Shown here: positions 1 through 42,489 of the stretch, in pieces
How the letters are laid out: each line of letters begins with the position of its first letter
Position numbering within the stretch: the first letter of the stretch is position 1
Origin: a virus
Taxonomy: Duplodnaviria > Caudoviricetes
DNA: 42,489 nucleotides
Reading direction: 5' to 3' (one strand)
IMG/VR virus record: IMGVR_UViG_3300037602_000024
Coordinates: 1 to 42,489 of that record
Notes under the pieces: generated by a model
Databases searched by the model: none
Told to the model about the DNA's origin: nothing
What the model saw: only the letters and a program-made list of their open reading frames with translations
Made by a program: the position numbers and the translations under genes

Positions 1-127
1 CATCCGCAGCCACAAACGCCGCCCGATCATCCGTAACTCCGTCGCCGACAGCGCCAAAATGCTGCACCAAGACAGGCCCGCCAATGTCCACATCGCTCCA
101 AGTGATGGAGCTTCCAGCACCGGACGC
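1..127. repeat. Terminal direct repeat, left copy (identical to 42363..42489); assembly overlap of a circular contig
   Basis: 1..127 (catccgcagc...ccggacgc) matches 42363..42489 exactly; an ORF reads through the join. Confidence 0.95.
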
Positions 128-337
128 CACGATGTCGTAGCTTCCGCGCGCGACATAAAATTTCGCAAAACCCTGAGCTGTCGCGTTGAATGGGTTGGTG
201 AGGGGCGTGGCTCCAGCCGCATCTTGGAATAGCGCGGCATGACTTGTTGTTCCTGCCAGTAAGACTTCGACCTGCGCAGAAGGTATAACGTCGCCTTCTT
301 CCGTCACCAATGAGCGCTGCCAGACGTGTAGTCTCAT
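1..337 (-). CDS. Tailspike/tail fibre, N-terminal part; continues across the circular junction into 42362..41110 (529 aa total)
   Basis: ATG at 337 overlaps the upstream TGA (TGATG); reads MRLHVWQRSLVTEEGDVIPSAQVEV...TPLTNPFNATAQGFAKFYVARGSYDIV...FGAVGDGVTDDRAAF, in frame with ORF 41110..42453. Confidence 0.85.
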   Translation of the reverse strand, partial: MRLHVWQRSLVTEEGDVIPSAQVEVLLAGTTSHAALFQDAAGATPLTNPFNATAQGFAKFYVARGSYDIVASGAGSSITWSDVDIGGPVLVQHFGAVGDGVTDDRAAFVAAD

Positions 338-753
338 CACAAGGTGCTCCTGCGAACGAATAGACGGCCAGCCAAGGCGGTGTATTTCTTCCCGCTAGCG
401 GCGGTGACGACGCACTGGTGATAATAGCTGTTATCGATCGCGCGAGCGTCTGTTGGTACGCGAGCCGCAGCCACAAGCCCCGGCCAGTAAACGGTCTTGG
501 ACAGCCCAGCGGTATCCGCGGAGAGGACATCAATCAAGAAGCCCGTTGGACTGGTAAGCGCTGTGCCTGAGCCTAACGTCTTGGTGATAACTGCTGCGCC
601 GCCCGCGTCTTCGGAGACGTTCCATTCAACCTCCGTCGCACCGCTTATGTCGATGAGCGCGCCATGCTGGTCTCGAACGGTGCAGAGAAGGCGCAAATCG
701 TCGCCTTGAAAAACAACGATGTGATGAGCGTCGCGGCGTATGTAGTTATTCAT
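337..753 (-). CDS. Virion protein, BppU N-terminal-like (baseplate/fibre anchor) domain
   Basis: VFQGDDLRLLCTVRDQHGALIDISGA pattern; lies in the tail module directly before the tailspike. Confidence 0.55.
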   Translation of the reverse strand: MNNYIRRDAHHIVVFQGDDLRLLCTVRDQHGALIDISGATEVEWNVSEDAGGAAVITKTLGSGTALTSPTGFLIDVLSADTAGLSKTVYWPGLVAAARVPTDARAIDNSYYHQCVVTAASGKKYTALAGRLFVRRSTL

Positions 754-868
754 CGCACTGCTCCCAAATCGCGTCCAACTCGATTTCCCGGATCATTACA
801 GCGTCCAAGCACAAGATAGGCGTTGGAGGATTATATTGGAGCACAACTTCTTCGCTAATCACAGGCAT
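746..868 (-). CDS. Small hypothetical protein (40 aa; MPVISEEVVLQYNPPTPILCLDAVMIREIELDAIWEQCDE)
   Basis: Below the ORF-track cutoff; ATG abuts the upstream TAA and its end overlaps the next start, filling the gap exactly. Confidence 0.55.
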   Translation of the reverse strand: MPVISEEVVLQYNPPTPILCLDAVMIREIELDAIWEQCDE

Positions 869-1357
869 TTACTCAACGGCCTTTCGTATCGCAGCAATCG
901 TCTGTGTTGCCTCATTGGCCTTTCGTTCTAGCACTAAGGCACGCTCCTTCTGCTGCCTGGCAGCCTCCTTGACAGTTTCCAATTCCTTGGCCAGATTATC
1001 GCTTCTTTGCTGCGTCGCGGAAAGCTGTTTCTTTTGCGCCTCCGCAGCGTCTAGCCATTTCTGCTTCCACTTGCGCGCCGCTGTCGCCTCAGCATCCACC
1101 GCCGATCGAGCGCGGCCCAATTCTTCCTTCAAGGCAGCCAGATCAGCAGTTGCTTTTGCAAAGGCGTTTTTCAATCGCAATAGCTCCCCGCGCGCCCTTT
1201 CGTGTTGTTTCTTTTCTTGCGCGACTTCTTCCAGTTCCGACCGCGCTTTGGCGACAACGTCTTTGTCCCGCGCGATTTCTGACTCAAGACGGGCGCAGCG
1301 CTCGTTCAGGTTGGCGACCTTGTCGCGAAGTCTTTGTTCTTCTTCTGCGGAAATCAT
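869..1357 (-). CDS. Long coiled-coil hypothetical protein
   Basis: 162 aa, E/K/A/R-rich heptad pattern; ATGA overlap with the upstream gene. Confidence 0.75.
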   Translation of the reverse strand: MISAEEEQRLRDKVANLNERCARLESEIARDKDVVAKARSELEEVAQEKKQHERARGELLRLKNAFAKATADLAALKEELGRARSAVDAEATAARKWKQKWLDAAEAQKKQLSATQQRSDNLAKELETVKEAARQQKERALVLERKANEATQTIAAIRKAVE

Positions 1358-1692
1358 AACGCTATCTCCATTGCGGTGCGGAAAAGATCGTCAATAGCCT
1401 CATCTGTAAACGTGCCGCCTTTTAACGCTTCTATAAAGGGGCTTGTACGTTCGATTACTATGGCGCGCTCCCATACAATCTGTGCCTCAGCATTCGATGC
1501 CGCGATCGCCTCCGCCTCCGCCAACTTCCCCGCCCGAAACAGCGCTAACCGGATTTGCGCTGGAGAACAAACCATCCCTTTCCTTTCCGCGGAAAGAGCC
1601 AAGGCGCGGAGCTCATCGGCGCTTACGCTCGCGGGCGTATCGGCAACAATCATCTTCCGTCCAGATCGGTCAAAGGTTAGATGGCGGCTCAT
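1354..1692 (-). CDS. Tail fibre assembly-like small protein
   Basis: Start at 1692 gives an ATGA overlap; SPAQIRLAL...WERAIVIERTSPFI...IDDLF pattern is common next to phage fibre genes. Confidence 0.6.
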   Translation of the reverse strand: MSRHLTFDRSGRKMIVADTPASVSADELRALALSAERKGMVCSPAQIRLALFRAGKLAEAEAIAASNAEAQIVWERAIVIERTSPFIEALKGGTFTDEAIDDLFRTAMEIAL

Positions 1693-2303
1693 GCGGAAGT
1701 GTATTCCCTGCGACGGAGCAGCTTCAGTTTCCCGCTGGAAATGAATGTGCCATTCGTGCGGAACTCGATGCCGCCAACAGTCTCCCGCGCCGCGCGCGTC
1801 ACAACGGGATTGGCTATGCCGATATTCCCGCTTGTGTTGCCAAGCTGCGTTGGCGCACTGTGGTAATACTGTGCGAAACGCGGCAATGGGATTTGGACGA
1901 AGCCCACAGGTCTGTTGGCTGCGATCGTGAAGGGGATTGCTCCCGTCAGAGCGATCCACGCACCCCATGTGGCGCTCGTGTCGGTGTAAAGCCGGGCGTC
2001 GAACGTCGTTGTGCTGGCGCTCCCGATCCCTTCCACAAGCACCGCATATTCATAGCCATCCTCGAACGCCGGAGAGGCGACGGAAGCGACGGAGCCGTCA
2101 ATGGCCGCGTCATAGAATGTGCCATCGTTACTGTCTCCGACGCTGAGCTTGTCGTACGGGTGCCAGCCCGCGGCAACAACGTCCGCGCCGCTTACGCCCT
2201 GCGCAATGGCGATCGGGTTGTCGCGCCAACGATAGCCGAGACTCGAAATAATCGGCGCTTCAGGCTCGATTTCCGCGTCCAGGATTTCAACGTATGTTGC
2301 CAT
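1689..2303 (-). CDS. Minor tail/fibre protein
   Basis: MATYVEILDAEIEPEAPI...WRDNPIAIAQG N-terminus; position in the tail module. Confidence 0.65.
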   Translation of the reverse strand: MATYVEILDAEIEPEAPIISSLGYRWRDNPIAIAQGVSGADVVAAGWHPYDKLSVGDSNDGTFYDAAIDGSVASVASPAFEDGYEYAVLVEGIGSASTTTFDARLYTDTSATWGAWIALTGAIPFTIAANRPVGFVQIPLPRFAQYYHSAPTQLGNTSGNIGIANPVVTRAARETVGGIEFRTNGTFISSGKLKLLRRREYTSA

Positions 2304-2556
2304 AAGTCTTCGCCTTCTTGTCGATCGCCTCTAGGGCTTCGTCCGGGCCGATGAAATCACTCACCGGCAGCCTCCGCGGAAAGCTACACAAGACGTTATG
2401 CGCCTGCGCCCATGGGAGCCTTGGATCTGGATTAATATTGGCCACCGCGCAGAAAAAACGGCACTGTGTGCAGGTATCCCGAACGGAAACATTCGCGAAA
2501 GCCGCAGGGCAGGCCACAGAAACGGCTGGGATTTCTTTGTCGTCTATATTTTGCAT
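2287..2556 (-). CDS. Small Cys-rich hypothetical tail-module protein
   Basis: C...CxxC...C spacing; overlaps its neighbours at both ends. Confidence 0.6.
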   Translation of the reverse strand: MQNIDDKEIPAVSVACPAAFANVSVRDTCTQCRFFCAVANINPDPRLPWAQAHNVLCSFPRRLPVSDFIGPDEALEAIDKKAKTYGNIR

Positions 2557-4355
2557 CAGACAAACCTGTATGGCTCCGTTCCATCGGGGAAGTTGCTGGC
2601 ATCGTTCTCCGCAAAGAACGCACCCGCCGCTTTTTCGAGGTCGCTGGCGCTGCCGTAGACAGGCGCAGTATTTGGCATGATCTGACCGTAGCGCCCGTCA
2701 AATTGGAAGCGCAACATTTTGTAGGCGACCGTTTCGCCTGGTTGCGTTTCCTCCGCCGAAATAATCTGCCACAGGGTCTGTTCCGGGTTCCCGTCGAAGT
2801 CCACCTTGCCGCGGTTAATCGCGCGCACTGAGTCACCAGTCCAAAGCGGCTTTTCCTTCGCGTCCACGCTGACGTTGAAATACAACGCGCCGTCTTGATA
2901 GCGCTGCATCAACCTTGCGCCAAGAACAAGCGCCTGGCTGCCTCCGACCAGCCACCGGCTATAGATGCGGCGCACCTGCGGTTGTCCGTAAAAGTCGTCT
3001 GCTTCCAAAGAGGGGTTGATGCGAACACGAGACGTATTAAAGTTCAACGGATCGTTAAGGGAGCCGAGCCAGTCTTTGACGCCGTAGTATATCCACAGTT
3101 GGCTTATCCGCTGGCCCATGTCGCGCTGATAGCTCCAAGAACCTTCCTTAATGTTGCGGTAATCGTCGATGTCTGTGACTGCCTCGAAGGGCGGGCGGAA
3201 GGCGCTGAACTTGATTTCTTGCCCGCACTCGCACCACCAGATAAAGAACAGGCATTGCTCCATAAGCTCGCCCGCAAGGTCTTCGACGCCTTCCGGCTCC
3301 ACAATCAGCGTCGTCACCCGGAAGGTCCGCAACCACTGCTCTCCTTCCGCGGTCCATGCTGGAAGATTGATGAAGCTTGGGTCCATGCCCGCATAATTCA
3401 CAAGCAAATCGTAAGCCACGTCCCAGCAGGCTTCGTTCGTATAGCGGAGACAGATTTGAACATTGTCGTCCGCGTCGTGGTCGCTGGCTTCCGTCCGGTC
3501 GCTCCCGCGCGTCAGACCTGTGAAGGTGATTTCCCCTAGCGTTGCGTTGACGCTCGCGGCAGCGTACTGGATGAGCTCATCGCCAATCCTGACTGTGCCG
3601 CCTCCCGTCGGGTAGTCGCTCGCGTTTCGGTAATCGACGACAACGAAGGATGTTGCTGCGTCGGAAATGTCATCGCGCAGCACGCCTTCCGTCTTCGCCG
3701 GGGCCAAGGCGTTCTTCCGGCTGGCCTGTCCAAGAACGTCTTCCGCTTTTACGACGACGCGCCCTTGTTCCGTTGGACCGCTGATGTCGGTTATGAAGTA
3801 GACGCGCTTGGGCATAGATGCCAGCGCCTGCCCCGAATAGCCTTCATACACCGTGATTTTGCGGTTGATCCAATACGGAGCGCGCGCAAGCTGTTTGGTC
3901 CAATAAGTGCCGCGCTCGAACGGATCATGGCCGATGCCGGACGCCTGCGCCGCCCCGGAAATCCGCTCAGCGCGATAAGGATCAACGCCCGCGCCTGAAT
4001 GGGGATGGTCTTTGAATACAGCGCGAACGGTTGCGCGGTTCCCGAAGGGCCCGCTGTTCCGATCGCCGCCGCCAGGGTTCAAGATCGTCGGCACTGTGGA
4101 AACGGATAACAGCGAAGGAATGCAGCCCCAAGAGAGCGGCACGCCGTCCTGCGGCCTACAATAACGCTGCGTGAACGTCCCGCGGGCGTAGTTCGCGCCA
4201 TCCTGGCAAGTCGCTCGCGTATTGTAGCACTTGGCCGGTCCCGTCGTCCCAAGCACAGCGGCGCACGGTGCGGAGCCGTAAGTGAGCGTGCACTGGTCCC
4301 ATTCGATCTCGACAATGAGGACCGGCTCGCGGCCTGGGGTTGTGGCGGTACTCAT
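2556..4355 (-). CDS. Tail tip/hub (central tail) protein
   Basis: About 600 aa, two genes after the tape measure; N-terminal CTLTYGSAPC...KCYNTRATC four-Cys cluster. Confidence 0.75.
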   Translation of the reverse strand: MSTATTPGREPVLIVEIEWDQCTLTYGSAPCAAVLGTTGPAKCYNTRATCQDGANYARGTFTQRYCRPQDGVPLSWGCIPSLLSVSTVPTILNPGGGDRNSGPFGNRATVRAVFKDHPHSGAGVDPYRAERISGAAQASGIGHDPFERGTYWTKQLARAPYWINRKITVYEGYSGQALASMPKRVYFITDISGPTEQGRVVVKAEDVLGQASRKNALAPAKTEGVLRDDISDAATSFVVVDYRNASDYPTGGGTVRIGDELIQYAAASVNATLGEITFTGLTRGSDRTEASDHDADDNVQICLRYTNEACWDVAYDLLVNYAGMDPSFINLPAWTAEGEQWLRTFRVTTLIVEPEGVEDLAGELMEQCLFFIWWCECGQEIKFSAFRPPFEAVTDIDDYRNIKEGSWSYQRDMGQRISQLWIYYGVKDWLGSLNDPLNFNTSRVRINPSLEADDFYGQPQVRRIYSRWLVGGSQALVLGARLMQRYQDGALYFNVSVDAKEKPLWTGDSVRAINRGKVDFDGNPEQTLWQIISAEETQPGETVAYKMLRFQFDGRYGQIMPNTAPVYGSASDLEKAAGAFFAENDASNFPDGTEPYRFV

Positions 4356-5230
4356 GTCGCGCCCCACGGAACAATGCCGGACTCATAACCGCCGTGCGCC
4401 TGAAGCGACCAGGAACAAGACATCTTCCGGCCATCGCTTACCGTCGCGCCGTCGCGCGGGCGTGTCCCGCCTAGCGAATTATCGAGCGTGATGGGCTGTT
4501 CCGTCCAGCCAAACAAAACTTCATCGGGGAAGTCCTCCGGACGCCAGGAAACGAAATAGCCGTAGCGCCACGCGGCTTGCGTAAACGTCTGGAACGTGTT
4601 GCGGGCCCAGAGCTCATTCAGATGGTCCACTTCATAGCTTGCTTCGAGGCCGCCGCGAATGATGGTTGTTCCGAGGCGCTGGCCGCGATCGCTCGTGCTT
4701 GGACGCTTGGTTATGTTGGCGTTGAATAGTGCCGGAGAATGACCGAGCCAGTTCACCGGCTGCGGCATCGCCAGCGCCTTCCCGATATAGATCACACAAA
4801 TCTTGGGCGGTGTCGTGCCGGTAATCCGCAGCCGCCAATAACGCGCCGTCGTGGGCGCGAAAAGGAACATGATTGGCTTGTCGTCGGACGGAGCAACCGC
4901 AGCAGAAATCGTGGTCCACGCGATCCCGTCCGAACTGTGCTGGACGAAGGCCGTTGCCCCTTGAGTGCCGATGTCGTGTGCCGCGACGCATACGCAATCG
5001 CACTCAACCGCCGCGCCCGCGTCCACAACCCAATGGCCGGGAAGCGCGCTCGCCTCCCACCACTCAAAAGTCTGGTCATTGACCGGCGCTTCCAGGACCG
5101 CGCCGGAAGCAGTGCCAGAAGCGGAAACAGCCGCGCCCGCGCGCCGCGCGATCTGATCGTACATAATCCGCGTGTGCCAGATCGGCACCGGAGAAGCAGC
5201 GATATATCCGGCAGTGATCGATGTCGTCAT
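4352..5230 (-). CDS. Distal tail protein with a probable carbohydrate-binding (F5/8-like) insert
   Basis: Immediately after the tape measure; QHSSDGIAWT...TTARYWRLRIT motif. Confidence 0.65.
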   Translation of the reverse strand: MTTSITAGYIAASPVPIWHTRIMYDQIARRAGAAVSASGTASGAVLEAPVNDQTFEWWEASALPGHWVVDAGAAVECDCVCVAAHDIGTQGATAFVQHSSDGIAWTTISAAVAPSDDKPIMFLFAPTTARYWRLRITGTTPPKICVIYIGKALAMPQPVNWLGHSPALFNANITKRPSTSDRGQRLGTTIIRGGLEASYEVDHLNELWARNTFQTFTQAAWRYGYFVSWRPEDFPDEVLFGWTEQPITLDNSLGGTRPRDGATVSDGRKMSCSWSLQAHGGYESGIVPWGAT

Positions 5231-7035
5231 GCGGTTGCGATCCTCATCCCGCCGTCCAATTCATCGTTGATCGCGCGGATCAGACTACGGACCTGCTTCC
5301 CGCTGAACATTGCGTCATCGCCGCCCTCCATATTGATGAAGACTTCGCGCTGCTGGACGGGCGCGGGAGCCGCGCCGCCCTGCGCGCCGGAACCGCCAGC
5401 CGATGCGCCGGAAGGGGACGAGCCGCTGCCCGGCTTCGTAGATACGATGCTGGCCACAGCCGCGAAGCCTTTTGCCGCCACAACTGCCGCCGCAGCAATG
5501 TTGGAAGGGAAGGGGAGCTTAAGCGCTTCTGTGATGCCCTGATACGTGTTGATGAGCGACTGTGCGATGGCGATTGGCTTGGAGCCCTTGAACATTGTGC
5601 CCATCGCGCTTACGACGCCGCTGGCCATGTCCAATGCGGTGTCTTGCGTCACCTTGCTTGTTTCGGACACCGCCCCTTTTACCATCCCAAGGCTATCCGT
5701 GATGCCGTTCCGCAGGCCTTGTGCGATGTCCACACCGAACTGATAGAAGACGGTTGACGGGCTTTCGATCCCAAGCAGGCTCTTGAACGCGCCTCCGACG
5801 CTAGACGCCATCTCGCCCATCAGGCCGGGAATGTCTAATTCCTCCCAAGCGTTCACCAAGCCTTCCTTCAGGCCGGTAAAGATGTCTAGCGCGAGCGTGC
5901 GGAACTGCTCCGGCAAGTTCTGGAAGAGCGTCAACATGCCGTTGAACGTGTCCGTGAAAAATGCGCCAACGTCCGCAAGCAGCGCCTTGATTTCGTCTCC
6001 CCACGTCACCCATGCGGCCACAGCCAGCGATGCAGCAGCGATGAAAAGACCGATTGGCCCGGTAGCCAGGACCAACCCACCAAGGACTTTCGCGAACGCT
6101 CCGACCGCAATCAAAATGGGTCCGCCTACACCGAGCGCCGCAGCAATGACGCCCGCGACCTCCTGAACCGGACCAGGAAGCTGGCCGAACCAATTGATGG
6201 CGTCGGAGATAAAAGAGCCCATCTGCTGCAAGGCGGGCAGAACGTCTTCCTGGATCGTCGCCGCGAGCGACACCATGACAGGGAGCATGGCTGCGCCGAT
6301 TTGATCACGAAGCGCGCCGGTCTGGCGTCCGAGCTCATCCATCTTATCGGTATACGCCGCAGCTGCTGCCACTGCGTCGTCACCCAGCACAATCCCTAGC
6401 TCCTGCGCCCGCGCGCGAAGGGCTTCTATGTCTCCGCCATTCTTGCGCAGGATCGGGCCAAGCCGCCCGGCTTCTTCGCCCAAGAGCTTTCCCGCGACCG
6501 CGGAGGCTTCCGCATCGCTGGCGAACTGACCGGACGCCCGCGCCAACGCCAGGAAGGCTTGTTCCGTCGTGATCGAGCCTTCCGCGATTTCCTCTTGGGA
6601 AAAGCCAACAGCCTCGAACGCCTCAACCATCGACTTGCTGCCGTTCGCCGCTTCACCGATGCGCCGCGAAAGCTGGAGCATGGCCTTGTCGAACTGGTCT
6701 TGGCTCACGTCGGAGATCTGGCCTATCGCGAAGCGCATTTCTTGGAGGCTTTCCGCGGAAAGACCGGCGCTCTGGGACATCTTGTCGATGCTGTTGCCCG
6801 CCTTGGCCGTCGCGTTCGCCGTCGCGAACAACGCCGCCCCAACACCGCCGATTGCCGCGGAGACGGGAAGCATTGACTTGCCTAGCGCGCTCGCGCCATC
6901 TCCAAAGTTCTTCAGGCTATTGCCGAGCTTGTCGGTTGCGACTTTGGCGCGGGACAGCTTCTGGCGCACGTTATCGAGCGCCAAATCAAGCTGGCCGGTG
7001 TCGCCTACAATTCTGACTTTAAGCTCTGGCAACAT
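5227..7035 (-). CDS. Tail tape measure protein
   Basis: 602 aa, Ala/Gly-rich and helical; MLPELKVRIVGDT start, LGIESPSTVF motif, hydrophobic central segment; follows the chaperone genes. Confidence 0.9.
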   Translation of the reverse strand: MLPELKVRIVGDTGQLDLALDNVRQKLSRAKVATDKLGNSLKNFGDGASALGKSMLPVSAAIGGVGAALFATANATAKAGNSIDKMSQSAGLSAESLQEMRFAIGQISDVSQDQFDKAMLQLSRRIGEAANGSKSMVEAFEAVGFSQEEIAEGSITTEQAFLALARASGQFASDAEASAVAGKLLGEEAGRLGPILRKNGGDIEALRARAQELGIVLGDDAVAAAAAYTDKMDELGRQTGALRDQIGAAMLPVMVSLAATIQEDVLPALQQMGSFISDAINWFGQLPGPVQEVAGVIAAALGVGGPILIAVGAFAKVLGGLVLATGPIGLFIAAASLAVAAWVTWGDEIKALLADVGAFFTDTFNGMLTLFQNLPEQFRTLALDIFTGLKEGLVNAWEELDIPGLMGEMASSVGGAFKSLLGIESPSTVFYQFGVDIAQGLRNGITDSLGMVKGAVSETSKVTQDTALDMASGVVSAMGTMFKGSKPIAIAQSLINTYQGITEALKLPFPSNIAAAAVVAAKGFAAVASIVSTKPGSGSSPSGASAGGSGAQGGAAPAPVQQREVFINMEGGDDAMFSGKQVRSLIRAINDELDGGMRIATA

Positions 7036-7240
7036 TCCGCTGTTCCATCCTATTTACCAGCCGCCGAACATCTCCGGACGTTAGCGGCTTCTTGCGCTTC
7101 TTGCCATCCCGCTCCCGCGTCTTCCACTCATACAGCCACCAAAATTCCCGTGGCTTCATCGAGTAGAATTCGGACGGGCTGAGCCCCCATTCGCCGACCG
7201 CGACTTGGTAGCACGATTTGACGAATGGGGCTTGGCCTTT
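7019..7240 (-). CDS. C-terminal extension of the tail assembly chaperone, reached by -1 frameshift (gpGT-like; about 199 aa fusion)
   Basis: The -1 frame after A AAA AAG reads KGQAPFVKSCYQVAVGEWGLSPSEFYSMKPREFWW, a typical chaperone T-segment motif. Confidence 0.8.
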   Translation of the reverse strand, partial: KGQAPFVKSCYQVAVGEWGLSPSEFYSMKPREFWWLYEWKTRERDGKKRKKPLTSGDVRRLVNRMEQRNVARA

Positions 7241-7617
7241 TTTGGGCGCTCTGCTTCTTCCTCCTGCAACTTCAGAGGCGCATCGCCCATTAGCACCTTC
7301 GTGATGAGCTCGACGACGGCCATGCCCTGGCCGCTTCTTGGTTCGCGCCCTTCCGCGAAATCCGTCATACGCTGGAGCCCTTCCGCAAGCAACGCCTCGC
7401 GAAGCTGTGGAAGGTCCGGAGCGTTCGGCACACCGCAATGCTGAAGCAGCAGGTGGACTGGGCGCGCCAGACGACTGAAATTGATGTTGCCGGTCGTGGT
7501 CATTTGGAGCAGCGTGGGGATCGATATGTGATCCTCTATTTGCTCAACCAGCTCGAAAAAACCTTTTTCCGGGACGGGATATTCAACCCCATCCCATTGA
7601 AAGTGAAAGCGGGCCAT
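7156..7617 (-). CDS. Tail assembly chaperone (gpG-like)
   Basis: Between tail tube and tape measure; contains a slippery site. Confidence 0.8.
   Translation of the reverse strand: MARFHFQWDGVEYPVPEKGFFELVEQIEDHISIPTLLQMTTTGNINFSRLARPVHLLLQHCGVPNAPDLPQLREALLAEGLQRMTDFAEGREPRSGQGMAVVELITKVLMGDAPLKLQEEEAERPKKAKPHSSNRATKSRSANGGSARPNSTR
7237..7246 (-). promoter_or_regulatory. Programmed -1 ribosomal frameshift site (C CCA AAA AAG)
   Basis: In-frame CCA AAA AAG contains the A_AAA_AAG heptamer at 7243..7237. Confidence 0.8.
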
Positions 7618-7632
7618 CTTTCATCCTTCCCA

Positions 7633-8019
7633 TTAGGAGAACGTCCATGCTCCGGACGATTGCAGCGACATATCGTAGGTGTTTGCCCCGTCGTGTGCGC
7701 CAGTGTAATCGACGGAAGCGAGATAGAAATCACCCGCGATCGTCGATCCATCCGCGAACTCGATGGTGATGTCCGTCAGGAGCAGCGCGCCAGCGGGAGC
7801 CAGCGCGATATCGCGGATGACCGTGTCAGTGAGAACGCCGCTGGCCGAAATGTCGATGGCCTTCGCGCCCGCAAAGGCGGCAAGTTCGCGAAAGCCGCCG
7901 CTGTCTTTGTTTGTGATATCGACCGGGGAGCCGTCGAAGCTGATCCCATTTTCGGTGAGGCTCGCGATCGCCACCGCGTTCTTGAGCACCAGGAAATCGC
8001 GACCGGAAGATGCGGCCAT
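7633..8019 (-). CDS. Major tail tube protein (TP901-1/GTA-like family)
   Basis: MAASSGRDFLV...VDITNKDSGGFREL...ISASGV...YDMSLQSSG motifs. Confidence 0.9.
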   Translation of the reverse strand: MAASSGRDFLVLKNAVAIASLTENGISFDGSPVDITNKDSGGFRELAAFAGAKAIDISASGVLTDTVIRDIALAPAGALLLTDITIEFADGSTIAGDFYLASVDYTGAHDGANTYDMSLQSSGAWTFS

Positions 8020-8028
8020 TGTTGCCTC

Positions 8029-8433
8029 CTATGAAGGGCTTCGGATAAGGTTGAAGTTGACGGTGAACAGCGCATAGTCCGCTTCGTTCCGCCCGATAAA
8101 AGTCACGTCCGTCGTAGCGCTCCATGCGACGTTGCGCCCGCCAACGGTGGCTTGGTCCGTGTTAAGTACCAGCGCGCGCACAATGTCATCGCCTTTCTGC
8201 CAGCCTTCTCCGTACTCTTTTGCGCGGATGCGGGCTTGAACAGTCGTATAGCGGACTTGCGCGCCTGTCTTGCCGACCGGAGGCTGGCCGCCCGTATCGT
8301 AGACTGTGATCACGTTGATCGGCTCCAGCGGCTCGCGTCCAACATACAAGGACCAATCGGTTGCCCCGCCGAACGCCCCGAAGCCAACCAATGAGGCCAG
8401 ATATACCGCGGTGTCTTGAGCAGGCGTATTCAT
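8029..8433 (-). CDS. Tail terminator/completion protein
   Basis: Directly before the tail tube; ITVYDTGG...VQARIRAKEY...FTVNF pattern. Confidence 0.7.
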   Translation of the reverse strand: MNTPAQDTAVYLASLVGFGAFGGATDWSLYVGREPLEPINVITVYDTGGQPPVGKTGAQVRYTTVQARIRAKEYGEGWQKGDDIVRALVLNTDQATVGGRNVAWSATTDVTFIGRNEADYALFTVNFNLIRSPS

Positions 8434-8828
8434 CCGCGCAGCACCTTCTCAAGTTCCGCAGCAATATCGCCCAGGACCGTCTGCCGGTTCTCCGTGACGG
8501 CATTCTCCAGAAACTTTGGGCCGCCAGGGTTCCAGTACGTGCCAAGGCCAGACGGTCGCGGCTCTCCCTTTAGTTTTGCCTCCATGTTTTCATGGACGTA
8601 AACGGCATATTCAGCATCGTATCCGACAACAGCCCCATCCCCTTCGCGCCGAGTGTAGGCTGATGGACGGAGATTGTTGTATTCAACGGGCGTATTCGCC
8701 ATTGAATCACGCTGGATCGTCAAGCCAGCCTTGAACGCGCCTTTCGTGGCGGCTTCCCGCGAGCCCACAGCGAGCCGCGTCAACCCTTCGTTGATCTCAT
8801 CCAGACCTTCGAACGTCGCGCCCATCAC
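8430..8828 (-). CDS. HK97 gp10-like neck/tail completion protein
   Basis: TPVEYNNLRPS...VGYDAEYAVYVHE...PKFLENA motifs. Confidence 0.75.
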   Translation of the reverse strand: MMGATFEGLDEINEGLTRLAVGSREAATKGAFKAGLTIQRDSMANTPVEYNNLRPSAYTRREGDGAVVGYDAEYAVYVHENMEAKLKGEPRPSGLGTYWNPGGPKFLENAVTENRQTVLGDIAAELEKVLRG

Positions 8829-9145
8829 ATCATCGCCTTTACCAGCGTTTCCGATCCATCCAAGGATGGGCTTTCGTGAACTGCTCTGATCTCCTTGCCA
8901 TCTTCCGGATCAACCAGCGAGCCCACAGCGAGCCGTCCGCCTGTGGCAACTTGGACGTTGACATACGCTACTGCATCGGAGACGACTTCGCGTGCCTGTG
9001 TGTCCCGAAACAGCGTGTTGACGTTCTGCCAGCGGAGCTTAACCGCGACGGGCGCGCTGAATTGGATCTTGCCATAGGCATCCTGGCCGTTGGGCGGCCA
9101 GTAAGTTCCATCTTCGTGCATCTGTCGCGAACGGATCGCCATCAC
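8825..9145 (-). CDS. Head closure (stopper) protein
   Basis: Position in the neck module; TYWPPNGQDAYG motif. Confidence 0.65.
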   Translation of the reverse strand: MMAIRSRQMHEDGTYWPPNGQDAYGKIQFSAPVAVKLRWQNVNTLFRDTQAREVVSDAVAYVNVQVATGGRLAVGSLVDPEDGKEIRAVHESPSLDGSETLVKAMM

Positions 9146-9501
9146 ACAACCTCGATTGTGGCCTTGGAGCGGCCAAGCCGGGAAAGGCAGCCCGTCGTGT
9201 CTAGGGCCAACGCCTGCTGGCCGTAGATCGTCCCGTTAAGTCCTGACCCAAGCTGGCCAATTGACCGCGTCTCCGATGCGTCTCCCAGCTTCTCACTTGT
9301 AAGCGTGCCGCCGTCCCTGGCCGTGATCAGGTGAGCGGTGATCCACTTGACAATCGCTTCCTGCCGGGTCGCATCAAGAGACGCGATGCAATTTTCGGCC
9401 AGCAGCGCTGCGTCATCGATCAGCGCCGAAACGATGGCCGTGCTAAGGCTTGTTCCGGTCAGATCGATGACATCAGAGGCGCTAGGCTTGCTGATCGCCA
9501 T
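9142..9501 (-). CDS. Head-tail adaptor protein
   Basis: WITAHL...SEKLGDAS...TIYGQQALALD pattern; position after the capsid gene. Confidence 0.7.
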   Translation of the reverse strand: MAISKPSASDVIDLTGTSLSTAIVSALIDDAALLAENCIASLDATRQEAIVKWITAHLITARDGGTLTSEKLGDASETRSIGQLGSGLNGTIYGQQALALDTTGCLSRLGRSKATIEVV

Positions 9502-9709
9502 CAGCCTTGGCCTTTGCTGGCTTCCGGATCGGAGGCTTGGGCTCCGCGCCTTCGTCTTCCACCCGGATCAGCTTGTCAGAGAATGCCGCCAACTCCTGTT
9601 CAGAGCCGTCGAACTCTCCGCCGCCTTCGTATGCAGCGCGTCGGCGCTTTCCGTCGCTCCCGCGCTCAATGCGGACGTGACGCTGTCCGGCTTTCACTCT
9701 CAGCTTCAT
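9482..9709 (-). CDS. Small hypothetical protein after the capsid gene
   Basis: RBS (GGGAGAG) upstream; overlaps the next gene. Confidence 0.6.
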   Translation of the reverse strand: MKLRVKAGQRHVRIERGSDGKRRRAAYEGGGEFDGSEQELAAFSDKLIRVEDEGAEPKPPIRKPAKAKADGDQQA

Positions 9710-9721
9710 GTCGCTCTCCCG

Positions 9722-10804
9722 TTACGTCGTCGCGTGCATGATGCCGCAGTGCCCGTCGTAGTCCTTCTTGAGACGGGGAGCCCAGGCCGCGAAAGTCTGG
9801 AAGTTGTTGACCCAACCATCTCCGCTGGACCACTGGACGGTGTTCAGATCGGCAGCAAACGCCAGATCGATCACAGAGCGCGACATCTGGATCATGATGA
9901 CGTTGGCTGCGGCCAGAACGTCGGAGACACGAACCGCCTTGATCACGCCGTCCGCCAGAACGCGCTCCATCAGCGTCTCCGTGCCGAACGCCTTGTAGTC
10001 CTGCCGAAAGCGGAAAGAATATTCTTTCGGAATGTAGAGATTGAACGGGCCGAAGTGCCGGGCGTCCGTCTCCATCTGCTGAACCATCGTCAGAATTTCG
10101 GCGTGGATTTCCTCCGGCGTCACATTGACGTCATCGGACCAGTCCGAAATGGTGATGGTCTCGCGAGAGGGGAAGTTGGTCAGGCCGTAAATCTGATACG
10201 TGTTGCCCGCGGAGGGGACCGTTTGCGACCAGCCATTGAACACCAGGCTCTCGCTCACGCGAGCCACCGCCCGACCGGCTTCAGCGCCCATGGTAACGTC
10301 CAGCGCGGAGCCGCGGGTGCGGCTCGCCAGCAGCGTCCGCTCGCCAATCTGCCAGGGCTTCTGGATGATCGGGATCGGGATGCCGTCCAGACCGAACACC
10401 TGCCGGTCGCGATCGGCCTGGCTGTTGCCGTCCATCGTGATGGAGGCGTCCGTCATCTCGCTCGCGGTCTCCCACTCGCTGATGAGCGTGCCGAGCCCGC
10501 CGACGTTGTACGTCAGGCCTGCGGACCGAAGATCATCAACGATGACCAGCCGCTCGCGCGCCGCCTCGATGATCTGATCTTCCAAATTGATCCATTCATC
10601 CTTGCGGAGCGTGGCGTTGGTGTTGATCGGCCTTTCGGTGTAGATCGGCTGGCCGGTGTTGTCCATCTGGCCGGTGTTTACCGCAATAACGGACCGTCCC
10701 GCATACTTGCCGGAAGTGGCGACATACGGGCGCTTGGCCAGGATCGCGTTTTCGCCGCCCGATAGCGGAGAGGCGTTGAACGCTTCGATTTGGGTTCCGA
10801 ACAT
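9722..10804 (-). CDS. Major capsid protein, HK97 fold (encapsulin/Linocin M18-like family)
   Basis: ATG 10804 with a GGAGGGG RBS; NATLRKDEWINLEDQIIEAARERL, IYGLTNFPSR, HFGPFNLYIP motifs; follows the protease and decoration genes. Confidence 0.85.
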   Translation of the reverse strand: MFGTQIEAFNASPLSGGENAILAKRPYVATSGKYAGRSVIAVNTGQMDNTGQPIYTERPINTNATLRKDEWINLEDQIIEAARERLVIVDDLRSAGLTYNVGGLGTLISEWETASEMTDASITMDGNSQADRDRQVFGLDGIPIPIIQKPWQIGERTLLASRTRGSALDVTMGAEAGRAVARVSESLVFNGWSQTVPSAGNTYQIYGLTNFPSRETITISDWSDDVNVTPEEIHAEILTMVQQMETDARHFGPFNLYIPKEYSFRFRQDYKAFGTETLMERVLADGVIKAVRVSDVLAAANVIMIQMSRSVIDLAFAADLNTVQWSSGDGWVNNFQTFAAWAPRLKKDYDGHCGIMHATT

Positions 10805-10817
10805 TCTCACCCCTCCT

Positions 10818-11276
10818 TTAAGGCGTGCTGGTCTGGGCGGGAACGATCTCCGCCTTGATGCGGACGGCGGTGCCGCCCCCAGAATTGTCAACGCTTTCGA
10901 GCGCCTGGGCCACGATCACGTCGTTGGCGGCAGCCGCGATCAAGCCGCCAGCGCCGTCCGACTGAAGGAAGCCGCCAACGGTGATTGCCGCCGCACCCGC
11001 GGGCACGATCGCGTAAACGTGCGAACCAGGCGGAAGCGTCTTGAACCGACAGTTGTTGCCGACGGCATAGTTGTCATCGATGTCGAGCCCAACCAGGTCG
11101 TTTTCGATCGCAAAATGCGTGCTGGCGCTGCCGCCCGCGACGTTGTGGGGCCGGACGCCGGCTGCTGTCCGGGTCACAAGCATGCCGGGAGTGATCGCCG
11201 CATTGGTGACGGGTGCCTCCTGCTGCGGACCGTCACCCTGAAGGACGATGGTCTTGGGGGTCGTTGCGCTGGTCAT
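10818..11276 (-). CDS. Capsid decoration/cement protein
   Basis: Small and Ala/Gly-rich; AITPGMLV...LQSDGAGGL...VAQALE; lies between protease and capsid. Confidence 0.7.
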   Translation of the reverse strand: MTSATTPKTIVLQGDGPQQEAPVTNAAITPGMLVTRTAAGVRPHNVAGGSASTHFAIENDLVGLDIDDNYAVGNNCRFKTLPPGSHVYAIVPAGAAAITVGGFLQSDGAGGLIAAAANDVIVAQALESVDNSGGGTAVRIKAEIVPAQTSTP

Positions 11277-11277
11277 G

Positions 11278-12540
11278 TTAGCGGTCCTTCTTCTCGACGG
11301 TCAGCAGACCGCGGTGGATGCGCAGCGGGGAAGGGTCAGCGCCTTCTTCCCGCCCGTTGGAGGCGAAGCCGCCCATGCCGGAATAGTCGCGCGGCTGGAT
11401 TGCCTTGGCCATCTTCTTGAGGACGGAAACGGGCATCTTCGCAAGCTCATCGTCCGTGAAGGTCTTGTCACCGTTCGCGTGAATTGCCTTCATGGCGTCG
11501 TGCCGGTCAAGAGCCTCCTGGACGCGATTGGCGATGATGGCTTCCAGGTCGGCAATCTTCTCCGTCTTGCCGGAGCCTTTCTTGCCGCGGGAATTCCGGG
11601 CCATGTCGTCCGGCTCTTCACCGTCTTCCGCCATCGTCGGCATGTCGTCGTCTTCTTCTTCGCCCGGCATGTTTTCTTCGTAGCCCTCGCCTGCCTCGAA
11701 AGCGTCCATCAGCGCGCGGGTCATCTTCCGCTGCTCAGGGTCCATCTTCTGCAGGAACTCGAACTGTTCGGCGGTCATCTTGCCGTTATTGACAAGCTGT
11801 TCCGCCTTCTTCATAAAAGCGTCCATTTCGCACTGTCCTTTCGCGTTGGGACTGCAGTTAACGCGCAAGCCCAGCGCCTGCGCAAGCGTTTCGATCGCGC
11901 TTTTCACGTCCACTCTCTTGCTCCTTTCCGAATTGACACGGGTTCCGCATCCATCGGCCACCGAACACGCGCCAATCTCCCCCGGAAGCAAGGCCAAGTG
12001 GTCCGGGCGGATATTGCGGTGAATCATGTTGTAGGTCTTGCCGTTGTATGTCCCGCTGGCGGGCTCATCGTCGGCATAATAGCCAGTGCTCACTTCGATC
12101 ATCGCGCCTTCCGCTAGCGCGTCAAGCAGCATGTCATAGCCCAGGCGCTTCGACTTTTCGATGTTGAGCCACGCTTCGGATTTCAAGCGATCGCCGTCCA
12201 CGAAGGTGTTGAAGATGTAGCCGAGAGCCTTGGATTGAATCACTGCCGGATAGTTCGCGCTGATCGGCGCGCCGTTCATCGTCGGGTGGAGAACCGGAAC
12301 TGGACGCCCGTTCCAGGCGTCGGGATATTTGCCATATTCCTCATGAGTCACCAGCGCCTCATTCATGACGCCATCGACGATCATGACGACGGGCACAACC
12401 AGGTGCTCCGCGCCGTCGAATGTTTCGCGGCGGACAGCGTTCTCGCCATTGGCAGTTATGTGCGACTTAAATGTGTGCACCGGCAATCTCCCGCGGCAAT
12501 AATCCTGGATTTGCTGCCAAAAGGAAAGTATTTTCTTCAC
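11278..12540 (-). CDS. Prohead protease-scaffold (DUF2213-like)
   Basis: WNGRPVPVLHP, EVSTGY, RPDHLALLP..GACSVADGCG motifs; acidic helical C-terminal scaffold. Confidence 0.8.
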   Translation of the reverse strand: MKKILSFWQQIQDYCRGRLPVHTFKSHITANGENAVRRETFDGAEHLVVPVVMIVDGVMNEALVTHEEYGKYPDAWNGRPVPVLHPTMNGAPISANYPAVIQSKALGYIFNTFVDGDRLKSEAWLNIEKSKRLGYDMLLDALAEGAMIEVSTGYYADDEPASGTYNGKTYNMIHRNIRPDHLALLPGEIGACSVADGCGTRVNSERSKRVDVKSAIETLAQALGLRVNCSPNAKGQCEMDAFMKKAEQLVNNGKMTAEQFEFLQKMDPEQRKMTRALMDAFEAGEGYEENMPGEEEDDDMPTMAEDGEEPDDMARNSRGKKGSGKTEKIADLEAIIANRVQEALDRHDAMKAIHANGDKTFTDDELAKMPVSVLKKMAKAIQPRDYSGMGGFASNGREEGADPSPLRIHRGLLTVEKKDR

Positions 12541-13403
12541 CGCAGGTCAATATTGGACGCTCCATCAATTACAGGGAGCCATGCGCAACGGCAATTCGGG
12601 TGAACGGGGATTATGCTGCGCGCTTCCTCCTTTGTGTAAACAGTCCCTTCCAGCCCTTCACAGATGGGGCAAACGGAAGCGTCTTGTGCCGTCGTAAACT
12701 CCACCTGCGCTTCAACGCCCGCGATCCCTGCTTCTTCGTAGGCGTTCAGCGATGCCTGGGCGTGAGCAGAAACGACTTCCGTCCGCGCGAGCGTCCGGGC
12801 GCGGGTGATGCCAATTTTGTCAACGCGCTCATTCATCCTCTGCGCGATCTTCTGCGGCCCAATGCCTTCCGCCAAGCCTTGCGCGAGAGCGCGGGAAATC
12901 TGCTGGTCCATTGCCTGCGTTATTCCCTCCAGCTGATCGTATGCCCGAATATAGGCGAGGCCAGCGCGGTCAACATGAATGGGTCGCCGGAAAGCAGCAT
13001 CAACCCATCGCTGCTCAACCTTCCCGCCCGATCGGCGGATATTGTTTGCCGCGGAAGCCACTCCCTTCTGATAGGCGGCTTCAACATATTTGGAAGTCCA
13101 TGCCTGGCGAGCCGCGGCGGCTTGCGGCGTGCCTTCGCGAACGGTCAGGATTTCATCACGCTGCATCTGCTTTAGCCAGGCCATGAAGGCTTCGATCTTC
13201 TTGTCAGTACGCTCGAATGCGAAGCGCTGGTTCAGCTTCAAGCCAAAGCCATCCTGCTTGATCACAACGTCGTTGATGCGCCCCTTGACGCGGCGAAAGC
13301 GCTTGTATGCCTCCGCTTCAAAGCGCCTCCTGATCAGCGTCGTCTTCGTTGGGTCCGTCCGGTTATCGGCCATCACCCGGATCGTTCCACAACTACACGC
13401 CAT
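12537..13403 (-). CDS. Head morphogenesis protein (MuF/SPP1 gp7 family)
   Basis: RARTLARTEV...D.SVCPIC...IPVHPNCRCAW signature. Confidence 0.9.
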   Translation of the reverse strand: MACSCGTIRVMADNRTDPTKTTLIRRRFEAEAYKRFRRVKGRINDVVIKQDGFGLKLNQRFAFERTDKKIEAFMAWLKQMQRDEILTVREGTPQAAAARQAWTSKYVEAAYQKGVASAANNIRRSGGKVEQRWVDAAFRRPIHVDRAGLAYIRAYDQLEGITQAMDQQISRALAQGLAEGIGPQKIAQRMNERVDKIGITRARTLARTEVVSAHAQASLNAYEEAGIAGVEAQVEFTTAQDASVCPICEGLEGTVYTKEEARSIIPVHPNCRCAWLPVIDGASNIDLR

Positions 13404-14703
13404 CGTCTTCCTCCGCGTCGAAGGCGTCGCCTTCGACGTCTTCCGGAAGCGGCTCTTCAAGTTCGATCGGCTCCGGCTCATCGAAGCCCATGACATCAGT
13501 AGCGAACTTGGCTGGGCCGATGATGTATTCTGCGCCGGGAGAATTCACGTATTTCTGGATGGCGCTCGCTTGAATATCGGCAACGCGCGCCCGCCCTTCA
13601 TCGCCGAGCGTATCGACCGCTGGCCAATCCACTTCGAAGCTGCCTCTTGGCAGGAAGCCAATTGCTTGGCCTTTGTTGAAGAAGGGCTCGATGATGCAAG
13701 GGGTTGTGAACTGTTCGCGCCGCTCCTTGATCCGCGCGGCCCAGTTGTTTTCGTCCTGGGCGCTGGAGAGCTCACCGCGCTCGCTCCCAATCAGGATGCG
13801 CTTGGGCATGCCGACTGCGCCCGCAATCAAGTCCAAGAGCTTATCGACAGCGGCTGATGAGTCAGAGCCCTGCATGCCCGGCGCTAGCTGCTGAGGCGTC
13901 ACGCCGCGAAGGCGAAGCATTCGGCGCAGGCCGTGCTGAAGCTCTTCAAGTTGATCGGCCATGGTGGACGCTTCATCCGGATCGAAGTCCACATCAGCAT
14001 CCGCCAGGAAGGCCAGGAGCATCGCGCTATTCTGCCACCAGACTTCCGCATTGCCTCCGACCATCTTGTCCAGATCCATGAGCCGGTTGAAAACGCGCTC
14101 CAGGCGAGGGATGCCGATCGAAGCGTGCTCAAGCGATCGCTCCGCGACGTGGATCACCCGGCTGTGGTGGACTGATAGCATTGTGCGGCCTGAGCCGGAG
14201 CCAATCCAATTGACGCCCGTCGTGATGTTATACTTTTTCGGCAAGCCATAGCGCGGGCTGGTTATGTCGTCTTCCCATTCCGCAACCTGCGCCGTCCGCT
14301 CCCCGTGCGGCTGAACAAACAGCAAATCGCGATCGCCTTGGCCCACCGGCTGGGATGGGTCTTCCCCGCCGCTCAAGCCCAAGAAAAGGACGCCATAATG
14401 TCCCAGGCCGACAAGCCGATCCAGCCGGTGAAACGCCGCCAGCACTTGGCGGTCCTTGTCCAACTTCTCCCAAGCGGAGACGAAGGCATCCTCTCCCTTG
14501 ATCAAGGGCGGCTCGCGCCAAGTCGCGTCCGGGAAAGCATCGACGATGCGCCCAGCAATGTCCTGCCGCTTGTAGGCGTCCGTCATCTTCTCAACGGTGA
14601 GCACGCGCGGATAGCCCATCGTCTCATACAAATCGCGATCGCCTCCGAAGTGCATGCCTGCCTGTTGGGCCAACTTAGCGCGTGTTGTAAGGGGAGACGC
14701 CAT
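13393..14703 (-). CDS. Portal protein (DUF1073-like)
   Basis: Follows terL; IAGRIVD, SPRYGLPKKY, VHHSRVI, GMPKRILIGSERGEL motifs. Confidence 0.85.
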   Translation of the reverse strand: MASPLTTRAKLAQQAGMHFGGDRDLYETMGYPRVLTVEKMTDAYKRQDIAGRIVDAFPDATWREPPLIKGEDAFVSAWEKLDKDRQVLAAFHRLDRLVGLGHYGVLFLGLSGGEDPSQPVGQGDRDLLFVQPHGERTAQVAEWEDDITSPRYGLPKKYNITTGVNWIGSGSGRTMLSVHHSRVIHVAERSLEHASIGIPRLERVFNRLMDLDKMVGGNAEVWWQNSAMLLAFLADADVDFDPDEASTMADQLEELQHGLRRMLRLRGVTPQQLAPGMQGSDSSAAVDKLLDLIAGAVGMPKRILIGSERGELSSAQDENNWAARIKERREQFTTPCIIEPFFNKGQAIGFLPRGSFEVDWPAVDTLGDEGRARVADIQASAIQKYVNSPGAEYIIGPAKFATDVMGFDEPEPIELEEPLPEDVEGDAFDAEEDDGV

Positions 14704-16124
14704 CACCAAGCTCCTGCTTTCTTCTTGGACGGCGCAAGGAAGGCGAATGCCCCCGATGCCGCGTCCACTTGATCCATGTAAGTTCCGTTCGGGAACACTT
14801 CGTGCTCATCGAGAAATTCTTGGTTCCAAGGCGCTCTCAACAGAAGGACGTTCTCGCCTTGGACCTGGGAGGCGTATGGATCGGCGCGAAGCTCCTTGTT
14901 GCCCGTCACCTTGTCCGCTTTCACTGACCATCCCGCTAGATTGCGGATCGTCGCCTCAGCGCTCTCCTTGCCGCCGCTCCCTGGCTCCTGCTCGATGTAA
15001 ACCTTGACAAGTTTGCCGTCAATTTCGGCAGTCTGCTTTATGCGCCGCTCCCGATCCAACGCGCCCCACTGCCCAACGCGCACGTCTTCGACGAAATAGC
15101 GCCCGTCCTTCAGCAAGCTCATCTTAACACCCGCGGTCCGCGCGCCACCGCCCGCTGTGCCTGCCTTGTCCCAATAGCGGACCGTCTTCTTGACCTGGCT
15201 GGCCGCGGGCGCGTGCTCAATGATCTGGAAGCGATCCACCGGGAACATTCCGCCCCCGCGCGGAGCCGGGCGTTGTTGCATCTGTCCCGCGTAGCCATAT
15301 TCACCAAGCACCTTCTTGTCGCGCTCAACGACTTCCCGCGGGAAGCGATCGGGGAACATAAGCTCACCAGGCTCCGCGCGCGGGTCTTCCCAGCCGATGG
15401 ACGTGTAACATTTGCGCTCCGGCTCGAACTCCATCGGGATCATCAAGTGCTCATAGCCGAATTCCTGCTCAATAACGAAGCCGGTTGGGTCATTCTGATG
15501 GAGGCGCTGCATAATGATGATAATGGCCGATGTCTTTGGATCATTGAGCCGAAGCGGGAGCGTTTCGCGCAAGACGCGGATGGCTGTTTCGCGCGTCGTC
15601 TCATAATGGGCCTTTTCCGGGGAAAGCGGATCGTCCCAAACCACGGTATGGCCACGACGCCCGGTCATCGACGCAACAGCGCACGCCTGCCGAAAGCCTC
15701 TGTGTTGGTTCTCGAAATACAGCTTCTCATTCTGGTCGCCTTGAAGCGCGATCGGCCACAAGTCCTGGTACCAGGGAGAAAGGATGAGCTCGCGCATAAG
15801 ACGGTTGTCGCGGATCGCCAGGCCTTGTTCGTGCGCCGCGCCAATGAACTTGTGCTTGGGATCGCCAAACGGCCCCCAGAGCCAGGAGGGGAACAGCACG
15901 TTGGCAACCGTCGATTTGCTGGAACCGGGAGGCACATTTATAACCAGCCGATTGATGTGGCCTTCCGCAACGGCCTGGAAGTGCTCTGCCATTGCGTCAA
16001 TGTGCCAATTGCCCTGAAACGGATCAGGGACAACACTGGGCCAAGCAGCAGGGATGTAGGCGCGGAAGTCGCGGCGGTAAAGCTCGCGCTTCGCAGCGCT
16101 AATCGTCGCTTGGTCCAGCTTCAT
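14703..16124 (-). CDS. terL: Terminase large subunit
   Basis: INVPPGSSKS Walker A, VVWDDP Walker B, MQRLH motif, YWDKA and DQVDA nuclease motifs. Confidence 0.95.
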   Translation of the reverse strand: MKLDQATISAAKRELYRRDFRAYIPAAWPSVVPDPFQGNWHIDAMAEHFQAVAEGHINRLVINVPPGSSKSTVANVLFPSWLWGPFGDPKHKFIGAAHEQGLAIRDNRLMRELILSPWYQDLWPIALQGDQNEKLYFENQHRGFRQACAVASMTGRRGHTVVWDDPLSPEKAHYETTRETAIRVLRETLPLRLNDPKTSAIIIIMQRLHQNDPTGFVIEQEFGYEHLMIPMEFEPERKCYTSIGWEDPRAEPGELMFPDRFPREVVERDKKVLGEYGYAGQMQQRPAPRGGGMFPVDRFQIIEHAPAASQVKKTVRYWDKAGTAGGGARTAGVKMSLLKDGRYFVEDVRVGQWGALDRERRIKQTAEIDGKLVKVYIEQEPGSGGKESAEATIRNLAGWSVKADKVTGNKELRADPYASQVQGENVLLLRAPWNQEFLDEHEVFPNGTYMDQVDAASGAFAFLAPSKKKAGAW

Positions 16125-16617
16125 CGGACAATGCTGCGATTTCGGCCAGAGCGGCGGTGGAGAGCTTCGTCACGTCGATCGCGGGCTTGGGCGTCATCGA
16201 GCCATCGTTGCTGGAGTGATCGATCCCATCCTTGAGTCCAAGGTCGCGCGCGATAATGTTTGGGTTCAAAAGGTCTGCGGCTGCGTGCTCAAACTTCTGG
16301 GTCCGGATCGTTTCTTCAATCATGCTTATGACAACTGCATATTCTTGCCGATTTCGGTACCCTTGATAGGTCTCTGCGCCAATGCCGAGAAAGAGCCGCA
16401 AGCCAGAGAGAGTGAACGCGCGCACCTTTGGAATTTCTTCCTGCGTCGCGACGCCTTGCCAAACGACCAGCTTGACTTCATACAGCGGGTTTTCCTCCGC
16501 CCACTGGAAATACTCCAGCGCCTTCTCCCAAAGGCTTTCCGGCGTCGGATAAGCGCGCGGCTTCCCAAGCGCCTTCTTCGCCAACTTCCAGTATTGATTG
16601 CCTTTCGGCGCAGCCAT
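16099..16617 (-). CDS. terS: Terminase small subunit (P22 gp3-like)
   Basis: MAAPKGNQYWK...PESLWEKALEYFQWAEENPL...LLNPNIIARDLGLKD. Confidence 0.9.
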   Translation of the reverse strand: MAAPKGNQYWKLAKKALGKPRAYPTPESLWEKALEYFQWAEENPLYEVKLVVWQGVATQEEIPKVRAFTLSGLRLFLGIGAETYQGYRNRQEYAVVISMIEETIRTQKFEHAAADLLNPNIIARDLGLKDGIDHSSNDGSMTPKPAIDVTKLSTAALAEIAALSDEAGPSDD

Positions 16618-16690
16618 CGTCCGTCTCCTTCAGCGCGCATTATCGTCGATTTCGCCCAGAAAGGAAACACCATTTTAACTTTAGCCGATC

Positions 16691-16800
16691 AGGCTCCAAG
16701 TTCGTTTTTTTCGCCATTTTCCACAACTCTATAGACTACTTCTCTCTCTCTTTCTCTCTCACCAACAATACAAAACCACGAAAAAAGAGAGCTTGGAGCC
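16691..16800. repeat. Intergenic inverted repeat (GGCTCCAAG...CTTGGAGCC plus T7CG/CGA6) enclosing a CT-rich tract
   Basis: 16692..16700 is complementary to 16792..16800; inner TTTTTTCG pairs with CGAAAAAA. Confidence 0.75.
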
Positions 16801-16807
16801 AGTTAAG

Positions 16808-17287
16808 TCATTGTTTTCTCGTCGGCGCGACAATATCGTCCGCCCGCGCGATCCTCAAAATGTCGCTTCCCGCGTCAACCATCACCCACCGCCGCGCGGC
16901 CACCGGCAACACCTTCCGGACCGTTCGGCGGACGCCTTTCGTCTTCCGCTCAATAACCTCGATGTCGTCAACGCGGACAAACGCCGCTCCATCCGTTCCC
17001 GCGATCCCAACCAGAACGCCGCTGGGCACTCTCTCCCTCGCCAGCGCGCGAAGCGTCCCAAGCTGCGCCGCCCGGATGGAGAACTTTATGCCGAAGCCGC
17101 TCTTTTCCGTTGACCACTCGCCCAGCTTCAATTCGATCATTCCGGAGACGCCATCGTGCGCAATCACCAGATCGGTAAAGCCGAAAGAGCCGCCACTCTT
17201 ATTCTCGATCCACCACTTTTCGCCCATCAGGTTGCCCCACGCCCAGCGACGGACATCTTGCTCGCTGCCGAAAATCCTATTCGTCAT
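16808..17287 (-). CDS. VRR-NUC / PD-(D/E)XK nuclease (Holliday junction resolvase-like)
   Basis: SEQD...IEN...GFTDL...IELK...IRAAQ motif order. Confidence 0.75.
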   Translation of the reverse strand: MTNRIFGSEQDVRRWAWGNLMGEKWWIENKSGGSFGFTDLVIAHDGVSGMIELKLGEWSTEKSGFGIKFSIRAAQLGTLRALARERVPSGVLVGIAGTDGAAFVRVDDIEVIERKTKGVRRTVRKVLPVAARRWVMVDAGSDILRIARADDIVAPTRKQ

Positions 17288-17516
17288 CGCACACATCTTT
17301 CCAACTCCAAGTTGCTTCTTTTTTCGGACGCCCACGCCGCAGCCGCGGAACTTCCCACCCATGCAGGTCGCGAGCTTCTTCGATCGCGTTCGGGCTTACG
17401 CCTATCTGCCGCGCCGTTGCGCCAACATTCCCGTCGTTCGCCACCAAAGCCCGCCGCACGAATTCCAGCCGCTCCGCTTTCTGCTTCCGCAGCAATGCAT
17501 GATACGGAGAGCTCAT
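17277..17516 (-). CDS. Fis-like HTH DNA-binding protein
   Basis: RRALVANDGNVGATARQIGVS matches the Fis/HTH_8 pattern; TAATG overlap. Confidence 0.7.
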   Translation of the reverse strand: MSSPYHALLRKQKAERLEFVRRALVANDGNVGATARQIGVSPNAIEEARDLHGWEVPRLRRGRPKKEATWSWKDVCDDE

Positions 17517-17815
17517 TAAAACAGCACTCCTTGCCTGCTTTCCGCCACCTGCTGCTCCTTCCGCGCGATCATGGCCGGTGGCCATTTCGCCTTCCTTTCT
17601 TCAACCAGCCTCCGGATCATTCGCTTAGCCGCGGGAACGTCTTTCGCACTATCCACGCGCCGCGGCCCATCGTCCGTCATTTCGACTATCGTGACGTGGC
17701 GCGCTTCCCGATCGTAAGTGACTACGCGCCGGTAGCCATACCCGGCTTCAACCCATTGAACGGGATGCGCCTTTGGGGGATCGCGGCGCTTGTCCTGCAG
17801 ATAAGGGTATTTCAT
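17516..17815 (-). CDS. Hypothetical protein
   Basis: Tightly packed between the primase and HTH genes. Confidence 0.6.
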   Translation of the reverse strand: MKYPYLQDKRRDPPKAHPVQWVEAGYGYRRVVTYDREARHVTIVEMTDDGPRRVDSAKDVPAAKRMIRRLVEERKAKWPPAMIARKEQQVAESRQGVLF

Positions 17816-17816
17816 C

Positions 17817-20042
17817 TCACATCTCACTTTCCATCAGGGAAGACGCTTTAACCACGTGCTTCCGGATTTCGCCCAGCGGGTCTTCCGCCCGCTGGGCCAG
17901 GTCCATCAAAGCGTCGTTAATCAACGCATATTGCATGTGCCCGTGCACCTTGATCCGTTTGCTCCAACAGTGCAGGCCGCAATCCATCATCACGCGGCGG
18001 ATTTCGTAATCGCTATCATGAACGCGCCCCTGGACCGCGCTTTTGGCCCAGCCAACAACGTCCTTGATCAGAAGCGCGCCGGGCGTTCCCCGGTCCTTCA
18101 ACTGTTCCGCCAGCGCCGCCGCTTCCCGCTGGGCTTCGGACCGCGAGCCCTCAATGAGCTCCCGCTTCCTCTCCGTCATCGGCGCTCGCTCGCCTCGCGC
18201 CACATAGTCGCCATAGTTCTCCGCCCAATAGCGGACGATCGACAAGCCGCCGCCCTGCGCCCAGGAGCGAAGCTCTGCGAACTTCTTGCGCGGCCAAGGC
18301 ACTTCCGTCACTTCCGGATAGAACCAACGCCGGTCATCGTTCTCCATCTTGAGCGCGCGCATCGAATTCGAGCAGGCCACCACGTGGCACCAGTTGTCGA
18401 TCACGTACTGCCGCACGTACTTCTGATTAACCGTGATGTCCTGATCGGTGATAATCGACTTCAGCGCATGGTACGATTTCCAGGACGATCCGGAATAGAT
18501 TTCATTGACGATCGCGAGGCGCTTGTGGGCCACCCAGTCGTTGAAATCGCTCCCAATGTCCTTCTCGGACGGATAGCCCGCATTCTGCTCCCCGACCAGC
18601 GGCGCTAGGATATGCGCGCCCAGCGTCGTCTTGCCCATCCCCTGCCGTTCGCTCACCAGCAGCAGTCCATAGTCCATCCGGATTTCCGGGCGCGCAATAA
18701 GCGTAGCGCACCACCGCTCAACCTGCCGCCTTTCTTCCGGGTTGACGAAAAGATACCGCAGGAACTCCAGGAAGGGCTCCGGATCGCCGGGAATAGCCTT
18801 GATGGTCGTCGGAACATGAGTGTTGATCGCGTTCGCGCCGCGGTAATCGACCGTCAGTCCTTTGTAGTCCGGGCGGTAGCAGATGCGAGCCGTTCGCCCC
18901 TTGTACGCTTTTACCAGGAGCTTGGCCGTGTCGTTCACGTGGGAGAAGCCCGCAACCACCTTGTTGAAGACGCTCTCCGTCCGCATGATTTCGGGCATCT
19001 CCTTGCAGACGAAGGCGTCCGCTTCCTCCACATACGCCCACATTCCCTTGAAGCCCTCGCGAAGCGCCGCGACCGGGCGTCCCTTTCCATTCGGGTTCGG
19101 GATCATGTCGGTGGCCCAGGTGGCTGGACTTAGGAGCGCGCGCATAGACGGCCCAACATAAAAGCGCCGCCCTTCCGTCGTCTTGAACATCGTTTCCGGG
19201 AACGGGTCCGCAAGATCGAACGACACCGGGAAGCGGTCATTGAATTCAACGGAGAACGCCTTGATGCGGATCGCGCGGGATATGGATGCGATCGCTCTGC
19301 GCCCCGGCTCATCATTGTCCGCGACGATGTAGGCGCGTTCCACACCGTTCTTCGCCAGCACGCTCCAATCCGTCCTGTTTGGGTTCATCGCGCCGCCGAT
19401 CCACCCGACGTGCGCCGCCCCGGAAAGTTCCTCCCCCCAGGGATGTGCCGCCCGCGCGTCGCGCGCCTCCTTCGTCGCGCCCTCCACCAGCCACCGGCAA
19501 TAAGCTGCCGCCTTCGCGCCTTCGTGGATGAACACCGTGCGGTGAGCCGGTAGCTGATCGATGCCATAAAGCGGCAACTCGCCATCCGGCTCGCACATGC
19601 GCCAAACGTCATCATCCCAATACGTCCAAGGCACATAATTCTTGGCCAGCGCGCCGTCTTCGCCTTCCCTTTCGATCCGCACCTGAACCATGATAATCTC
19701 GCGGCCATCGACCGTCCGGAACTCGAATATGTCGCGCTCCGCCGCGCTCCTCATCATGGGAGGCGGATTGATGATCCGGGAGAGGCGCTTGATCCGCGGG
19801 AACTCGACGCGAGCCCATGCGTCCATGATCGTCGCCTGCTCTAACTCCGTCGGGGAGTGCTCCAGCGAAGAACAGCTGATTTCACCCGTCGCGCTGAAGC
19901 GGATGACCGCAACATCGTTCCAGTAATTGCCGATCGTCTCGCGCACAACCGCCGTCTTCAGCGATCTTGGTTCAGCGCCCACGCGGGCCAGGTAGTCGCG
20001 GACTGCCGTTATGTCTGTAAGGGAGCTAATTCGCTCAGTCAT
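17817..20042 (-). CDS. Primase-helicase (TOPRIM-like N-terminus, SF3/D5-like ATPase C-terminus)
   Basis: FIHEGAKAA and VADNDEPG TOPRIM-like motifs; QGMGKTT Walker A, IVNE Walker B, CSN motif C, DDRRW. Confidence 0.85.
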   Translation of the reverse strand: MTERISSLTDITAVRDYLARVGAEPRSLKTAVVRETIGNYWNDVAVIRFSATGEISCSSLEHSPTELEQATIMDAWARVEFPRIKRLSRIINPPPMMRSAAERDIFEFRTVDGREIIMVQVRIEREGEDGALAKNYVPWTYWDDDVWRMCEPDGELPLYGIDQLPAHRTVFIHEGAKAAAYCRWLVEGATKEARDARAAHPWGEELSGAAHVGWIGGAMNPNRTDWSVLAKNGVERAYIVADNDEPGRRAIASISRAIRIKAFSVEFNDRFPVSFDLADPFPETMFKTTEGRRFYVGPSMRALLSPATWATDMIPNPNGKGRPVAALREGFKGMWAYVEEADAFVCKEMPEIMRTESVFNKVVAGFSHVNDTAKLLVKAYKGRTARICYRPDYKGLTVDYRGANAINTHVPTTIKAIPGDPEPFLEFLRYLFVNPEERRQVERWCATLIARPEIRMDYGLLLVSERQGMGKTTLGAHILAPLVGEQNAGYPSEKDIGSDFNDWVAHKRLAIVNEIYSGSSWKSYHALKSIITDQDITVNQKYVRQYVIDNWCHVVACSNSMRALKMENDDRRWFYPEVTEVPWPRKKFAELRSWAQGGGLSIVRYWAENYGDYVARGERAPMTERKRELIEGSRSEAQREAAALAEQLKDRGTPGALLIKDVVGWAKSAVQGRVHDSDYEIRRVMMDCGLHCWSKRIKVHGHMQYALINDALMDLAQRAEDPLGEIRKHVVKASSLMESEM

Positions 20043-22897
20043 GATTTTGCCTCATCAAGATCGCCGATGTATCGCGCTTGTTTGATGGAAAGAATTCTAA
20101 AGTCTCCATCCATCTCGAACATCTTTCCTTTTAGTGCCCAGATAGACTTGCCTGGTCTGCCTTTGTCGACGATTTGCCTGCCCGCGCGATCATAGTTGAA
20201 GCGGTTGACTTTCGCGAGCACAGTGCCAGTGTCGTCCATCACTCTCAGCTGAAGAAATTCTTCTTTTCCGTCAGCAATTCTTTGTCCTCCTCGCTTTGCA
20301 ACATTCACTTCTTCATTTTCGTTTCGCGGGTTTATCTTGATAGGAACGGCCCAGACCATGACATCGTCTCCTCGCGCTTCAGAGATTGGCGTTGGTTGGG
20401 TGACGATGTTTCGCGCGAGAGGGTCTGGCATTATTTTCGCTATTGCGTCTCGCACAGGCCACAAGCTGTCGATGTCCGTTTTCGGGTCTTTCAGCAGTTT
20501 CTCTGTCCGCGGCGGCAAGGGCTCTCCCCGCTTCCGCGCGCCGATTATGCTGTTGACCAACTTTGGGCCAATCCCTTTGACATTCGACAGCGGCCCAATC
20601 AGGACGCGCTTGCCATTCCGGACGCCCGCTGTCCACACGTCGGTGGAAAGCTCCGGATCAACCGGAACATAATCGTAACCTTCCGAGGCCATCTCGCGCA
20701 GCAGTTCAATTTGCCGCTGGGGATCGGTTTCGTGGGTCAATGTGGCTGCGGCGAACTCAAACGGAAAATGAGCCTTGAGCCAGCAGCACCAATAGCTGAT
20801 ATAGCCGTAAGCGACCGCGTGGGACTTGTTAAACGCCCATGAGCCGAAGGTGTTGATCTGGTCCCAAATCTCGGCTGCAGTCGCCCTCTCCACCCCATGC
20901 GCTGAAGCGCCCTGGACAAATCTTTGCTTGAACTGCTCAAAGAATTCATTCCCGAGCCGTCGTGACATCGCCTTTCTGATCAAGCTTGTGTCTTCCCAGG
21001 AGAGCCCGCCCATTTCCCGAACGACCCTCATGACCTGCTCCTGATAGACCACGACGCCGTAGGTTTCCTTCGTGAGCTCACCGAGAAGCGGGTGAAGCGC
21101 AGCAGGAGCCTCTCCCCCGCTGCGCCTTCTTGCCCACTGGCCCGAGCCTCCTGTGGCCAGTGGGCCGGGTCTGGCGAGAGCAGAGATCGCGACTATGTCG
21201 TCGAAGCGATCAACCTTTATCTGGCCGGTGAGCGATTGCAAGGCATTCCCGTTCCACTGGAAGATGCCAGAGAACTCTTTGCGGTTTAGAACGTCGAAGG
21301 CTGCTTGGTCGTCGATCGGAACGGCCTGAAGCTCCTCCATCGTCATCCCCGCCATCTCCAGCGCGTCTTCGAAGACGGAAAGCTGCGTCAGCCCCAAGGC
21401 GTCGATTTTGAGAAGGTTCAGCGGCCCTTCCGCGTCGTACTTATCGCACATGGCTGCGCCGGTCCGATGGTCAACGGCCACATATTCTTCGATCGCCCGG
21501 TCAGCGACCACAACGCCCGCGGCGTGCTGGCTGTAGTGGCGCGGGTGGCCTTCCATCCGGGTGGCAATGATGAATTCAGGAAATTCCTCAAGAAGCTCCC
21601 GCCCCGCCGAAGAGCCATTCAGCGCGTCTTCCAGCGTATCGGTCGCGCGTGAGTCTGCCGAAGAACGATCAACCAGCGCGTCCGCGATCTTCTCCGCTCG
21701 CCACCGCGGCACGTCTAGCGCTGCCGCGGCTTCCGCCATCGCGCTCCGCGCCTTGAACATTGCGACGGTGCCGAGACGCGCCACCCGCTCCGGACCATAC
21801 ACCTTCCGCATGTAGTCGAAGACCATGGAGCGCTGCTGATCGCTGAAATCAATATCGATGTCGGGAAGGTCCGCGCGGTTGATGTCGATGAACCGCTCAA
21901 AGATCAGGCCGTGCGGGATCGGGTCAACCGTCGTGATCCGGAGAAGATAGCACACCAGCGATCCGCAGGAAGAACCGCGCGCCGGACCAACGGCCATCTT
22001 CTTCCTGGCCCACTGGCAAACGTCCGCCACCAAATAGAAGTAGTCCTCAAACTCCTTTTCCGCGATCAGCGTGAGCTCGCGATCCAGCCGGGCGCTGTAG
22101 ATTGGATCGTCCAAATTGACGCCAAGCTCCTTCGCGCCGTCCTCACACATCTCGCGCAAGGGCTTTGGGCGCGGCGGGCGCACCAACTCCGCGCGCTTCA
22201 GCCGGGCGTTGCAGGAAGCGAGCATGTCCACCGAATTCTGCTGGGCTTCGACGCGCTCTCCTTCCGTCAGGCCGGTGCGAGCCGTCGCGGCCAACCACTC
22301 TCCCGCGTCCAAAATGTGCTGAGGATACGATTGCGTGGAAGCGCCGCGCCCGCAAAGGACTTCATAGAAAGCACGATCCTCCGCGGTAGGATAGACATTG
22401 TCACTCACCGCTGCGAACGGCAAGCCTTTCTCCTTCGCCACAGCGATGTGACCGCGAACGCTGGCCGGAGAAAGCCCAAAAAACAGACCCTCCTGTGGCT
22501 CGATAAGGTCTAGCTTACATCGGTGTCCCGCGATCTTGAAGACGCCACTAGCGGCCAGCGCCTGGGCGTAGGTGATGATCGGCTGATAGCGGAATTGCTG
22601 GGTGGCGAGGGAAATGAGACGGTTGATTGGCGCAACGTCATCGATTGCCAAGAACGTCCAGAAGTCGGTGGCTGGCTTCTTTTCTTCGTAGCTCTCCGCG
22701 ACGGCTAGCTCCACGCCGAACACCGGCTTCATGCCTTCCTTCTCACAGAGCGCATTCCACCGGACCCAGCCGAAGGTTGAGGCGCGATCGGTGATTGGTG
22801 CGGCGGGATAGCCGCACGCCTTGAGGCGCGCCATCACTTCCGGGAGCGCGCCCGCGGCTGCCCGGAAGCTGTAGCCAGTTCGGACGCGGGCGGTCAT
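20039..22897 (-). CDS. dnaE: DNA polymerase III alpha-like (C-family) polymerase
   Basis: GPARGSSCGSLVCYLLRITTVDP, FERF, PDIDIDF, HAAGVVV, LLKIDALGL, VYQEQVM, AFNKSHAVAY. Confidence 0.95.
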   Translation of the reverse strand: MTARVRTGYSFRAAAGALPEVMARLKACGYPAAPITDRASTFGWVRWNALCEKEGMKPVFGVELAVAESYEEKKPATDFWTFLAIDDVAPINRLISLATQQFRYQPIITYAQALAASGVFKIAGHRCKLDLIEPQEGLFFGLSPASVRGHIAVAKEKGLPFAAVSDNVYPTAEDRAFYEVLCGRGASTQSYPQHILDAGEWLAATARTGLTEGERVEAQQNSVDMLASCNARLKRAELVRPPRPKPLREMCEDGAKELGVNLDDPIYSARLDRELTLIAEKEFEDYFYLVADVCQWARKKMAVGPARGSSCGSLVCYLLRITTVDPIPHGLIFERFIDINRADLPDIDIDFSDQQRSMVFDYMRKVYGPERVARLGTVAMFKARSAMAEAAAALDVPRWRAEKIADALVDRSSADSRATDTLEDALNGSSAGRELLEEFPEFIIATRMEGHPRHYSQHAAGVVVADRAIEEYVAVDHRTGAAMCDKYDAEGPLNLLKIDALGLTQLSVFEDALEMAGMTMEELQAVPIDDQAAFDVLNRKEFSGIFQWNGNALQSLTGQIKVDRFDDIVAISALARPGPLATGGSGQWARRRSGGEAPAALHPLLGELTKETYGVVVYQEQVMRVVREMGGLSWEDTSLIRKAMSRRLGNEFFEQFKQRFVQGASAHGVERATAAEIWDQINTFGSWAFNKSHAVAYGYISYWCCWLKAHFPFEFAAATLTHETDPQRQIELLREMASEGYDYVPVDPELSTDVWTAGVRNGKRVLIGPLSNVKGIGPKLVNSIIGARKRGEPLPPRTEKLLKDPKTDIDSLWPVRDAIAKIMPDPLARNIVTQPTPISEARGDDVMVWAVPIKINPRNENEEVNVAKRGGQRIADGKEEFLQLRVMDDTGTVLAKVNRFNYDRAGRQIVDKGRPGKSIWALKGKMFEMDGDFRILSIKQARYIGDLDEAKS

Positions 22898-23199
22898 CCC
22901 TTGCCCTCCGCTTTCGCGATGGCGGCGCGGGCGCGCTCCACGGCTGCATCGAACTCGACCATTACCGTGCGCGTCCCGTCGATGTCATCAATGAACCACT
23001 TCAACGCCTCCAGCAAGTCCGGCGCTGCCTTGATCAGCAGGGCATTCGCCTCCTGCTCCCAATTGAAATCTGGCACGGGCGCGTCGTCCAGCCAAATGGT
23101 GCAAATCGTATGATGGCCTGACCGGATGCGAATTGGTTGATAGGGCTCATCGTGCTCGTCCTTGTCATCGGTCCAAGGCGGCGGTGTGTGCTTAGTCAT
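22894..23199 (-). CDS. Conserved small phage protein
   Basis: MTKHTPPPW...ANALLIKAAPDLLEAL pattern is common in phages; GGAGG RBS. Confidence 0.75.
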   Translation of the reverse strand: MTKHTPPPWTDDKDEHDEPYQPIRIRSGHHTICTIWLDDAPVPDFNWEQEANALLIKAAPDLLEALKWFIDDIDGTRTVMVEFDAAVERARAAIAKAEGKG

Positions 23200-23252
23200 T
23201 CGATTTCCTCCACAGTCATTTCTTCGATCGCAACGATGGGCCAATACTTCTT

Positions 23253-23408
23253 TCACAGAGGCTTGGCATTGAGGACCGCGCAGAGCATCCGCTGGCGGAT
23301 TTCGTAGCGGGAGCAATAGACGGAGAATGTTTCCCCGCCCATCGTCACAGTTAGCTTCCAGCCCTTCGGAGGCGGGCGGAGCGGCGGGCGTTCAGGCGTT
23401 GACATCAT
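23253..23408 (-). CDS. Small hypothetical protein (51 aa)
   Basis: GGGGAGG RBS before the ATG; below the ORF-track cutoff. Confidence 0.5.
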   Translation of the reverse strand: MMSTPERPPLRPPPKGWKLTVTMGGETFSVYCSRYEIRQRMLCAVLNAKPL

Positions 23409-23417
23409 CGCCTCCCC

Positions 23418-23786
23418 TCAATCGAAGGACTTGTTCATGGCGAGGCGGTGCGGCGCGCCGATCTTTCGCGAAGTGGCGTTGAACTTGGCGACGATTGCAA
23501 GCTCCAAATTGATCCCTTCCCGCTGTGCGATAAGGTCCAGATACAGGAACACGTCCGCGATTTCATCTTCCAGCGCCTCGCGCAATTCTTCCTCCGTCTC
23601 CTTGTTTCCGGGGATACCGTCGCGCGCCCGGTTGAGCTTCTTGACGATATTGGCAAGCTCCCCGACTTCGCCGCACAGCGCCGTGGTCCAGTCGCTGAGC
23701 GACCAATCCTCCAGCTTGTGATTGAAGCCATTCTCCGCTTCGGAGCGGGAGCGGTTGGTGAGAGAGATAGCTTTGAATGCGGGCAT
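23418..23786 (-). CDS. MazG-like nucleotide pyrophosphohydrolase
   Basis: LCGEVGELANIVKK...LEDEIADVFLYL (EXXE...EXXD); GGAGG RBS before ATG 23786. Confidence 0.85.
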   Translation of the reverse strand: MPAFKAISLTNRSRSEAENGFNHKLEDWSLSDWTTALCGEVGELANIVKKLNRARDGIPGNKETEEELREALEDEIADVFLYLDLIAQREGINLELAIVAKFNATSRKIGAPHRLAMNKSFD

Positions 23787-23797
23787 GATCGCCTCCG

Positions 23798-24259
23798 TTA
23801 GATGGTCTTTTTCCATTCGTCCAGCGCGCGAAGCGTGACGCTTTCGGGAACGTCGTGGCCCTGGGTATGGGCCTGCGCGAACCACAGCTTGATTTCGTCA
23901 AGCTCCTTCCGGGCGTTCGCCACTTCGACCATGAGCCGGTGCTTTTCGATCCGCTCCTTGAGCGCTGTGCAGCGCCGCAGGCCGTTGGCCGCCTTCATTC
24001 CTTCGATCGTCGCTTCCAGGGTTGCGATCTTCTGCGCCTGGGCTTCGATCCGGACGGCCTGTTCATCCTCCCAGGCTTCCGGCAGCGGCGGCTGCGGGTC
24101 AAGGGATGTCCTGTCGCTAACGAAGGAGAGGCTGCCCCCATCAACGATGCAGAGGAAGTAATCGCAACCGCTCCGCGCAATATGGGCCATCACCCATGTC
24201 TTTCCCTTCCCCTCCACATACGAAGGGAAGGGGCTCTTGTAAGGCGTGATATTGTTCAT
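23798..24259 (-). CDS. Hypothetical protein with a C-terminal coiled coil
   Basis: TGATG overlap with the exonuclease stop. Confidence 0.65.
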   Translation of the reverse strand: MNNITPYKSPFPSYVEGKGKTWVMAHIARSGCDYFLCIVDGGSLSFVSDRTSLDPQPPLPEAWEDEQAVRIEAQAQKIATLEATIEGMKAANGLRRCTALKERIEKHRLMVEVANARKELDEIKLWFAQAHTQGHDVPESVTLRALDEWKKTI

Positions 24260-24801
24260 CAGATGATTCCTCTCTGGTTAAGTTCGGCCCAGCAGCGGGT
24301 CAGGGCTTCAGTGTCCGTCCGCGCCCGATGAGCGCCAGAAAACGGAGTGCCGAAAAGGTGTTCATGGAGCGCGCTAAGGTTGAGGCGATAGCCTTTGAGC
24401 CATTCCGTCGCCTCCACCGTGCAGATGCCTTCCGGCGGTTCGCTAAATTCCGCGTTGGCACGTCGGAACTCATTGCGCATCATGTCCAGATCGAAGGACA
24501 GGTTATGGGCCACGACGACGGAAGCCACGCCGAAAATGTCGTTGATCCGCTCCACGTATTCGGAGAAGGGCGGCTTTCCTTCCACATCTTCCGGCTTTAT
24601 GCCTGTGATCTTGGTGATTTCCTCCGTGATCGGGACAGGCGGCTTGCACAGGAATTCGAGCTCGCCGACGATCGATCCATCATCCTTGACCAGCAGGCCG
24701 CAGAACTCGATGACGTGCGGCTGCTTTTCGAGCGGCCTGGCCGAATTCTTGACCAGGCCTGTCGTTTCCGTGTCGAAGACGATTGCGAGCCGGTCACTCA
24801 T
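24259..24801 (-). CDS. DEDDh 3'-5' exonuclease (Pol III epsilon-like)
   Basis: FDTETTGL, VAHNLSFD, AHRARTD motifs. Confidence 0.92.
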   Translation of the reverse strand: MSDRLAIVFDTETTGLVKNSARPLEKQPHVIEFCGLLVKDDGSIVGELEFLCKPPVPITEEITKITGIKPEDVEGKPPFSEYVERINDIFGVASVVVAHNLSFDLDMMRNEFRRANAEFSEPPEGICTVEATEWLKGYRLNLSALHEHLFGTPFSGAHRARTDTEALTRCWAELNQRGII

Positions 24802-25138
24802 CCTTGTCTCCAAACGTCTGGTGCCACAATTCATTGATCTTTGCCTTTTGGCTCGCCTCAACGTCGATTTCCGCGAGCATAGCAGCATACACCGCCAGAT
24901 CGTCCAGACTGTCTGCGTGGCCGCCCTTCTCCCACGCGTTGGCGTATCGGGTGAGCTTGACGACGATCAGCATCAGAATGTGGAACCGGGCATGATCCAT
25001 CTCGCTCCGGAGGGAAACGCCCTCCGGAAACAGAGCGGTCATCACCGGCCCAACCTTGCGCCAGTTCTCGCCATACGTCGGGTTGCGATCCCGAAAGATG
25101 GCCGCGGCTTTTTCCAGCCGCCATGCGACATCAGCCAT
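24794..25138 (-). CDS. All-helical nucleotide-modification-associated protein (DUF6378/Nmad1-like; NTP-pyrophosphatase-like)
   Basis: AAAIFRDRNPTYG...VVKLTRY...HADSLDDLAVYAAML pattern. Confidence 0.6.
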   Translation of the reverse strand: MADVAWRLEKAAAIFRDRNPTYGENWRKVGPVMTALFPEGVSLRSEMDHARFHILMLIVVKLTRYANAWEKGGHADSLDDLAVYAAMLAEIDVEASQKAKINELWHQTFGDKDE

Positions 25139-25622
25139 TGCTCGCCTCCCGCTCCCGACGCCAGATGAACTTGATCGACTGGCCGCCGAACAGGTCATAG
25201 ATTTCATAGTGATATGTCCGCCCGTTCTCAACCAAGTAGGAGTTGGTGTGGGAGAGGGTTGACATCACCTGGCGCAAGCTCATCCGGCTATCGGCGTGCT
25301 TCCAATGGGCGGGCGTTTCGTTCTTTTCCATGTGAATGCCGATGTGGGAGAGGAACGGCAGACCGGTCTTGAAATCCGGCTTCGTCATCAGCCAGTGCGG
25401 CCCTTGCAGGTAGGTGAGGATTTCGAGCTCAATGCCGAGATCGTAGTTGAAGCGGAGATGGGCCTTTGACTCCATCCGCTTCCCGCCGTCAACCCAGACC
25501 GCGCCGGTGACTTCGTCTTCAACCCACTTCGCGCCCGCCAATCCTAGCTCAACCATCACATCGTAGGCCTGCGCTTCGTCGTGCGCGTAAAATGCAATCT
25601 GATCCATTTTCATGTGCTTCAT
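25131..25622 (-). CDS. VOC/glyoxalase-superfamily protein (epimerase/isomerase-like)
   Basis: MDQIAF...IELEILTY..GPHW...LSHIGIH; ATGA overlap with the SDR stop. Confidence 0.65.
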   Translation of the reverse strand: MKHMKMDQIAFYAHDEAQAYDVMVELGLAGAKWVEDEVTGAVWVDGGKRMESKAHLRFNYDLGIELEILTYLQGPHWLMTKPDFKTGLPFLSHIGIHMEKNETPAHWKHADSRMSLRQVMSTLSHTNSYLVENGRTYHYEIYDLFGGQSIKFIWRREREASNG

Positions 25623-26311
25623 GCTCCATAAGGAAGAATGCACCCGGCCAGGTACTTGTGGCGCTCGGGTGTTGAAAGAAGAAAGGCAAGGAATTCTGCC
25701 ACCGCGTCCGGGTCCGTTTCCTCTCCCGCGGGAAGGGCGTTCAGTTGGTATTGCGCCGCTTCCTCCGGCGTCCAGCCGCGAAGCTCGCAAACGCGGCCTT
25801 CGATATAGTTGGACATGCCGGTGCCGCGCAGCTTATTCGGGGATATGCCGAAAACAGTGATGTCGTGCGTCTTCTTGAGCTCGCGCGCCATCTGCAGCGT
25901 CAGGATATGGGCCGCGCCCTTGCTGGCGTTGTAGGCGGCGCTATGCGTCATCGGCATGTGGCTGGCGTTCGAGACGATATTGGCGACGGTGGCCGGACGC
26001 TTCATGCGGCTGGCGTTAATGAGCTCCCTGACCACCAGCCATGGCGCGCGGGCGTTGACGTTCATCAGCCGGTCCCATTCGTTAATCGGGATTTCTTCCA
26101 GCCAGTCGATGTAGTTGACGCCCGCGCAGTTCACGACGACATCGACGCCCAGCTGGCAGTTTTCTGTCGCAGACCAGACATTGACCTCACTCGCCAAGTT
26201 CACGCCGGTTTCCAGCGACCATCCTTCAACGGACCATCCGTCATCGACCAGCCTTTGGTAAATCCTCTGGCCCAAGCCGGACGTGTGTCCAGTAACGATA
26301 GCGTGCTTCAT
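25619..26311 (-). CDS. Short-chain dehydrogenase/reductase
   Basis: IVTGHTSGLG, VNCAG, NIVS and YNASK catalytic motifs. Confidence 0.92.
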   Translation of the reverse strand: MKHAIVTGHTSGLGQRIYQRLVDDGWSVEGWSLETGVNLASEVNVWSATENCQLGVDVVVNCAGVNYIDWLEEIPINEWDRLMNVNARAPWLVVRELINASRMKRPATVANIVSNASHMPMTHSAAYNASKGAAHILTLQMARELKKTHDITVFGISPNKLRGTGMSNYIEGRVCELRGWTPEEAAQYQLNALPAGEETDPDAVAEFLAFLLSTPERHKYLAGCILPYGA

Positions 26312-26312
26312 C

Positions 26313-26798
26313 TCAGTATCCTCCGTGCCGGACTTGCCAGCAGTTAAAGCCAAGCTCCCGCCAGCGCTCAACCATTCCGTCGCGATCCTCCAGGATGAAG
26401 GCGACGGCGCTTTTCACGTCCACTTCTTCGTGGCCCAGATGCCGCTGCTGAGCGGCGTGCCATTCAGAAAGAAGGCGCGGTTTCAGGTCGCGATCCGGCG
26501 TGTAATCCCAGTCTGGACGCATCAGGAGCGCATCGATGTAGCCGGACAGGGCGTGCTCGCGCAGCCACTTCTCCGTGAGCCCTCTGTAGGCTTCATTCCG
26601 CCCGGTCAGGATGATCACCCGGTAATCGATCGGCACGATGGCAGCGATGAGCTCAGCCACGTCTTCGTGTACGGGATCATCCGCGCCCATCACGTGAAAA
26701 TCGTGCCACTGTCCGATTTGGGCCAGGTGGACACGGTAACGGGCGTCGGAAAGCGTTCCATCAAGGTCCACCACAATCGTCTTTCGCATTGCGCTCAT
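26313..26798 (-). CDS. HAD phosphatase (polynucleotide kinase-phosphatase C-terminal-like)
   Basis: VVDLDGTL, LTGR, LLMRP, K, EDR motifs. Confidence 0.88.
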   Translation of the reverse strand: MSAMRKTIVVDLDGTLSDARYRVHLAQIGQWHDFHVMGADDPVHEDVAELIAAIVPIDYRVIILTGRNEAYRGLTEKWLREHALSGYIDALLMRPDWDYTPDRDLKPRLLSEWHAAQQRHLGHEEVDVKSAVAFILEDRDGMVERWRELGFNCWQVRHGGY

Positions 26799-27583
26799 GA
26801 GAATGCCCTCAACTCATCGACCAGCTTTACCAGCCGGGTGCGTTCGTCTTGGCTGATCGCGCCTTCTTCCGAAGCCTTGATGATGGCAGCTTCAAGGTCG
26901 CCTGCCGCCTTGTCGAAATCCCTGTCCAGAAACATCGTGGTCCATGGGTGGACTTCCCGGACACATTCAAGCATGGCATTGGCCACATCGCGGTATTCCC
27001 CCTGTGTCCGGGAGGAAGCGCGCTTGCGAGCCGTTTCTGCCAGCGTCCGAAGGTTGAAGTGGGCCACGATGTTGGTGTGGATGTTCGTCGGCAGAACGCC
27101 GCGGGCGTCTTCGATTGCCGCTCCGGCTTTGATCAGGCTGTTGTATGCCGCGGCGATGTCGTCCATCGTTCGCGCATAGATCGCTGCCTTTTCTCCCGGC
27201 TCTTCACGCCCGGTGTCAAGGTCGATGCTCCAGTCATTTTCGATTGACGGCCCTGTGTGATAGGTCCAGCCATTGACGTTCAGAACGCGCATCGTTTGCT
27301 GGGCGTAAGAGCCAACGCGCGTGCGAACGAATTGGTGAGTGAAAGCGCGGGATACGCCGTTGATCAGGAAGGTGTAGCCGACGAACTCCCAGGAGCTTGG
27401 GATGGTGCGCGCCATGTAGCGGAGCTCTTCTTCAACCTTCGCCCAAGGCCAAGCGGCGATTTCGTCCAGCAGCCCAGGCCGCATCTCCAGCCGCGTCTGC
27501 TTCGTGAACACCAGGACGTTGGCAGCGTGCCGGGCGGGATCGAACGCTCCCGCGCCGGTGTAGTCGATCAGTTGCACTTTCAT
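26795..27583 (-). CDS. thyX: ThyX-fold (flavin-dependent thymidylate synthase-like) enzyme with altered motifs
   Basis: GVSRAFTHQFVRTRVGSYAQQTMR, EDARGVLP, NLRTL, RASSRTQGEYR. Confidence 0.85.
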   Translation of the reverse strand: MKVQLIDYTGAGAFDPARHAANVLVFTKQTRLEMRPGLLDEIAAWPWAKVEEELRYMARTIPSSWEFVGYTFLINGVSRAFTHQFVRTRVGSYAQQTMRVLNVNGWTYHTGPSIENDWSIDLDTGREEPGEKAAIYARTMDDIAAAYNSLIKAGAAIEDARGVLPTNIHTNIVAHFNLRTLAETARKRASSRTQGEYRDVANAMLECVREVHPWTTMFLDRDFDKAAGDLEAAIIKASEEGAISQDERTRLVKLVDELRAFS

Positions 27584-27588
27584 CTGGT

Positions 27589-28515
27589 TCAGACTTTCTT
27601 GCTGTGATCGTAGAAGGCAGAGCCATTCGCGATCAGTTTCTGGATCACGCGAACGTCGTTGACGACGTCATCGAGAAGAAGCCCAGGACGCCACGTTGCG
27701 AAGCGCCCAAGCGAGTAAATATTGTGCTCCTGCGAGGCCCATAGAATGAAGGCGCGGCGAACGTCTTCGTCAATCGGGAGAATTTTCGCATACTTCTGTT
27801 CGCTCTCCCGCGCTTCTCCGGTCAGAAGGTCCAAGGGAAGGCCAAGAAGGTCCATGGCGGAACCAACCACCTGATCCGCTTTCACGGGCGCATTTCCATA
27901 GCACTCGACCGTCAACAGATTTCCGGTGAGCGATATGCGGGACGCTCGCTTGATTGGGTTGGGGACATACAGCGAGCAGTAAGCGTCCACGTCCGAAAGT
28001 TCGCATGAGACATTGACGCCCGGAACGGAGCGGAAGACAGCCTTATCCCGATGCGACCAACCTAGCTTCTTCATCAGTGCGTCCATCGGGATCGTGGATA
28101 TGACCGGAAGGTCGCCTAAGCGCGAGCCCGGCCAATTATCAAATGTTTGGCCAACCATGATGTGGCCTTCAACCATCTCCGCCATCCGCGGGATAAGATC
28201 GGGCGGCGCGATATATCTGTCAACCGCCAAGCCGTGCGCTGAAGTGATTGAGCGCACGGTTGCTGTCCCATTCGTCTTTAGGGAATAGGACAAGGCGTCC
28301 GCGATCGGGTTGCGCCACGGCTGAACCGCCTTCATCGCGGTCACCTTCCGGAAGGGGATGCCGAGCGTGTCGCCGACAATCGACGATCGGAAGCGGAGAA
28401 CTGCCGAATGGTTATTGGGGATTTCCGGCTGCGCCTCAAAGATAGCGCCGCACTCCCTACGGAGCATCGCGCCCGCCAGCAAACCGGCCATCCCCGCGCC
28501 AACAATGATGGTCAT
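27589..28515 (-). CDS. FAD/NAD(P)-binding oxidoreductase (UDP-galactopyranose mutase-like outline)
   Basis: IIVGAGMAG Rossmann motif; VISTIP; C-terminal IYSLGRFATW..LLLDDVV. Confidence 0.75.
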   Translation of the reverse strand: MTIIVGAGMAGLLAGAMLRRECGAIFEAQPEIPNNHSAVLRFRSSIVGDTLGIPFRKVTAMKAVQPWRNPIADALSYSLKTNGTATVRSITSAHGLAVDRYIAPPDLIPRMAEMVEGHIMVGQTFDNWPGSRLGDLPVISTIPMDALMKKLGWSHRDKAVFRSVPGVNVSCELSDVDAYCSLYVPNPIKRASRISLTGNLLTVECYGNAPVKADQVVGSAMDLLGLPLDLLTGEARESEQKYAKILPIDEDVRRAFILWASQEHNIYSLGRFATWRPGLLLDDVVNDVRVIQKLIANGSAFYDHSKKV

Positions 28516-29069
28516 TCCTTCGCCTCCTTGATCTTCACGATCTTTCCGACGAAGACGCCCAGCCGCTCAGGCTCGATGGGATCGCCGTTCTTGAGCTTGT
28601 TCCGAACGAAGCTCATCAGCGTCTGCGCGTGAACGTCTTCCTTTACGTCCGGGACAACGCCCTGCTCCTTGAGCCAAGCCGCGATCTTGCGCGCGTCTTC
28701 CCGTTGGTGCTTGGGGAAATCGACGGACAGCTTTGTTTTCACGATGCCGCCGCCTTCGATCGTCTCCAAGTAATCGAGCGCGAGCTTGCGCTTGCCTTGG
28801 TCTTTCGGAAGCGATCCGGCCACCAAGTCGTTGAGCTCGACGGTTCGATTGCCGATCGTCACTTCTGTGATCTGAAGCTCCGCCATCTTCTCCGGCAGCG
28901 TGATGGTCGCTATCCGGTGGCGAAGGGACTTGGCAGCGGCCAGGTCTTCCTCCATCGTTTGGATCACCAAGTCCAGCTTGACCAGCTCATCGGCGGCGTC
29001 CTGCATCGCCTTGAAGCGGTCCGGGGGAGCCATCGGCTCCCCCTTCATGTAGAATTCGTCGCTCATCAC
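28512..29069 (-). CDS. Conserved phage replication-module hypothetical protein
   Basis: Coiled coil, then LPEKMAEL...VHAQTLMSFV pattern; ATGA-type overlap. Confidence 0.7.
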   Translation of the reverse strand: MMSDEFYMKGEPMAPPDRFKAMQDAADELVKLDLVIQTMEEDLAAAKSLRHRIATITLPEKMAELQITEVTIGNRTVELNDLVAGSLPKDQGKRKLALDYLETIEGGGIVKTKLSVDFPKHQREDARKIAAWLKEQGVVPDVKEDVHAQTLMSFVRNKLKNGDPIEPERLGVFVGKIVKIKEAKE

Positions 29070-29854
29070 ATCGCGCCTTCGTCGCTGGCTGCTGCGCCTT
29101 CCATCGACGAAGTATCGGCGCGCGCCTCGCCATCGATGATCGATTGCATGAAGCGTACTGCCTCATCCTTGATCGTCCGCCAGTCAGCGAAATCCGCCGG
29201 GATTTCCGGCAGCGCCATTCCGCGTTCGATCTTCCACCCTGACCAGTCGCCTTGGTTGTTGCTTTCCTCCGCTGTGGTCAGGTTGTAGGTGCGATAGAAG
29301 AAGGGAGCGGTGAACTCAGTGTTGTCCGATAGCTTCAGCTTCTCCCCGGTCGCGAGCAGGTTCCAGCGCCGGGACTTCTTCAGCTGCGTTCCGGTCATCG
29401 CGATGAACGAAAGACGACGGCCAGCCGAAAGGTTGAGGCCGAAGAACTGCGCTGTTTCCGCGATGTAGTTGCCATTGGGCAGAAGCGGCCTGCCTTTGTC
29501 GTCAGGCGTCGTCTGGTCCATGATCTTTTCGTCGTGAATGGCGATCAGGCCTTTGCCGGAAGATCGGGGAGCCCATTCCAGGAAGTCCTTCCGATAGTAA
29601 ACCGGCAGGAACCACACTCCGTCCGGGAACACTTCCCCGGTGGCCACGTCGCAAATGTCGCCGATTTCCGCGCCGGGAACATATTCCGCCGCGGTCTTTT
29701 TCAGCTGAGGGGAGAGAGCCTGGAGGATCGTGAGGCGCGGGACAAGAAGGTCTTTCGAGCCGACATTCTCCATGCCCGCTCCCGCGAACTCTTCAAAACC
29801 GGAGCCGGCAACCAAATCAGTTCCGGCTTCCGCCTTTACGGGTGCTTTGGCCAT
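29066..29854 (-). CDS. Probable single-stranded DNA-binding/replication protein
   Basis: DLLVPRLTILQALSPQ...EW.PR.SG.G pattern; acidic C-terminal tail; first gene of the replication operon. Confidence 0.55.
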   Translation of the reverse strand: MAKAPVKAEAGTDLVAGSGFEEFAGAGMENVGSKDLLVPRLTILQALSPQLKKTAAEYVPGAEIGDICDVATGEVFPDGVWFLPVYYRKDFLEWAPRSSGKGLIAIHDEKIMDQTTPDDKGRPLLPNGNYIAETAQFFGLNLSAGRRLSFIAMTGTQLKKSRRWNLLATGEKLKLSDNTEFTAPFFYRTYNLTTAEESNNQGDWSGWKIERGMALPEIPADFADWRTIKDEAVRFMQSIIDGEARADTSSMEGAAASDEGAM

Positions 29855-29879
29855 TTCTGGCTTTCCTTTCACTACTGTG

Positions 29880-30060
29880 TTCAGCTGGCGTAGCCCAGCA
29901 CCCTACCTATGAATGAAAAACTTTCCGGTGAAAACATTTTTCAGGCTTTTTCGAAGGCACGCGAAAAGCGAGCCTGTTAACCTATTGTTTTCATTAGATT
30001 AAAAAAAATTCAAAAAGTGTGAAAAAAAGTGTTTTCTTTTTCTGCCGCTTCAGGCACAAA
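29880..30060. promoter_or_regulatory. AT-rich divergent promoter region with phased A-tracts
   Basis: Point where the two gene arms diverge; A-runs start at 30001, 30012 and 30022; AAAAAGTGT occurs twice. Confidence 0.65.
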
Positions 30061-30207
30061 GAGATTGTGAGGACGACGAAACGCCTCGCACGGGACGGAC
30101 CGCCCAAGCATAACGGTCCACCTGGCCGGTAGGATCGGACGACGGGAGCGAAAGCAGAAGACCCCCCGACGAAAAGATGCCGACACCCTGGTTTCCGGCA
30201 GGTCAAA

Positions 30208-30263
30208 CGAAACGGACGCAAGTCCGTCGCTGGGGATGGTACCCCATGCCTGATGAGATACCA
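30208..30263 (+). ncRNA. Type II hammerhead ribozyme 1 (predicted cleavage after C30228)
   Basis: C-GAAA, stem III CGGAC-GCAA-GTCCG, UC, stem I GC.TGGGG/CCCCA.GC, CTGATGA-G; loop TGGTA pairs with 3' TACCA. Confidence 0.85.
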
Positions 30264-30333
30264 AAATGTCAAGCCTGCCTCTCGGCAGCGTCCCACACTG
30301 GGAAGCGGAGAAGGCAAGGCAAGGGAGGCCAAA

Positions 30334-30552
30334 ATGGCTTCTAAAGTTCTCTCTTTCGCGACCATCGCCGGTGGCGTTTGGATTGAAGATTTGCCGGGTG
30401 ACCATTCGGATCGCTCTGGCGCTGAGCGCTGCTTCCGCTTCGATAGCGAAGGGCGCGCTGAGTGGTGCCGACTGTCGGACCTATGGGCCGATGGCGAGCG
30501 TGTGCGGTGGTACGGCCACCAGTTGACCGCAAAGGACTTTGTTCTTTGCTAA
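30334..30552 (+). CDS. Early hypothetical protein (72 aa)
   Basis: GGGAGG RBS before ATG 30334. Confidence 0.7.
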   Translation: MASKVLSFATIAGGVWIEDLPGDHSDRSGAERCFRFDSEGRAEWCRLSDLWADGERVRWYGHQLTAKDFVLC

Positions 30553-30554
30553 CC

Positions 30555-30573
30555 GGGGAGGCGCTGCCTCCCC
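30555..30573 (+). other. Intergenic GC-rich hairpin (GGGGAGGC-GCT-GCCTCCCC)
   Basis: Perfect 8-bp stem just after a stop codon; weak U tail. Confidence 0.6.
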
Positions 30574-30603
30574 TTACCTCCCTCCTAAAAAGGAACCACA
30601 CCA

Positions 30604-31173
30604 ATGACCATCCTTACTTCCAGCCAGATTATGAAGCTCATCGCGAAAGCCGAAGGCGCTGAGCCGAAGCGCGCCTCAACGAAAGAAGCCGCCATCCGGC
30701 GCTTCAACAAGACCATGGCCGCGCAGTTCGGCCTGGACTTCTTCGCCGCGGAGAAAATCCTGAACGCGGGCAGCTACGATCTGGCGCTGAACGCGCTGGG
30801 CCTGGCCGCTGATCCGGACTGCGGCATTGAGGAAGAATACAATGAGGCAGAAGAAGAAAAACTGCTTCAGCGCGGACAAGAAGCCTTGGGCGAATACGCT
30901 CACAGCGACAAGGCGGCAGTCCCTAAAGCGAAAGGCGGCAAGCGCCGCGGTTCGCTCGCCGGGAAGGCGTTCCAGCTGGCGGCTGGCGCAACCAACCCCT
31001 ACCGCGAAAACACGCTGTCGCACGCCGCTTTCGAGCTAGTCCGCGACAACGCAGGGATTACCTTCGAAGGCTTCGTGGAGAAAGGCGGGCGCGTCCGGAC
31101 GCTGCAGGAAGACGTGAAAGCCGGGCGGGTGATCGAAGTCAAGAAGTTGATCACCGATCCGGAAGCATTCTAA
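30604..31173 (+). CDS. Early hypothetical protein (189 aa; acidic linker, basic C-terminal domain)
   Basis: AAGGA RBS; typical high-GC codon usage. Confidence 0.8.
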   Translation: MTILTSSQIMKLIAKAEGAEPKRASTKEAAIRRFNKTMAAQFGLDFFAAEKILNAGSYDLALNALGLAADPDCGIEEEYNEAEEEKLLQRGQEALGEYAHSDKAAVPKAKGGKRRGSLAGKAFQLAAGATNPYRENTLSHAAFELVRDNAGITFEGFVEKGGRVRTLQEDVKAGRVIEVKKLITDPEAF

Positions 31174-31174
31174 A

Positions 31175-31236
31175 GGCGAAACGCGGGTGCTTGCCCGCGT
31201 CTGGGCGGGCGGTTCCCGGCCGCTGATGAGCCAACC
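31175..31236 (+). ncRNA. Type II hammerhead ribozyme 2 (predicted cleavage after C31201)
   Basis: GGC-GAAA, stem III CGCGGGT-GCTT-GCCCGCG, UC, stem I TGGGCGGG/CCCGGCCG, CTGATGA-GCC; loop GGTT pairs with 3' AACC. Confidence 0.9.
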
Positions 31237-31251
31237 TAGAAGGATTTAAAA

Positions 31252-32217
31252 ATGGCACACCAAGTTGAAACGATGGCCTATGCGAATGAAGTTCCGTGGC
31301 ACGGCCTGGGCGCGCGCGTTGACCAAAGCGTCACGCCAGACGAAATGCTGAAGGCGGCTGGTCTGGATTGGGAAGTCAATCTGTGGCCGCTGACCGCCAG
31401 CGAGCCGGAAGGCGAAGAAAGCATCAAGGTTCCTGGCCGTTATGCTCTGGTGCGCTCAACCGATCGCAAGGTGCTGACCGTGACTGGAAAAAGCTGGAAG
31501 CCGCTCCAGAACCGCGAAACGCTCGAATTCATGCGGAACTACGTGGAAGCCGGTGCCGCCACGCTGGAGACGGCTGGCGCGCTTCGTGGCGGGCGCGTCG
31601 TTTGGGGGCTGGCGCGGCTCAACCATGAATTTGAAGTCGGCAAAGGCGATCGCGTCAAAGGCTATCTCCTGATCACTTCGCCGCACGAAGTCGGAAAGGC
31701 AATCACCGTCCGCGCCACGACGGTCCGTGTCGTCTGCGCCAACACGATGGCATTGGCCAACCGCACCGGGACGGTCCACTACCGCCAGGCCCACACCAGC
31801 GCCTTCGACGTGGACGCCGCCAAGGAGGCGATCGGAGACGCGCATGAGCAGCTGGCGATCGCGGAGAAGAACGCGAAAATTCTCTCCAAGCTCCAGCTTT
31901 CGCTTGATGACGCGATCGAAAAGGTGCTGGCTCCAGTCTTCGTTCCGCAGGCGCTGAAGGACGATGACTTGATGGCGTCGCTCAAGGTGCCGGAGAGCAT
32001 GCCGAAGACGCTCCAAGAGATTATTGACTCCATCGAGAGCGCGCCGGGCGCGGCGGAAATTGCGGGCACTGGCTGGGGCGTCCTGAATGGCGTCGCGCAC
32101 TGGGCGGATCACGTCCATGGCCGCGGGCAAGCGTCCCGCATGTATAATTCCTGGATGGGGCAAAACGCCGTCCGGAAGCTGGACGTTGAGCGGAAGCTGC
32201 TCGAACTGGCGGAATAA
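31252..32217 (+). CDS. DUF932-family phage/plasmid protein
   Basis: MAHQVETMAY..EVPWHGLG, AGLDWEV, ETAGALRGGR.VW, VRVVCANT, GTGWG.LNGV motifs. Confidence 0.9.
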   Translation: MAHQVETMAYANEVPWHGLGARVDQSVTPDEMLKAAGLDWEVNLWPLTASEPEGEESIKVPGRYALVRSTDRKVLTVTGKSWKPLQNRETLEFMRNYVEAGAATLETAGALRGGRVVWGLARLNHEFEVGKGDRVKGYLLITSPHEVGKAITVRATTVRVVCANTMALANRTGTVHYRQAHTSAFDVDAAKEAIGDAHEQLAIAEKNAKILSKLQLSLDDAIEKVLAPVFVPQALKDDDLMASLKVPESMPKTLQEIIDSIESAPGAAEIAGTGWGVLNGVAHWADHVHGRGQASRMYNSWMGQNAVRKLDVERKLLELAE

Positions 32218-32225
32218 CACCAAAC

Positions 32226-32245
32226 GCGGGAGCTACGGCTCCCGC
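32226..32245 (+). other. Intergenic hairpin with a cUACGg tetraloop
   Basis: GCGGGAGC-TACG-GCTCCCGC. Confidence 0.65.
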
Positions 32246-32262
32246 TCCGGAAGGGAAAGGCG

Positions 32263-32421
32263 ATGAGCCCAGAAACGATTGACCTCATCACGTATGGCGT
32301 CGCTTGGTCTGCTGTCGTAGCGGCGGCTTGGTGGCTGGGCGCGCTGGCCTGGAACATCGGTCGCAATGCGGTGATTTCGTATCGCCGCTGGCGGAATATG
32401 CGCATCATGCGCGATTATTGA
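32263..32421 (+). CDS. Small single-TM membrane protein (52 aa)
   Basis: MSPETIDLITYGVAWSAVVAAAWWLGALAWNIGR...; purine-rich RBS. Confidence 0.6.
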   Translation: MSPETIDLITYGVAWSAVVAAAWWLGALAWNIGRNAVISYRRWRNMRIMRDY

Positions 32422-32434
32422 AGGGAGTGCTGCA

Positions 32435-32839
32435 ATGAACACCCGGTGGACGGACCAAGAGAAAGAAACGCTGCGGCAGATGTGGAATGCCGATGAGCCG
32501 ATCGCCGCAATCATTTGCGCGCTGGATCGGAACAACAATCAGATCGTCGGCCAGGCTTACCGAATGAACCTGCCGAGGCGGAACGCCATCAAAGGCAAAG
32601 GGCATCTCCCCAGGAAGGCAGACGTCCCTCGAAAGAAGGCTTGGAAGCCTCCGCACTATGTTGCGCCGCTGGTCGTGCGCTCCTGCCAGTGGCCGCATGG
32701 CGATCCGACCAGCCCGGACTTCCATTTCTGCGGCGAAGAAGTTGTGGAAGGGAAGCCTTATTGCGACAAACACTGTGCCGTCGCCTACACCAAGTATGAG
32801 ACAGCCGCGGACGCTCAGCGCGCGGTGGAGGAAGAATGA
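32435..32839 (+). CDS. gcrA: GcrA-family cell-cycle regulator homologue
   Basis: WTDQEKETLRQMW...NQIVGQAYRMNL N-terminal domain; CQWPHGDPTSPDFHFCG...PYCDKHCAVAY C-terminal domain. Confidence 0.9.
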   Translation: MNTRWTDQEKETLRQMWNADEPIAAIICALDRNNNQIVGQAYRMNLPRRNAIKGKGHLPRKADVPRKKAWKPPHYVAPLVVRSCQWPHGDPTSPDFHFCGEEVVEGKPYCDKHCAVAYTKYETAADAQRAVEEE

Positions 32840-32997
32840 CACTGAACAGCCTTCGCGGCTTCTTTTACAAGCTGCTCAAATTCCTTGGCGACATTCAAGC
32901 GCTAAGGTCTCCGCGGGAAGGCGCTGTGCGCCGCCGCGTCACCCGTCGTGTTCTCGGCAAGATTGTCGGGCGCACTCTTTTCAAGCGTATCCGGTAA
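32836..32997 (+). CDS. Small highly basic protein (53 aa)
   Basis: ATGA overlap with gcrA; MTLNSLRGFFYKLLKFLGDIQALRSPREGAVRRRVTRRVLGKIVGRTLFKRIR. Confidence 0.7.
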   Translation: MTLNSLRGFFYKLLKFLGDIQALRSPREGAVRRRVTRRVLGKIVGRTLFKRIR

Positions 32998-33009
32998 AGG
33001 ACCAGCCAA

Positions 33010-33138
33010 ATGAAAAATCCTCCGAAGTCCGGGCGCTCCGCCCGCCGCGGCAACAAGCCCGCGCCCTACACCAAATATGGCAAGACGCCATACAAGTACG
33101 ATTTCCAGATCAGGCGCAAGCAACAACACCAAAGATAA
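33010..33138 (+). CDS. Small basic protein (42 aa)
   Basis: AAGGA RBS; MKNPPKSGRSARRGNKPAPYTKYGKTPYKYDFQIRRKQQHQR. Confidence 0.55.
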   Translation: MKNPPKSGRSARRGNKPAPYTKYGKTPYKYDFQIRRKQQHQR

Positions 33139-33180
33139 CGGCACCTTTCCCTCCGGCCACGGCAAAGTCCCTCTGGCCGG

Positions 33181-33321
33181 AGGCTCGAAGATCGGAAAAT
33201 TTTGGGTTTTCGGCTCTCCGGCTCTCTTTTATCCCTCTTTCTTATTCTGGCCATAGAAGGAAGGAAGGAAGAAAAGATATAAGAGAAGCCGAAATTAGCG
33301 AATTTTCCGATCTTCGAGCCT
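33181..33321. repeat. Long inverted repeat/hairpin with perfect 21-bp outer arms and a pyrimidine/purine inner stem
   Basis: AGGCTCGAAGATCGGAAAATT (33181..33201) is the reverse complement of 33301..33321; TTTCGGCT pairs with AGCCGAAA. Confidence 0.9.
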
Positions 33322-33335
33322 ACCAGGAGGAACAC

Positions 33336-34994
33336 ATGAAGGTAACCATTCAAGGCGATAGGGCCATAGTCCACACGCGCGCCACACCCGTGGCCATCTC
33401 CGCTCTCCCGCGTATAGAGGGCCAGCGCCGCTGGCTATCCACAGGCTGGCTGTCTATTCCGGCCACAGACCACAATCTGAATGTCATCCGGGAAACATTC
33501 GGCGCTTTGGACATTGACGATCCGAACGCGGCCACGTCGATCGCGGATGAATTCGACATCGGGGAGACCGCCTACAAGCCGAAGACGAAGGCGGACCCGC
33601 ATCAGGCCGCGGCTCTCTTGAAGATGGCTGGGAAGGACCATTTCGGCCTGTTCATGGAGGCGGGCACCGGGAAGACCAAGTTGGCGATCGATAAGTGCGG
33701 AGAGCACTGGGCGCGCGGGAAGATCACGGGCGTTATCGTCGTAACGAAGAAGGGCGTTCATGAACAGTGGATCGAAGACGCCCTTCCGGAGCACTGCGGG
33801 TGCGATTGGTTCGGCGCGCACTGGCCTGCAAAAAAAGTGGATTATGAGCGGCTGTGCGTTCCGGGCGGAGCGTTGAAGTGGTTCTCCATCAGCTTTGACT
33901 CTTTCAAGAACAAGGCCGCGCGAGACGCCGCCATGGCCTTTATCAAGGCCCATTCTCGGAAGGTGGCGATCATAGTTGACGAAAGCCATGAGATCAAAAA
34001 TCCGAATTCCGCCCGCCACAAGGCGCTGGAAGCCGCCAAGCGATTTATTCCGGACCAGCCGCGGATGATCCTGACCGGAACGCCGATCGCGACCGATCTT
34101 GTGGACGAATGGGCCCAGCTGAAGTGGCTCGATGAAAGGATCATCGGCATTCGCTACGTGACGACGTTCCGCGCGGAATTCTGCATAATGGGCGGCTGGG
34201 AAGGCAAGCAAGTCGTCGGGCAGAAGAACGTGGAGGAATACAAGCGCCGGGTTGACCCATATATCTTCAGCGTCAAGATGACTGATCTGGGATATCTCCC
34301 TCCGGAATATGACCGCTGGCATTTCGATCTGCTCCCTGAGCAAAAAGAGCTTATGCGAGATATGCGGGACGATCTTGAGCAGAGGATCGAAGATGGCGAG
34401 CTTCGGAACGTCCAGGAGATAGCCCACGTCATCAATCGGATCAATCAGGTGGCGCGTGGCTATGTGATGAACGAAGACGCGGACGGCTCTTACTCGCTGG
34501 TCGTGCCGATTGAGAAAAATCCGCGGATCGCCGCCCTAAGATCGTGGATGGAGGCGATCCAGCCGCCCGCGATCATTTGGGCCCGTTGGAAGCCGGATCA
34601 GGACTTGATAATGAAGGCGTTCGAAGGCGCGGGAATTCCTTTCGCGCAATACATCGGGCGCACAAAGGATCGCGAAAATCAGAAGAACGCCTTCATCGAG
34701 CGGAAGGTTGATTGGCTTGTCGCCAACCAGCAGACTGCCGGGACAGGGCTGGACGGGCTGCAGGACGTATGCCGCCGCGCGCTCTATTACAGCAACTCAA
34801 ACAATGCCGTTGAACGGTGGCAGAGCGAAGGGCGCATCAATCGCCGCGGGATGACCGGGCGCGCGCTGTTTACCGATCTGGTGGCGAAGGGCTCGAATGA
34901 CTCAAGCATCCTGGCCAATCACCGGAGGAAGAAGAATTTGAGCGATCTGATCCGGAGCGATCTGAAAGCAACCTTGAGGGAGATTGGAGAATGA
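33336..34994 (+). CDS. SNF2-like (SF2) DNA helicase
   Basis: AGGAGG RBS and ATG 33336; EAGTGKT, IVDESH, LTGTP, GTGLDGLQ, QSEGRINR motifs. Confidence 0.9.
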   Translation: MKVTIQGDRAIVHTRATPVAISALPRIEGQRRWLSTGWLSIPATDHNLNVIRETFGALDIDDPNAATSIADEFDIGETAYKPKTKADPHQAAALLKMAGKDHFGLFMEAGTGKTKLAIDKCGEHWARGKITGVIVVTKKGVHEQWIEDALPEHCGCDWFGAHWPAKKVDYERLCVPGGALKWFSISFDSFKNKAARDAAMAFIKAHSRKVAIIVDESHEIKNPNSARHKALEAAKRFIPDQPRMILTGTPIATDLVDEWAQLKWLDERIIGIRYVTTFRAEFCIMGGWEGKQVVGQKNVEEYKRRVDPYIFSVKMTDLGYLPPEYDRWHFDLLPEQKELMRDMRDDLEQRIEDGELRNVQEIAHVINRINQVARGYVMNEDADGSYSLVVPIEKNPRIAALRSWMEAIQPPAIIWARWKPDQDLIMKAFEGAGIPFAQYIGRTKDRENQKNAFIERKVDWLVANQQTAGTGLDGLQDVCRRALYYSNSNNAVERWQSEGRINRRGMTGRALFTDLVAKGSNDSSILANHRRKKNLSDLIRSDLKATLREIGE

Positions 34995-35272
34995 GAAAGA
35001 CTGTTTCGCTTTCCGCCTCAGAGCGGTCGCTCTATGAGCATCTTCTGCGGGAAAGCCCGCGTGAAGTCGATGTGGAGGAATTGGCGCACGTTCTTTACGG
35101 CAAGAAGGGGATTGTGCGTCCTAAGAATTGGCGAGCCAGCACGATGCAGATTGCCCGGACGCTCGCGCTGAAGTCTTCCTTCATGCCAATATCGATCCAT
35201 CGGACTTCCGGCTTGGGCCGCGGATCGATCGCGAAATACCAGGCCATCAAGAACGGAGAACCATACAAATGA
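34991..35272 (+). CDS. Probable winged-helix DNA-binding protein
   Basis: LSASERSLYEHL...VDVEELAHVLYG; basic; ATGA overlap. Confidence 0.55.
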   Translation: MRKTVSLSASERSLYEHLLRESPREVDVEELAHVLYGKKGIVRPKNWRASTMQIARTLALKSSFMPISIHRTSGLGRGSIAKYQAIKNGEPYK

Positions 35273-35481
35273 ACGGATGCGGTTTGTGCGAATTTCTCGC
35301 GTATGTCTGCGTGGTTGCATTCTCCCTGGGCGTTTCGCTCCTTCTCTGGTGCCTGTTCGCGCGCGTCGCGATCGCCGTGAAAGAGCATTATGGCCTTGGA
35401 GAGCCGGAGCCGAATGTGAAGGCTTGGGGCGCGTGGCCCGCCTTCAAGATGCCCGTTAGCAAAAAGGAGTGGAAGCGATGA
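35269..35481 (+). CDS. Small membrane protein
   Basis: ATGA overlap; hydrophobic FLAYVCVVAFSLGVSLLLWCLF segment. Confidence 0.55.
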   Translation: MNGCGLCEFLAYVCVVAFSLGVSLLLWCLFARVAIAVKEHYGLGEPEPNVKAWGAWPAFKMPVSKKEWKR

Positions 35482-35672
35482 GCGATGATGCTGTAACCGT
35501 CCCGCGCGAACTGTTGACGTTGGTTCTGGCCGCGGCTGTTCGCGCGCAAGAAGATCGGCATTTTTATGGGTGGGGCGCTGGTCTCCCCGGCGTTTCAGCG
35601 AAGGCAAAAATGGAACTTGCCCGCATCGCAGAACTCCGCCGGGCGGCGGGGATGGAGGAAGATCATGGATGA
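35478..35672 (+). CDS. Small hypothetical protein
   Basis: ATGA overlap; AAGGAG upstream. Confidence 0.55.
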   Translation: MSDDAVTVPRELLTLVLAAAVRAQEDRHFYGWGAGLPGVSAKAKMELARIAELRRAAGMEEDHG

Positions 35673-35910
35673 CCGCACGAAGATCGCCGCGCAACTCTGC
35701 GCGGACGGCGCGCGGATCAAGGCGCTGGAGGCGGTCGCTGCAGCGGCTTCCGCAACTGCCATCATCATCAAAAACTCCCGCGGCGTTTGGGAGTGTGATT
35801 TCGCCGTGAATGACGTGACCTGCGAGTATGAGGGCGAACGGGTGCCGTGGTCAAATTTTGGCTGCGTTGCCGAGTTGCTGGCAGCGTTAGAGGCGGTGGA
35901 GGGTGGGTGA
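35665..35910 (+). CDS. Small hypothetical protein
   Basis: GGAGG RBS before ATG 35665. Confidence 0.6.
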   Translation: MDDRTKIAAQLCADGARIKALEAVAAAASATAIIIKNSRGVWECDFAVNDVTCEYEGERVPWSNFGCVAELLAALEAVEGG

Positions 35911-36120
35911 TGCTGCAACTCGCCTTTGTCCACCAAGCAAGCCGCAAGCGCTAAAGCGCCCGCGCCCTGACCGCGAGCAAAGGAATGGGGGCGGGATGAC
36001 GGACCGCCAGCGGATCGATGGCCCACTTCCCCGCTGGCGGTCCTGCGGCGCTGCCTCCTTACCGCGCATGATTGGGGGCAGCGCCGTTCTCGAAAAGCGT
36101 TAGCTCGTGATCCAATTCGT

Positions 36121-36432
36121 TCAACTTGTCGGCGGCTCTCTTTCGTTCCTCGACAAGTTGTTCGCAGGCGGATGCAAGTTGCTTCGCGTGGCTCGGACTA
36201 AAGCGATGTGCTTCTCCAAGCTTTCCGATTGCCGCCGGTAATCCGACTGCAAGTCTTGGATCACGCTGACGGACAGACTGAACAGTAGATCGTCCAATCT
36301 GTTCGCCCTTCGTTGTGCCATATACGCCACGAAGCATGCGGCGCCAAAACAGAGGGATAGAAAAATGCACGCGGTGGACTCCTGGGCTAGTCGCGAAAGG
36401 ACCAGATCGGTTATGTTTTCTAACACTCTCAC
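36121..36432 (-). CDS. Single-TM membrane protein, possible holin/spanin-type lysis component
   Basis: CIFLSLCFGAACFVAYMA TM segment followed by a helical tail; last gene of the late arm. Confidence 0.5.
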   Translation of the reverse strand: MRVLENITDLVLSRLAQESTACIFLSLCFGAACFVAYMAQRRANRLDDLLFSLSVSVIQDLQSDYRRQSESLEKHIALVRATRSNLHPPANNLSRNEREPPTS

Positions 36433-36470
36433 CCGCCTTCATTTTGTGTTTTGCTTTCGGTTGCGCGTTG

Positions 36471-36884
36471 TTACTGCTGCGCGAGCGCGGCTTGGATTGC
36501 CTCCAGGAGCGTGGCGAACGCGCCCGGCCCCAGGGACTGCGCCGTTTCCGCTTCGATCGCAGCAATGGCTTGCGCGGCGATCAGCAACGCCTCCGCCTGC
36601 TTCGATCCGGAAGACTTCGCCACCTGATAATGCCAGACGACGCGCCCGCCGTCCGGGGAGCTATATTCAATCTTGAGGTCAACATCGTCGTCGTCCTTTC
36701 CGCTGGCGGCCATCGCCTGGAGCGGGACGCCGGGATTGTTCGGGTCGAATGTGACGCTGAACGTGTTCTGTCCGGCTGGGTTGGAAAGCCGCTCCCCAGT
36801 AACGTCTGCGCCGATGTCGTCCGTGTCCACACTCTGGCACGCGCCAAGCAGGCCAGCAATCGCAAGAATAACCAAGCGCTTCAT
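36471..36884 (-). CDS. Lipoprotein
   Basis: MKRLVILAIAGLLGA-C signal peptide II lipobox; ATGA overlap with the upstream small ORF. Confidence 0.8.
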   Translation of the reverse strand: MKRLVILAIAGLLGACQSVDTDDIGADVTGERLSNPAGQNTFSVTFDPNNPGVPLQAMAASGKDDDDVDLKIEYSSPDGGRVVWHYQVAKSSGSKQAEALLIAAQAIAAIEAETAQSLGPGAFATLLEAIQAALAQQ

Positions 36885-37009
36885 TGTTCAGTCTCCATCA
36901 GGAAGTTAAGGGCATATTCCAGACCGATGTCGTAGCCAGCCGCCTTAGCGATCGCGGCCAGGACGATCGCGGCCAGTAGTGTTTGCGCGGCCAATTTCCG
37001 TTTATTCAT
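36881..37009 (-). CDS. Small membrane protein (42 aa), holin-like
   Basis: AGGAGG RBS; MNKRKLAAQTLLAAIVLAAIAKAAGYDIGLEYALNFLMETEQ; below the ORF-track cutoff. Confidence 0.6.
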   Translation of the reverse strand: MNKRKLAAQTLLAAIVLAAIAKAAGYDIGLEYALNFLMETEQ

Positions 37010-37018
37010 CTGCGCCTC

Positions 37019-39913
37019 CTACGCCTTGCTAAACGATACGACGATGGCTATTGGGCGGTAGCACGGCCTGAACCACGACACGGTGAAATCGCCAGTTGGC
37101 CCCGTCGTGTCCGGGTAATAATAGCCGAAATATGCCGACGAAAGCGGCCCAAGGGAAACGCTGCCCGCAGCGACTTCCCCGTCCATCGCGGGCGTCGGTG
37201 TCCATGCCTGATTGGGCTGGCGATCCGCGGAGAAGAGCAGGACAACACTTTCGTCCGTTGTATCCGTTCCAGCGATGCCCGTCCAGGGGTTCCCGTCATT
37301 CTGGAGCGTGCCGCTGAGGCCCGGCGTGCCGTCCCGCTGATCGACGTTCTTCAGGACAACCAGGATGCCCTGGCCGTGGCTGAACACTGGCGGTGAGGCG
37401 TCCAGGTGTAGGGTAGGCGACGGCTCATTGGCCCCGGCCACCTTCCACCACAGGAAGCCCTCCGTGGCGTACTGGCCGGAAGTCGATTGGATCGGTCCCA
37501 CCGCGTTCCAGCTAGTGTCCTGATCGTCTTCCCCGAACCAAGTGCCCGCGCCGTTGGTCGCCTGATCGATGCCCGCGAAGAACACCAGCACGTCGCCCGG
37601 CTCATGAATAGGCAGCGCCGCCAATGTATCCGTTTCGTTGATTAGGTAGGTGGCGTGCATGATGTAGGAGGCGTTCCCGCCCGCGCCCGGCACGCCGGAA
37701 AGGAAGTTAACTTCTTCCACCGGCAGACCGTTATATGTTGTAACGGCAGGATCGGAAATCAACACCATGCCGCGGATCGCGTCACCATTGTATTGCCCCG
37801 TCGCATCGACCAAACGTGCCGCGTTGATCGCCTGCAAGTCCTGGAGCCCCAGACCGCGCGGATTATCGTCCAAGCCGCCAAGGAGCGTCAGGCCGTGGTT
37901 CCATGCCCCGTTCGATCCAGCCGGGAAGCTGATATCAGCATAGGCCAGCGTGCCGGTGACGCCGATCGCGCGGAAGGCTTCGTTGGCGTCGATAGTAAGT
38001 TGCCGCGTCCATGGCGCATACTGGTCCATTTCTGGATGGTTGTAGACTGAAAGCCCGCCTTCGTAGGCGTGGAACATCAACGGCTCCGCCTTGTACGGCT
38101 GGAACACCGCCCGCGCGTAGCTGACGCTCGTGTTGATCCGCGCCACGTATTCTTCCAGACTCTGGCGCACGCTCGCCTCAACCTGAACAACGTCCGTCCA
38201 GTCGGAAACGGGGAGCGATGGATTGGCGTCACCGTAGTAGGTGCCGAAAGACCAGCACTTGATCGGGTTTGTGGCTGGGTTCAGCCATTCGGCCAGCAGG
38301 GCATCCTCCAGATCGTCCGGCGCGCTATCCACCCAAGGCTCAACCTGGATATAGGCCTGGAGGCTGGGCACATAGCCGGGCTGCTCCTCCGCGACCCAGA
38401 TCACCTTCGACATATCCCCGCCGAAGTTTGTGCGCATCCGGTCGTAAAGGATCATGTCCTGGCGCGCTTTCCAGACGCGCCCGATGTTGGAAGAAGTGCC
38501 GTAAATGGTTCCGGTGCCCCATTTAGCAACGCCTTGGTCTATGAACCAATCGGCGCTGTTCTGCCCGCTTTCAAAAAAGATTTCGTTGCCCAGCGCGATC
38601 GCCATTTCTTCAATGTCGCCCGCGTCCAACGCCGCTTTCGCGTGCGCGCAGAATGCATCGAACGCCGCCAGCGAGATATTCGGGTGCAGGTTGATCCACG
38701 GGCGCAAGTTCCAGTACGCCGCCGCGTCGATAATTGCCTCATAAGGCATAGCGTGTTCGGTCGGCACGTAGAGATAAGGCGTGCCGGCAGGAGAGCCGAT
38801 GGAGCCGGACGTGCTGGCGATGATTTCGCCGGTCCCGTCGAAAGTTCCCACCACGTCGTCAATATTTATGTAGCCGGCGCCTTGGTTCAATTCCTCCACC
38901 GTGGCCGACGCGCCGCTGCTGGCCTGCGTGATCGTCTCACCAACGGTTACTGTCGGGAAGTTTTGGCCTTGCGGCAGCGGTATGCGCCAGCGGTTGTTCA
39001 GTATATCGAATGGATCAGTGAAGCTCTCGTGCCAGGAAAGGTTCTGTGTGCTCCAGGCGTTCGCGGGGAAGGTGCTGTGATCGCGGTTGGCCTTCGTCCC
39101 CTTCATCGGACGCCACCAGACCGGGCGGTTGTCGATAGCTAGCGGGTAATAGAAGCCCTCGACCAGATCGCGGTTCAAATGCGCCGTTCCGTTACTGGCA
39201 ACATAGTCGGCAAGGTAGCGCTCATTCACCAAAGCAATCTCGGTGCCCTTGTCCACTAAGCTCTTTATGTGGACGCGGATATAGCCGGAGGAAGCCAGCG
39301 GCGGGATCGTTATTTCATATTGCGTCTTTGTCGTGCGGCCATCCAGAACTACGTTGCTTGCGTATGTCCTATTGATCCACCCGCCGCCGATGTCAACCTG
39401 AATAACGTCTATGGTAAAAGCGCCATCCGTGATAAAGTAGAATTTTCCGGAATAAGGCCCGGTGGACATATCCGGCCAACGAAGGCTGTCAATTAGAATA
39501 TAGCCGCTGCCCGGCGTAGTATCCGGCCAGCCGTTTCCATCCACCGTTCCACCGTTGACGCCGCGAACGACTTGCGCTTGGCGCAGTATATTGTCGATGT
39601 GATATCCGGGATTATTCCCTTGGTGCGGCCAATGGTTGAAGTTCATGCCTAATTCGTAGGCGGGCAACGGATCGCCTCCGGACTGAACAGCGACGCCCTT
39701 CACGCCCGGCCCTGGGGGCCACGTGTTGACGTTCCGCACACCAATCACAGGAACGTCGTTGTGATTGCCGGTAGTCCCCGCGGGAAGGATCGCCCCGCCC
39801 AAGACAGGCTCGCCATTATAAAGCGTTTGGCCTCCGCCCCCTCCACCAGTCACAGGCCGATTGCCGAAGGGAGAGCGCGGACCAGCCATGGATGAGTGGA
39901 ATGGGTTCCGCAT
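37019..39913 (-). CDS. Large virion fibre/spike with a glycoside-hydrolase-like TIM-barrel domain
   Basis: N-terminal AGPRSPFG.R...GGGGGG peptide; PWINL, ALGNEIF and HAYEGG resemble clan GH-A acid/base and nucleophile motifs; C-terminal beta domain. Confidence 0.65.
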   Translation of the reverse strand: MRNPFHSSMAGPRSPFGNRPVTGGGGGGQTLYNGEPVLGGAILPAGTTGNHNDVPVIGVRNVNTWPPGPGVKGVAVQSGGDPLPAYELGMNFNHWPHQGNNPGYHIDNILRQAQVVRGVNGGTVDGNGWPDTTPGSGYILIDSLRWPDMSTGPYSGKFYFITDGAFTIDVIQVDIGGGWINRTYASNVVLDGRTTKTQYEITIPPLASSGYIRVHIKSLVDKGTEIALVNERYLADYVASNGTAHLNRDLVEGFYYPLAIDNRPVWWRPMKGTKANRDHSTFPANAWSTQNLSWHESFTDPFDILNNRWRIPLPQGQNFPTVTVGETITQASSGASATVEELNQGAGYINIDDVVGTFDGTGEIIASTSGSIGSPAGTPYLYVPTEHAMPYEAIIDAAAYWNLRPWINLHPNISLAAFDAFCAHAKAALDAGDIEEMAIALGNEIFFESGQNSADWFIDQGVAKWGTGTIYGTSSNIGRVWKARQDMILYDRMRTNFGGDMSKVIWVAEEQPGYVPSLQAYIQVEPWVDSAPDDLEDALLAEWLNPATNPIKCWSFGTYYGDANPSLPVSDWTDVVQVEASVRQSLEEYVARINTSVSYARAVFQPYKAEPLMFHAYEGGLSVYNHPEMDQYAPWTRQLTIDANEAFRAIGVTGTLAYADISFPAGSNGAWNHGLTLLGGLDDNPRGLGLQDLQAINAARLVDATGQYNGDAIRGMVLISDPAVTTYNGLPVEEVNFLSGVPGAGGNASYIMHATYLINETDTLAALPIHEPGDVLVFFAGIDQATNGAGTWFGEDDQDTSWNAVGPIQSTSGQYATEGFLWWKVAGANEPSPTLHLDASPPVFSHGQGILVVLKNVDQRDGTPGLSGTLQNDGNPWTGIAGTDTTDESVVLLFSADRQPNQAWTPTPAMDGEVAAGSVSLGPLSSAYFGYYYPDTTGPTGDFTVSWFRPCYRPIAIVVSFSKA

Positions 39914-39915
39914 TG

Positions 39916-40626
39916 TTACGCCCTAAATGCGATCGTCCAGCCGTAGCTGAGCGCGGTTCCGCTAGCGGTAACGCTCAGCACGCCGGTGCTTCCCGCCGCA
40001 GCCTGGAGAAACGAGAATAGCGCCAGCCCGGCTGTGCCGTTTGTGGCTTCATGGATTTCGGTGTACGTCGCGCTGCTGTATGTGTTCGATGTGTACTGGC
40101 CCACCGCGAACAGGATAAGAGCATTTGAAACCGTCGTTGTAACTGCTGGCGCTGAACAGGTTGCGCCGAAGCCCGCGACCGCCGCAGGAGCGGCCACAGC
40201 GTCCACCGCGGACGCTCCGCGAACGATGCCCACAGACACCGCGAACGGGTTGAACGGGACGCTGCACGTGACGTCAAACGTCGTTATGCCCGGAATGTCG
40301 CCCGGCTGCACTTGGTAGTAGAAAGCGCCCATGGCGTAGTTACTGAGTGTGGCAATCTGCCCCACCTTTGTTCCGACGCTCATGGAGTGAACAACGGTCG
40401 CAGGAGAGCCGCCGTTGTTCCGGTTCGCAGTTGAAACAACGACAAAATCCCCGGACTGTGCGTTGGCGGGGATAGTAACAGAAACGGCGTTCGGGTCGCC
40501 ATTGACGCCCGCTACGATATCCGTCAGCACGGATGGCGGACCGCCTCCGCCGCCAGCTATGAGGCGCGGACCGAATGGCGAGGAAATCCCCGCCAAAGGC
40601 GATCGGACGCCAGACCAGTTAGGCAT
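39916..40626 (-). CDS. Head fibre-like virion protein
   Basis: MPNWSGVRSPLAGISSPFGPR...GGGGG N-terminus, then a Thr/Ala/Gly-rich beta domain. Confidence 0.65.
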   Translation of the reverse strand: MPNWSGVRSPLAGISSPFGPRLIAGGGGGPPSVLTDIVAGVNGDPNAVSVTIPANAQSGDFVVVSTANRNNGGSPATVVHSMSVGTKVGQIATLSNYAMGAFYYQVQPGDIPGITTFDVTCSVPFNPFAVSVGIVRGASAVDAVAAPAAVAGFGATCSAPAVTTTVSNALILFAVGQYTSNTYSSATYTEIHEATNGTAGLALFSFLQAAAGSTGVLSVTASGTALSYGWTIAFRA

Positions 40627-40897
40627 GGCTCACGCTAACTGCGCCATCAACTGCGGAATAGAAGAACAGCCGGACGAAGCCCGCGCCCGGCCACATCTTA
40701 TCCATTGTGCGATCGTCGCCTTGGCCGGAAAGGTAGCGGTGAGCCCCGGCGAAGCTGGCCGGAGGCGTTGCGTCGGTGGAGCCCATCGCGTAGATCGGTG
40801 CTTTCCCCATATTCATGAAAGACTGATCGCCAGTGATGTCGGTTGTTCCCGCGGGCGTCCAGGTCTTGGCTGGAAGGGTTACTGTTGTAGTAGTCAT
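40619..40897 (-). CDS. Head spike base-like protein (GTA head-spike type)
   Basis: 92 aa, beta-rich; TLPAKTWT...F.N.G...RYLSGQG...WPG...VSHA; directly upstream of the two fibre genes. Confidence 0.55.
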   Translation of the reverse strand: MTTTTVTLPAKTWTPAGTTDITGDQSFMNMGKAPIYAMGSTDATPPASFAGAHRYLSGQGDDRTMDKMWPGAGFVRLFFYSAVDGAVSVSHA

Positions 40898-41110
40898 TTA
40901 AACTTCTCCTGTCTTGCGCTGAGCGGCGTTTGCCTCAAGGTCGTCACCTTTTGCGTTGGTCATCTCGGCGGCTTGTATCTCCGCTGCGCCTAACTGGATA
41001 GCCTCAGCGGTTCTCTTGAACTTAATCGCCTGCTCCAGCGCTGCGCCAGGAATGTTAGCTGCCTCAAGTAATTGGAGAGCCAATGCTGCAAATTCTTTAC
41101 TTTCCATCAT
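40898..41110 (-). CDS. Small helical protein after the tailspike (possible fibre chaperone)
   Basis: TGATG overlap with the tailspike stop. Confidence 0.6.
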   Translation of the reverse strand: MMESKEFAALALQLLEAANIPGAALEQAIKFKRTAEAIQLGAAEIQAAEMTNAKGDDLEANAAQRKTGEV

Positions 41111-42489
41111 CACCAAGTGCTTCCCATCAGCGGTATATAGTAGGTCGTGCCGGTGTCATCCTTGATAGGGATGTACCGATTGGCCGAAAAACTACCCGGG
41201 ACAGATGCGGCAGTCGATGAGTAGCCCAACCGGAGAAGGCCCGCGCCTTTTGGCAAAACGCGGAAGTCGATGTCCGTATCGACGCCTGCGGCCGACAGGG
41301 TTACACGACCAGAGCCCGATATGCCCGGATTGATGGCCAGACGATTCACGTCCGCCGCTCCAGCGGTAGGCGCGATAACGGTGAACAAGGTGTTTTCCGT
41401 CGTCAGATCGGACTGCACGCCCTTTACCGAGAACTGCGCATTCTCAAAAATTAATCGAGTTTGAGTGACCGACGATGAACCCTCGCCGCGGATGGTGCCG
41501 GTCCTGTTGTTTATGCCGTTTCCGTTTTTCCAAATAGCCTCATGGCCACGGGCGAACTCAATCGCCGACGCGGTCCCGGTCCCGGCCCCGTCTGTGCCCT
41601 CTAATGCATTAGCGGCAAAAACGAGACCTTTGTTGAACCGGTTGCTCGCTGCCGTCTTGGCACTATTTACGATACCAATGGCGACACTGACATTGGTTAA
41701 GGTAGCGCCAGAACCCGCAGCAACCAACTCTTGGGCAGTTTCGCCGCCAACACCGATCCAGGCAGCAGCAGTGGTGCCAGTGGCCCCCATTTCATATGGA
41801 GACACGGTTTGCAGGGTAGTCGTGGAGCAAGTGTCCAACTCTATGGACGTGGTAAACTGGTTGTCCTGTGTATTGACCGCATGGCCGTAGAATGCCCAGC
41901 TTGACTTCTTGTTGCCCGTATCTGTGTTGTCATTGTGAGAGTATGCGGCAACGCCGATAGCGGCCTTTTCCCCAATGCGCACGTTATCGCTGGTGCGGCT
42001 CCCTGCGGCTATCGCCAAGCCGCCAATCGTTTGCGCGACCGAAAGCTGCGCGCGGCTCTCGAAGTAGGTCATAAACCCACCTGCCTCTGCACCGAGCCAC
42101 GACTTATTTGCCCCGGGCACCTGTTCGCCGGTTGTTAAAGCGGCCCCCGATCCAATGAATACACGACCGGGGAACCTCTCGACCGCGACACCCTTCGTGT
42201 CGCCCTCGAAGAAGTCCAGAGTGGCCACAAAATCGCCGCCGCCCGTGAGAGCGGCCCACGTGCCCGCCGGATCGAACTTAAATTTGGCGTTGGTTGCAGT
42301 GTAAGCACTTGAAAACGTGTAGCTGGCCGGGGGAACCGGCACCAACACCGTGCCGCCCGCCGCATCCGCAGCCACAAACGCCGCCCGATCATCCGTAACT
42401 CCGTCGCCGACAGCGCCAAAATGCTGCACCAAGACAGGCCCGCCAATGTCCACATCGCTCCAAGTGATGGAGCTTCCAGCACCGGACGC
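41110..42489 (-). CDS. Tailspike/tail fibre, C-terminal part (starts at 337 across the junction)
   Basis: FGAVGDGVTDDRAAF pectate-lyase-like beta-helix entry motif; open to the contig end. Confidence 0.85.
   Translation of the reverse strand, partial: ASGAGSSITWSDVDIGGPVLVQHFGAVGDGVTDDRAAFVAADAAGGTVLVPVPPASYTFSSAYTATNAKFKFDPAGTWAALTGGGDFVATLDFFEGDTKGVAVERFPGRVFIGSGAALTTGEQVPGANKSWLGAEAGGFMTYFESRAQLSVAQTIGGLAIAAGSRTSDNVRIGEKAAIGVAAYSHNDNTDTGNKKSSWAFYGHAVNTQDNQFTTSIELDTCSTTTLQTVSPYEMGATGTTAAAWIGVGGETAQELVAAGSGATLTNVSVAIGIVNSAKTAASNRFNKGLVFAANALEGTDGAGTGTASAIEFARGHEAIWKNGNGINNRTGTIRGEGSSSVTQTRLIFENAQFSVKGVQSDLTTENTLFTVIAPTAGAADVNRLAINPGISGSGRVTLSAAGVDTDIDFRVLPKGAGLLRLGYSSTAASVPGSFSANRYIPIKDDTGTTYYIPLMGSTW
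42363..42489. repeat. Terminal direct repeat, right copy
   Basis: Identical to 1..127. Confidence 0.95.

What the first reader, a model, noticed from the sequence alone, without database searches (positions are those of the whole stretch)
24794..28515. Candidate uncharacterised DNA base-modification pathway: FAD oxidoreductase, atypical ThyX, HAD, SDR, VOC and NTP-PPase-like genes
Seen: six genes with overlapping or near-abutting starts and stops inside the replication operon. A FAD Rossmann enzyme with a mutase-like GRFATW C-terminus, an SDR and a VOC epimerase-like protein are carbohydrate-tailoring-type enzymes not needed for ordinary dTMP synthesis. No DNA glycosyltransferase or methyltransferase was seen in the genome. 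Inference: a pre-replicative route in which the ThyX-fold enzyme attaches a sugar-derived or other carbon unit to pyrimidine C5, the redox and isomerase enzymes tailor it, and the phage DnaE incorporates it. A conceptual analogue is the dihydroxypentyl-uracil of Bacillus phage SP-15, but the actual product here is unknown. From memory only (not checked), PB1-like Pseudomonas phages have a related DnaE/exonuclease/ThyX/FAD block; SDR and VOC would be an elaboration of it.
Basis: partly seen in the sequence, partly recalled or inferred. Interest (0 to 1): 0.85.

Follow-up and report, generated by a model that had tools for sequence, protein, structure and literature searches.

The report
Phage cassette for polyol-tailed thymine
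Six tightly packed phage genes, whose core is shared with hundreds of cultured phages, likely build a thymine carrying a sugar-alcohol tail before the DNA is copied, and a predicted methyltransferase that one relative has and another lacks would explain the 28-dalton gap between the modified bases measured in those two relatives.

Summary
The six genes are real, intact and tightly coupled. They are not unique: UGM-fold flavoprotein + ThyX variant + HAD + DUF6378 beside Exo/DnaE is a widespread phage module. SDR+VOC is an optional add-on (19 of 68 viral loci; VOC never without SDR), also in cultured Wifcevirus. The ThyX keeps the dUMP arginines but lacks the folate histidine and Tyr91 in 83 of 83 homologs. 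Core-only carriers Pbunavirus F8 and 14-1 have modified T (362 and 390 Da); the preprint text names no genes. Added here: 14-1 encodes a methyltransferase-like protein that F8 lacks and that sits inside this cassette in relatives; 390-362 = 2xCH2. Also, 362 equals 5-(tetrahydroxypentyl)-dU, one oxygen above the YerA41 (346) and two above the SP-15/Carin-5 (330) linkers, whose phages carry another divergent ThyX plus SDRs. Best reading: folate-free reductive alkylation of dUMP C5 with a pentose aldehyde, tailored by SDR/VOC. Nothing was measured for this phage, its own restriction-site signal is not significant, and F8's TG specificity fits a pool pathway poorly. The scan noted this cassette before on other DNA (six reports seen).

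The parts
27589..28515 (-). Viral FAD-binding protein, 308 aa, UDP-galactopyranose-mutase-like fold (phrog_4828); likely supplies or activates the sugar donor
   Evidence: GAGMAG at 6, GRFATWRP at 270; folds; 2638 homolog clusters; Atlas nearest clusters viral
26795..27583 (-). ThyX-fold variant, 262 aa; predicted C5-alkylating enzyme on dUMP
   Evidence: PF02511, TIGR02170 above cut-off; I61 at T. maritima H53, T88 at H79, V100 at Y91; R87, R89, R99, R161, R188 kept
26313..26798 (-). HAD phosphatase (PNKP-phosphatase type, DLDGT), 161 aa; predicted to remove the tail's terminal phosphate
   Evidence: PF25109 6.5e-20; 67 of 68 loci
25619..26311 (-). Classical SDR, 230 aa, intact TGxxxGxG, NCAG and YxxxK; optional tailoring module
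   Evidence: 24 of 68 loci; cultured carriers
25131..25622 (-). VOC-fold protein, 163 aa, conserved D7/Q8, E65/E67, H93/H97, K151; travels with the SDR
   Evidence: 19 of 68 loci, all with SDR; 53 phage records
24794..25138 (-). DUF6378 helical protein, 114 aa; fused to the HAD in Pbunavirus/Wifcevirus; candidate nucleotide kinase or pyrophosphatase
   Evidence: in phage Ss1 the same slot holds HAD-DUF3310, the T7 gp1.7 kinase family; homology to gp1.7 not shown
24259..24801 (-). DEDDh 3'-5' exonuclease next to the cassette
   Evidence: PF00929 2.4e-25; conserved neighbour
23418..23885 (-). MazG-like nucleotide pyrophosphohydrolase (pool editing; not a constant part, 7 hits over 86 loci)
20039..22897 (-). 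Phage DnaE polymerase, predicted to incorporate the modified nucleotide
   Evidence: PF07733, PF17657, PF02811; conserved neighbour

Best explanation
This conserved phage gene cassette likely makes a thymidine analogue with a sugar-alcohol tail at the nucleotide stage, which the phage DnaE would then put into DNA to block host restriction enzymes. Proposed steps, all inferred: (1) the UGM-fold flavoprotein frees or isomerises a pentose donor through flavin N5-C1 chemistry; (2) the ThyX variant, which has lost its folate site, takes that aldehyde on its flavin N5 as canonical ThyX takes formaldehyde, joins it to dUMP C5 and reduces it, giving 5-(2,3,4,5-tetrahydroxypentyl)-dUMP (nucleoside 362 Da, the mass in F8); (3) the HAD trims a terminal phosphate; (4) DUF6378 phosphorylates the bulky monophosphate or edits the dTTP/dUTP pool; (5) optional tailoring changes the tail: a methyltransferase in 14-1 (+28), a carbamoyltransferase in others, and here SDR+VOC, which would oxidise a hydroxyl and then epimerise it (still 362) or eliminate it (346 or 330). 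Shown: gene content, folds, active-site changes, co-occurrence. Measured only in relatives: the modified T.
For: Core order conserved: of 80 IMG/VR loci kept (best 80 of 313), 68 reach Exo or DnaE; ThyX is in 68, HAD 67, DUF6378 65, SDR 24, VOC 19 (many loci are near-copies). Same core in F8, 14-1, LBL3, all six in Wifcevirus Bas98, and dispersed counterparts in Mycobacterium PBI1 and Microbacterium Ajin. H53, H79 and Y91 equivalents are never H, H, Y in 83 of 83 homologs while R78, R80, R147, R174 equivalents are 83 of 83; papers give H53 as the folate-stacking residue, Y91 mutation as a 100-1000-fold loss, and formaldehyde as a folate-free donor (passages of PMC11940539, PMC8316439). F8 362 Da, 14-1 390 Da, about a quarter of T. 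14-1 has a methyltransferase-like ORF absent from the whole F8 record; its family lies between ThyX and Exo or right after DUF6378 in 6 of 80 loci, upstream in 1 more, and in the PBI1 cluster; all 60 rows shown of 131 phage records are Pseudomonas (65-67 kb), Salmonella PCSE1, Mycobacterium or Gordonia phages of groups that also carry the ThyX variant. Formula masses: 330, 346, 362, dimethyl-362 = 390.16; linkers +88 and +104 from PMC12686479 passages. Other inserts are hydroxyl-tailoring or pool enzymes: carbamoyltransferase, methyltransferases, YfbR-like HD, dGTP diphosphohydrolase, Nmad5. SDR+VOC changes state as a unit at least 8 times on the ThyX tree.
Against: No measurement on this phage or on any six-gene carrier that I found. 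F8 protection tracks TG sites (5 enzymes cut, 5 did not) and TG is 27% of T in F8 (TT is also 27%): near-complete context specificity is more typical of enzymes acting on DNA than of a pool nucleotide. The preprint reads the 14-1 base as a cyclic aldopentose derivative from fragmentation, not a dimethyl ether; 362 and 390 each have O-linked hmU isomers of equal nominal mass. One methyltransferase must act twice. The genotype link rests on two phages, and four other 14-1-only stretches exist (tail fibre, gp71, two short ones not examined). The ThyX scores above the TIGR02170 equivalog cut-off and S88 is kept as S in 24 of 83. Window palindromes: TG-containing 0.83 vs others 0.69 of expected, p=0.155; control phiKMV leans the same way. 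SP-15, YerA41 and Carin-5 gave no match to the FAD or VOC profiles, their ThyX is a separate 400-aa branch and their SDRs are only weakly similar. Bas98 has 36 EcoRI sites (no TG) yet is described as insensitive to all tested RM systems but EcoP1_I, which a TG-only base does not explain. No recognisable nucleotide kinase; DUF6378-gp1.7 homology not shown.
Confidence: 0.5

Rival explanations
1. The ThyX variant still uses a one-carbon donor but stops at the exocyclic methylene or 5-hydroxymethyl-dUMP; a polyol or furanose made by the UGM-like flavoprotein is attached through oxygen (hmU-O-tetritol 362, hmU-O-pentoside 390), SDR/VOC shaping the sugar.
For: Same formulas as the C-linked forms; matches the preprint's wording; UGM fold makes NDP-furanoses and a UGM serves DNA glycosylation in RL38J1 (PMC13326640 passages); all characterised T hypermodifications go through hmU (PMC8989533 passages).
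Against: No glycosyltransferase or hmU-DNA kinase recognised in the window; loss of the folate histidine in 83 of 83; two near-identical cassettes (FAD 97%, ThyX 94%) would have to deliver a C4 and a C5 sugar, whereas the methyltransferase difference gives +28 directly.
Confidence: 0.22
2. The cassette makes a donor or a precursor base, and a still unassigned phage protein installs or removes the tail on DNA in the TG context.
For: TG-linked protection and about 25% substitution in F8; several conserved hypothetical genes in Pbunavirus have no Pfam match.
Against: Among window ORFs, those shared with F8, 14-1 and Bas98 are DnaE, Exo, DUF6378, ThyX, FAD, gp33, gp34 and the helicase: no extra shared enzyme was found at E 1e-5. 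SP-15's base is reported as made before DNA synthesis.
Confidence: 0.12
3. Ordinary nucleotide housekeeping: a drifted dTMP synthase with flavin partner and phosphatases; the Pbunavirus modification is encoded elsewhere.
For: TIGR02170 above cut-off; dUMP arginines kept; placement among replication genes is usual for ThyX; no window-level restriction signal.
Against: Systematic loss of H53/Y91; a virus-only UGM-fold partner in every scored locus; recurring SDR+VOC, methyl- and carbamoyltransferase inserts have no role in dTMP supply; the methyltransferase/mass match.
Confidence: 0.11
4. The cassette makes a diffusible nucleotide or sugar product (anti-defence decoy or host-enzyme inhibitor) that is not put into DNA.
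For: Enzyme set resembles nucleoside-antibiotic tailoring genes (general knowledge); no kinase recognised.
Against: Constant position against Exo/DnaE; modified T measured in carriers' virion DNA.
Confidence: 0.05

Closest known systems
Pbunavirus F8 / 14-1 hypermodified thymidine (bioRxiv 10.1101/2025.03.31.646159; Nat Microbiol 2026 version not held)
   Same: FAD protein (32%), ThyX variant (37%), HAD and DUF6378 (fused there), Exo and DnaE in the same order.
   Different: No SDR or VOC there; the window lacks the 14-1 methyltransferase; the passages read assign no genes; window product unmeasured.
Wifcevirus Bas98-101, and by SDR/VOC hits Carpasina, Serratia MTx, Pantoea Kyle
   Same: [quoted passage not shown]
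   Different: HAD-DUF6378 fused and placed before SDR; 68-kb myoviruses vs a 42-kb genome whose structural genes are mostly unmatched in the relatives tested; no nucleoside analysis found.
SP-15 5-(4,5-dihydroxypentyl)uracil and the YerA41 / Carin-5 linkers
   Same: C5 polyol tail on T; divergent Thy1-family enzyme plus SDR (SP-15 gp129-130 adjacent); masses differ from F8's by one or two oxygens.
   Different: Separate 390-410 aa ThyX branch; no FAD, VOC or DUF6378 profile match; A-family polymerase; tails further glycosylated and phosphorylated.
Canonical ThyX/FDTS (T. maritima TM0449)
   Same: Fold and dUMP/FAD arginines; above Pfam and TIGR cut-offs.
   Different: H53, H79, Y91 replaced (I, T, V); H178 position is R (numbering partly recalled); always with a UGM-fold partner.
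UDP-galactopyranose mutase
   Same: Best structural match (Z 21.9), FAD Rossmann start, GR-x-A-x-W end.
   Different: 10-16% identity, shorter by 50-200 aa, no Pfam/NCBIfam/PDB sequence match; substrate residues not tested.

Membership tests
Canonical ThyX | Thy1 fold / family score | tested here: met
   PF02511 122.9 bits, TIGR02170 103.9 > 87.9
Canonical ThyX | RHRx7S motif | tested here: not met
   RTRx7T; His never present in 83 of 83, Ser in 24 of 83
Canonical ThyX | Folate-stacking His53 and Tyr91 | tested here: not met
   I61 aligns to the H53 position (4gtf alignment), V100 to Y91; 0 of 83 keep either
Canonical ThyX | dUMP arginines R78, R147, R174 | tested here: met
   83 of 83
Canonical ThyX | Makes dTMP from dUMP and methylene-THF | not testable with these tools
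   needs assay
UDP-galactopyranose mutase | UGM/amine-oxidase flavoprotein fold | tested here: met
UDP-galactopyranose mutase | Family-level sequence match (GLF models) | tested here: not met
   no Pfam, NCBIfam or PDB hit
UDP-galactopyranose mutase | UDP-sugar binding residues and mutase activity | not tested
   no residue-level superposition was run
Pbunavirus modified-T module | FAD-ThyX-HAD-DUF6378-Exo-DnaE order | tested here: met
Pbunavirus modified-T module | TG-containing restriction sites escape avoidance | tested here: inconclusive
   window 0.83 vs 0.69, p=0.155; 20 of 22 carriers lean this way, 9 of 22 at p<0.05 uncorrected; 1 of 3 controls leans too
Pbunavirus modified-T module | Modified T in virion DNA | not testable with these tools
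   uncultured record
SP-15-type DHPU system | gp130-type long ThyX and large A-family polymerase | tested here: not met
   no match in own genome
hmU-based hypermodification (M6, ViI, PhiW-14) | ThyA-fold dUMP hydroxymethylase, hmU-DNA kinase, aGPT-Pplase | tested here: inconclusive
   none named among the window proteins scanned; no dedicated profile search was run
VOC superfamily (MMCE-like) | paired beta-alpha-beta-beta-beta fold with conserved Gln/Glu/His | tested here: met
   the fourth ligand position appears to be Lys (my reading, not superposed)
T7 gp1.7 nucleotide kinase (DUF3310) | Sequence homology of DUF6378 | tested here: inconclusive
   hhalign probability 0.2-0.3% against single sequences; slot replacement in Ss1 only

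The most novel reading that the evidence does not exclude
A virus-only ThyX branch has swapped folate for a sugar aldehyde and forges a carbon-carbon bond between dUMP C5 and a pentose, a new flavin reaction. Swappable tailoring genes (SDR+VOC, methyl-, carbamoyl-, glycosyltransferases) then write a family of polyol-T bases across hundreds of phages of Proteobacteria and Actinobacteria, and the same chemistry in a sister ThyX branch explains SP-15's dihydroxypentyluracil, unexplained since the 1970s. The window's version would be a deoxy or epimeric tail (346, 330 or 362 Da).
Probability: 0.33. Interest if true: 0.9.

Novelty: new variant of a known kind. Interest (0 to 1): 0.72.

Why it matters
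Pbunaviruses are much used therapy phages, and their modified T both blocks restriction enzymes and makes them targets of END nucleases, yet no genes are assigned in the text I could read. This report names a candidate pathway and gives cheap tests: the methyltransferase predicts which Pbunaviruses carry 390 rather than 362 (58 Pseudomonas records have it against 291 with the flavoprotein), and BASEL phages Bas98-101 on E. coli K-12 carry the six-gene form. If the C-C route holds it is new flavin enzymology, a likely answer to the SP-15 question, and an enzymatic way to C5-functionalised dNTPs with a polymerase that accepts them.

Tried and rejected
Single-protein locus search found nothing usable; the alignment search did. 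Sequence searches of solved structures with the FAD and VOC profiles gave no significant hit. Looking for the same cassette in SP-15, YerA41, Carin-5: FAD, VOC and DUF6378 profiles found nothing (the VOC search had no positive control among its five records), so 'same system as SP-15' is rejected. DUF6378-gp1.7 homology not detected. Restriction-site avoidance is not significant in the window; ten dinucleotide classes were tried without correction and only three control phages were used; TT-containing palindromes also escape avoidance in T7 and T1, so that signal was set aside. A ThyX-flavoprotein complex prediction could not be run because the queue was full; binding is untested. Two rows of alignment A8 were unrelated ORFs and were dropped before building the methyltransferase profile; 4 of its 7 viral-locus hits were training sequences. 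Literature: ten searches found no paper assigning genes to the Pbunavirus base or naming a tetrahydroxypentyl-uracil in phage DNA; one search returned only off-topic papers. The Nat Microbiol 2026 version of the END paper and Iyer 2013 are not held, and bioRxiv supplements and figures were not visible; any of these may already bear on structure or genes.


Full report
Observation. The window is a 42.5-kb phage record with a 127-nt terminal repeat; GcrA-like genes hint at an alphaproteobacterial host (inference). Six intact minus-strand genes fill 24794-28515 with junctions of -8 to +5 nt and genome-like GC. ThyX, HAD, SDR and DUF6378 were named by Pfam. The FAD protein and the 163-aa protein had no Pfam hit; confident models put them with UDP-galactopyranose mutase (Z 21.9, next family 18.7) and with VOC-fold methylmalonyl-CoA epimerases (E 2.6e-6). 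A shared fold shows no function.

Distribution. The FAD protein has 2638 homolog clusters and 361 cultured phage records, 291 of them Pseudomonas. Of 313 IMG/VR stretches the best 80 were kept; 68 reach Exo or DnaE. Of these 43 have the four-gene core only, 19 all six, 5 SDR without VOC (3 of them lacking DUF6378), 1 lacks HAD. VOC never appeared without SDR, and the pair needs 11 changes (at least 8 forced by well-supported branches; shuffled mean 17.5) on a 67-row ThyX tree: a swappable unit. Cultured six-gene carriers include Wifcevirus Bas98; Microbacterium Ajin and Mycobacterium PBI1 have dispersed counterparts including a divergent flavoprotein. Rhizobium phage RHph_TM2_3B has the core with a large A-family polymerase, so the module is not tied to DnaE.

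The ThyX is altered where the carbon donor binds. I61, T88 and V100 stand at T. maritima H53, H79 and Y91 (the 12-residue tag offset and part of the numbering are recalled). Over 83 homologs none keeps these three, while four arginines are invariant. Passages of PMC11940539 and PMC8316439 give H53 as folate-stacking, Y91 loss as 100-1000-fold slower, and show that ThyX can take free formaldehyde on flavin N5 and methylate dUMP without folate. A ThyX that keeps the dUMP side and opens the donor side is what a larger aldehyde would need. That step is inference; the protein still passes the ThyX equivalog cut-off.

Chemistry in relatives. The END-nuclease preprint (passages read; figures and supplements not visible; the 2026 journal version not held) reports T derivatives of 362 Da in F8 and 390 Da in 14-1, about a quarter of T, with protection at TG sites, read as a tetritol and a cyclic pentose derivative, and names no genes in those passages. 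Both phages have the core and no SDR or VOC. Their cassette proteins are 85-98% identical. Five distinct 14-1 stretches of 100 bp or more have no F8 match; one is a whole 166-aa methyltransferase-like ORF, absent from the full F8, LBL3, Bas98 and window records. It is 27-47% identical to proteins inserted in this very cassette in viral loci and in PBI1, most of which hit Methyltransf_11; the 14-1 protein itself has only a weak NCBIfam methyltransferase hit and is annotated as one in GenBank. The mass gap, 28, is two CH2. This is the closest tie I found between the cassette and a measured base, on two phages only.

Mass ladder. Reductive ThyX chemistry with a pentose aldehyde gives 5-(tetrahydroxypentyl)-dU, 362.13. 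YerA41's linker is +104 (346) and SP-15's and Carin-5's +88 (330) (passages of PMC12686479, PMC13697223, PMC5977210); a reference title in PMC5977210 reports ribose label entering the SP-15 base (title only). These three phages each encode a related 390-410 aa Thy1-family protein and SDRs, and SP-15 has a nucleoside 2-deoxyribosyltransferase three genes before its ThyX, a possible aldehyde source, a lead also raised by an earlier scan note. They lack matches to the FAD, VOC and DUF6378 profiles, so this is a parallel system. In the window SDR+VOC would act on the tail: oxidation followed by epimerisation or elimination. In phage Ss1 the HAD-DUF6378 slot holds HAD-DUF3310, the T7 gp1.7 nucleotide-kinase family, which makes kinase a fair guess for DUF6378, but homology was not detected.

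Against. Nothing is measured for this phage. TG specificity is awkward for a pool nucleotide; polymerase-exonuclease partitioning could give a bias but is untested. O-linked hmU isomers have the same nominal masses. In the palindrome test 20 of 22 carriers show less avoidance of TG-containing sites (9 of 22 at p<0.05 uncorrected), but the window is not significant (p=0.155) and one of three controls leans the same way. Bas98 has 36 EcoRI sites and is described as insensitive, while EcoRI cuts F8; the window has 20 GAATTC against 7.9 expected. Either six-gene carriers modify a wider context or they have separate anti-restriction, as a 2026 preprint suggests for 14-1 (passage).

Verdict. About 0.85 that the cassette serves a T modification, 0.5 for the pre-replicative ThyX-initiated polyol route, about 0.33 for the C-C chemistry in full. 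The finding is a new variant of a known kind (phage T hypermodification) with an unassigned and possibly new route, and it is directly testable in cultured phages.

Noticed in passing
L160:6707-7309 (phage 14-1, NC_011703): Methyltransferase-like gene far from the cassette, present in 14-1 and 58 Pseudomonas phage records, absent from F8 and LBL3; candidate cause of the 362 vs 390 Da difference.
   Followed up: yes
L028:10023-11753, L031:6249-8057, L037:11293-13122, L038:10052-11797: NodU/CmcH-type carbamoyltransferase inserted after the HAD gene in 5 loci; would carbamoylate the tail.
   Followed up: partly
L054:10493-11335, L069:10172-11014, L079:10743-13652, L036:10476-12109: Unassigned 270-290 aa genes inside the cassette that look glycosyltransferase-like by eye (no Pfam hit), in L079 with a Methyltransf_24 gene.
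   Followed up: no
L025:7495-7995 and 10 other loci: YfbR-like HD nucleotidase directly before the flavoprotein gene.
   Followed up: partly
L040:12005-12850: A second, divergent Thy1-family gene between Exo and DnaE in a cassette carrier.
   Followed up: no
L087:9710-10387 (Cronobacter phage Ss1): HAD fused to DUF3310 (T7 gp1.7 family) in the slot of HAD-DUF6378; strongest TG-palindrome contrast of the set (1.16 vs 0.64).
   Followed up: yes
L086 (Rhizobium phage RHph_TM2_3B): 206-kb phage with a large A-family polymerase carries the window-type ThyX, flavoprotein and HAD-DUF6378 but no SP-15 gp130-type ThyX.
   Followed up: partly
window 32435-32839: GcrA-like regulator gene; GcrA genes recur in relatives (L032, L052, L063), pointing to alphaproteobacterial hosts.
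   Followed up: no
window, whole: Strong avoidance of GGATCC (0 vs 16), GGCGCC (2 vs 51), CGGCCG (2 vs 32), GCCGGC (4 vs 40), but excess of GAATTC (20 vs 8): the phage is still under restriction pressure at T-free sites.
   Followed up: partly
window 37019-42489 and 1-16617: Structural genes (964-aa, 236-aa, 447-aa unknowns; F5/8-domain tail protein; Linocin_M18-like capsid) have few matches in the relatives tested, so the replication-modification block sits on a different virion module than in Pbunavirus.
   Followed up: no

Follow-up and report, generated by a model that had tools for sequence, protein, structure and literature searches.

Organization of the locus

The window analysed here, a stretch of 42,489 nucleotides, represents the whole of a 42.5-kb virus record that carries direct terminal repeats and is estimated to be 76% complete. 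The runs in which it is found are pond metagenomes, all of them DNA. Genes of the window include structural ones of tailed phages and those for a DnaE polymerase, ThyX and a homologue of GcrA; since a GcrA homologue is present and the best matches of the DUF932 protein are those of Rhizobium and Aminobacter phages, the host is presumably an alphaproteobacterium. No cultured close relative was found, blastn yielding short matches only and the gp34-like protein matching at 35% at most; the Rfam search of the Aminobacter phage Erebus region gave neither a hammerhead nor a leader match. Relatives (loci designated L below) were collected by means of the gp34-like protein (38 loci) and of a DUF932 alignment (80 more), with further copies coming from DNA pattern searches; loci obtained with DUF932 as the single query proved too distant and were left aside.

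The element under study, a type II hammerhead ribozyme (HH1), is situated between a leftward replication arm, which includes the gp34-like gene ending at position 29872, and a run of small rightward genes that appears to be the early arm. On the same plus strand, a predicted early promoter (30032..30060) is composed of a T-rich -35 element (TTTTCT), a 17-nt spacer and a -10-like CACAAA, and would direct transcription from about G30067. The motif occurs at the same place in syntenic phages and ahead of several early genes, in up to four copies per phage, with one exact copy in the window. A sigma70 consensus scan of the window found no promoter. The -10-like element has no final T, a feature reported to be common in alphaproteobacterial promoters (PMC7703639).

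Downstream of HH1, a pair of window-specific hairpins (30273..30342, plus strand; z = -4.4 versus shuffles) precedes the first gene, and the second of them is predicted to contain both the Shine-Dalgarno sequence and the start codon of this gene, so that a role in its translational control is possible from the modelled fold. The hairpins have no homologue among 361 loci; a 17-nt match in L215 lies inside a gene and was treated as chance. The first gene, orf72 (30334..30552), has no Pfam or PHROG match and two homologues, of 85% and 63% identity. The next, orf189 (30604..31173), codes for an early protein conserved in relatives (25-39% identity in 18 loci by tblastn, with Atlas matches all under 0.9). 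It is followed by a second, ordinary type II hammerhead, HH2 (31174..31240), with a 3-bp stem II, a 4-bp pseudoknot, a predicted cut after 31201 and an Rfam score of 36.1 bits, under the cut-off of 37. The predicted cut of HH2 falls 50 nt before the start of a DUF932 gene (31252..32217; Pfam PF06067, E 2e-37), for which a literature search found no function; all these features are likewise on the plus strand.

No tRNA or tmRNA was detected by the scan performed, and Rfam at E up to 1 revealed no ribozyme family in the window other than the two hammerheads. As to the remainder of the window, a nucleotide-metabolism block on the minus strand (23418-27583) contains MazG-like, exonuclease, short-chain dehydrogenase, PNKP-type HAD phosphatase and ThyX genes and possibly serves base modification. 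Also on the minus strand, a 964-aa ORF (37019-39913) has no Pfam or PHROG match, and its neighbours (39916-42453) are likewise unmatched. In an independent run of a different study (X2), one 1000-nt contig spans 29700-30494 with zero differences at a depth of 323, and the DNA around HH1 does not look misassembled.

Fold and classification of HH1

Analysis of the plus strand at 30208..30263 supports a complete hammerhead fold of type II, in which stem II consists of one pair and loop I forms a pseudoknot with the 3' tail. The sequence-only reading had placed a core in type II order at this site, and every coordinate that it gave matches the sequence. C11.1 and the GAAA box (G12-A15.1) occupy 30208..30212 (C30208 and 30209-30212, respectively) according to both the descriptor and Rfam. 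Stem III (30212..30227) comprises 6 bp (30212-30217/30222-30227), the A15.1-U16.1 pair (A30212-U30227) included, is capped by a GCAA loop, and was formed with a probability of 0.99-1.0 in all six transcript lengths folded. On the hammerhead consensus, cleavage is predicted at the bond 30228..30229, 3' of the GUC triplet 30226-30228 (C17 = 30228). Stem I (30229..30249) has 7 bp, a bulged U30247 and a 6-nt loop, AUGGUA (30236-30241), and is followed by the core CUGAUGA with G10.1 (30250..30257). Both conserved segments of the core, CUGANGA (30250-30256) and GAAA, are free of substitutions. Stem II had been described as the pair C30208-G30257 alone, and the flanking A30207 and A30258, which do not pair with each other, bear this out. 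The proposed 5-bp pseudoknot between UACCA (30259..30263) and UGGUA of loop I (30237-30241) was confirmed as well, the variable pair being kept in 7/7 distinct homologous modules as three pair types (U-A in three, C-G in three and G-C in one), with three pairs of the helix invariant and partly fixed by the search pattern.

HH1 thus possesses the NUH triplet, the three stems around the core, the G10.1-C11.1 pair and the tertiary contact of stem I with stem II that define a hammerhead, and its closed stems I and III together with an open stem II place it in type II. In type III hammerheads the GAAA lies 3' of stem II and stem III is open, whereas in HH1 the GAAA-stem III segment forms a closed hairpin 5' of the cut, and the sequence after 30263 contains no GAAA. 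The PK hammerhead, as presented by Zhan 2024 (PMC11300833), shares with HH1 the core and a pseudoknot helix in the stem II region; there, however, the pseudoknot replaces helix II and originates from an extra stem-loop, helix IV. HH1 retains G10.1-C11.1, pairs its tail with loop I and has no helix IV, which rules out its assignment to this class as described in that report.

The ribozyme itself is of a known kind, its build having been described and shown to be active by Perreault 2011 (PMC3088659). The metagenomic type II hammerhead of Fig. 4 of that paper has the same core, strand order, one-pair stem II and loop I/tail pseudoknot, and cleaves at more than 1.2 per minute at 0.5 mM Mg2+. Its activity was lost when the pseudoknot was broken and rescued by compensatory mutation, was lost on addition of a second stem II pair, and fell about 20-fold when the pseudoknot was cut from 6 to 4 bp. 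The phage context is shared too, with tandem copies flanking short blocks of prophage genes. HH1 differs in having 5 instead of 6 pseudoknot pairs and a score under the Rfam cut-off, in its place at the 3' end of a structured RNA that is uncatalogued, and in having type III orthologues at the same locus, of which sections 6-8 and 11 of PMC3088659 make no mention. The supplementary alignments of that paper may hold relatives of HH1.

A strict type II pattern, in which the first stem II pair was fixed, occurs in an estimated ~780 viral-contig stretches. Among the matches listed (120 loci), 122 of 127 distinct type II matches were structured; stem II was a single pair in 4 of these 122 listed copies, and the one-pair form is therefore uncommon, not unique. 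A pseudoknot of at least 4 bp was present in 63/122 of the listed copies versus 4/122 in a shifted control. In the case of dinucleotide-shuffled windows, a loose type II descriptor matched 25 of 200, a figure that dropped to 7 of 200 when a longer stem III was demanded. Once stem I was filtered by energy, core and stems were seen in 16 of 1000 shuffles, of which two had a pseudoknot of at least 4 bp as well and none had one of at least 5 bp; the real window contains two sites that combine core, stems and pseudoknot. A chance origin of the HH1 match is excluded.

The search with the Rfam Hammerhead_II model that the sequence-only reading had called for turned out favourably as to the fold and unfavourably as to the score: RF02276 aligns over its full length (30205-30266) and scores 31.4 bits, which corresponds to E 4.9e-4 when 1.5 kb is searched and to 0.014 for the window as a whole. 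As this is below the gathering score of 37, HH1 is absent from a default Rfam scan, and at the gathering score the whole window gives 0 matches. One must bear in mind that the model expects two stem II pairs and that the homologue in L280 scores 36.7. The sub-threshold score limits the formal annotation of HH1, not its topology.

A conserved structured leader RNA

Between the predicted start site and HH1, on the plus strand, an optional 5' hairpin (30067..30089; predicted fold) is followed by a conserved structured leader RNA of 113 nt (30092..30204), which covaries and belongs to no Rfam family. The slot of the optional hairpin holds a hairpin of different sequence in L209, L211, L283 and L293 and none in L368. 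The leader is built of a hairpin with an invariant 11-nt loop (30103-30113), a stem (30126-30133/30188-30199) around a GUUU bulge and a GNRA-capped loop (30147-30161); the 11-nt loop, the GNRA-capped A-rich loop and the GUUU bulge are the invariant or near-invariant unpaired blocks. By blastn, it shares 71-77% identity with the same slot in L209/L211/L283 and L293, and the copies in L368 and L371 were added by pattern search.

A covariance model (R1) built from five copies gave 7 strong matches in 62 sources, including that in L371 (E 2.5e-8), which was outside the training set. When six copies were aligned, both partners were found to vary in 13 of 28 pairs, a level reached by 0/500 shuffles, and 91% of the cells are paired compared with 73% in shuffles and 31-54% in slid controls; these figures derive from six sequences, two of which are near-identical, and from an alignment that was fitted to the model and is partly misaligned in L371 by an insertion. 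Taken alone, the leader folds no better than shuffles (z -0.4 to -0.5).

No Rfam family matched the leader, either in the window (E up to 10) or in the homologous loci (E up to 1-2), and we call it uncatalogued in the sense that it has no Rfam 15 family and no description in the literature searched, which largely excluded subscription papers. Pattern searches for further copies returned 2 real and 1 doubtful among 28 matches, and subsequently 6 real among 9; in bacterial and archaeal genomes, 0/31 matches were real. Several candidates were set aside: L227 is a false model match inside a coding region, L212 shares the bulged stem and failed the model, and L255 shares the bulged stem only (E 0.12) and was not counted. 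The region of L255 concerned (1496-1630, minus strand), on a 543-kb (jumbo) phage contig, is an RNA that comes just after a promoter-like sequence and is followed by a tRNA cluster.

A proposed cassette of leader and hammerhead

As read by eye, a hammerhead follows each of the seven strong leader copies, namely type II in the window and L371 and type III in L209, L211, L283, L293 and L368. The type II hammerhead of L371 (minus strand) pairs its stem II best, again by eye, with one extra U after the core. When the slot of the first promoter was compared across 33 syntenic loci, 11 were found to have a long leader with a hammerhead, seven of them of the leader family of the window and four with other leaders, while 16 have neither, showing a short UTR, mostly of about 20-40 nt, without a hammerhead core. 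The remaining six could not be used, as they were too short or lacked a usable motif. Part of the 33 loci were re-anchored by eye, and L224, L228 and L285 were read a second time in this way. Because many loci are near-duplicates (the 11 correspond to about 9 lineages), this split does not amount to 27 independent cases.

Since the leader stands directly behind the predicted promoter, a hammerhead comes after all seven copies and the slots divide 11 to 16, HH1 is likely to free an RNA of about 162 nt. We therefore favour, at a probability of roughly 0.6, the reading that HH1 cuts after C30228 in the predicted first early transcript and releases a conserved structured RNA of this size from the downstream mRNA. 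The predicted products are a 162-nt RNA (30067-30228) and a 973-nt orf72-orf189 RNA bounded by HH2. The simplest reading of the arrangement is a cassette, in which a small RNA gene at the promoter is joined to a detaching ribozyme that gives gene 1 an mRNA end of its own.

Under the proposed mechanism, host RNA polymerase would start at about 30067 and the leader would fold first, its last helix sequestering 30200-30203, which could otherwise mispair with the core. The pseudoknot would keep stems I and II parallel and so substitute for a longer stem II. After cleavage, the small RNA would end in the stem III hairpin and carry a 2',3'-cyclic phosphate; the orf72-orf189 mRNA would begin within the hairpin of stem I, with a 5'-OH. 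HH2 would act likewise for DUF932, and leader and hammerhead would constitute one cassette between promoter and gene 1. It is seemingly the cut, rather than the order of the ribozyme, that is selected, because the slot holds either type II or type III.

Other leaders of ~110-250 nt occupy the slot between promoter and hammerhead in L280 (1530-1700, minus), L216 (930-1025, minus), L292 (1730-1880, plus), L277 (1540-1790, minus) and L212 (5660-5800, minus, sharing the bulged stem); these may be further small-RNA families.

As regards the many hammerheads of phage genomes, a review terms most such ribozymes functional orphans (PMC6765202). Relatives with the same promoter and first-gene slot that have either leader and hammerhead or neither offer a natural comparison for the release of a small RNA.

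Competing folds and alternative roles

The removed leader need not be a product in its own right. HH1 might only shape the mRNA end, with the leader acting in cis while attached, for instance by antitermination or as a switch controlling cleavage; promoter-proximal antiterminator RNAs do exist, as in the case of HK022 put. The engineered insulator RiboJ is a parallel, as it is likewise placed between promoter and ribosome-binding site, loses its leader and retains a 5' hairpin, and in one study it increased mRNA levels roughly twofold and those of protein two- to tenfold (PMC6206723). In these phages, too, hammerheads without a leader stand ~50-60 nt before many start codons. In RiboJ, however, the removed leader is waste, whereas that of HH1 is conserved and covaries, and its invariant unpaired loops suggest a binding partner. 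A switch could be provided by a rival helix, 30199-30202/30249-30252, which involves the 3' end of the leader and breaks the core, with a probability of 0.01-0.94 depending on transcript length in pseudoknot-blind folding; but it is specific to the window, and type III relatives without it keep the leader. Moreover, in 16 relatives, which have neither leader nor ribozyme, gene 1 would be expressed from a promoter of the same type. We consider such a purely local function rather unlikely. In the modelled folds, the rival helix constitutes a caveat and a possible control point, with which the last helix of the leader competes and would form first.

The cut might instead expose the downstream early mRNA to decay as a timed shut-off. 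The precedent is glmS in Bacillus subtilis, the 5'-OH product of which is degraded by RNase J1 (PMC11780869). This reading appears distinctly unlikely, as the 3' product of HH1 begins base-paired within stem I in the predicted fold, and as ribozymes are located directly before ribosome-binding sites, where relatives have extra promoters; because of the latter, stabilisation is the effect we would favour. Alphaproteobacteria do have RNase J. The processing of polycistrons by ribozymes has been suggested and is unproven (PMC6765202).

Another view, that HH1 is a slow or decaying copy and that the downstream hairpins took over the control of orf72, draws on the same rival fold, on the core-proximal pairs of stem I, which reach a probability of only 0.02-0.42 in pseudoknot-blind folds, on the window-specific hairpins 3' of HH1 and on the sub-threshold Rfam score. 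Against it stand an unsubstituted core, a perfect stem III and a second syntenic type II copy (L280) that shares the geometry of bulge and loop and in which a pseudoknot pair is compensated, and we regard this view as very unlikely.

That HH1 and HH2 excise a two-gene RNA of 973 nt (5'-OH and cyclic phosphate ends) which is then circularised is hardly probable at all: the two ribozymes do share orientation, their ends are compatible and the genome encodes a PNKP-type HAD phosphatase, but the number of hammerheads in the fetched stretch of relatives ranges from 0 to 6, a search in PMC3088659 for spliced or circular products from tandem hammerheads of phages found none, and the phosphatase is present in 17/19 relatives tested irrespective of a first-promoter ribozyme, for which reason a link of HH1 to it was rejected.

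Type II and type III forms of one module

A gap-free 40-nt module, extending from the cleavage triplet to the pseudoknot strand, is common to nine loci; after two modules identical to that of L372 were dropped, seven distinct ones were left. Two of them are of type II (window, L280) and five of type III (L209/L211/L283, L216, L277, L293 and L368, of which L277 is non-syntenic); all have a single G-C stem II pair, and the type III modules form the same pseudoknot. The module of HH1 is identical at 35/40 positions to those of the type III ribozymes of L211 and L216, which were first found through the neighbouring gp34-like protein, compared with 32/40 for L280 and 23/40 for HH2. Among the matches listed, 123 ordinary phage type II modules share a median of 26/40 and a maximum of 31/40 positions with HH1. 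The module pattern itself was real in 3/3 matches in viral contigs and 6/10 in metagenomes.

As the shared module exists in both types and that of HH1 is closer to type III, these data indicate a natural permutation switch at one locus, in which HH1 likely descends from the type III module present in its relatives, the GAAA-stem III segment having been relocated to the 5' side. In a gp34-like tree of 33 rows, type II and type III are intermingled, and a single clade is rejected for either of them (16 rows; AU p 0.006 and 0.0005), evidence that is weakened by phage mosaicism and by the tree being that of a neighbouring gene. Type III occurs both inside and outside the clade of the window, and an AA before C-GAAA is shared by HH1 and the type III loop II while being found in 0/129 ordinary type II copies among the matches listed; the direction from III to II is therefore favoured. 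Such a course fits a tandem duplication with trimming, a model raised for ribozymes by Eckert 2023 (PMC10085705), where convergence, duplication and rearrangement are named as options for the origin of permutations. The direction and the number of switch events are not proven, as mosaic exchange is possible and there is no clear 3' remnant. The AGGU at 30200 was rejected as proof of a type III remnant, since the leader helix also explains it (AGAG/CUCU in L293), and an outer helix (30197-30203/30273-30279) that would extend stem II is unsupported in relatives. By occurring in both a type II and a type III form at one locus, the 40-nt module bears directly on how permutations arise, and together with the likely job of releasing an uncatalogued RNA, this switch is what HH1 adds to a known ribozyme.

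A broader reading may be put forward tentatively, although we hold it to be doubtful as a whole. In it, the leader would represent a novel class of early small RNA in phages, the first to be made and an abundant one. It would act in trans, a decoy for a host-defence protein by way of the invariant 11-nt loop and the GNRA module being one example, and would be matured by an interchangeable hammerhead; HH1 would be a circular permutation of type III into type II, caught at a single orthologous locus, in keeping with the prediction of the tandem-duplication model. The 11-nt loop ends in CAUAA, which we take to be like the anticodon loop of tRNA-Met and a lead for a decoy role; no full complement of this loop occurs elsewhere in the window.

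Further hammerheads in early regions

A hammerhead ~50-85 nt before DUF932 recurs in L207, L208, L211, L292 and L293. In the fetched stretches, loci with several early promoter motifs have 0-1 hammerheads (L207, L299, L289) and loci with 1-2 motifs have 4-6 (L290, L292, L293), as if a 5' end of its own could be given to each early gene by either a ribozyme or a promoter. HH2 also has short unannotated matches near the genome end of the cultured Streptomyces phages phiELB20, Issmi, Paedore, Loofah, Spernnie and Hank144, and these are probably type II hammerheads.

What the first reader, a model, noticed from the sequence alone, without database searches (positions are those of the whole stretch)
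31175..31236. Hammerhead ribozyme 2 fills the gap before the DUF932 gene
Seen: it starts 2 nt after the upstream stop. Stem II is GGC/GCC, followed by GAAA, a 7-bp stem III, GUC ending at 31201, an 8-position stem I with one G-G mismatch, and CUGAUGA. Loop GGUU pairs with AACC 31233..31236 just before the RBS. All stems and the pseudoknot differ in sequence from ribozyme 1 while keeping their pairing, which argues for selection on structure rather than a recent duplication. Inference: folding or cleavage may tune DUF932 translation or mRNA stability.
Basis: partly seen in the sequence, partly recalled or inferred. Interest (0 to 1): 0.8.

Follow-up and report, generated by a model that had tools for sequence, protein, structure and literature searches.

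The report
Phage hammerhead ribozyme before DUF932 gene
A type II hammerhead ribozyme motif (a self-cutting RNA) fills the gap before a phage DUF932 gene and is kept in related phages, where it likely cuts the early message into pieces with hairpin-protected ends; this kind of element has been known in phages since 2011.

Summary
Confirmed: 31175-31236 is a type II hammerhead with an intact core, a loop I/3'-tail pseudoknot and a predicted cut after C31201, in a 42-kb siphophage early operon. An equivalent copy precedes DUF932 in 9 of 14 close relatives, with compensatory stem changes. The class and the layout were described by Perreault 2011. This scan has noted them on other DNA many times (54 findings).

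Best reading: constitutive cutting splits the early transcript. The DUF932 message would get a 5'-OH end capped by stem I and the pseudoknot, like a natural RiboJ insulator. A translation switch is not supported, because the pseudoknot never overlaps the Shine-Dalgarno site (0 of 111 copies). Against strong activity of this copy: its G-G mismatch favours a slipped, inactive stem I by about 3 kcal/mol in a model without the pseudoknot. No RNA data exist.

The more novel part lies upstream. Ribozyme 1 follows a conserved, covarying ~120-nt leader RNA with no Rfam match. In three other contigs an unknown folded element takes the ribozyme's place behind that leader.

The parts
31175..31236 (+). 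Type II hammerhead ribozyme (HH2): stem II 31175-77/31230-32, GAAA 31178-81, stem III 31181-88/31193-31200, stem I 31202-09/31215-22, core CUGAUGA 31223-29
   Evidence: sequence; Rfam RF02276 36.1 bits; descriptor; covariation in orthologues
31199..31201 (+). GUC triplet; predicted cut between C31201 and U31202
   Evidence: position follows from the hammerhead consensus; cleavage not tested
31211..31236 (+). Pseudoknot between loop I GGUU (31211-14) and 3' tail AACC (31233-36)
   Evidence: sequence; 4 or more pairs in 25 of 25 clade copies; needed for fast cleavage in Perreault 2011
31205..31219 (+). G31205-G31219 mismatch in stem I; also enables a 4-nt slipped stem I and a hairpin between the 3' strand of stem III and the 5' strand of stem I
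   Evidence: the position is paired in 10 of 10 DUF932-proximal orthologues; present in runs X1-X3
31240..31254 (+). Shine-Dalgarno-like AAGGA and start codon of DUF932, 50 nt after the cut
31252..32217 (+). DUF932 (PF06067) gene, 321 aa, function unknown
   Evidence: fold search gave nothing
30604..31173 (+). 189-aa gene of unknown function whose stop codon abuts HH2
   Evidence: C-terminal part also in L086, L094, L105
30334..30552 (+). 72-aa first gene of the early operon (start chosen by its Shine-Dalgarno motif)
   Evidence: no Pfam match
30208..30263 (+). Type II hammerhead HH1 with a one-pair stem II; predicted cut after 30228
   Evidence: Rfam 31.4 bits; descriptor
30086..30206 (+). 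Conserved non-coding leader RNA with covarying helices and no Rfam match; HH1 would release it as an RNA of about 160 nt
   Evidence: no Rfam hit at E<=1
30030..30062 (+). Promoter-like T-tract and A-rich box shared with relatives (inferred early promoter)
   Evidence: seen in relatives; the sigma-70 scan found 0 sites, so this is inference

Best explanation
A type II hammerhead motif fills the whole gap between two early phage genes and likely cuts the shared transcript after C31201 without needing a signal, so that DUF932 would get its own message with hairpin-protected ends. Shown by sequence and comparison: the full core, three stems, the pseudoknot, the position between stop codon and ribosome-binding site, and conservation in relatives. 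Follows from hammerhead chemistry: a 2',3'-cyclic phosphate on the 5' piece and a 5'-OH on the 3' piece. Follows from type II geometry: the 5' piece (973 nt if HH1 also cuts) ends in the stem III hairpin, and the 3' piece starts at its first base with stem I and the pseudoknot, 50 nt before the AUG. Inferred: those ends slow host nucleases and uncouple the decay and translation of DUF932 from the upstream genes, as the engineered RiboJ insulator does. This copy may be slower than its orthologues.
For: Conserved before DUF932 in 9 of 14 loci at >=55% protein identity, against 0 of 33 at 45-55% and 1 of 218 below 45%. A supported DUF932 clade of 15 rows holds 10 with the ribozyme (quick tree). 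14 of 21 pairs show two-sided changes and 88% of cells pair; 0 of 500 shuffles reach the cell counts, 10 of 500 reach the pair count. Relatives carry up to five type II copies between consecutive small genes (L255, L257). A stop codon ends within 8 nt of the GAAA in 92 of 131 IMG/VR copies, against 459 of 14,800 random positions and 28 of 470 other CGAAA sites. A Shine-Dalgarno motif and start follow in 125 of 170 IMG/VR and 24 of 25 clade copies. Stem III folds as a 3'-terminal hairpin in 25 of 25 clade copies, and stem I pairs from the first or second base in 25 of 25 isolated stem I pieces. HH1 cuts upstream of the first gene, so separating genes cannot be the only purpose. Perreault 2011: tandem prophage hammerheads cleaved in vitro and in E. 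coli. Clifton 2018: RiboJ raised mRNA about twofold and protein two- to tenfold.
Against: No cleavage or RNA data for this phage. In the nested ViennaRNA model the catalytic register (-28.4 kcal/mol) loses to a 4-nt slipped stem I that swallows core bases C3 and U4 (-31.5). The active ensemble lies 4.5 kcal/mol above the whole ensemble, fourth worst of 25 clade copies (median 2.7); the unmodelled pseudoknot duplex is worth about -3.8. The score is under Rfam's gathering cut-off. The covariation set was picked by a descriptor that demands stems, so high pairing is partly built in, and the pseudoknot helix is only 67% paired in the MAFFT alignment. 5 of 15 rows in the clade lack a hammerhead before DUF932, so the gene can do without one. 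The 2019 review says the purpose of such ribozymes is not established. Tight packing against the stop codon may be simple genome compaction.
Confidence: 0.6

Rival explanations
1. This copy is slow or conditional. The G-G mismatch lets stem I slip, and when a ribosome terminating on the upstream gene blocks the 5' strand of stem III, an alternative hairpin hides the cut site, so cleavage would depend on upstream translation.
For: The slipped register is favoured by about 3 kcal/mol. The stem III-3'/stem I-5' hairpin is -14.7 kcal/mol, the strongest of 25 clade copies, and reaches probability 0.94 when the sequence 5' of 31187 is removed. The stop codon is 1 nt from stem II.
Against: Not conserved. 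The other clade copies give -1.6 to -9.1. In 170 IMG/VR copies native halves pair less well than shuffled combinations (199 of 200 permutations as strong or stronger); the clade result (4 of 200) includes this outlier. Pseudoknot and core energies are not modelled.
Confidence: 0.18
2. Cutting destabilises the DUF932 message (as the glmS ribozyme does through RNase J) and acts as a timer that shuts early genes off.
For: glmS precedent (review passage). That alphaproteobacteria have RNase J, and that it attacks 5'-OH ends, is recalled and comes from no call; the host itself is only inferred from a GcrA domain.
Against: The 3' product has no unpaired 5' tail. The same cassette occurs in cultured Streptomyces phages and many unrelated contigs, so it is not tuned to one decay system.
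Confidence: 0.1
3. Folding or cutting switches DUF932 translation by hiding or exposing the ribosome-binding site.
For: The pseudoknot ends 15 nt before the AUG, at the edge of a ribosome footprint. Predicted opening energy falls by 1.7 kcal/mol after cutting here.
Against: The pseudoknot never overlaps the Shine-Dalgarno motif (0 of 23, 0 of 88). Median change is 0.4 kcal/mol, under 1 in 16 of 24. Spacing to the start varies from 47 to 105 nt in the clade.
Confidence: 0.07
4. HH1 and HH2 excise a 973-nt two-gene RNA with 5'-OH and cyclic-phosphate ends that a host RtcB-type ligase circularises.
For: The ends are ligase-compatible (established chemistry; RtcB recalled). Product size.
Against: Perreault 2011 looked for spliced or circular products and found none. 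No RNA ligase among the 61 window proteins scanned. The genes between ribozymes differ from phage to phage.
Confidence: 0.05

Closest known systems
Type II hammerhead ribozymes with a loop I/3'-tail pseudoknot (Rfam RF02276; Perreault et al. 2011, PMC3088659; part 2 of 8 and passages read, supplements term-searched)
   Same: Core, topology, pseudoknot of 4 or more pairs, clusters flanking single genes or short blocks in phage transcripts, one-pair stem II variants, and proposed processing of polycistronic RNA.
   Different: The record has direct terminal repeats and no integrase among the 61 proteins scanned. [quoted passage not shown] This copy has a G-G mismatch that favours a slipped fold.
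Type II hammerheads of cultured Streptomyces phages (e.g. phiELB20, NC_041849.1; unannotated in the record)
   Same: Four descriptor hits between small genes; the copy at L588:2502 has nearly the same stem I and loop.
   Different: Stem I has C where the window has the mismatched G. Different host phylum and neighbouring genes.
RiboJ insulator (engineered hammerhead plus hairpin; Clifton et al. 2018, PMC6206723, abstract and passages read)
   Same: Self-cleavage just upstream of a ribosome-binding site leaves a defined 5' end with a hairpin.
   Different: Engineered, derived from a satellite RNA, and placed after a promoter. The stabilising effect was measured in E. coli, not for natural phage copies.
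glmS ribozyme (passages of the 2019 review, PMC6765202)
   Same: Self-cleavage in front of a bacterial coding sequence, giving a 5'-OH message.
   Different: Ligand-gated and destabilising; different fold; no ligand pocket or fixed partner gene here.

Membership tests
Hammerhead ribozyme, type II (RF02276) | Core C3 U4 G5 A6 N7 G8 A9, G12 A13 A14, A15.1-U16.1, H17 | tested here: met
   CUGAUGA 31223-29, GAAA 31178-81, U31200, C31201
Hammerhead ribozyme, type II (RF02276) | Three stems, with pairs closing the core (10.1-11.1, 1.1-2.1, 15.1-16.1) | tested here: met
   G31230-C31177, U31202-G31222, A31181-U31200
Hammerhead ribozyme, type II (RF02276) | Stem II open, stems I and III closed by loops | tested here: met
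Hammerhead ribozyme, type II (RF02276) | Loop I/3'-tail pseudoknot of 4 or more pairs | tested here: met
   GGUU/AACC; 25 of 25 clade copies have 4 or more pairs; 2 of 5 pair columns with two-sided changes
Hammerhead ribozyme, type II (RF02276) | Rfam gathering score (37 bits) | tested here: inconclusive
   36.1 bits, E 1.9e-7; orthologues reach 37.6-52.3, one 36.7; the model does not score the pseudoknot
Hammerhead ribozyme, type II (RF02276) | Catalytic fold is the favoured fold | tested here: inconclusive
   slipped register favoured by about 3 kcal/mol without the pseudoknot; pseudoknot duplex -3.8
Hammerhead ribozyme, type II (RF02276) | Self-cleavage after H17 | not testable with these tools
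   needs an assay or RNA reads
Translational riboswitch-like control | Alternative pairing that hides the Shine-Dalgarno site | tested here: not met
   0 of 111 overlaps; median 0.4 kcal/mol change
Known Rfam families, for the leader 30086-30206 | Match to a covariance model | tested here: not met
   none at E<=1 in the window or E<=2 in 7 loci that hold it

The most novel reading that the evidence does not exclude
The two hammerheads are parts of a phage RNA-processing toolkit. HH2 builds a stable 5' end for DUF932, and HH1 matures an uncatalogued ~160-nt structured RNA from the start of the early transcript. In three other contigs the hammerhead slot behind that leader is filled by an unknown hairpin element with two conserved flanking motifs, a candidate new class of self-cleaving RNA.
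Probability: 0.2. Interest if true: 0.75.

Novelty: new member of a known kind. Interest (0 to 1): 0.32.

Why it matters
The biological job of phage self-cleaving ribozymes is still open (review passage). This locus adds numbers to the question. The cassette is packed between stop codon and ribosome-binding site in most phage copies, it never hides that site, and type II geometry would give both products a terminal hairpin. That points to end protection, and it is testable in cultured Streptomyces phages that carry the same cassette. By itself the ribozyme is ordinary. The neighbouring leader RNA and the element that replaces the hammerhead in relatives are the parts that could be new.

Tried and rejected
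- First DUF932 scan returned only distant relatives (37-47% identity); 0 of 80 had a type II hit, nor did Aminobacter phage Erebus or Rhizobium phage RHph_I1_18.
- RNA evidence: no RNA holder listed; the four runs laid were DNA contigs.
- DUF932 fold: model from a 6-sequence alignment, pLDDT 63, pTM 0.46; no PDB match at E<=0.001.
- 189-aa protein: atlas hits under 0.9 and TM under 0.5, so no assignment.
- The III-3'/I-5' hairpin as a conserved switch was rejected.
- I first read the minimum-energy fold as the active fold; it is the slipped register.
- Element before DUF932 in L329: 9 IMG/VR pattern hits, none sharing the flanks.
- Leader as twister, pistol or HDV-like RNA: no Rfam match; by-eye comparison with recalled consensus features did not fit.
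- Leader not found in cultured phages by blastn, nor in 6 supplementary files of Fremin 2023; 3 files were not searched, so it may be listed there.
- The broader leader pattern gave 71 loci and no new copy.
- The sigma-70 scan found no promoter.
- The careful tree did not finish; only the quick tree is used.
- Literature searches listed no paper that tests these ribozymes during infection or links them to DUF932; subscription journals are mostly missing from the library.

Full report
Setting. The window is a whole virus record of 42,489 bases with direct terminal repeats (127 nt). It has terminase, portal, capsid, tail tube and tape measure genes, a DnaE-type polymerase and a GcrA-domain protein: a siphophage, probably of an alphaproteobacterium (inferred). 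At about 29.9-30.0 kb the genome diverges. A rightward unit runs: promoter-like box, non-coding leader, hammerhead HH1 (30208-30263), a 72-aa gene, a 189-aa gene (30604-31173), HH2 (the finding), DUF932 (31252-32217), small genes, GcrA and an SNF2 helicase.

Observation. Rfam's type II model matches at 36.1 bits, just under its cut-off of 37 (E 8e-4; 1.9e-7). A descriptor finds exactly two hits in the window, and 1 loose and 0 strict hits in 40 Markov copies. The G-G mismatch is real: contigs of runs X2 and X3 cover it with no difference. The statement that all helices differ from ribozyme 1 is overstated: three pairs of stem III, the closing pair of stem II and three of four pseudoknot pairs are shared.

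Conservation. One search found 275 distinct DUF932 loci, of which 265 had at least 150 nt upstream. A type II hammerhead cuts within 400 nt upstream in 9 of 14 loci at 55% identity or more, 0 of 18 at 50-55%, 0 of 15 at 45-50% and 1 of 218 below. Two of the five misses in the top bin are partial genes. In a quick tree of 63 rows, a supported clade of 15 holds the window and nine other carriers, and five without; a type III scan found nothing in those five. L489, found later, is a further carrier. On an alignment of 11 DUF932-proximal copies plus HH1, 88% of cells pair and 14 of 21 pairs have two-sided changes; slid controls give 29-44%. The copies were chosen by a descriptor that demands stems, so the percentage is partly built in; the two-sided changes at a fixed gene position are the informative part.

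It is a general cassette. Relatives carry up to five copies between consecutive small genes. One pattern gave an estimated 1,100 IMG/VR stretches, of which 125 were fetched; these held 170 distinct copies, four from a contig already in the clade set. A stop codon ends within 8 nt of the GAAA in 121 of 170, and a Shine-Dalgarno motif with a start follows in 125 of 170. In loci long enough for a control the figure is 92 of 131, against 3.1% of random positions and 6% of other CGAAA sites. I scanned 105 of 142 downstream proteins, leaving out 10 DUF932 proteins and 27 from short loci. Of the 91 from IMG/VR, 81 have no Pfam family, two are DUF932 and two ArdA. Cultured Streptomyces phages carry the same cassette; phiELB20 has four in 5 kb.

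Mechanism. Hammerhead chemistry (established) gives a cyclic phosphate on the 5' piece and a 5'-OH on the 3' piece. In type II only the short stem II joins the two pieces. The upstream message would therefore end in the stem III hairpin (-13.8 kcal/mol here), and the DUF932 message would begin with stem I and the pseudoknot, 50 nt before the AUG. HH1 lies before the first gene, so it separates no genes, which favours making defined ends over mere gene separation. The engineered analogue RiboJ raised mRNA about twofold and protein two- to tenfold in E. coli (PMC6206723, abstract and passages); a modelling paper also assumes faster decay of uncut mRNA (PMC7536230, passages). That natural copies stabilise their messages is my inference. 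A translation switch is not supported: among copies with a 4-pair pseudoknot and a start, the pseudoknot ends at or before the Shine-Dalgarno motif in 23 of 23 and 88 of 88, and cutting changes the opening energy by a median 0.4 kcal/mol (1.7 here; pseudoknot not modelled).

Against this reading. In the nested folding model this copy prefers a stem I slipped by four bases, which pairs core bases C3 and U4 (-31.5 versus -28.4 kcal/mol). Its active ensemble is 4.5 kcal/mol uphill, fourth worst of 25 (median 2.7; IMG/VR median 1.6). The pseudoknot, about -3.8 as a free duplex, and core contacts may repay this, and HH1 scores 5.0 by the same measure. G31205 also creates a -14.7 kcal/mol hairpin that hides the cut site if the 5' strand of stem III is blocked, as a terminating ribosome would do; this is not a conserved feature. 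Activity of this copy is therefore likely but not certain.

Known status. Perreault 2011 (PMC3088659; part 2 of 8, passages and a supplement term search) reported type II hammerheads, the pseudoknot, one-pair stem II variants, clusters flanking genes in prophages, cleavage in vitro and in E. coli, and no circular products. The 2019 review (PMC6765202, passages) repeats the processing idea and calls the purpose unresolved. The scan's own index holds 54 similar findings on other genomes and none on look-alike DNA. Verdict for the finding: a new member of a known kind.

What lies beside it. The leader 30086-30206 is 71-77% alike to non-coding DNA in relatives. A covariance model built from five copies found it in further contigs. 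On nine sequences fitted to the model, 19 of 28 pairs have two-sided changes (such alignments lean towards the model), and helices anchored on the fixed loops pair in all five full copies checked. It has no Rfam match and no blastn match in cultured phages. It was not found in 6 supplementary files of Fremin 2023 (PMC10690425, passages read; 3 files not searched). Behind it stands a type III hammerhead (L088/L090, L489 by descriptor; L257, L581 by eye), the type II HH1 (window), or in L573, L580 and L586 an unknown element; L491 shows none of these. These leads carry the novel case, but they rest on few sequences and no experiment.

Scores. Interest 0.32; best explanation 0.6; novel case probability 0.2, interest if true 0.75.

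Noticed in passing
window 30086-30206 (+); L088/L090, L257, L489, L491, L580, L586, L581, L573; partial in L320: Conserved non-coding leader just after a promoter-like box, with fixed loops and covarying helices (19 of 28 pairs with two-sided changes in 9 sequences fitted to the model, 0 of 500 shuffles; anchored helix table). No Rfam match.
   Followed up: partly
L580:2600-2675 (+), L573:1605-1665 (+), L586 just after the leader (-): An unknown element (short conserved motif, variable hairpin, second conserved motif, possible pseudoknot) lies between the leader and the ribosome-binding site, where other phages have a hammerhead. No Rfam match. Candidate self-cleaving RNA, 3 sequences only.
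   Followed up: partly
window 30208-30263 versus L090, L088, L489, L257: At the same position behind the leader, relatives carry a type III hammerhead with a one-pair stem II; the window has the type II permutation with the same one-pair stem. This suggests a natural switch of topology (L257 read by eye).
   Followed up: partly
L248/L318 and L329, just upstream of DUF932: Clade members without a hammerhead have other structure in the gap: two strong hairpins (L248, L318), or a hairpin with a possible pseudoknot that is partly repeated before the previous gene (L329).
   Followed up: partly
L125, L145, L139, L155: Among 91 proteins after hammerheads in IMG/VR pattern loci, DUF932 occurs twice and the antirestriction protein ArdA twice; 81 have no Pfam match.
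   Followed up: no
L588 (Streptomyces phage phiELB20, NC_041849.1:45748-50811): Four unannotated type II hammerheads between small genes of a cultured phage; 48 Streptomyces phage records match the query in part.
   Followed up: partly
window 26313-26798 (-): Stand-alone polynucleotide kinase phosphatase domain (PF25109) next to thymidylate synthase; a role on cyclic-phosphate ends is conceivable, but nucleotide metabolism is more likely.
   Followed up: no
window 30266-30325 (+): Long imperfect hairpin (-27 kcal/mol) between HH1 and the first gene, not found in relatives.
   Followed up: no
window 32435-32839 (+) and 20039-22897 (-): GcrA-domain regulator, which suggests an alphaproteobacterial host, and a DnaE-type DNA polymerase in a 42-kb siphophage with a 127-nt terminal repeat.
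   Followed up: no
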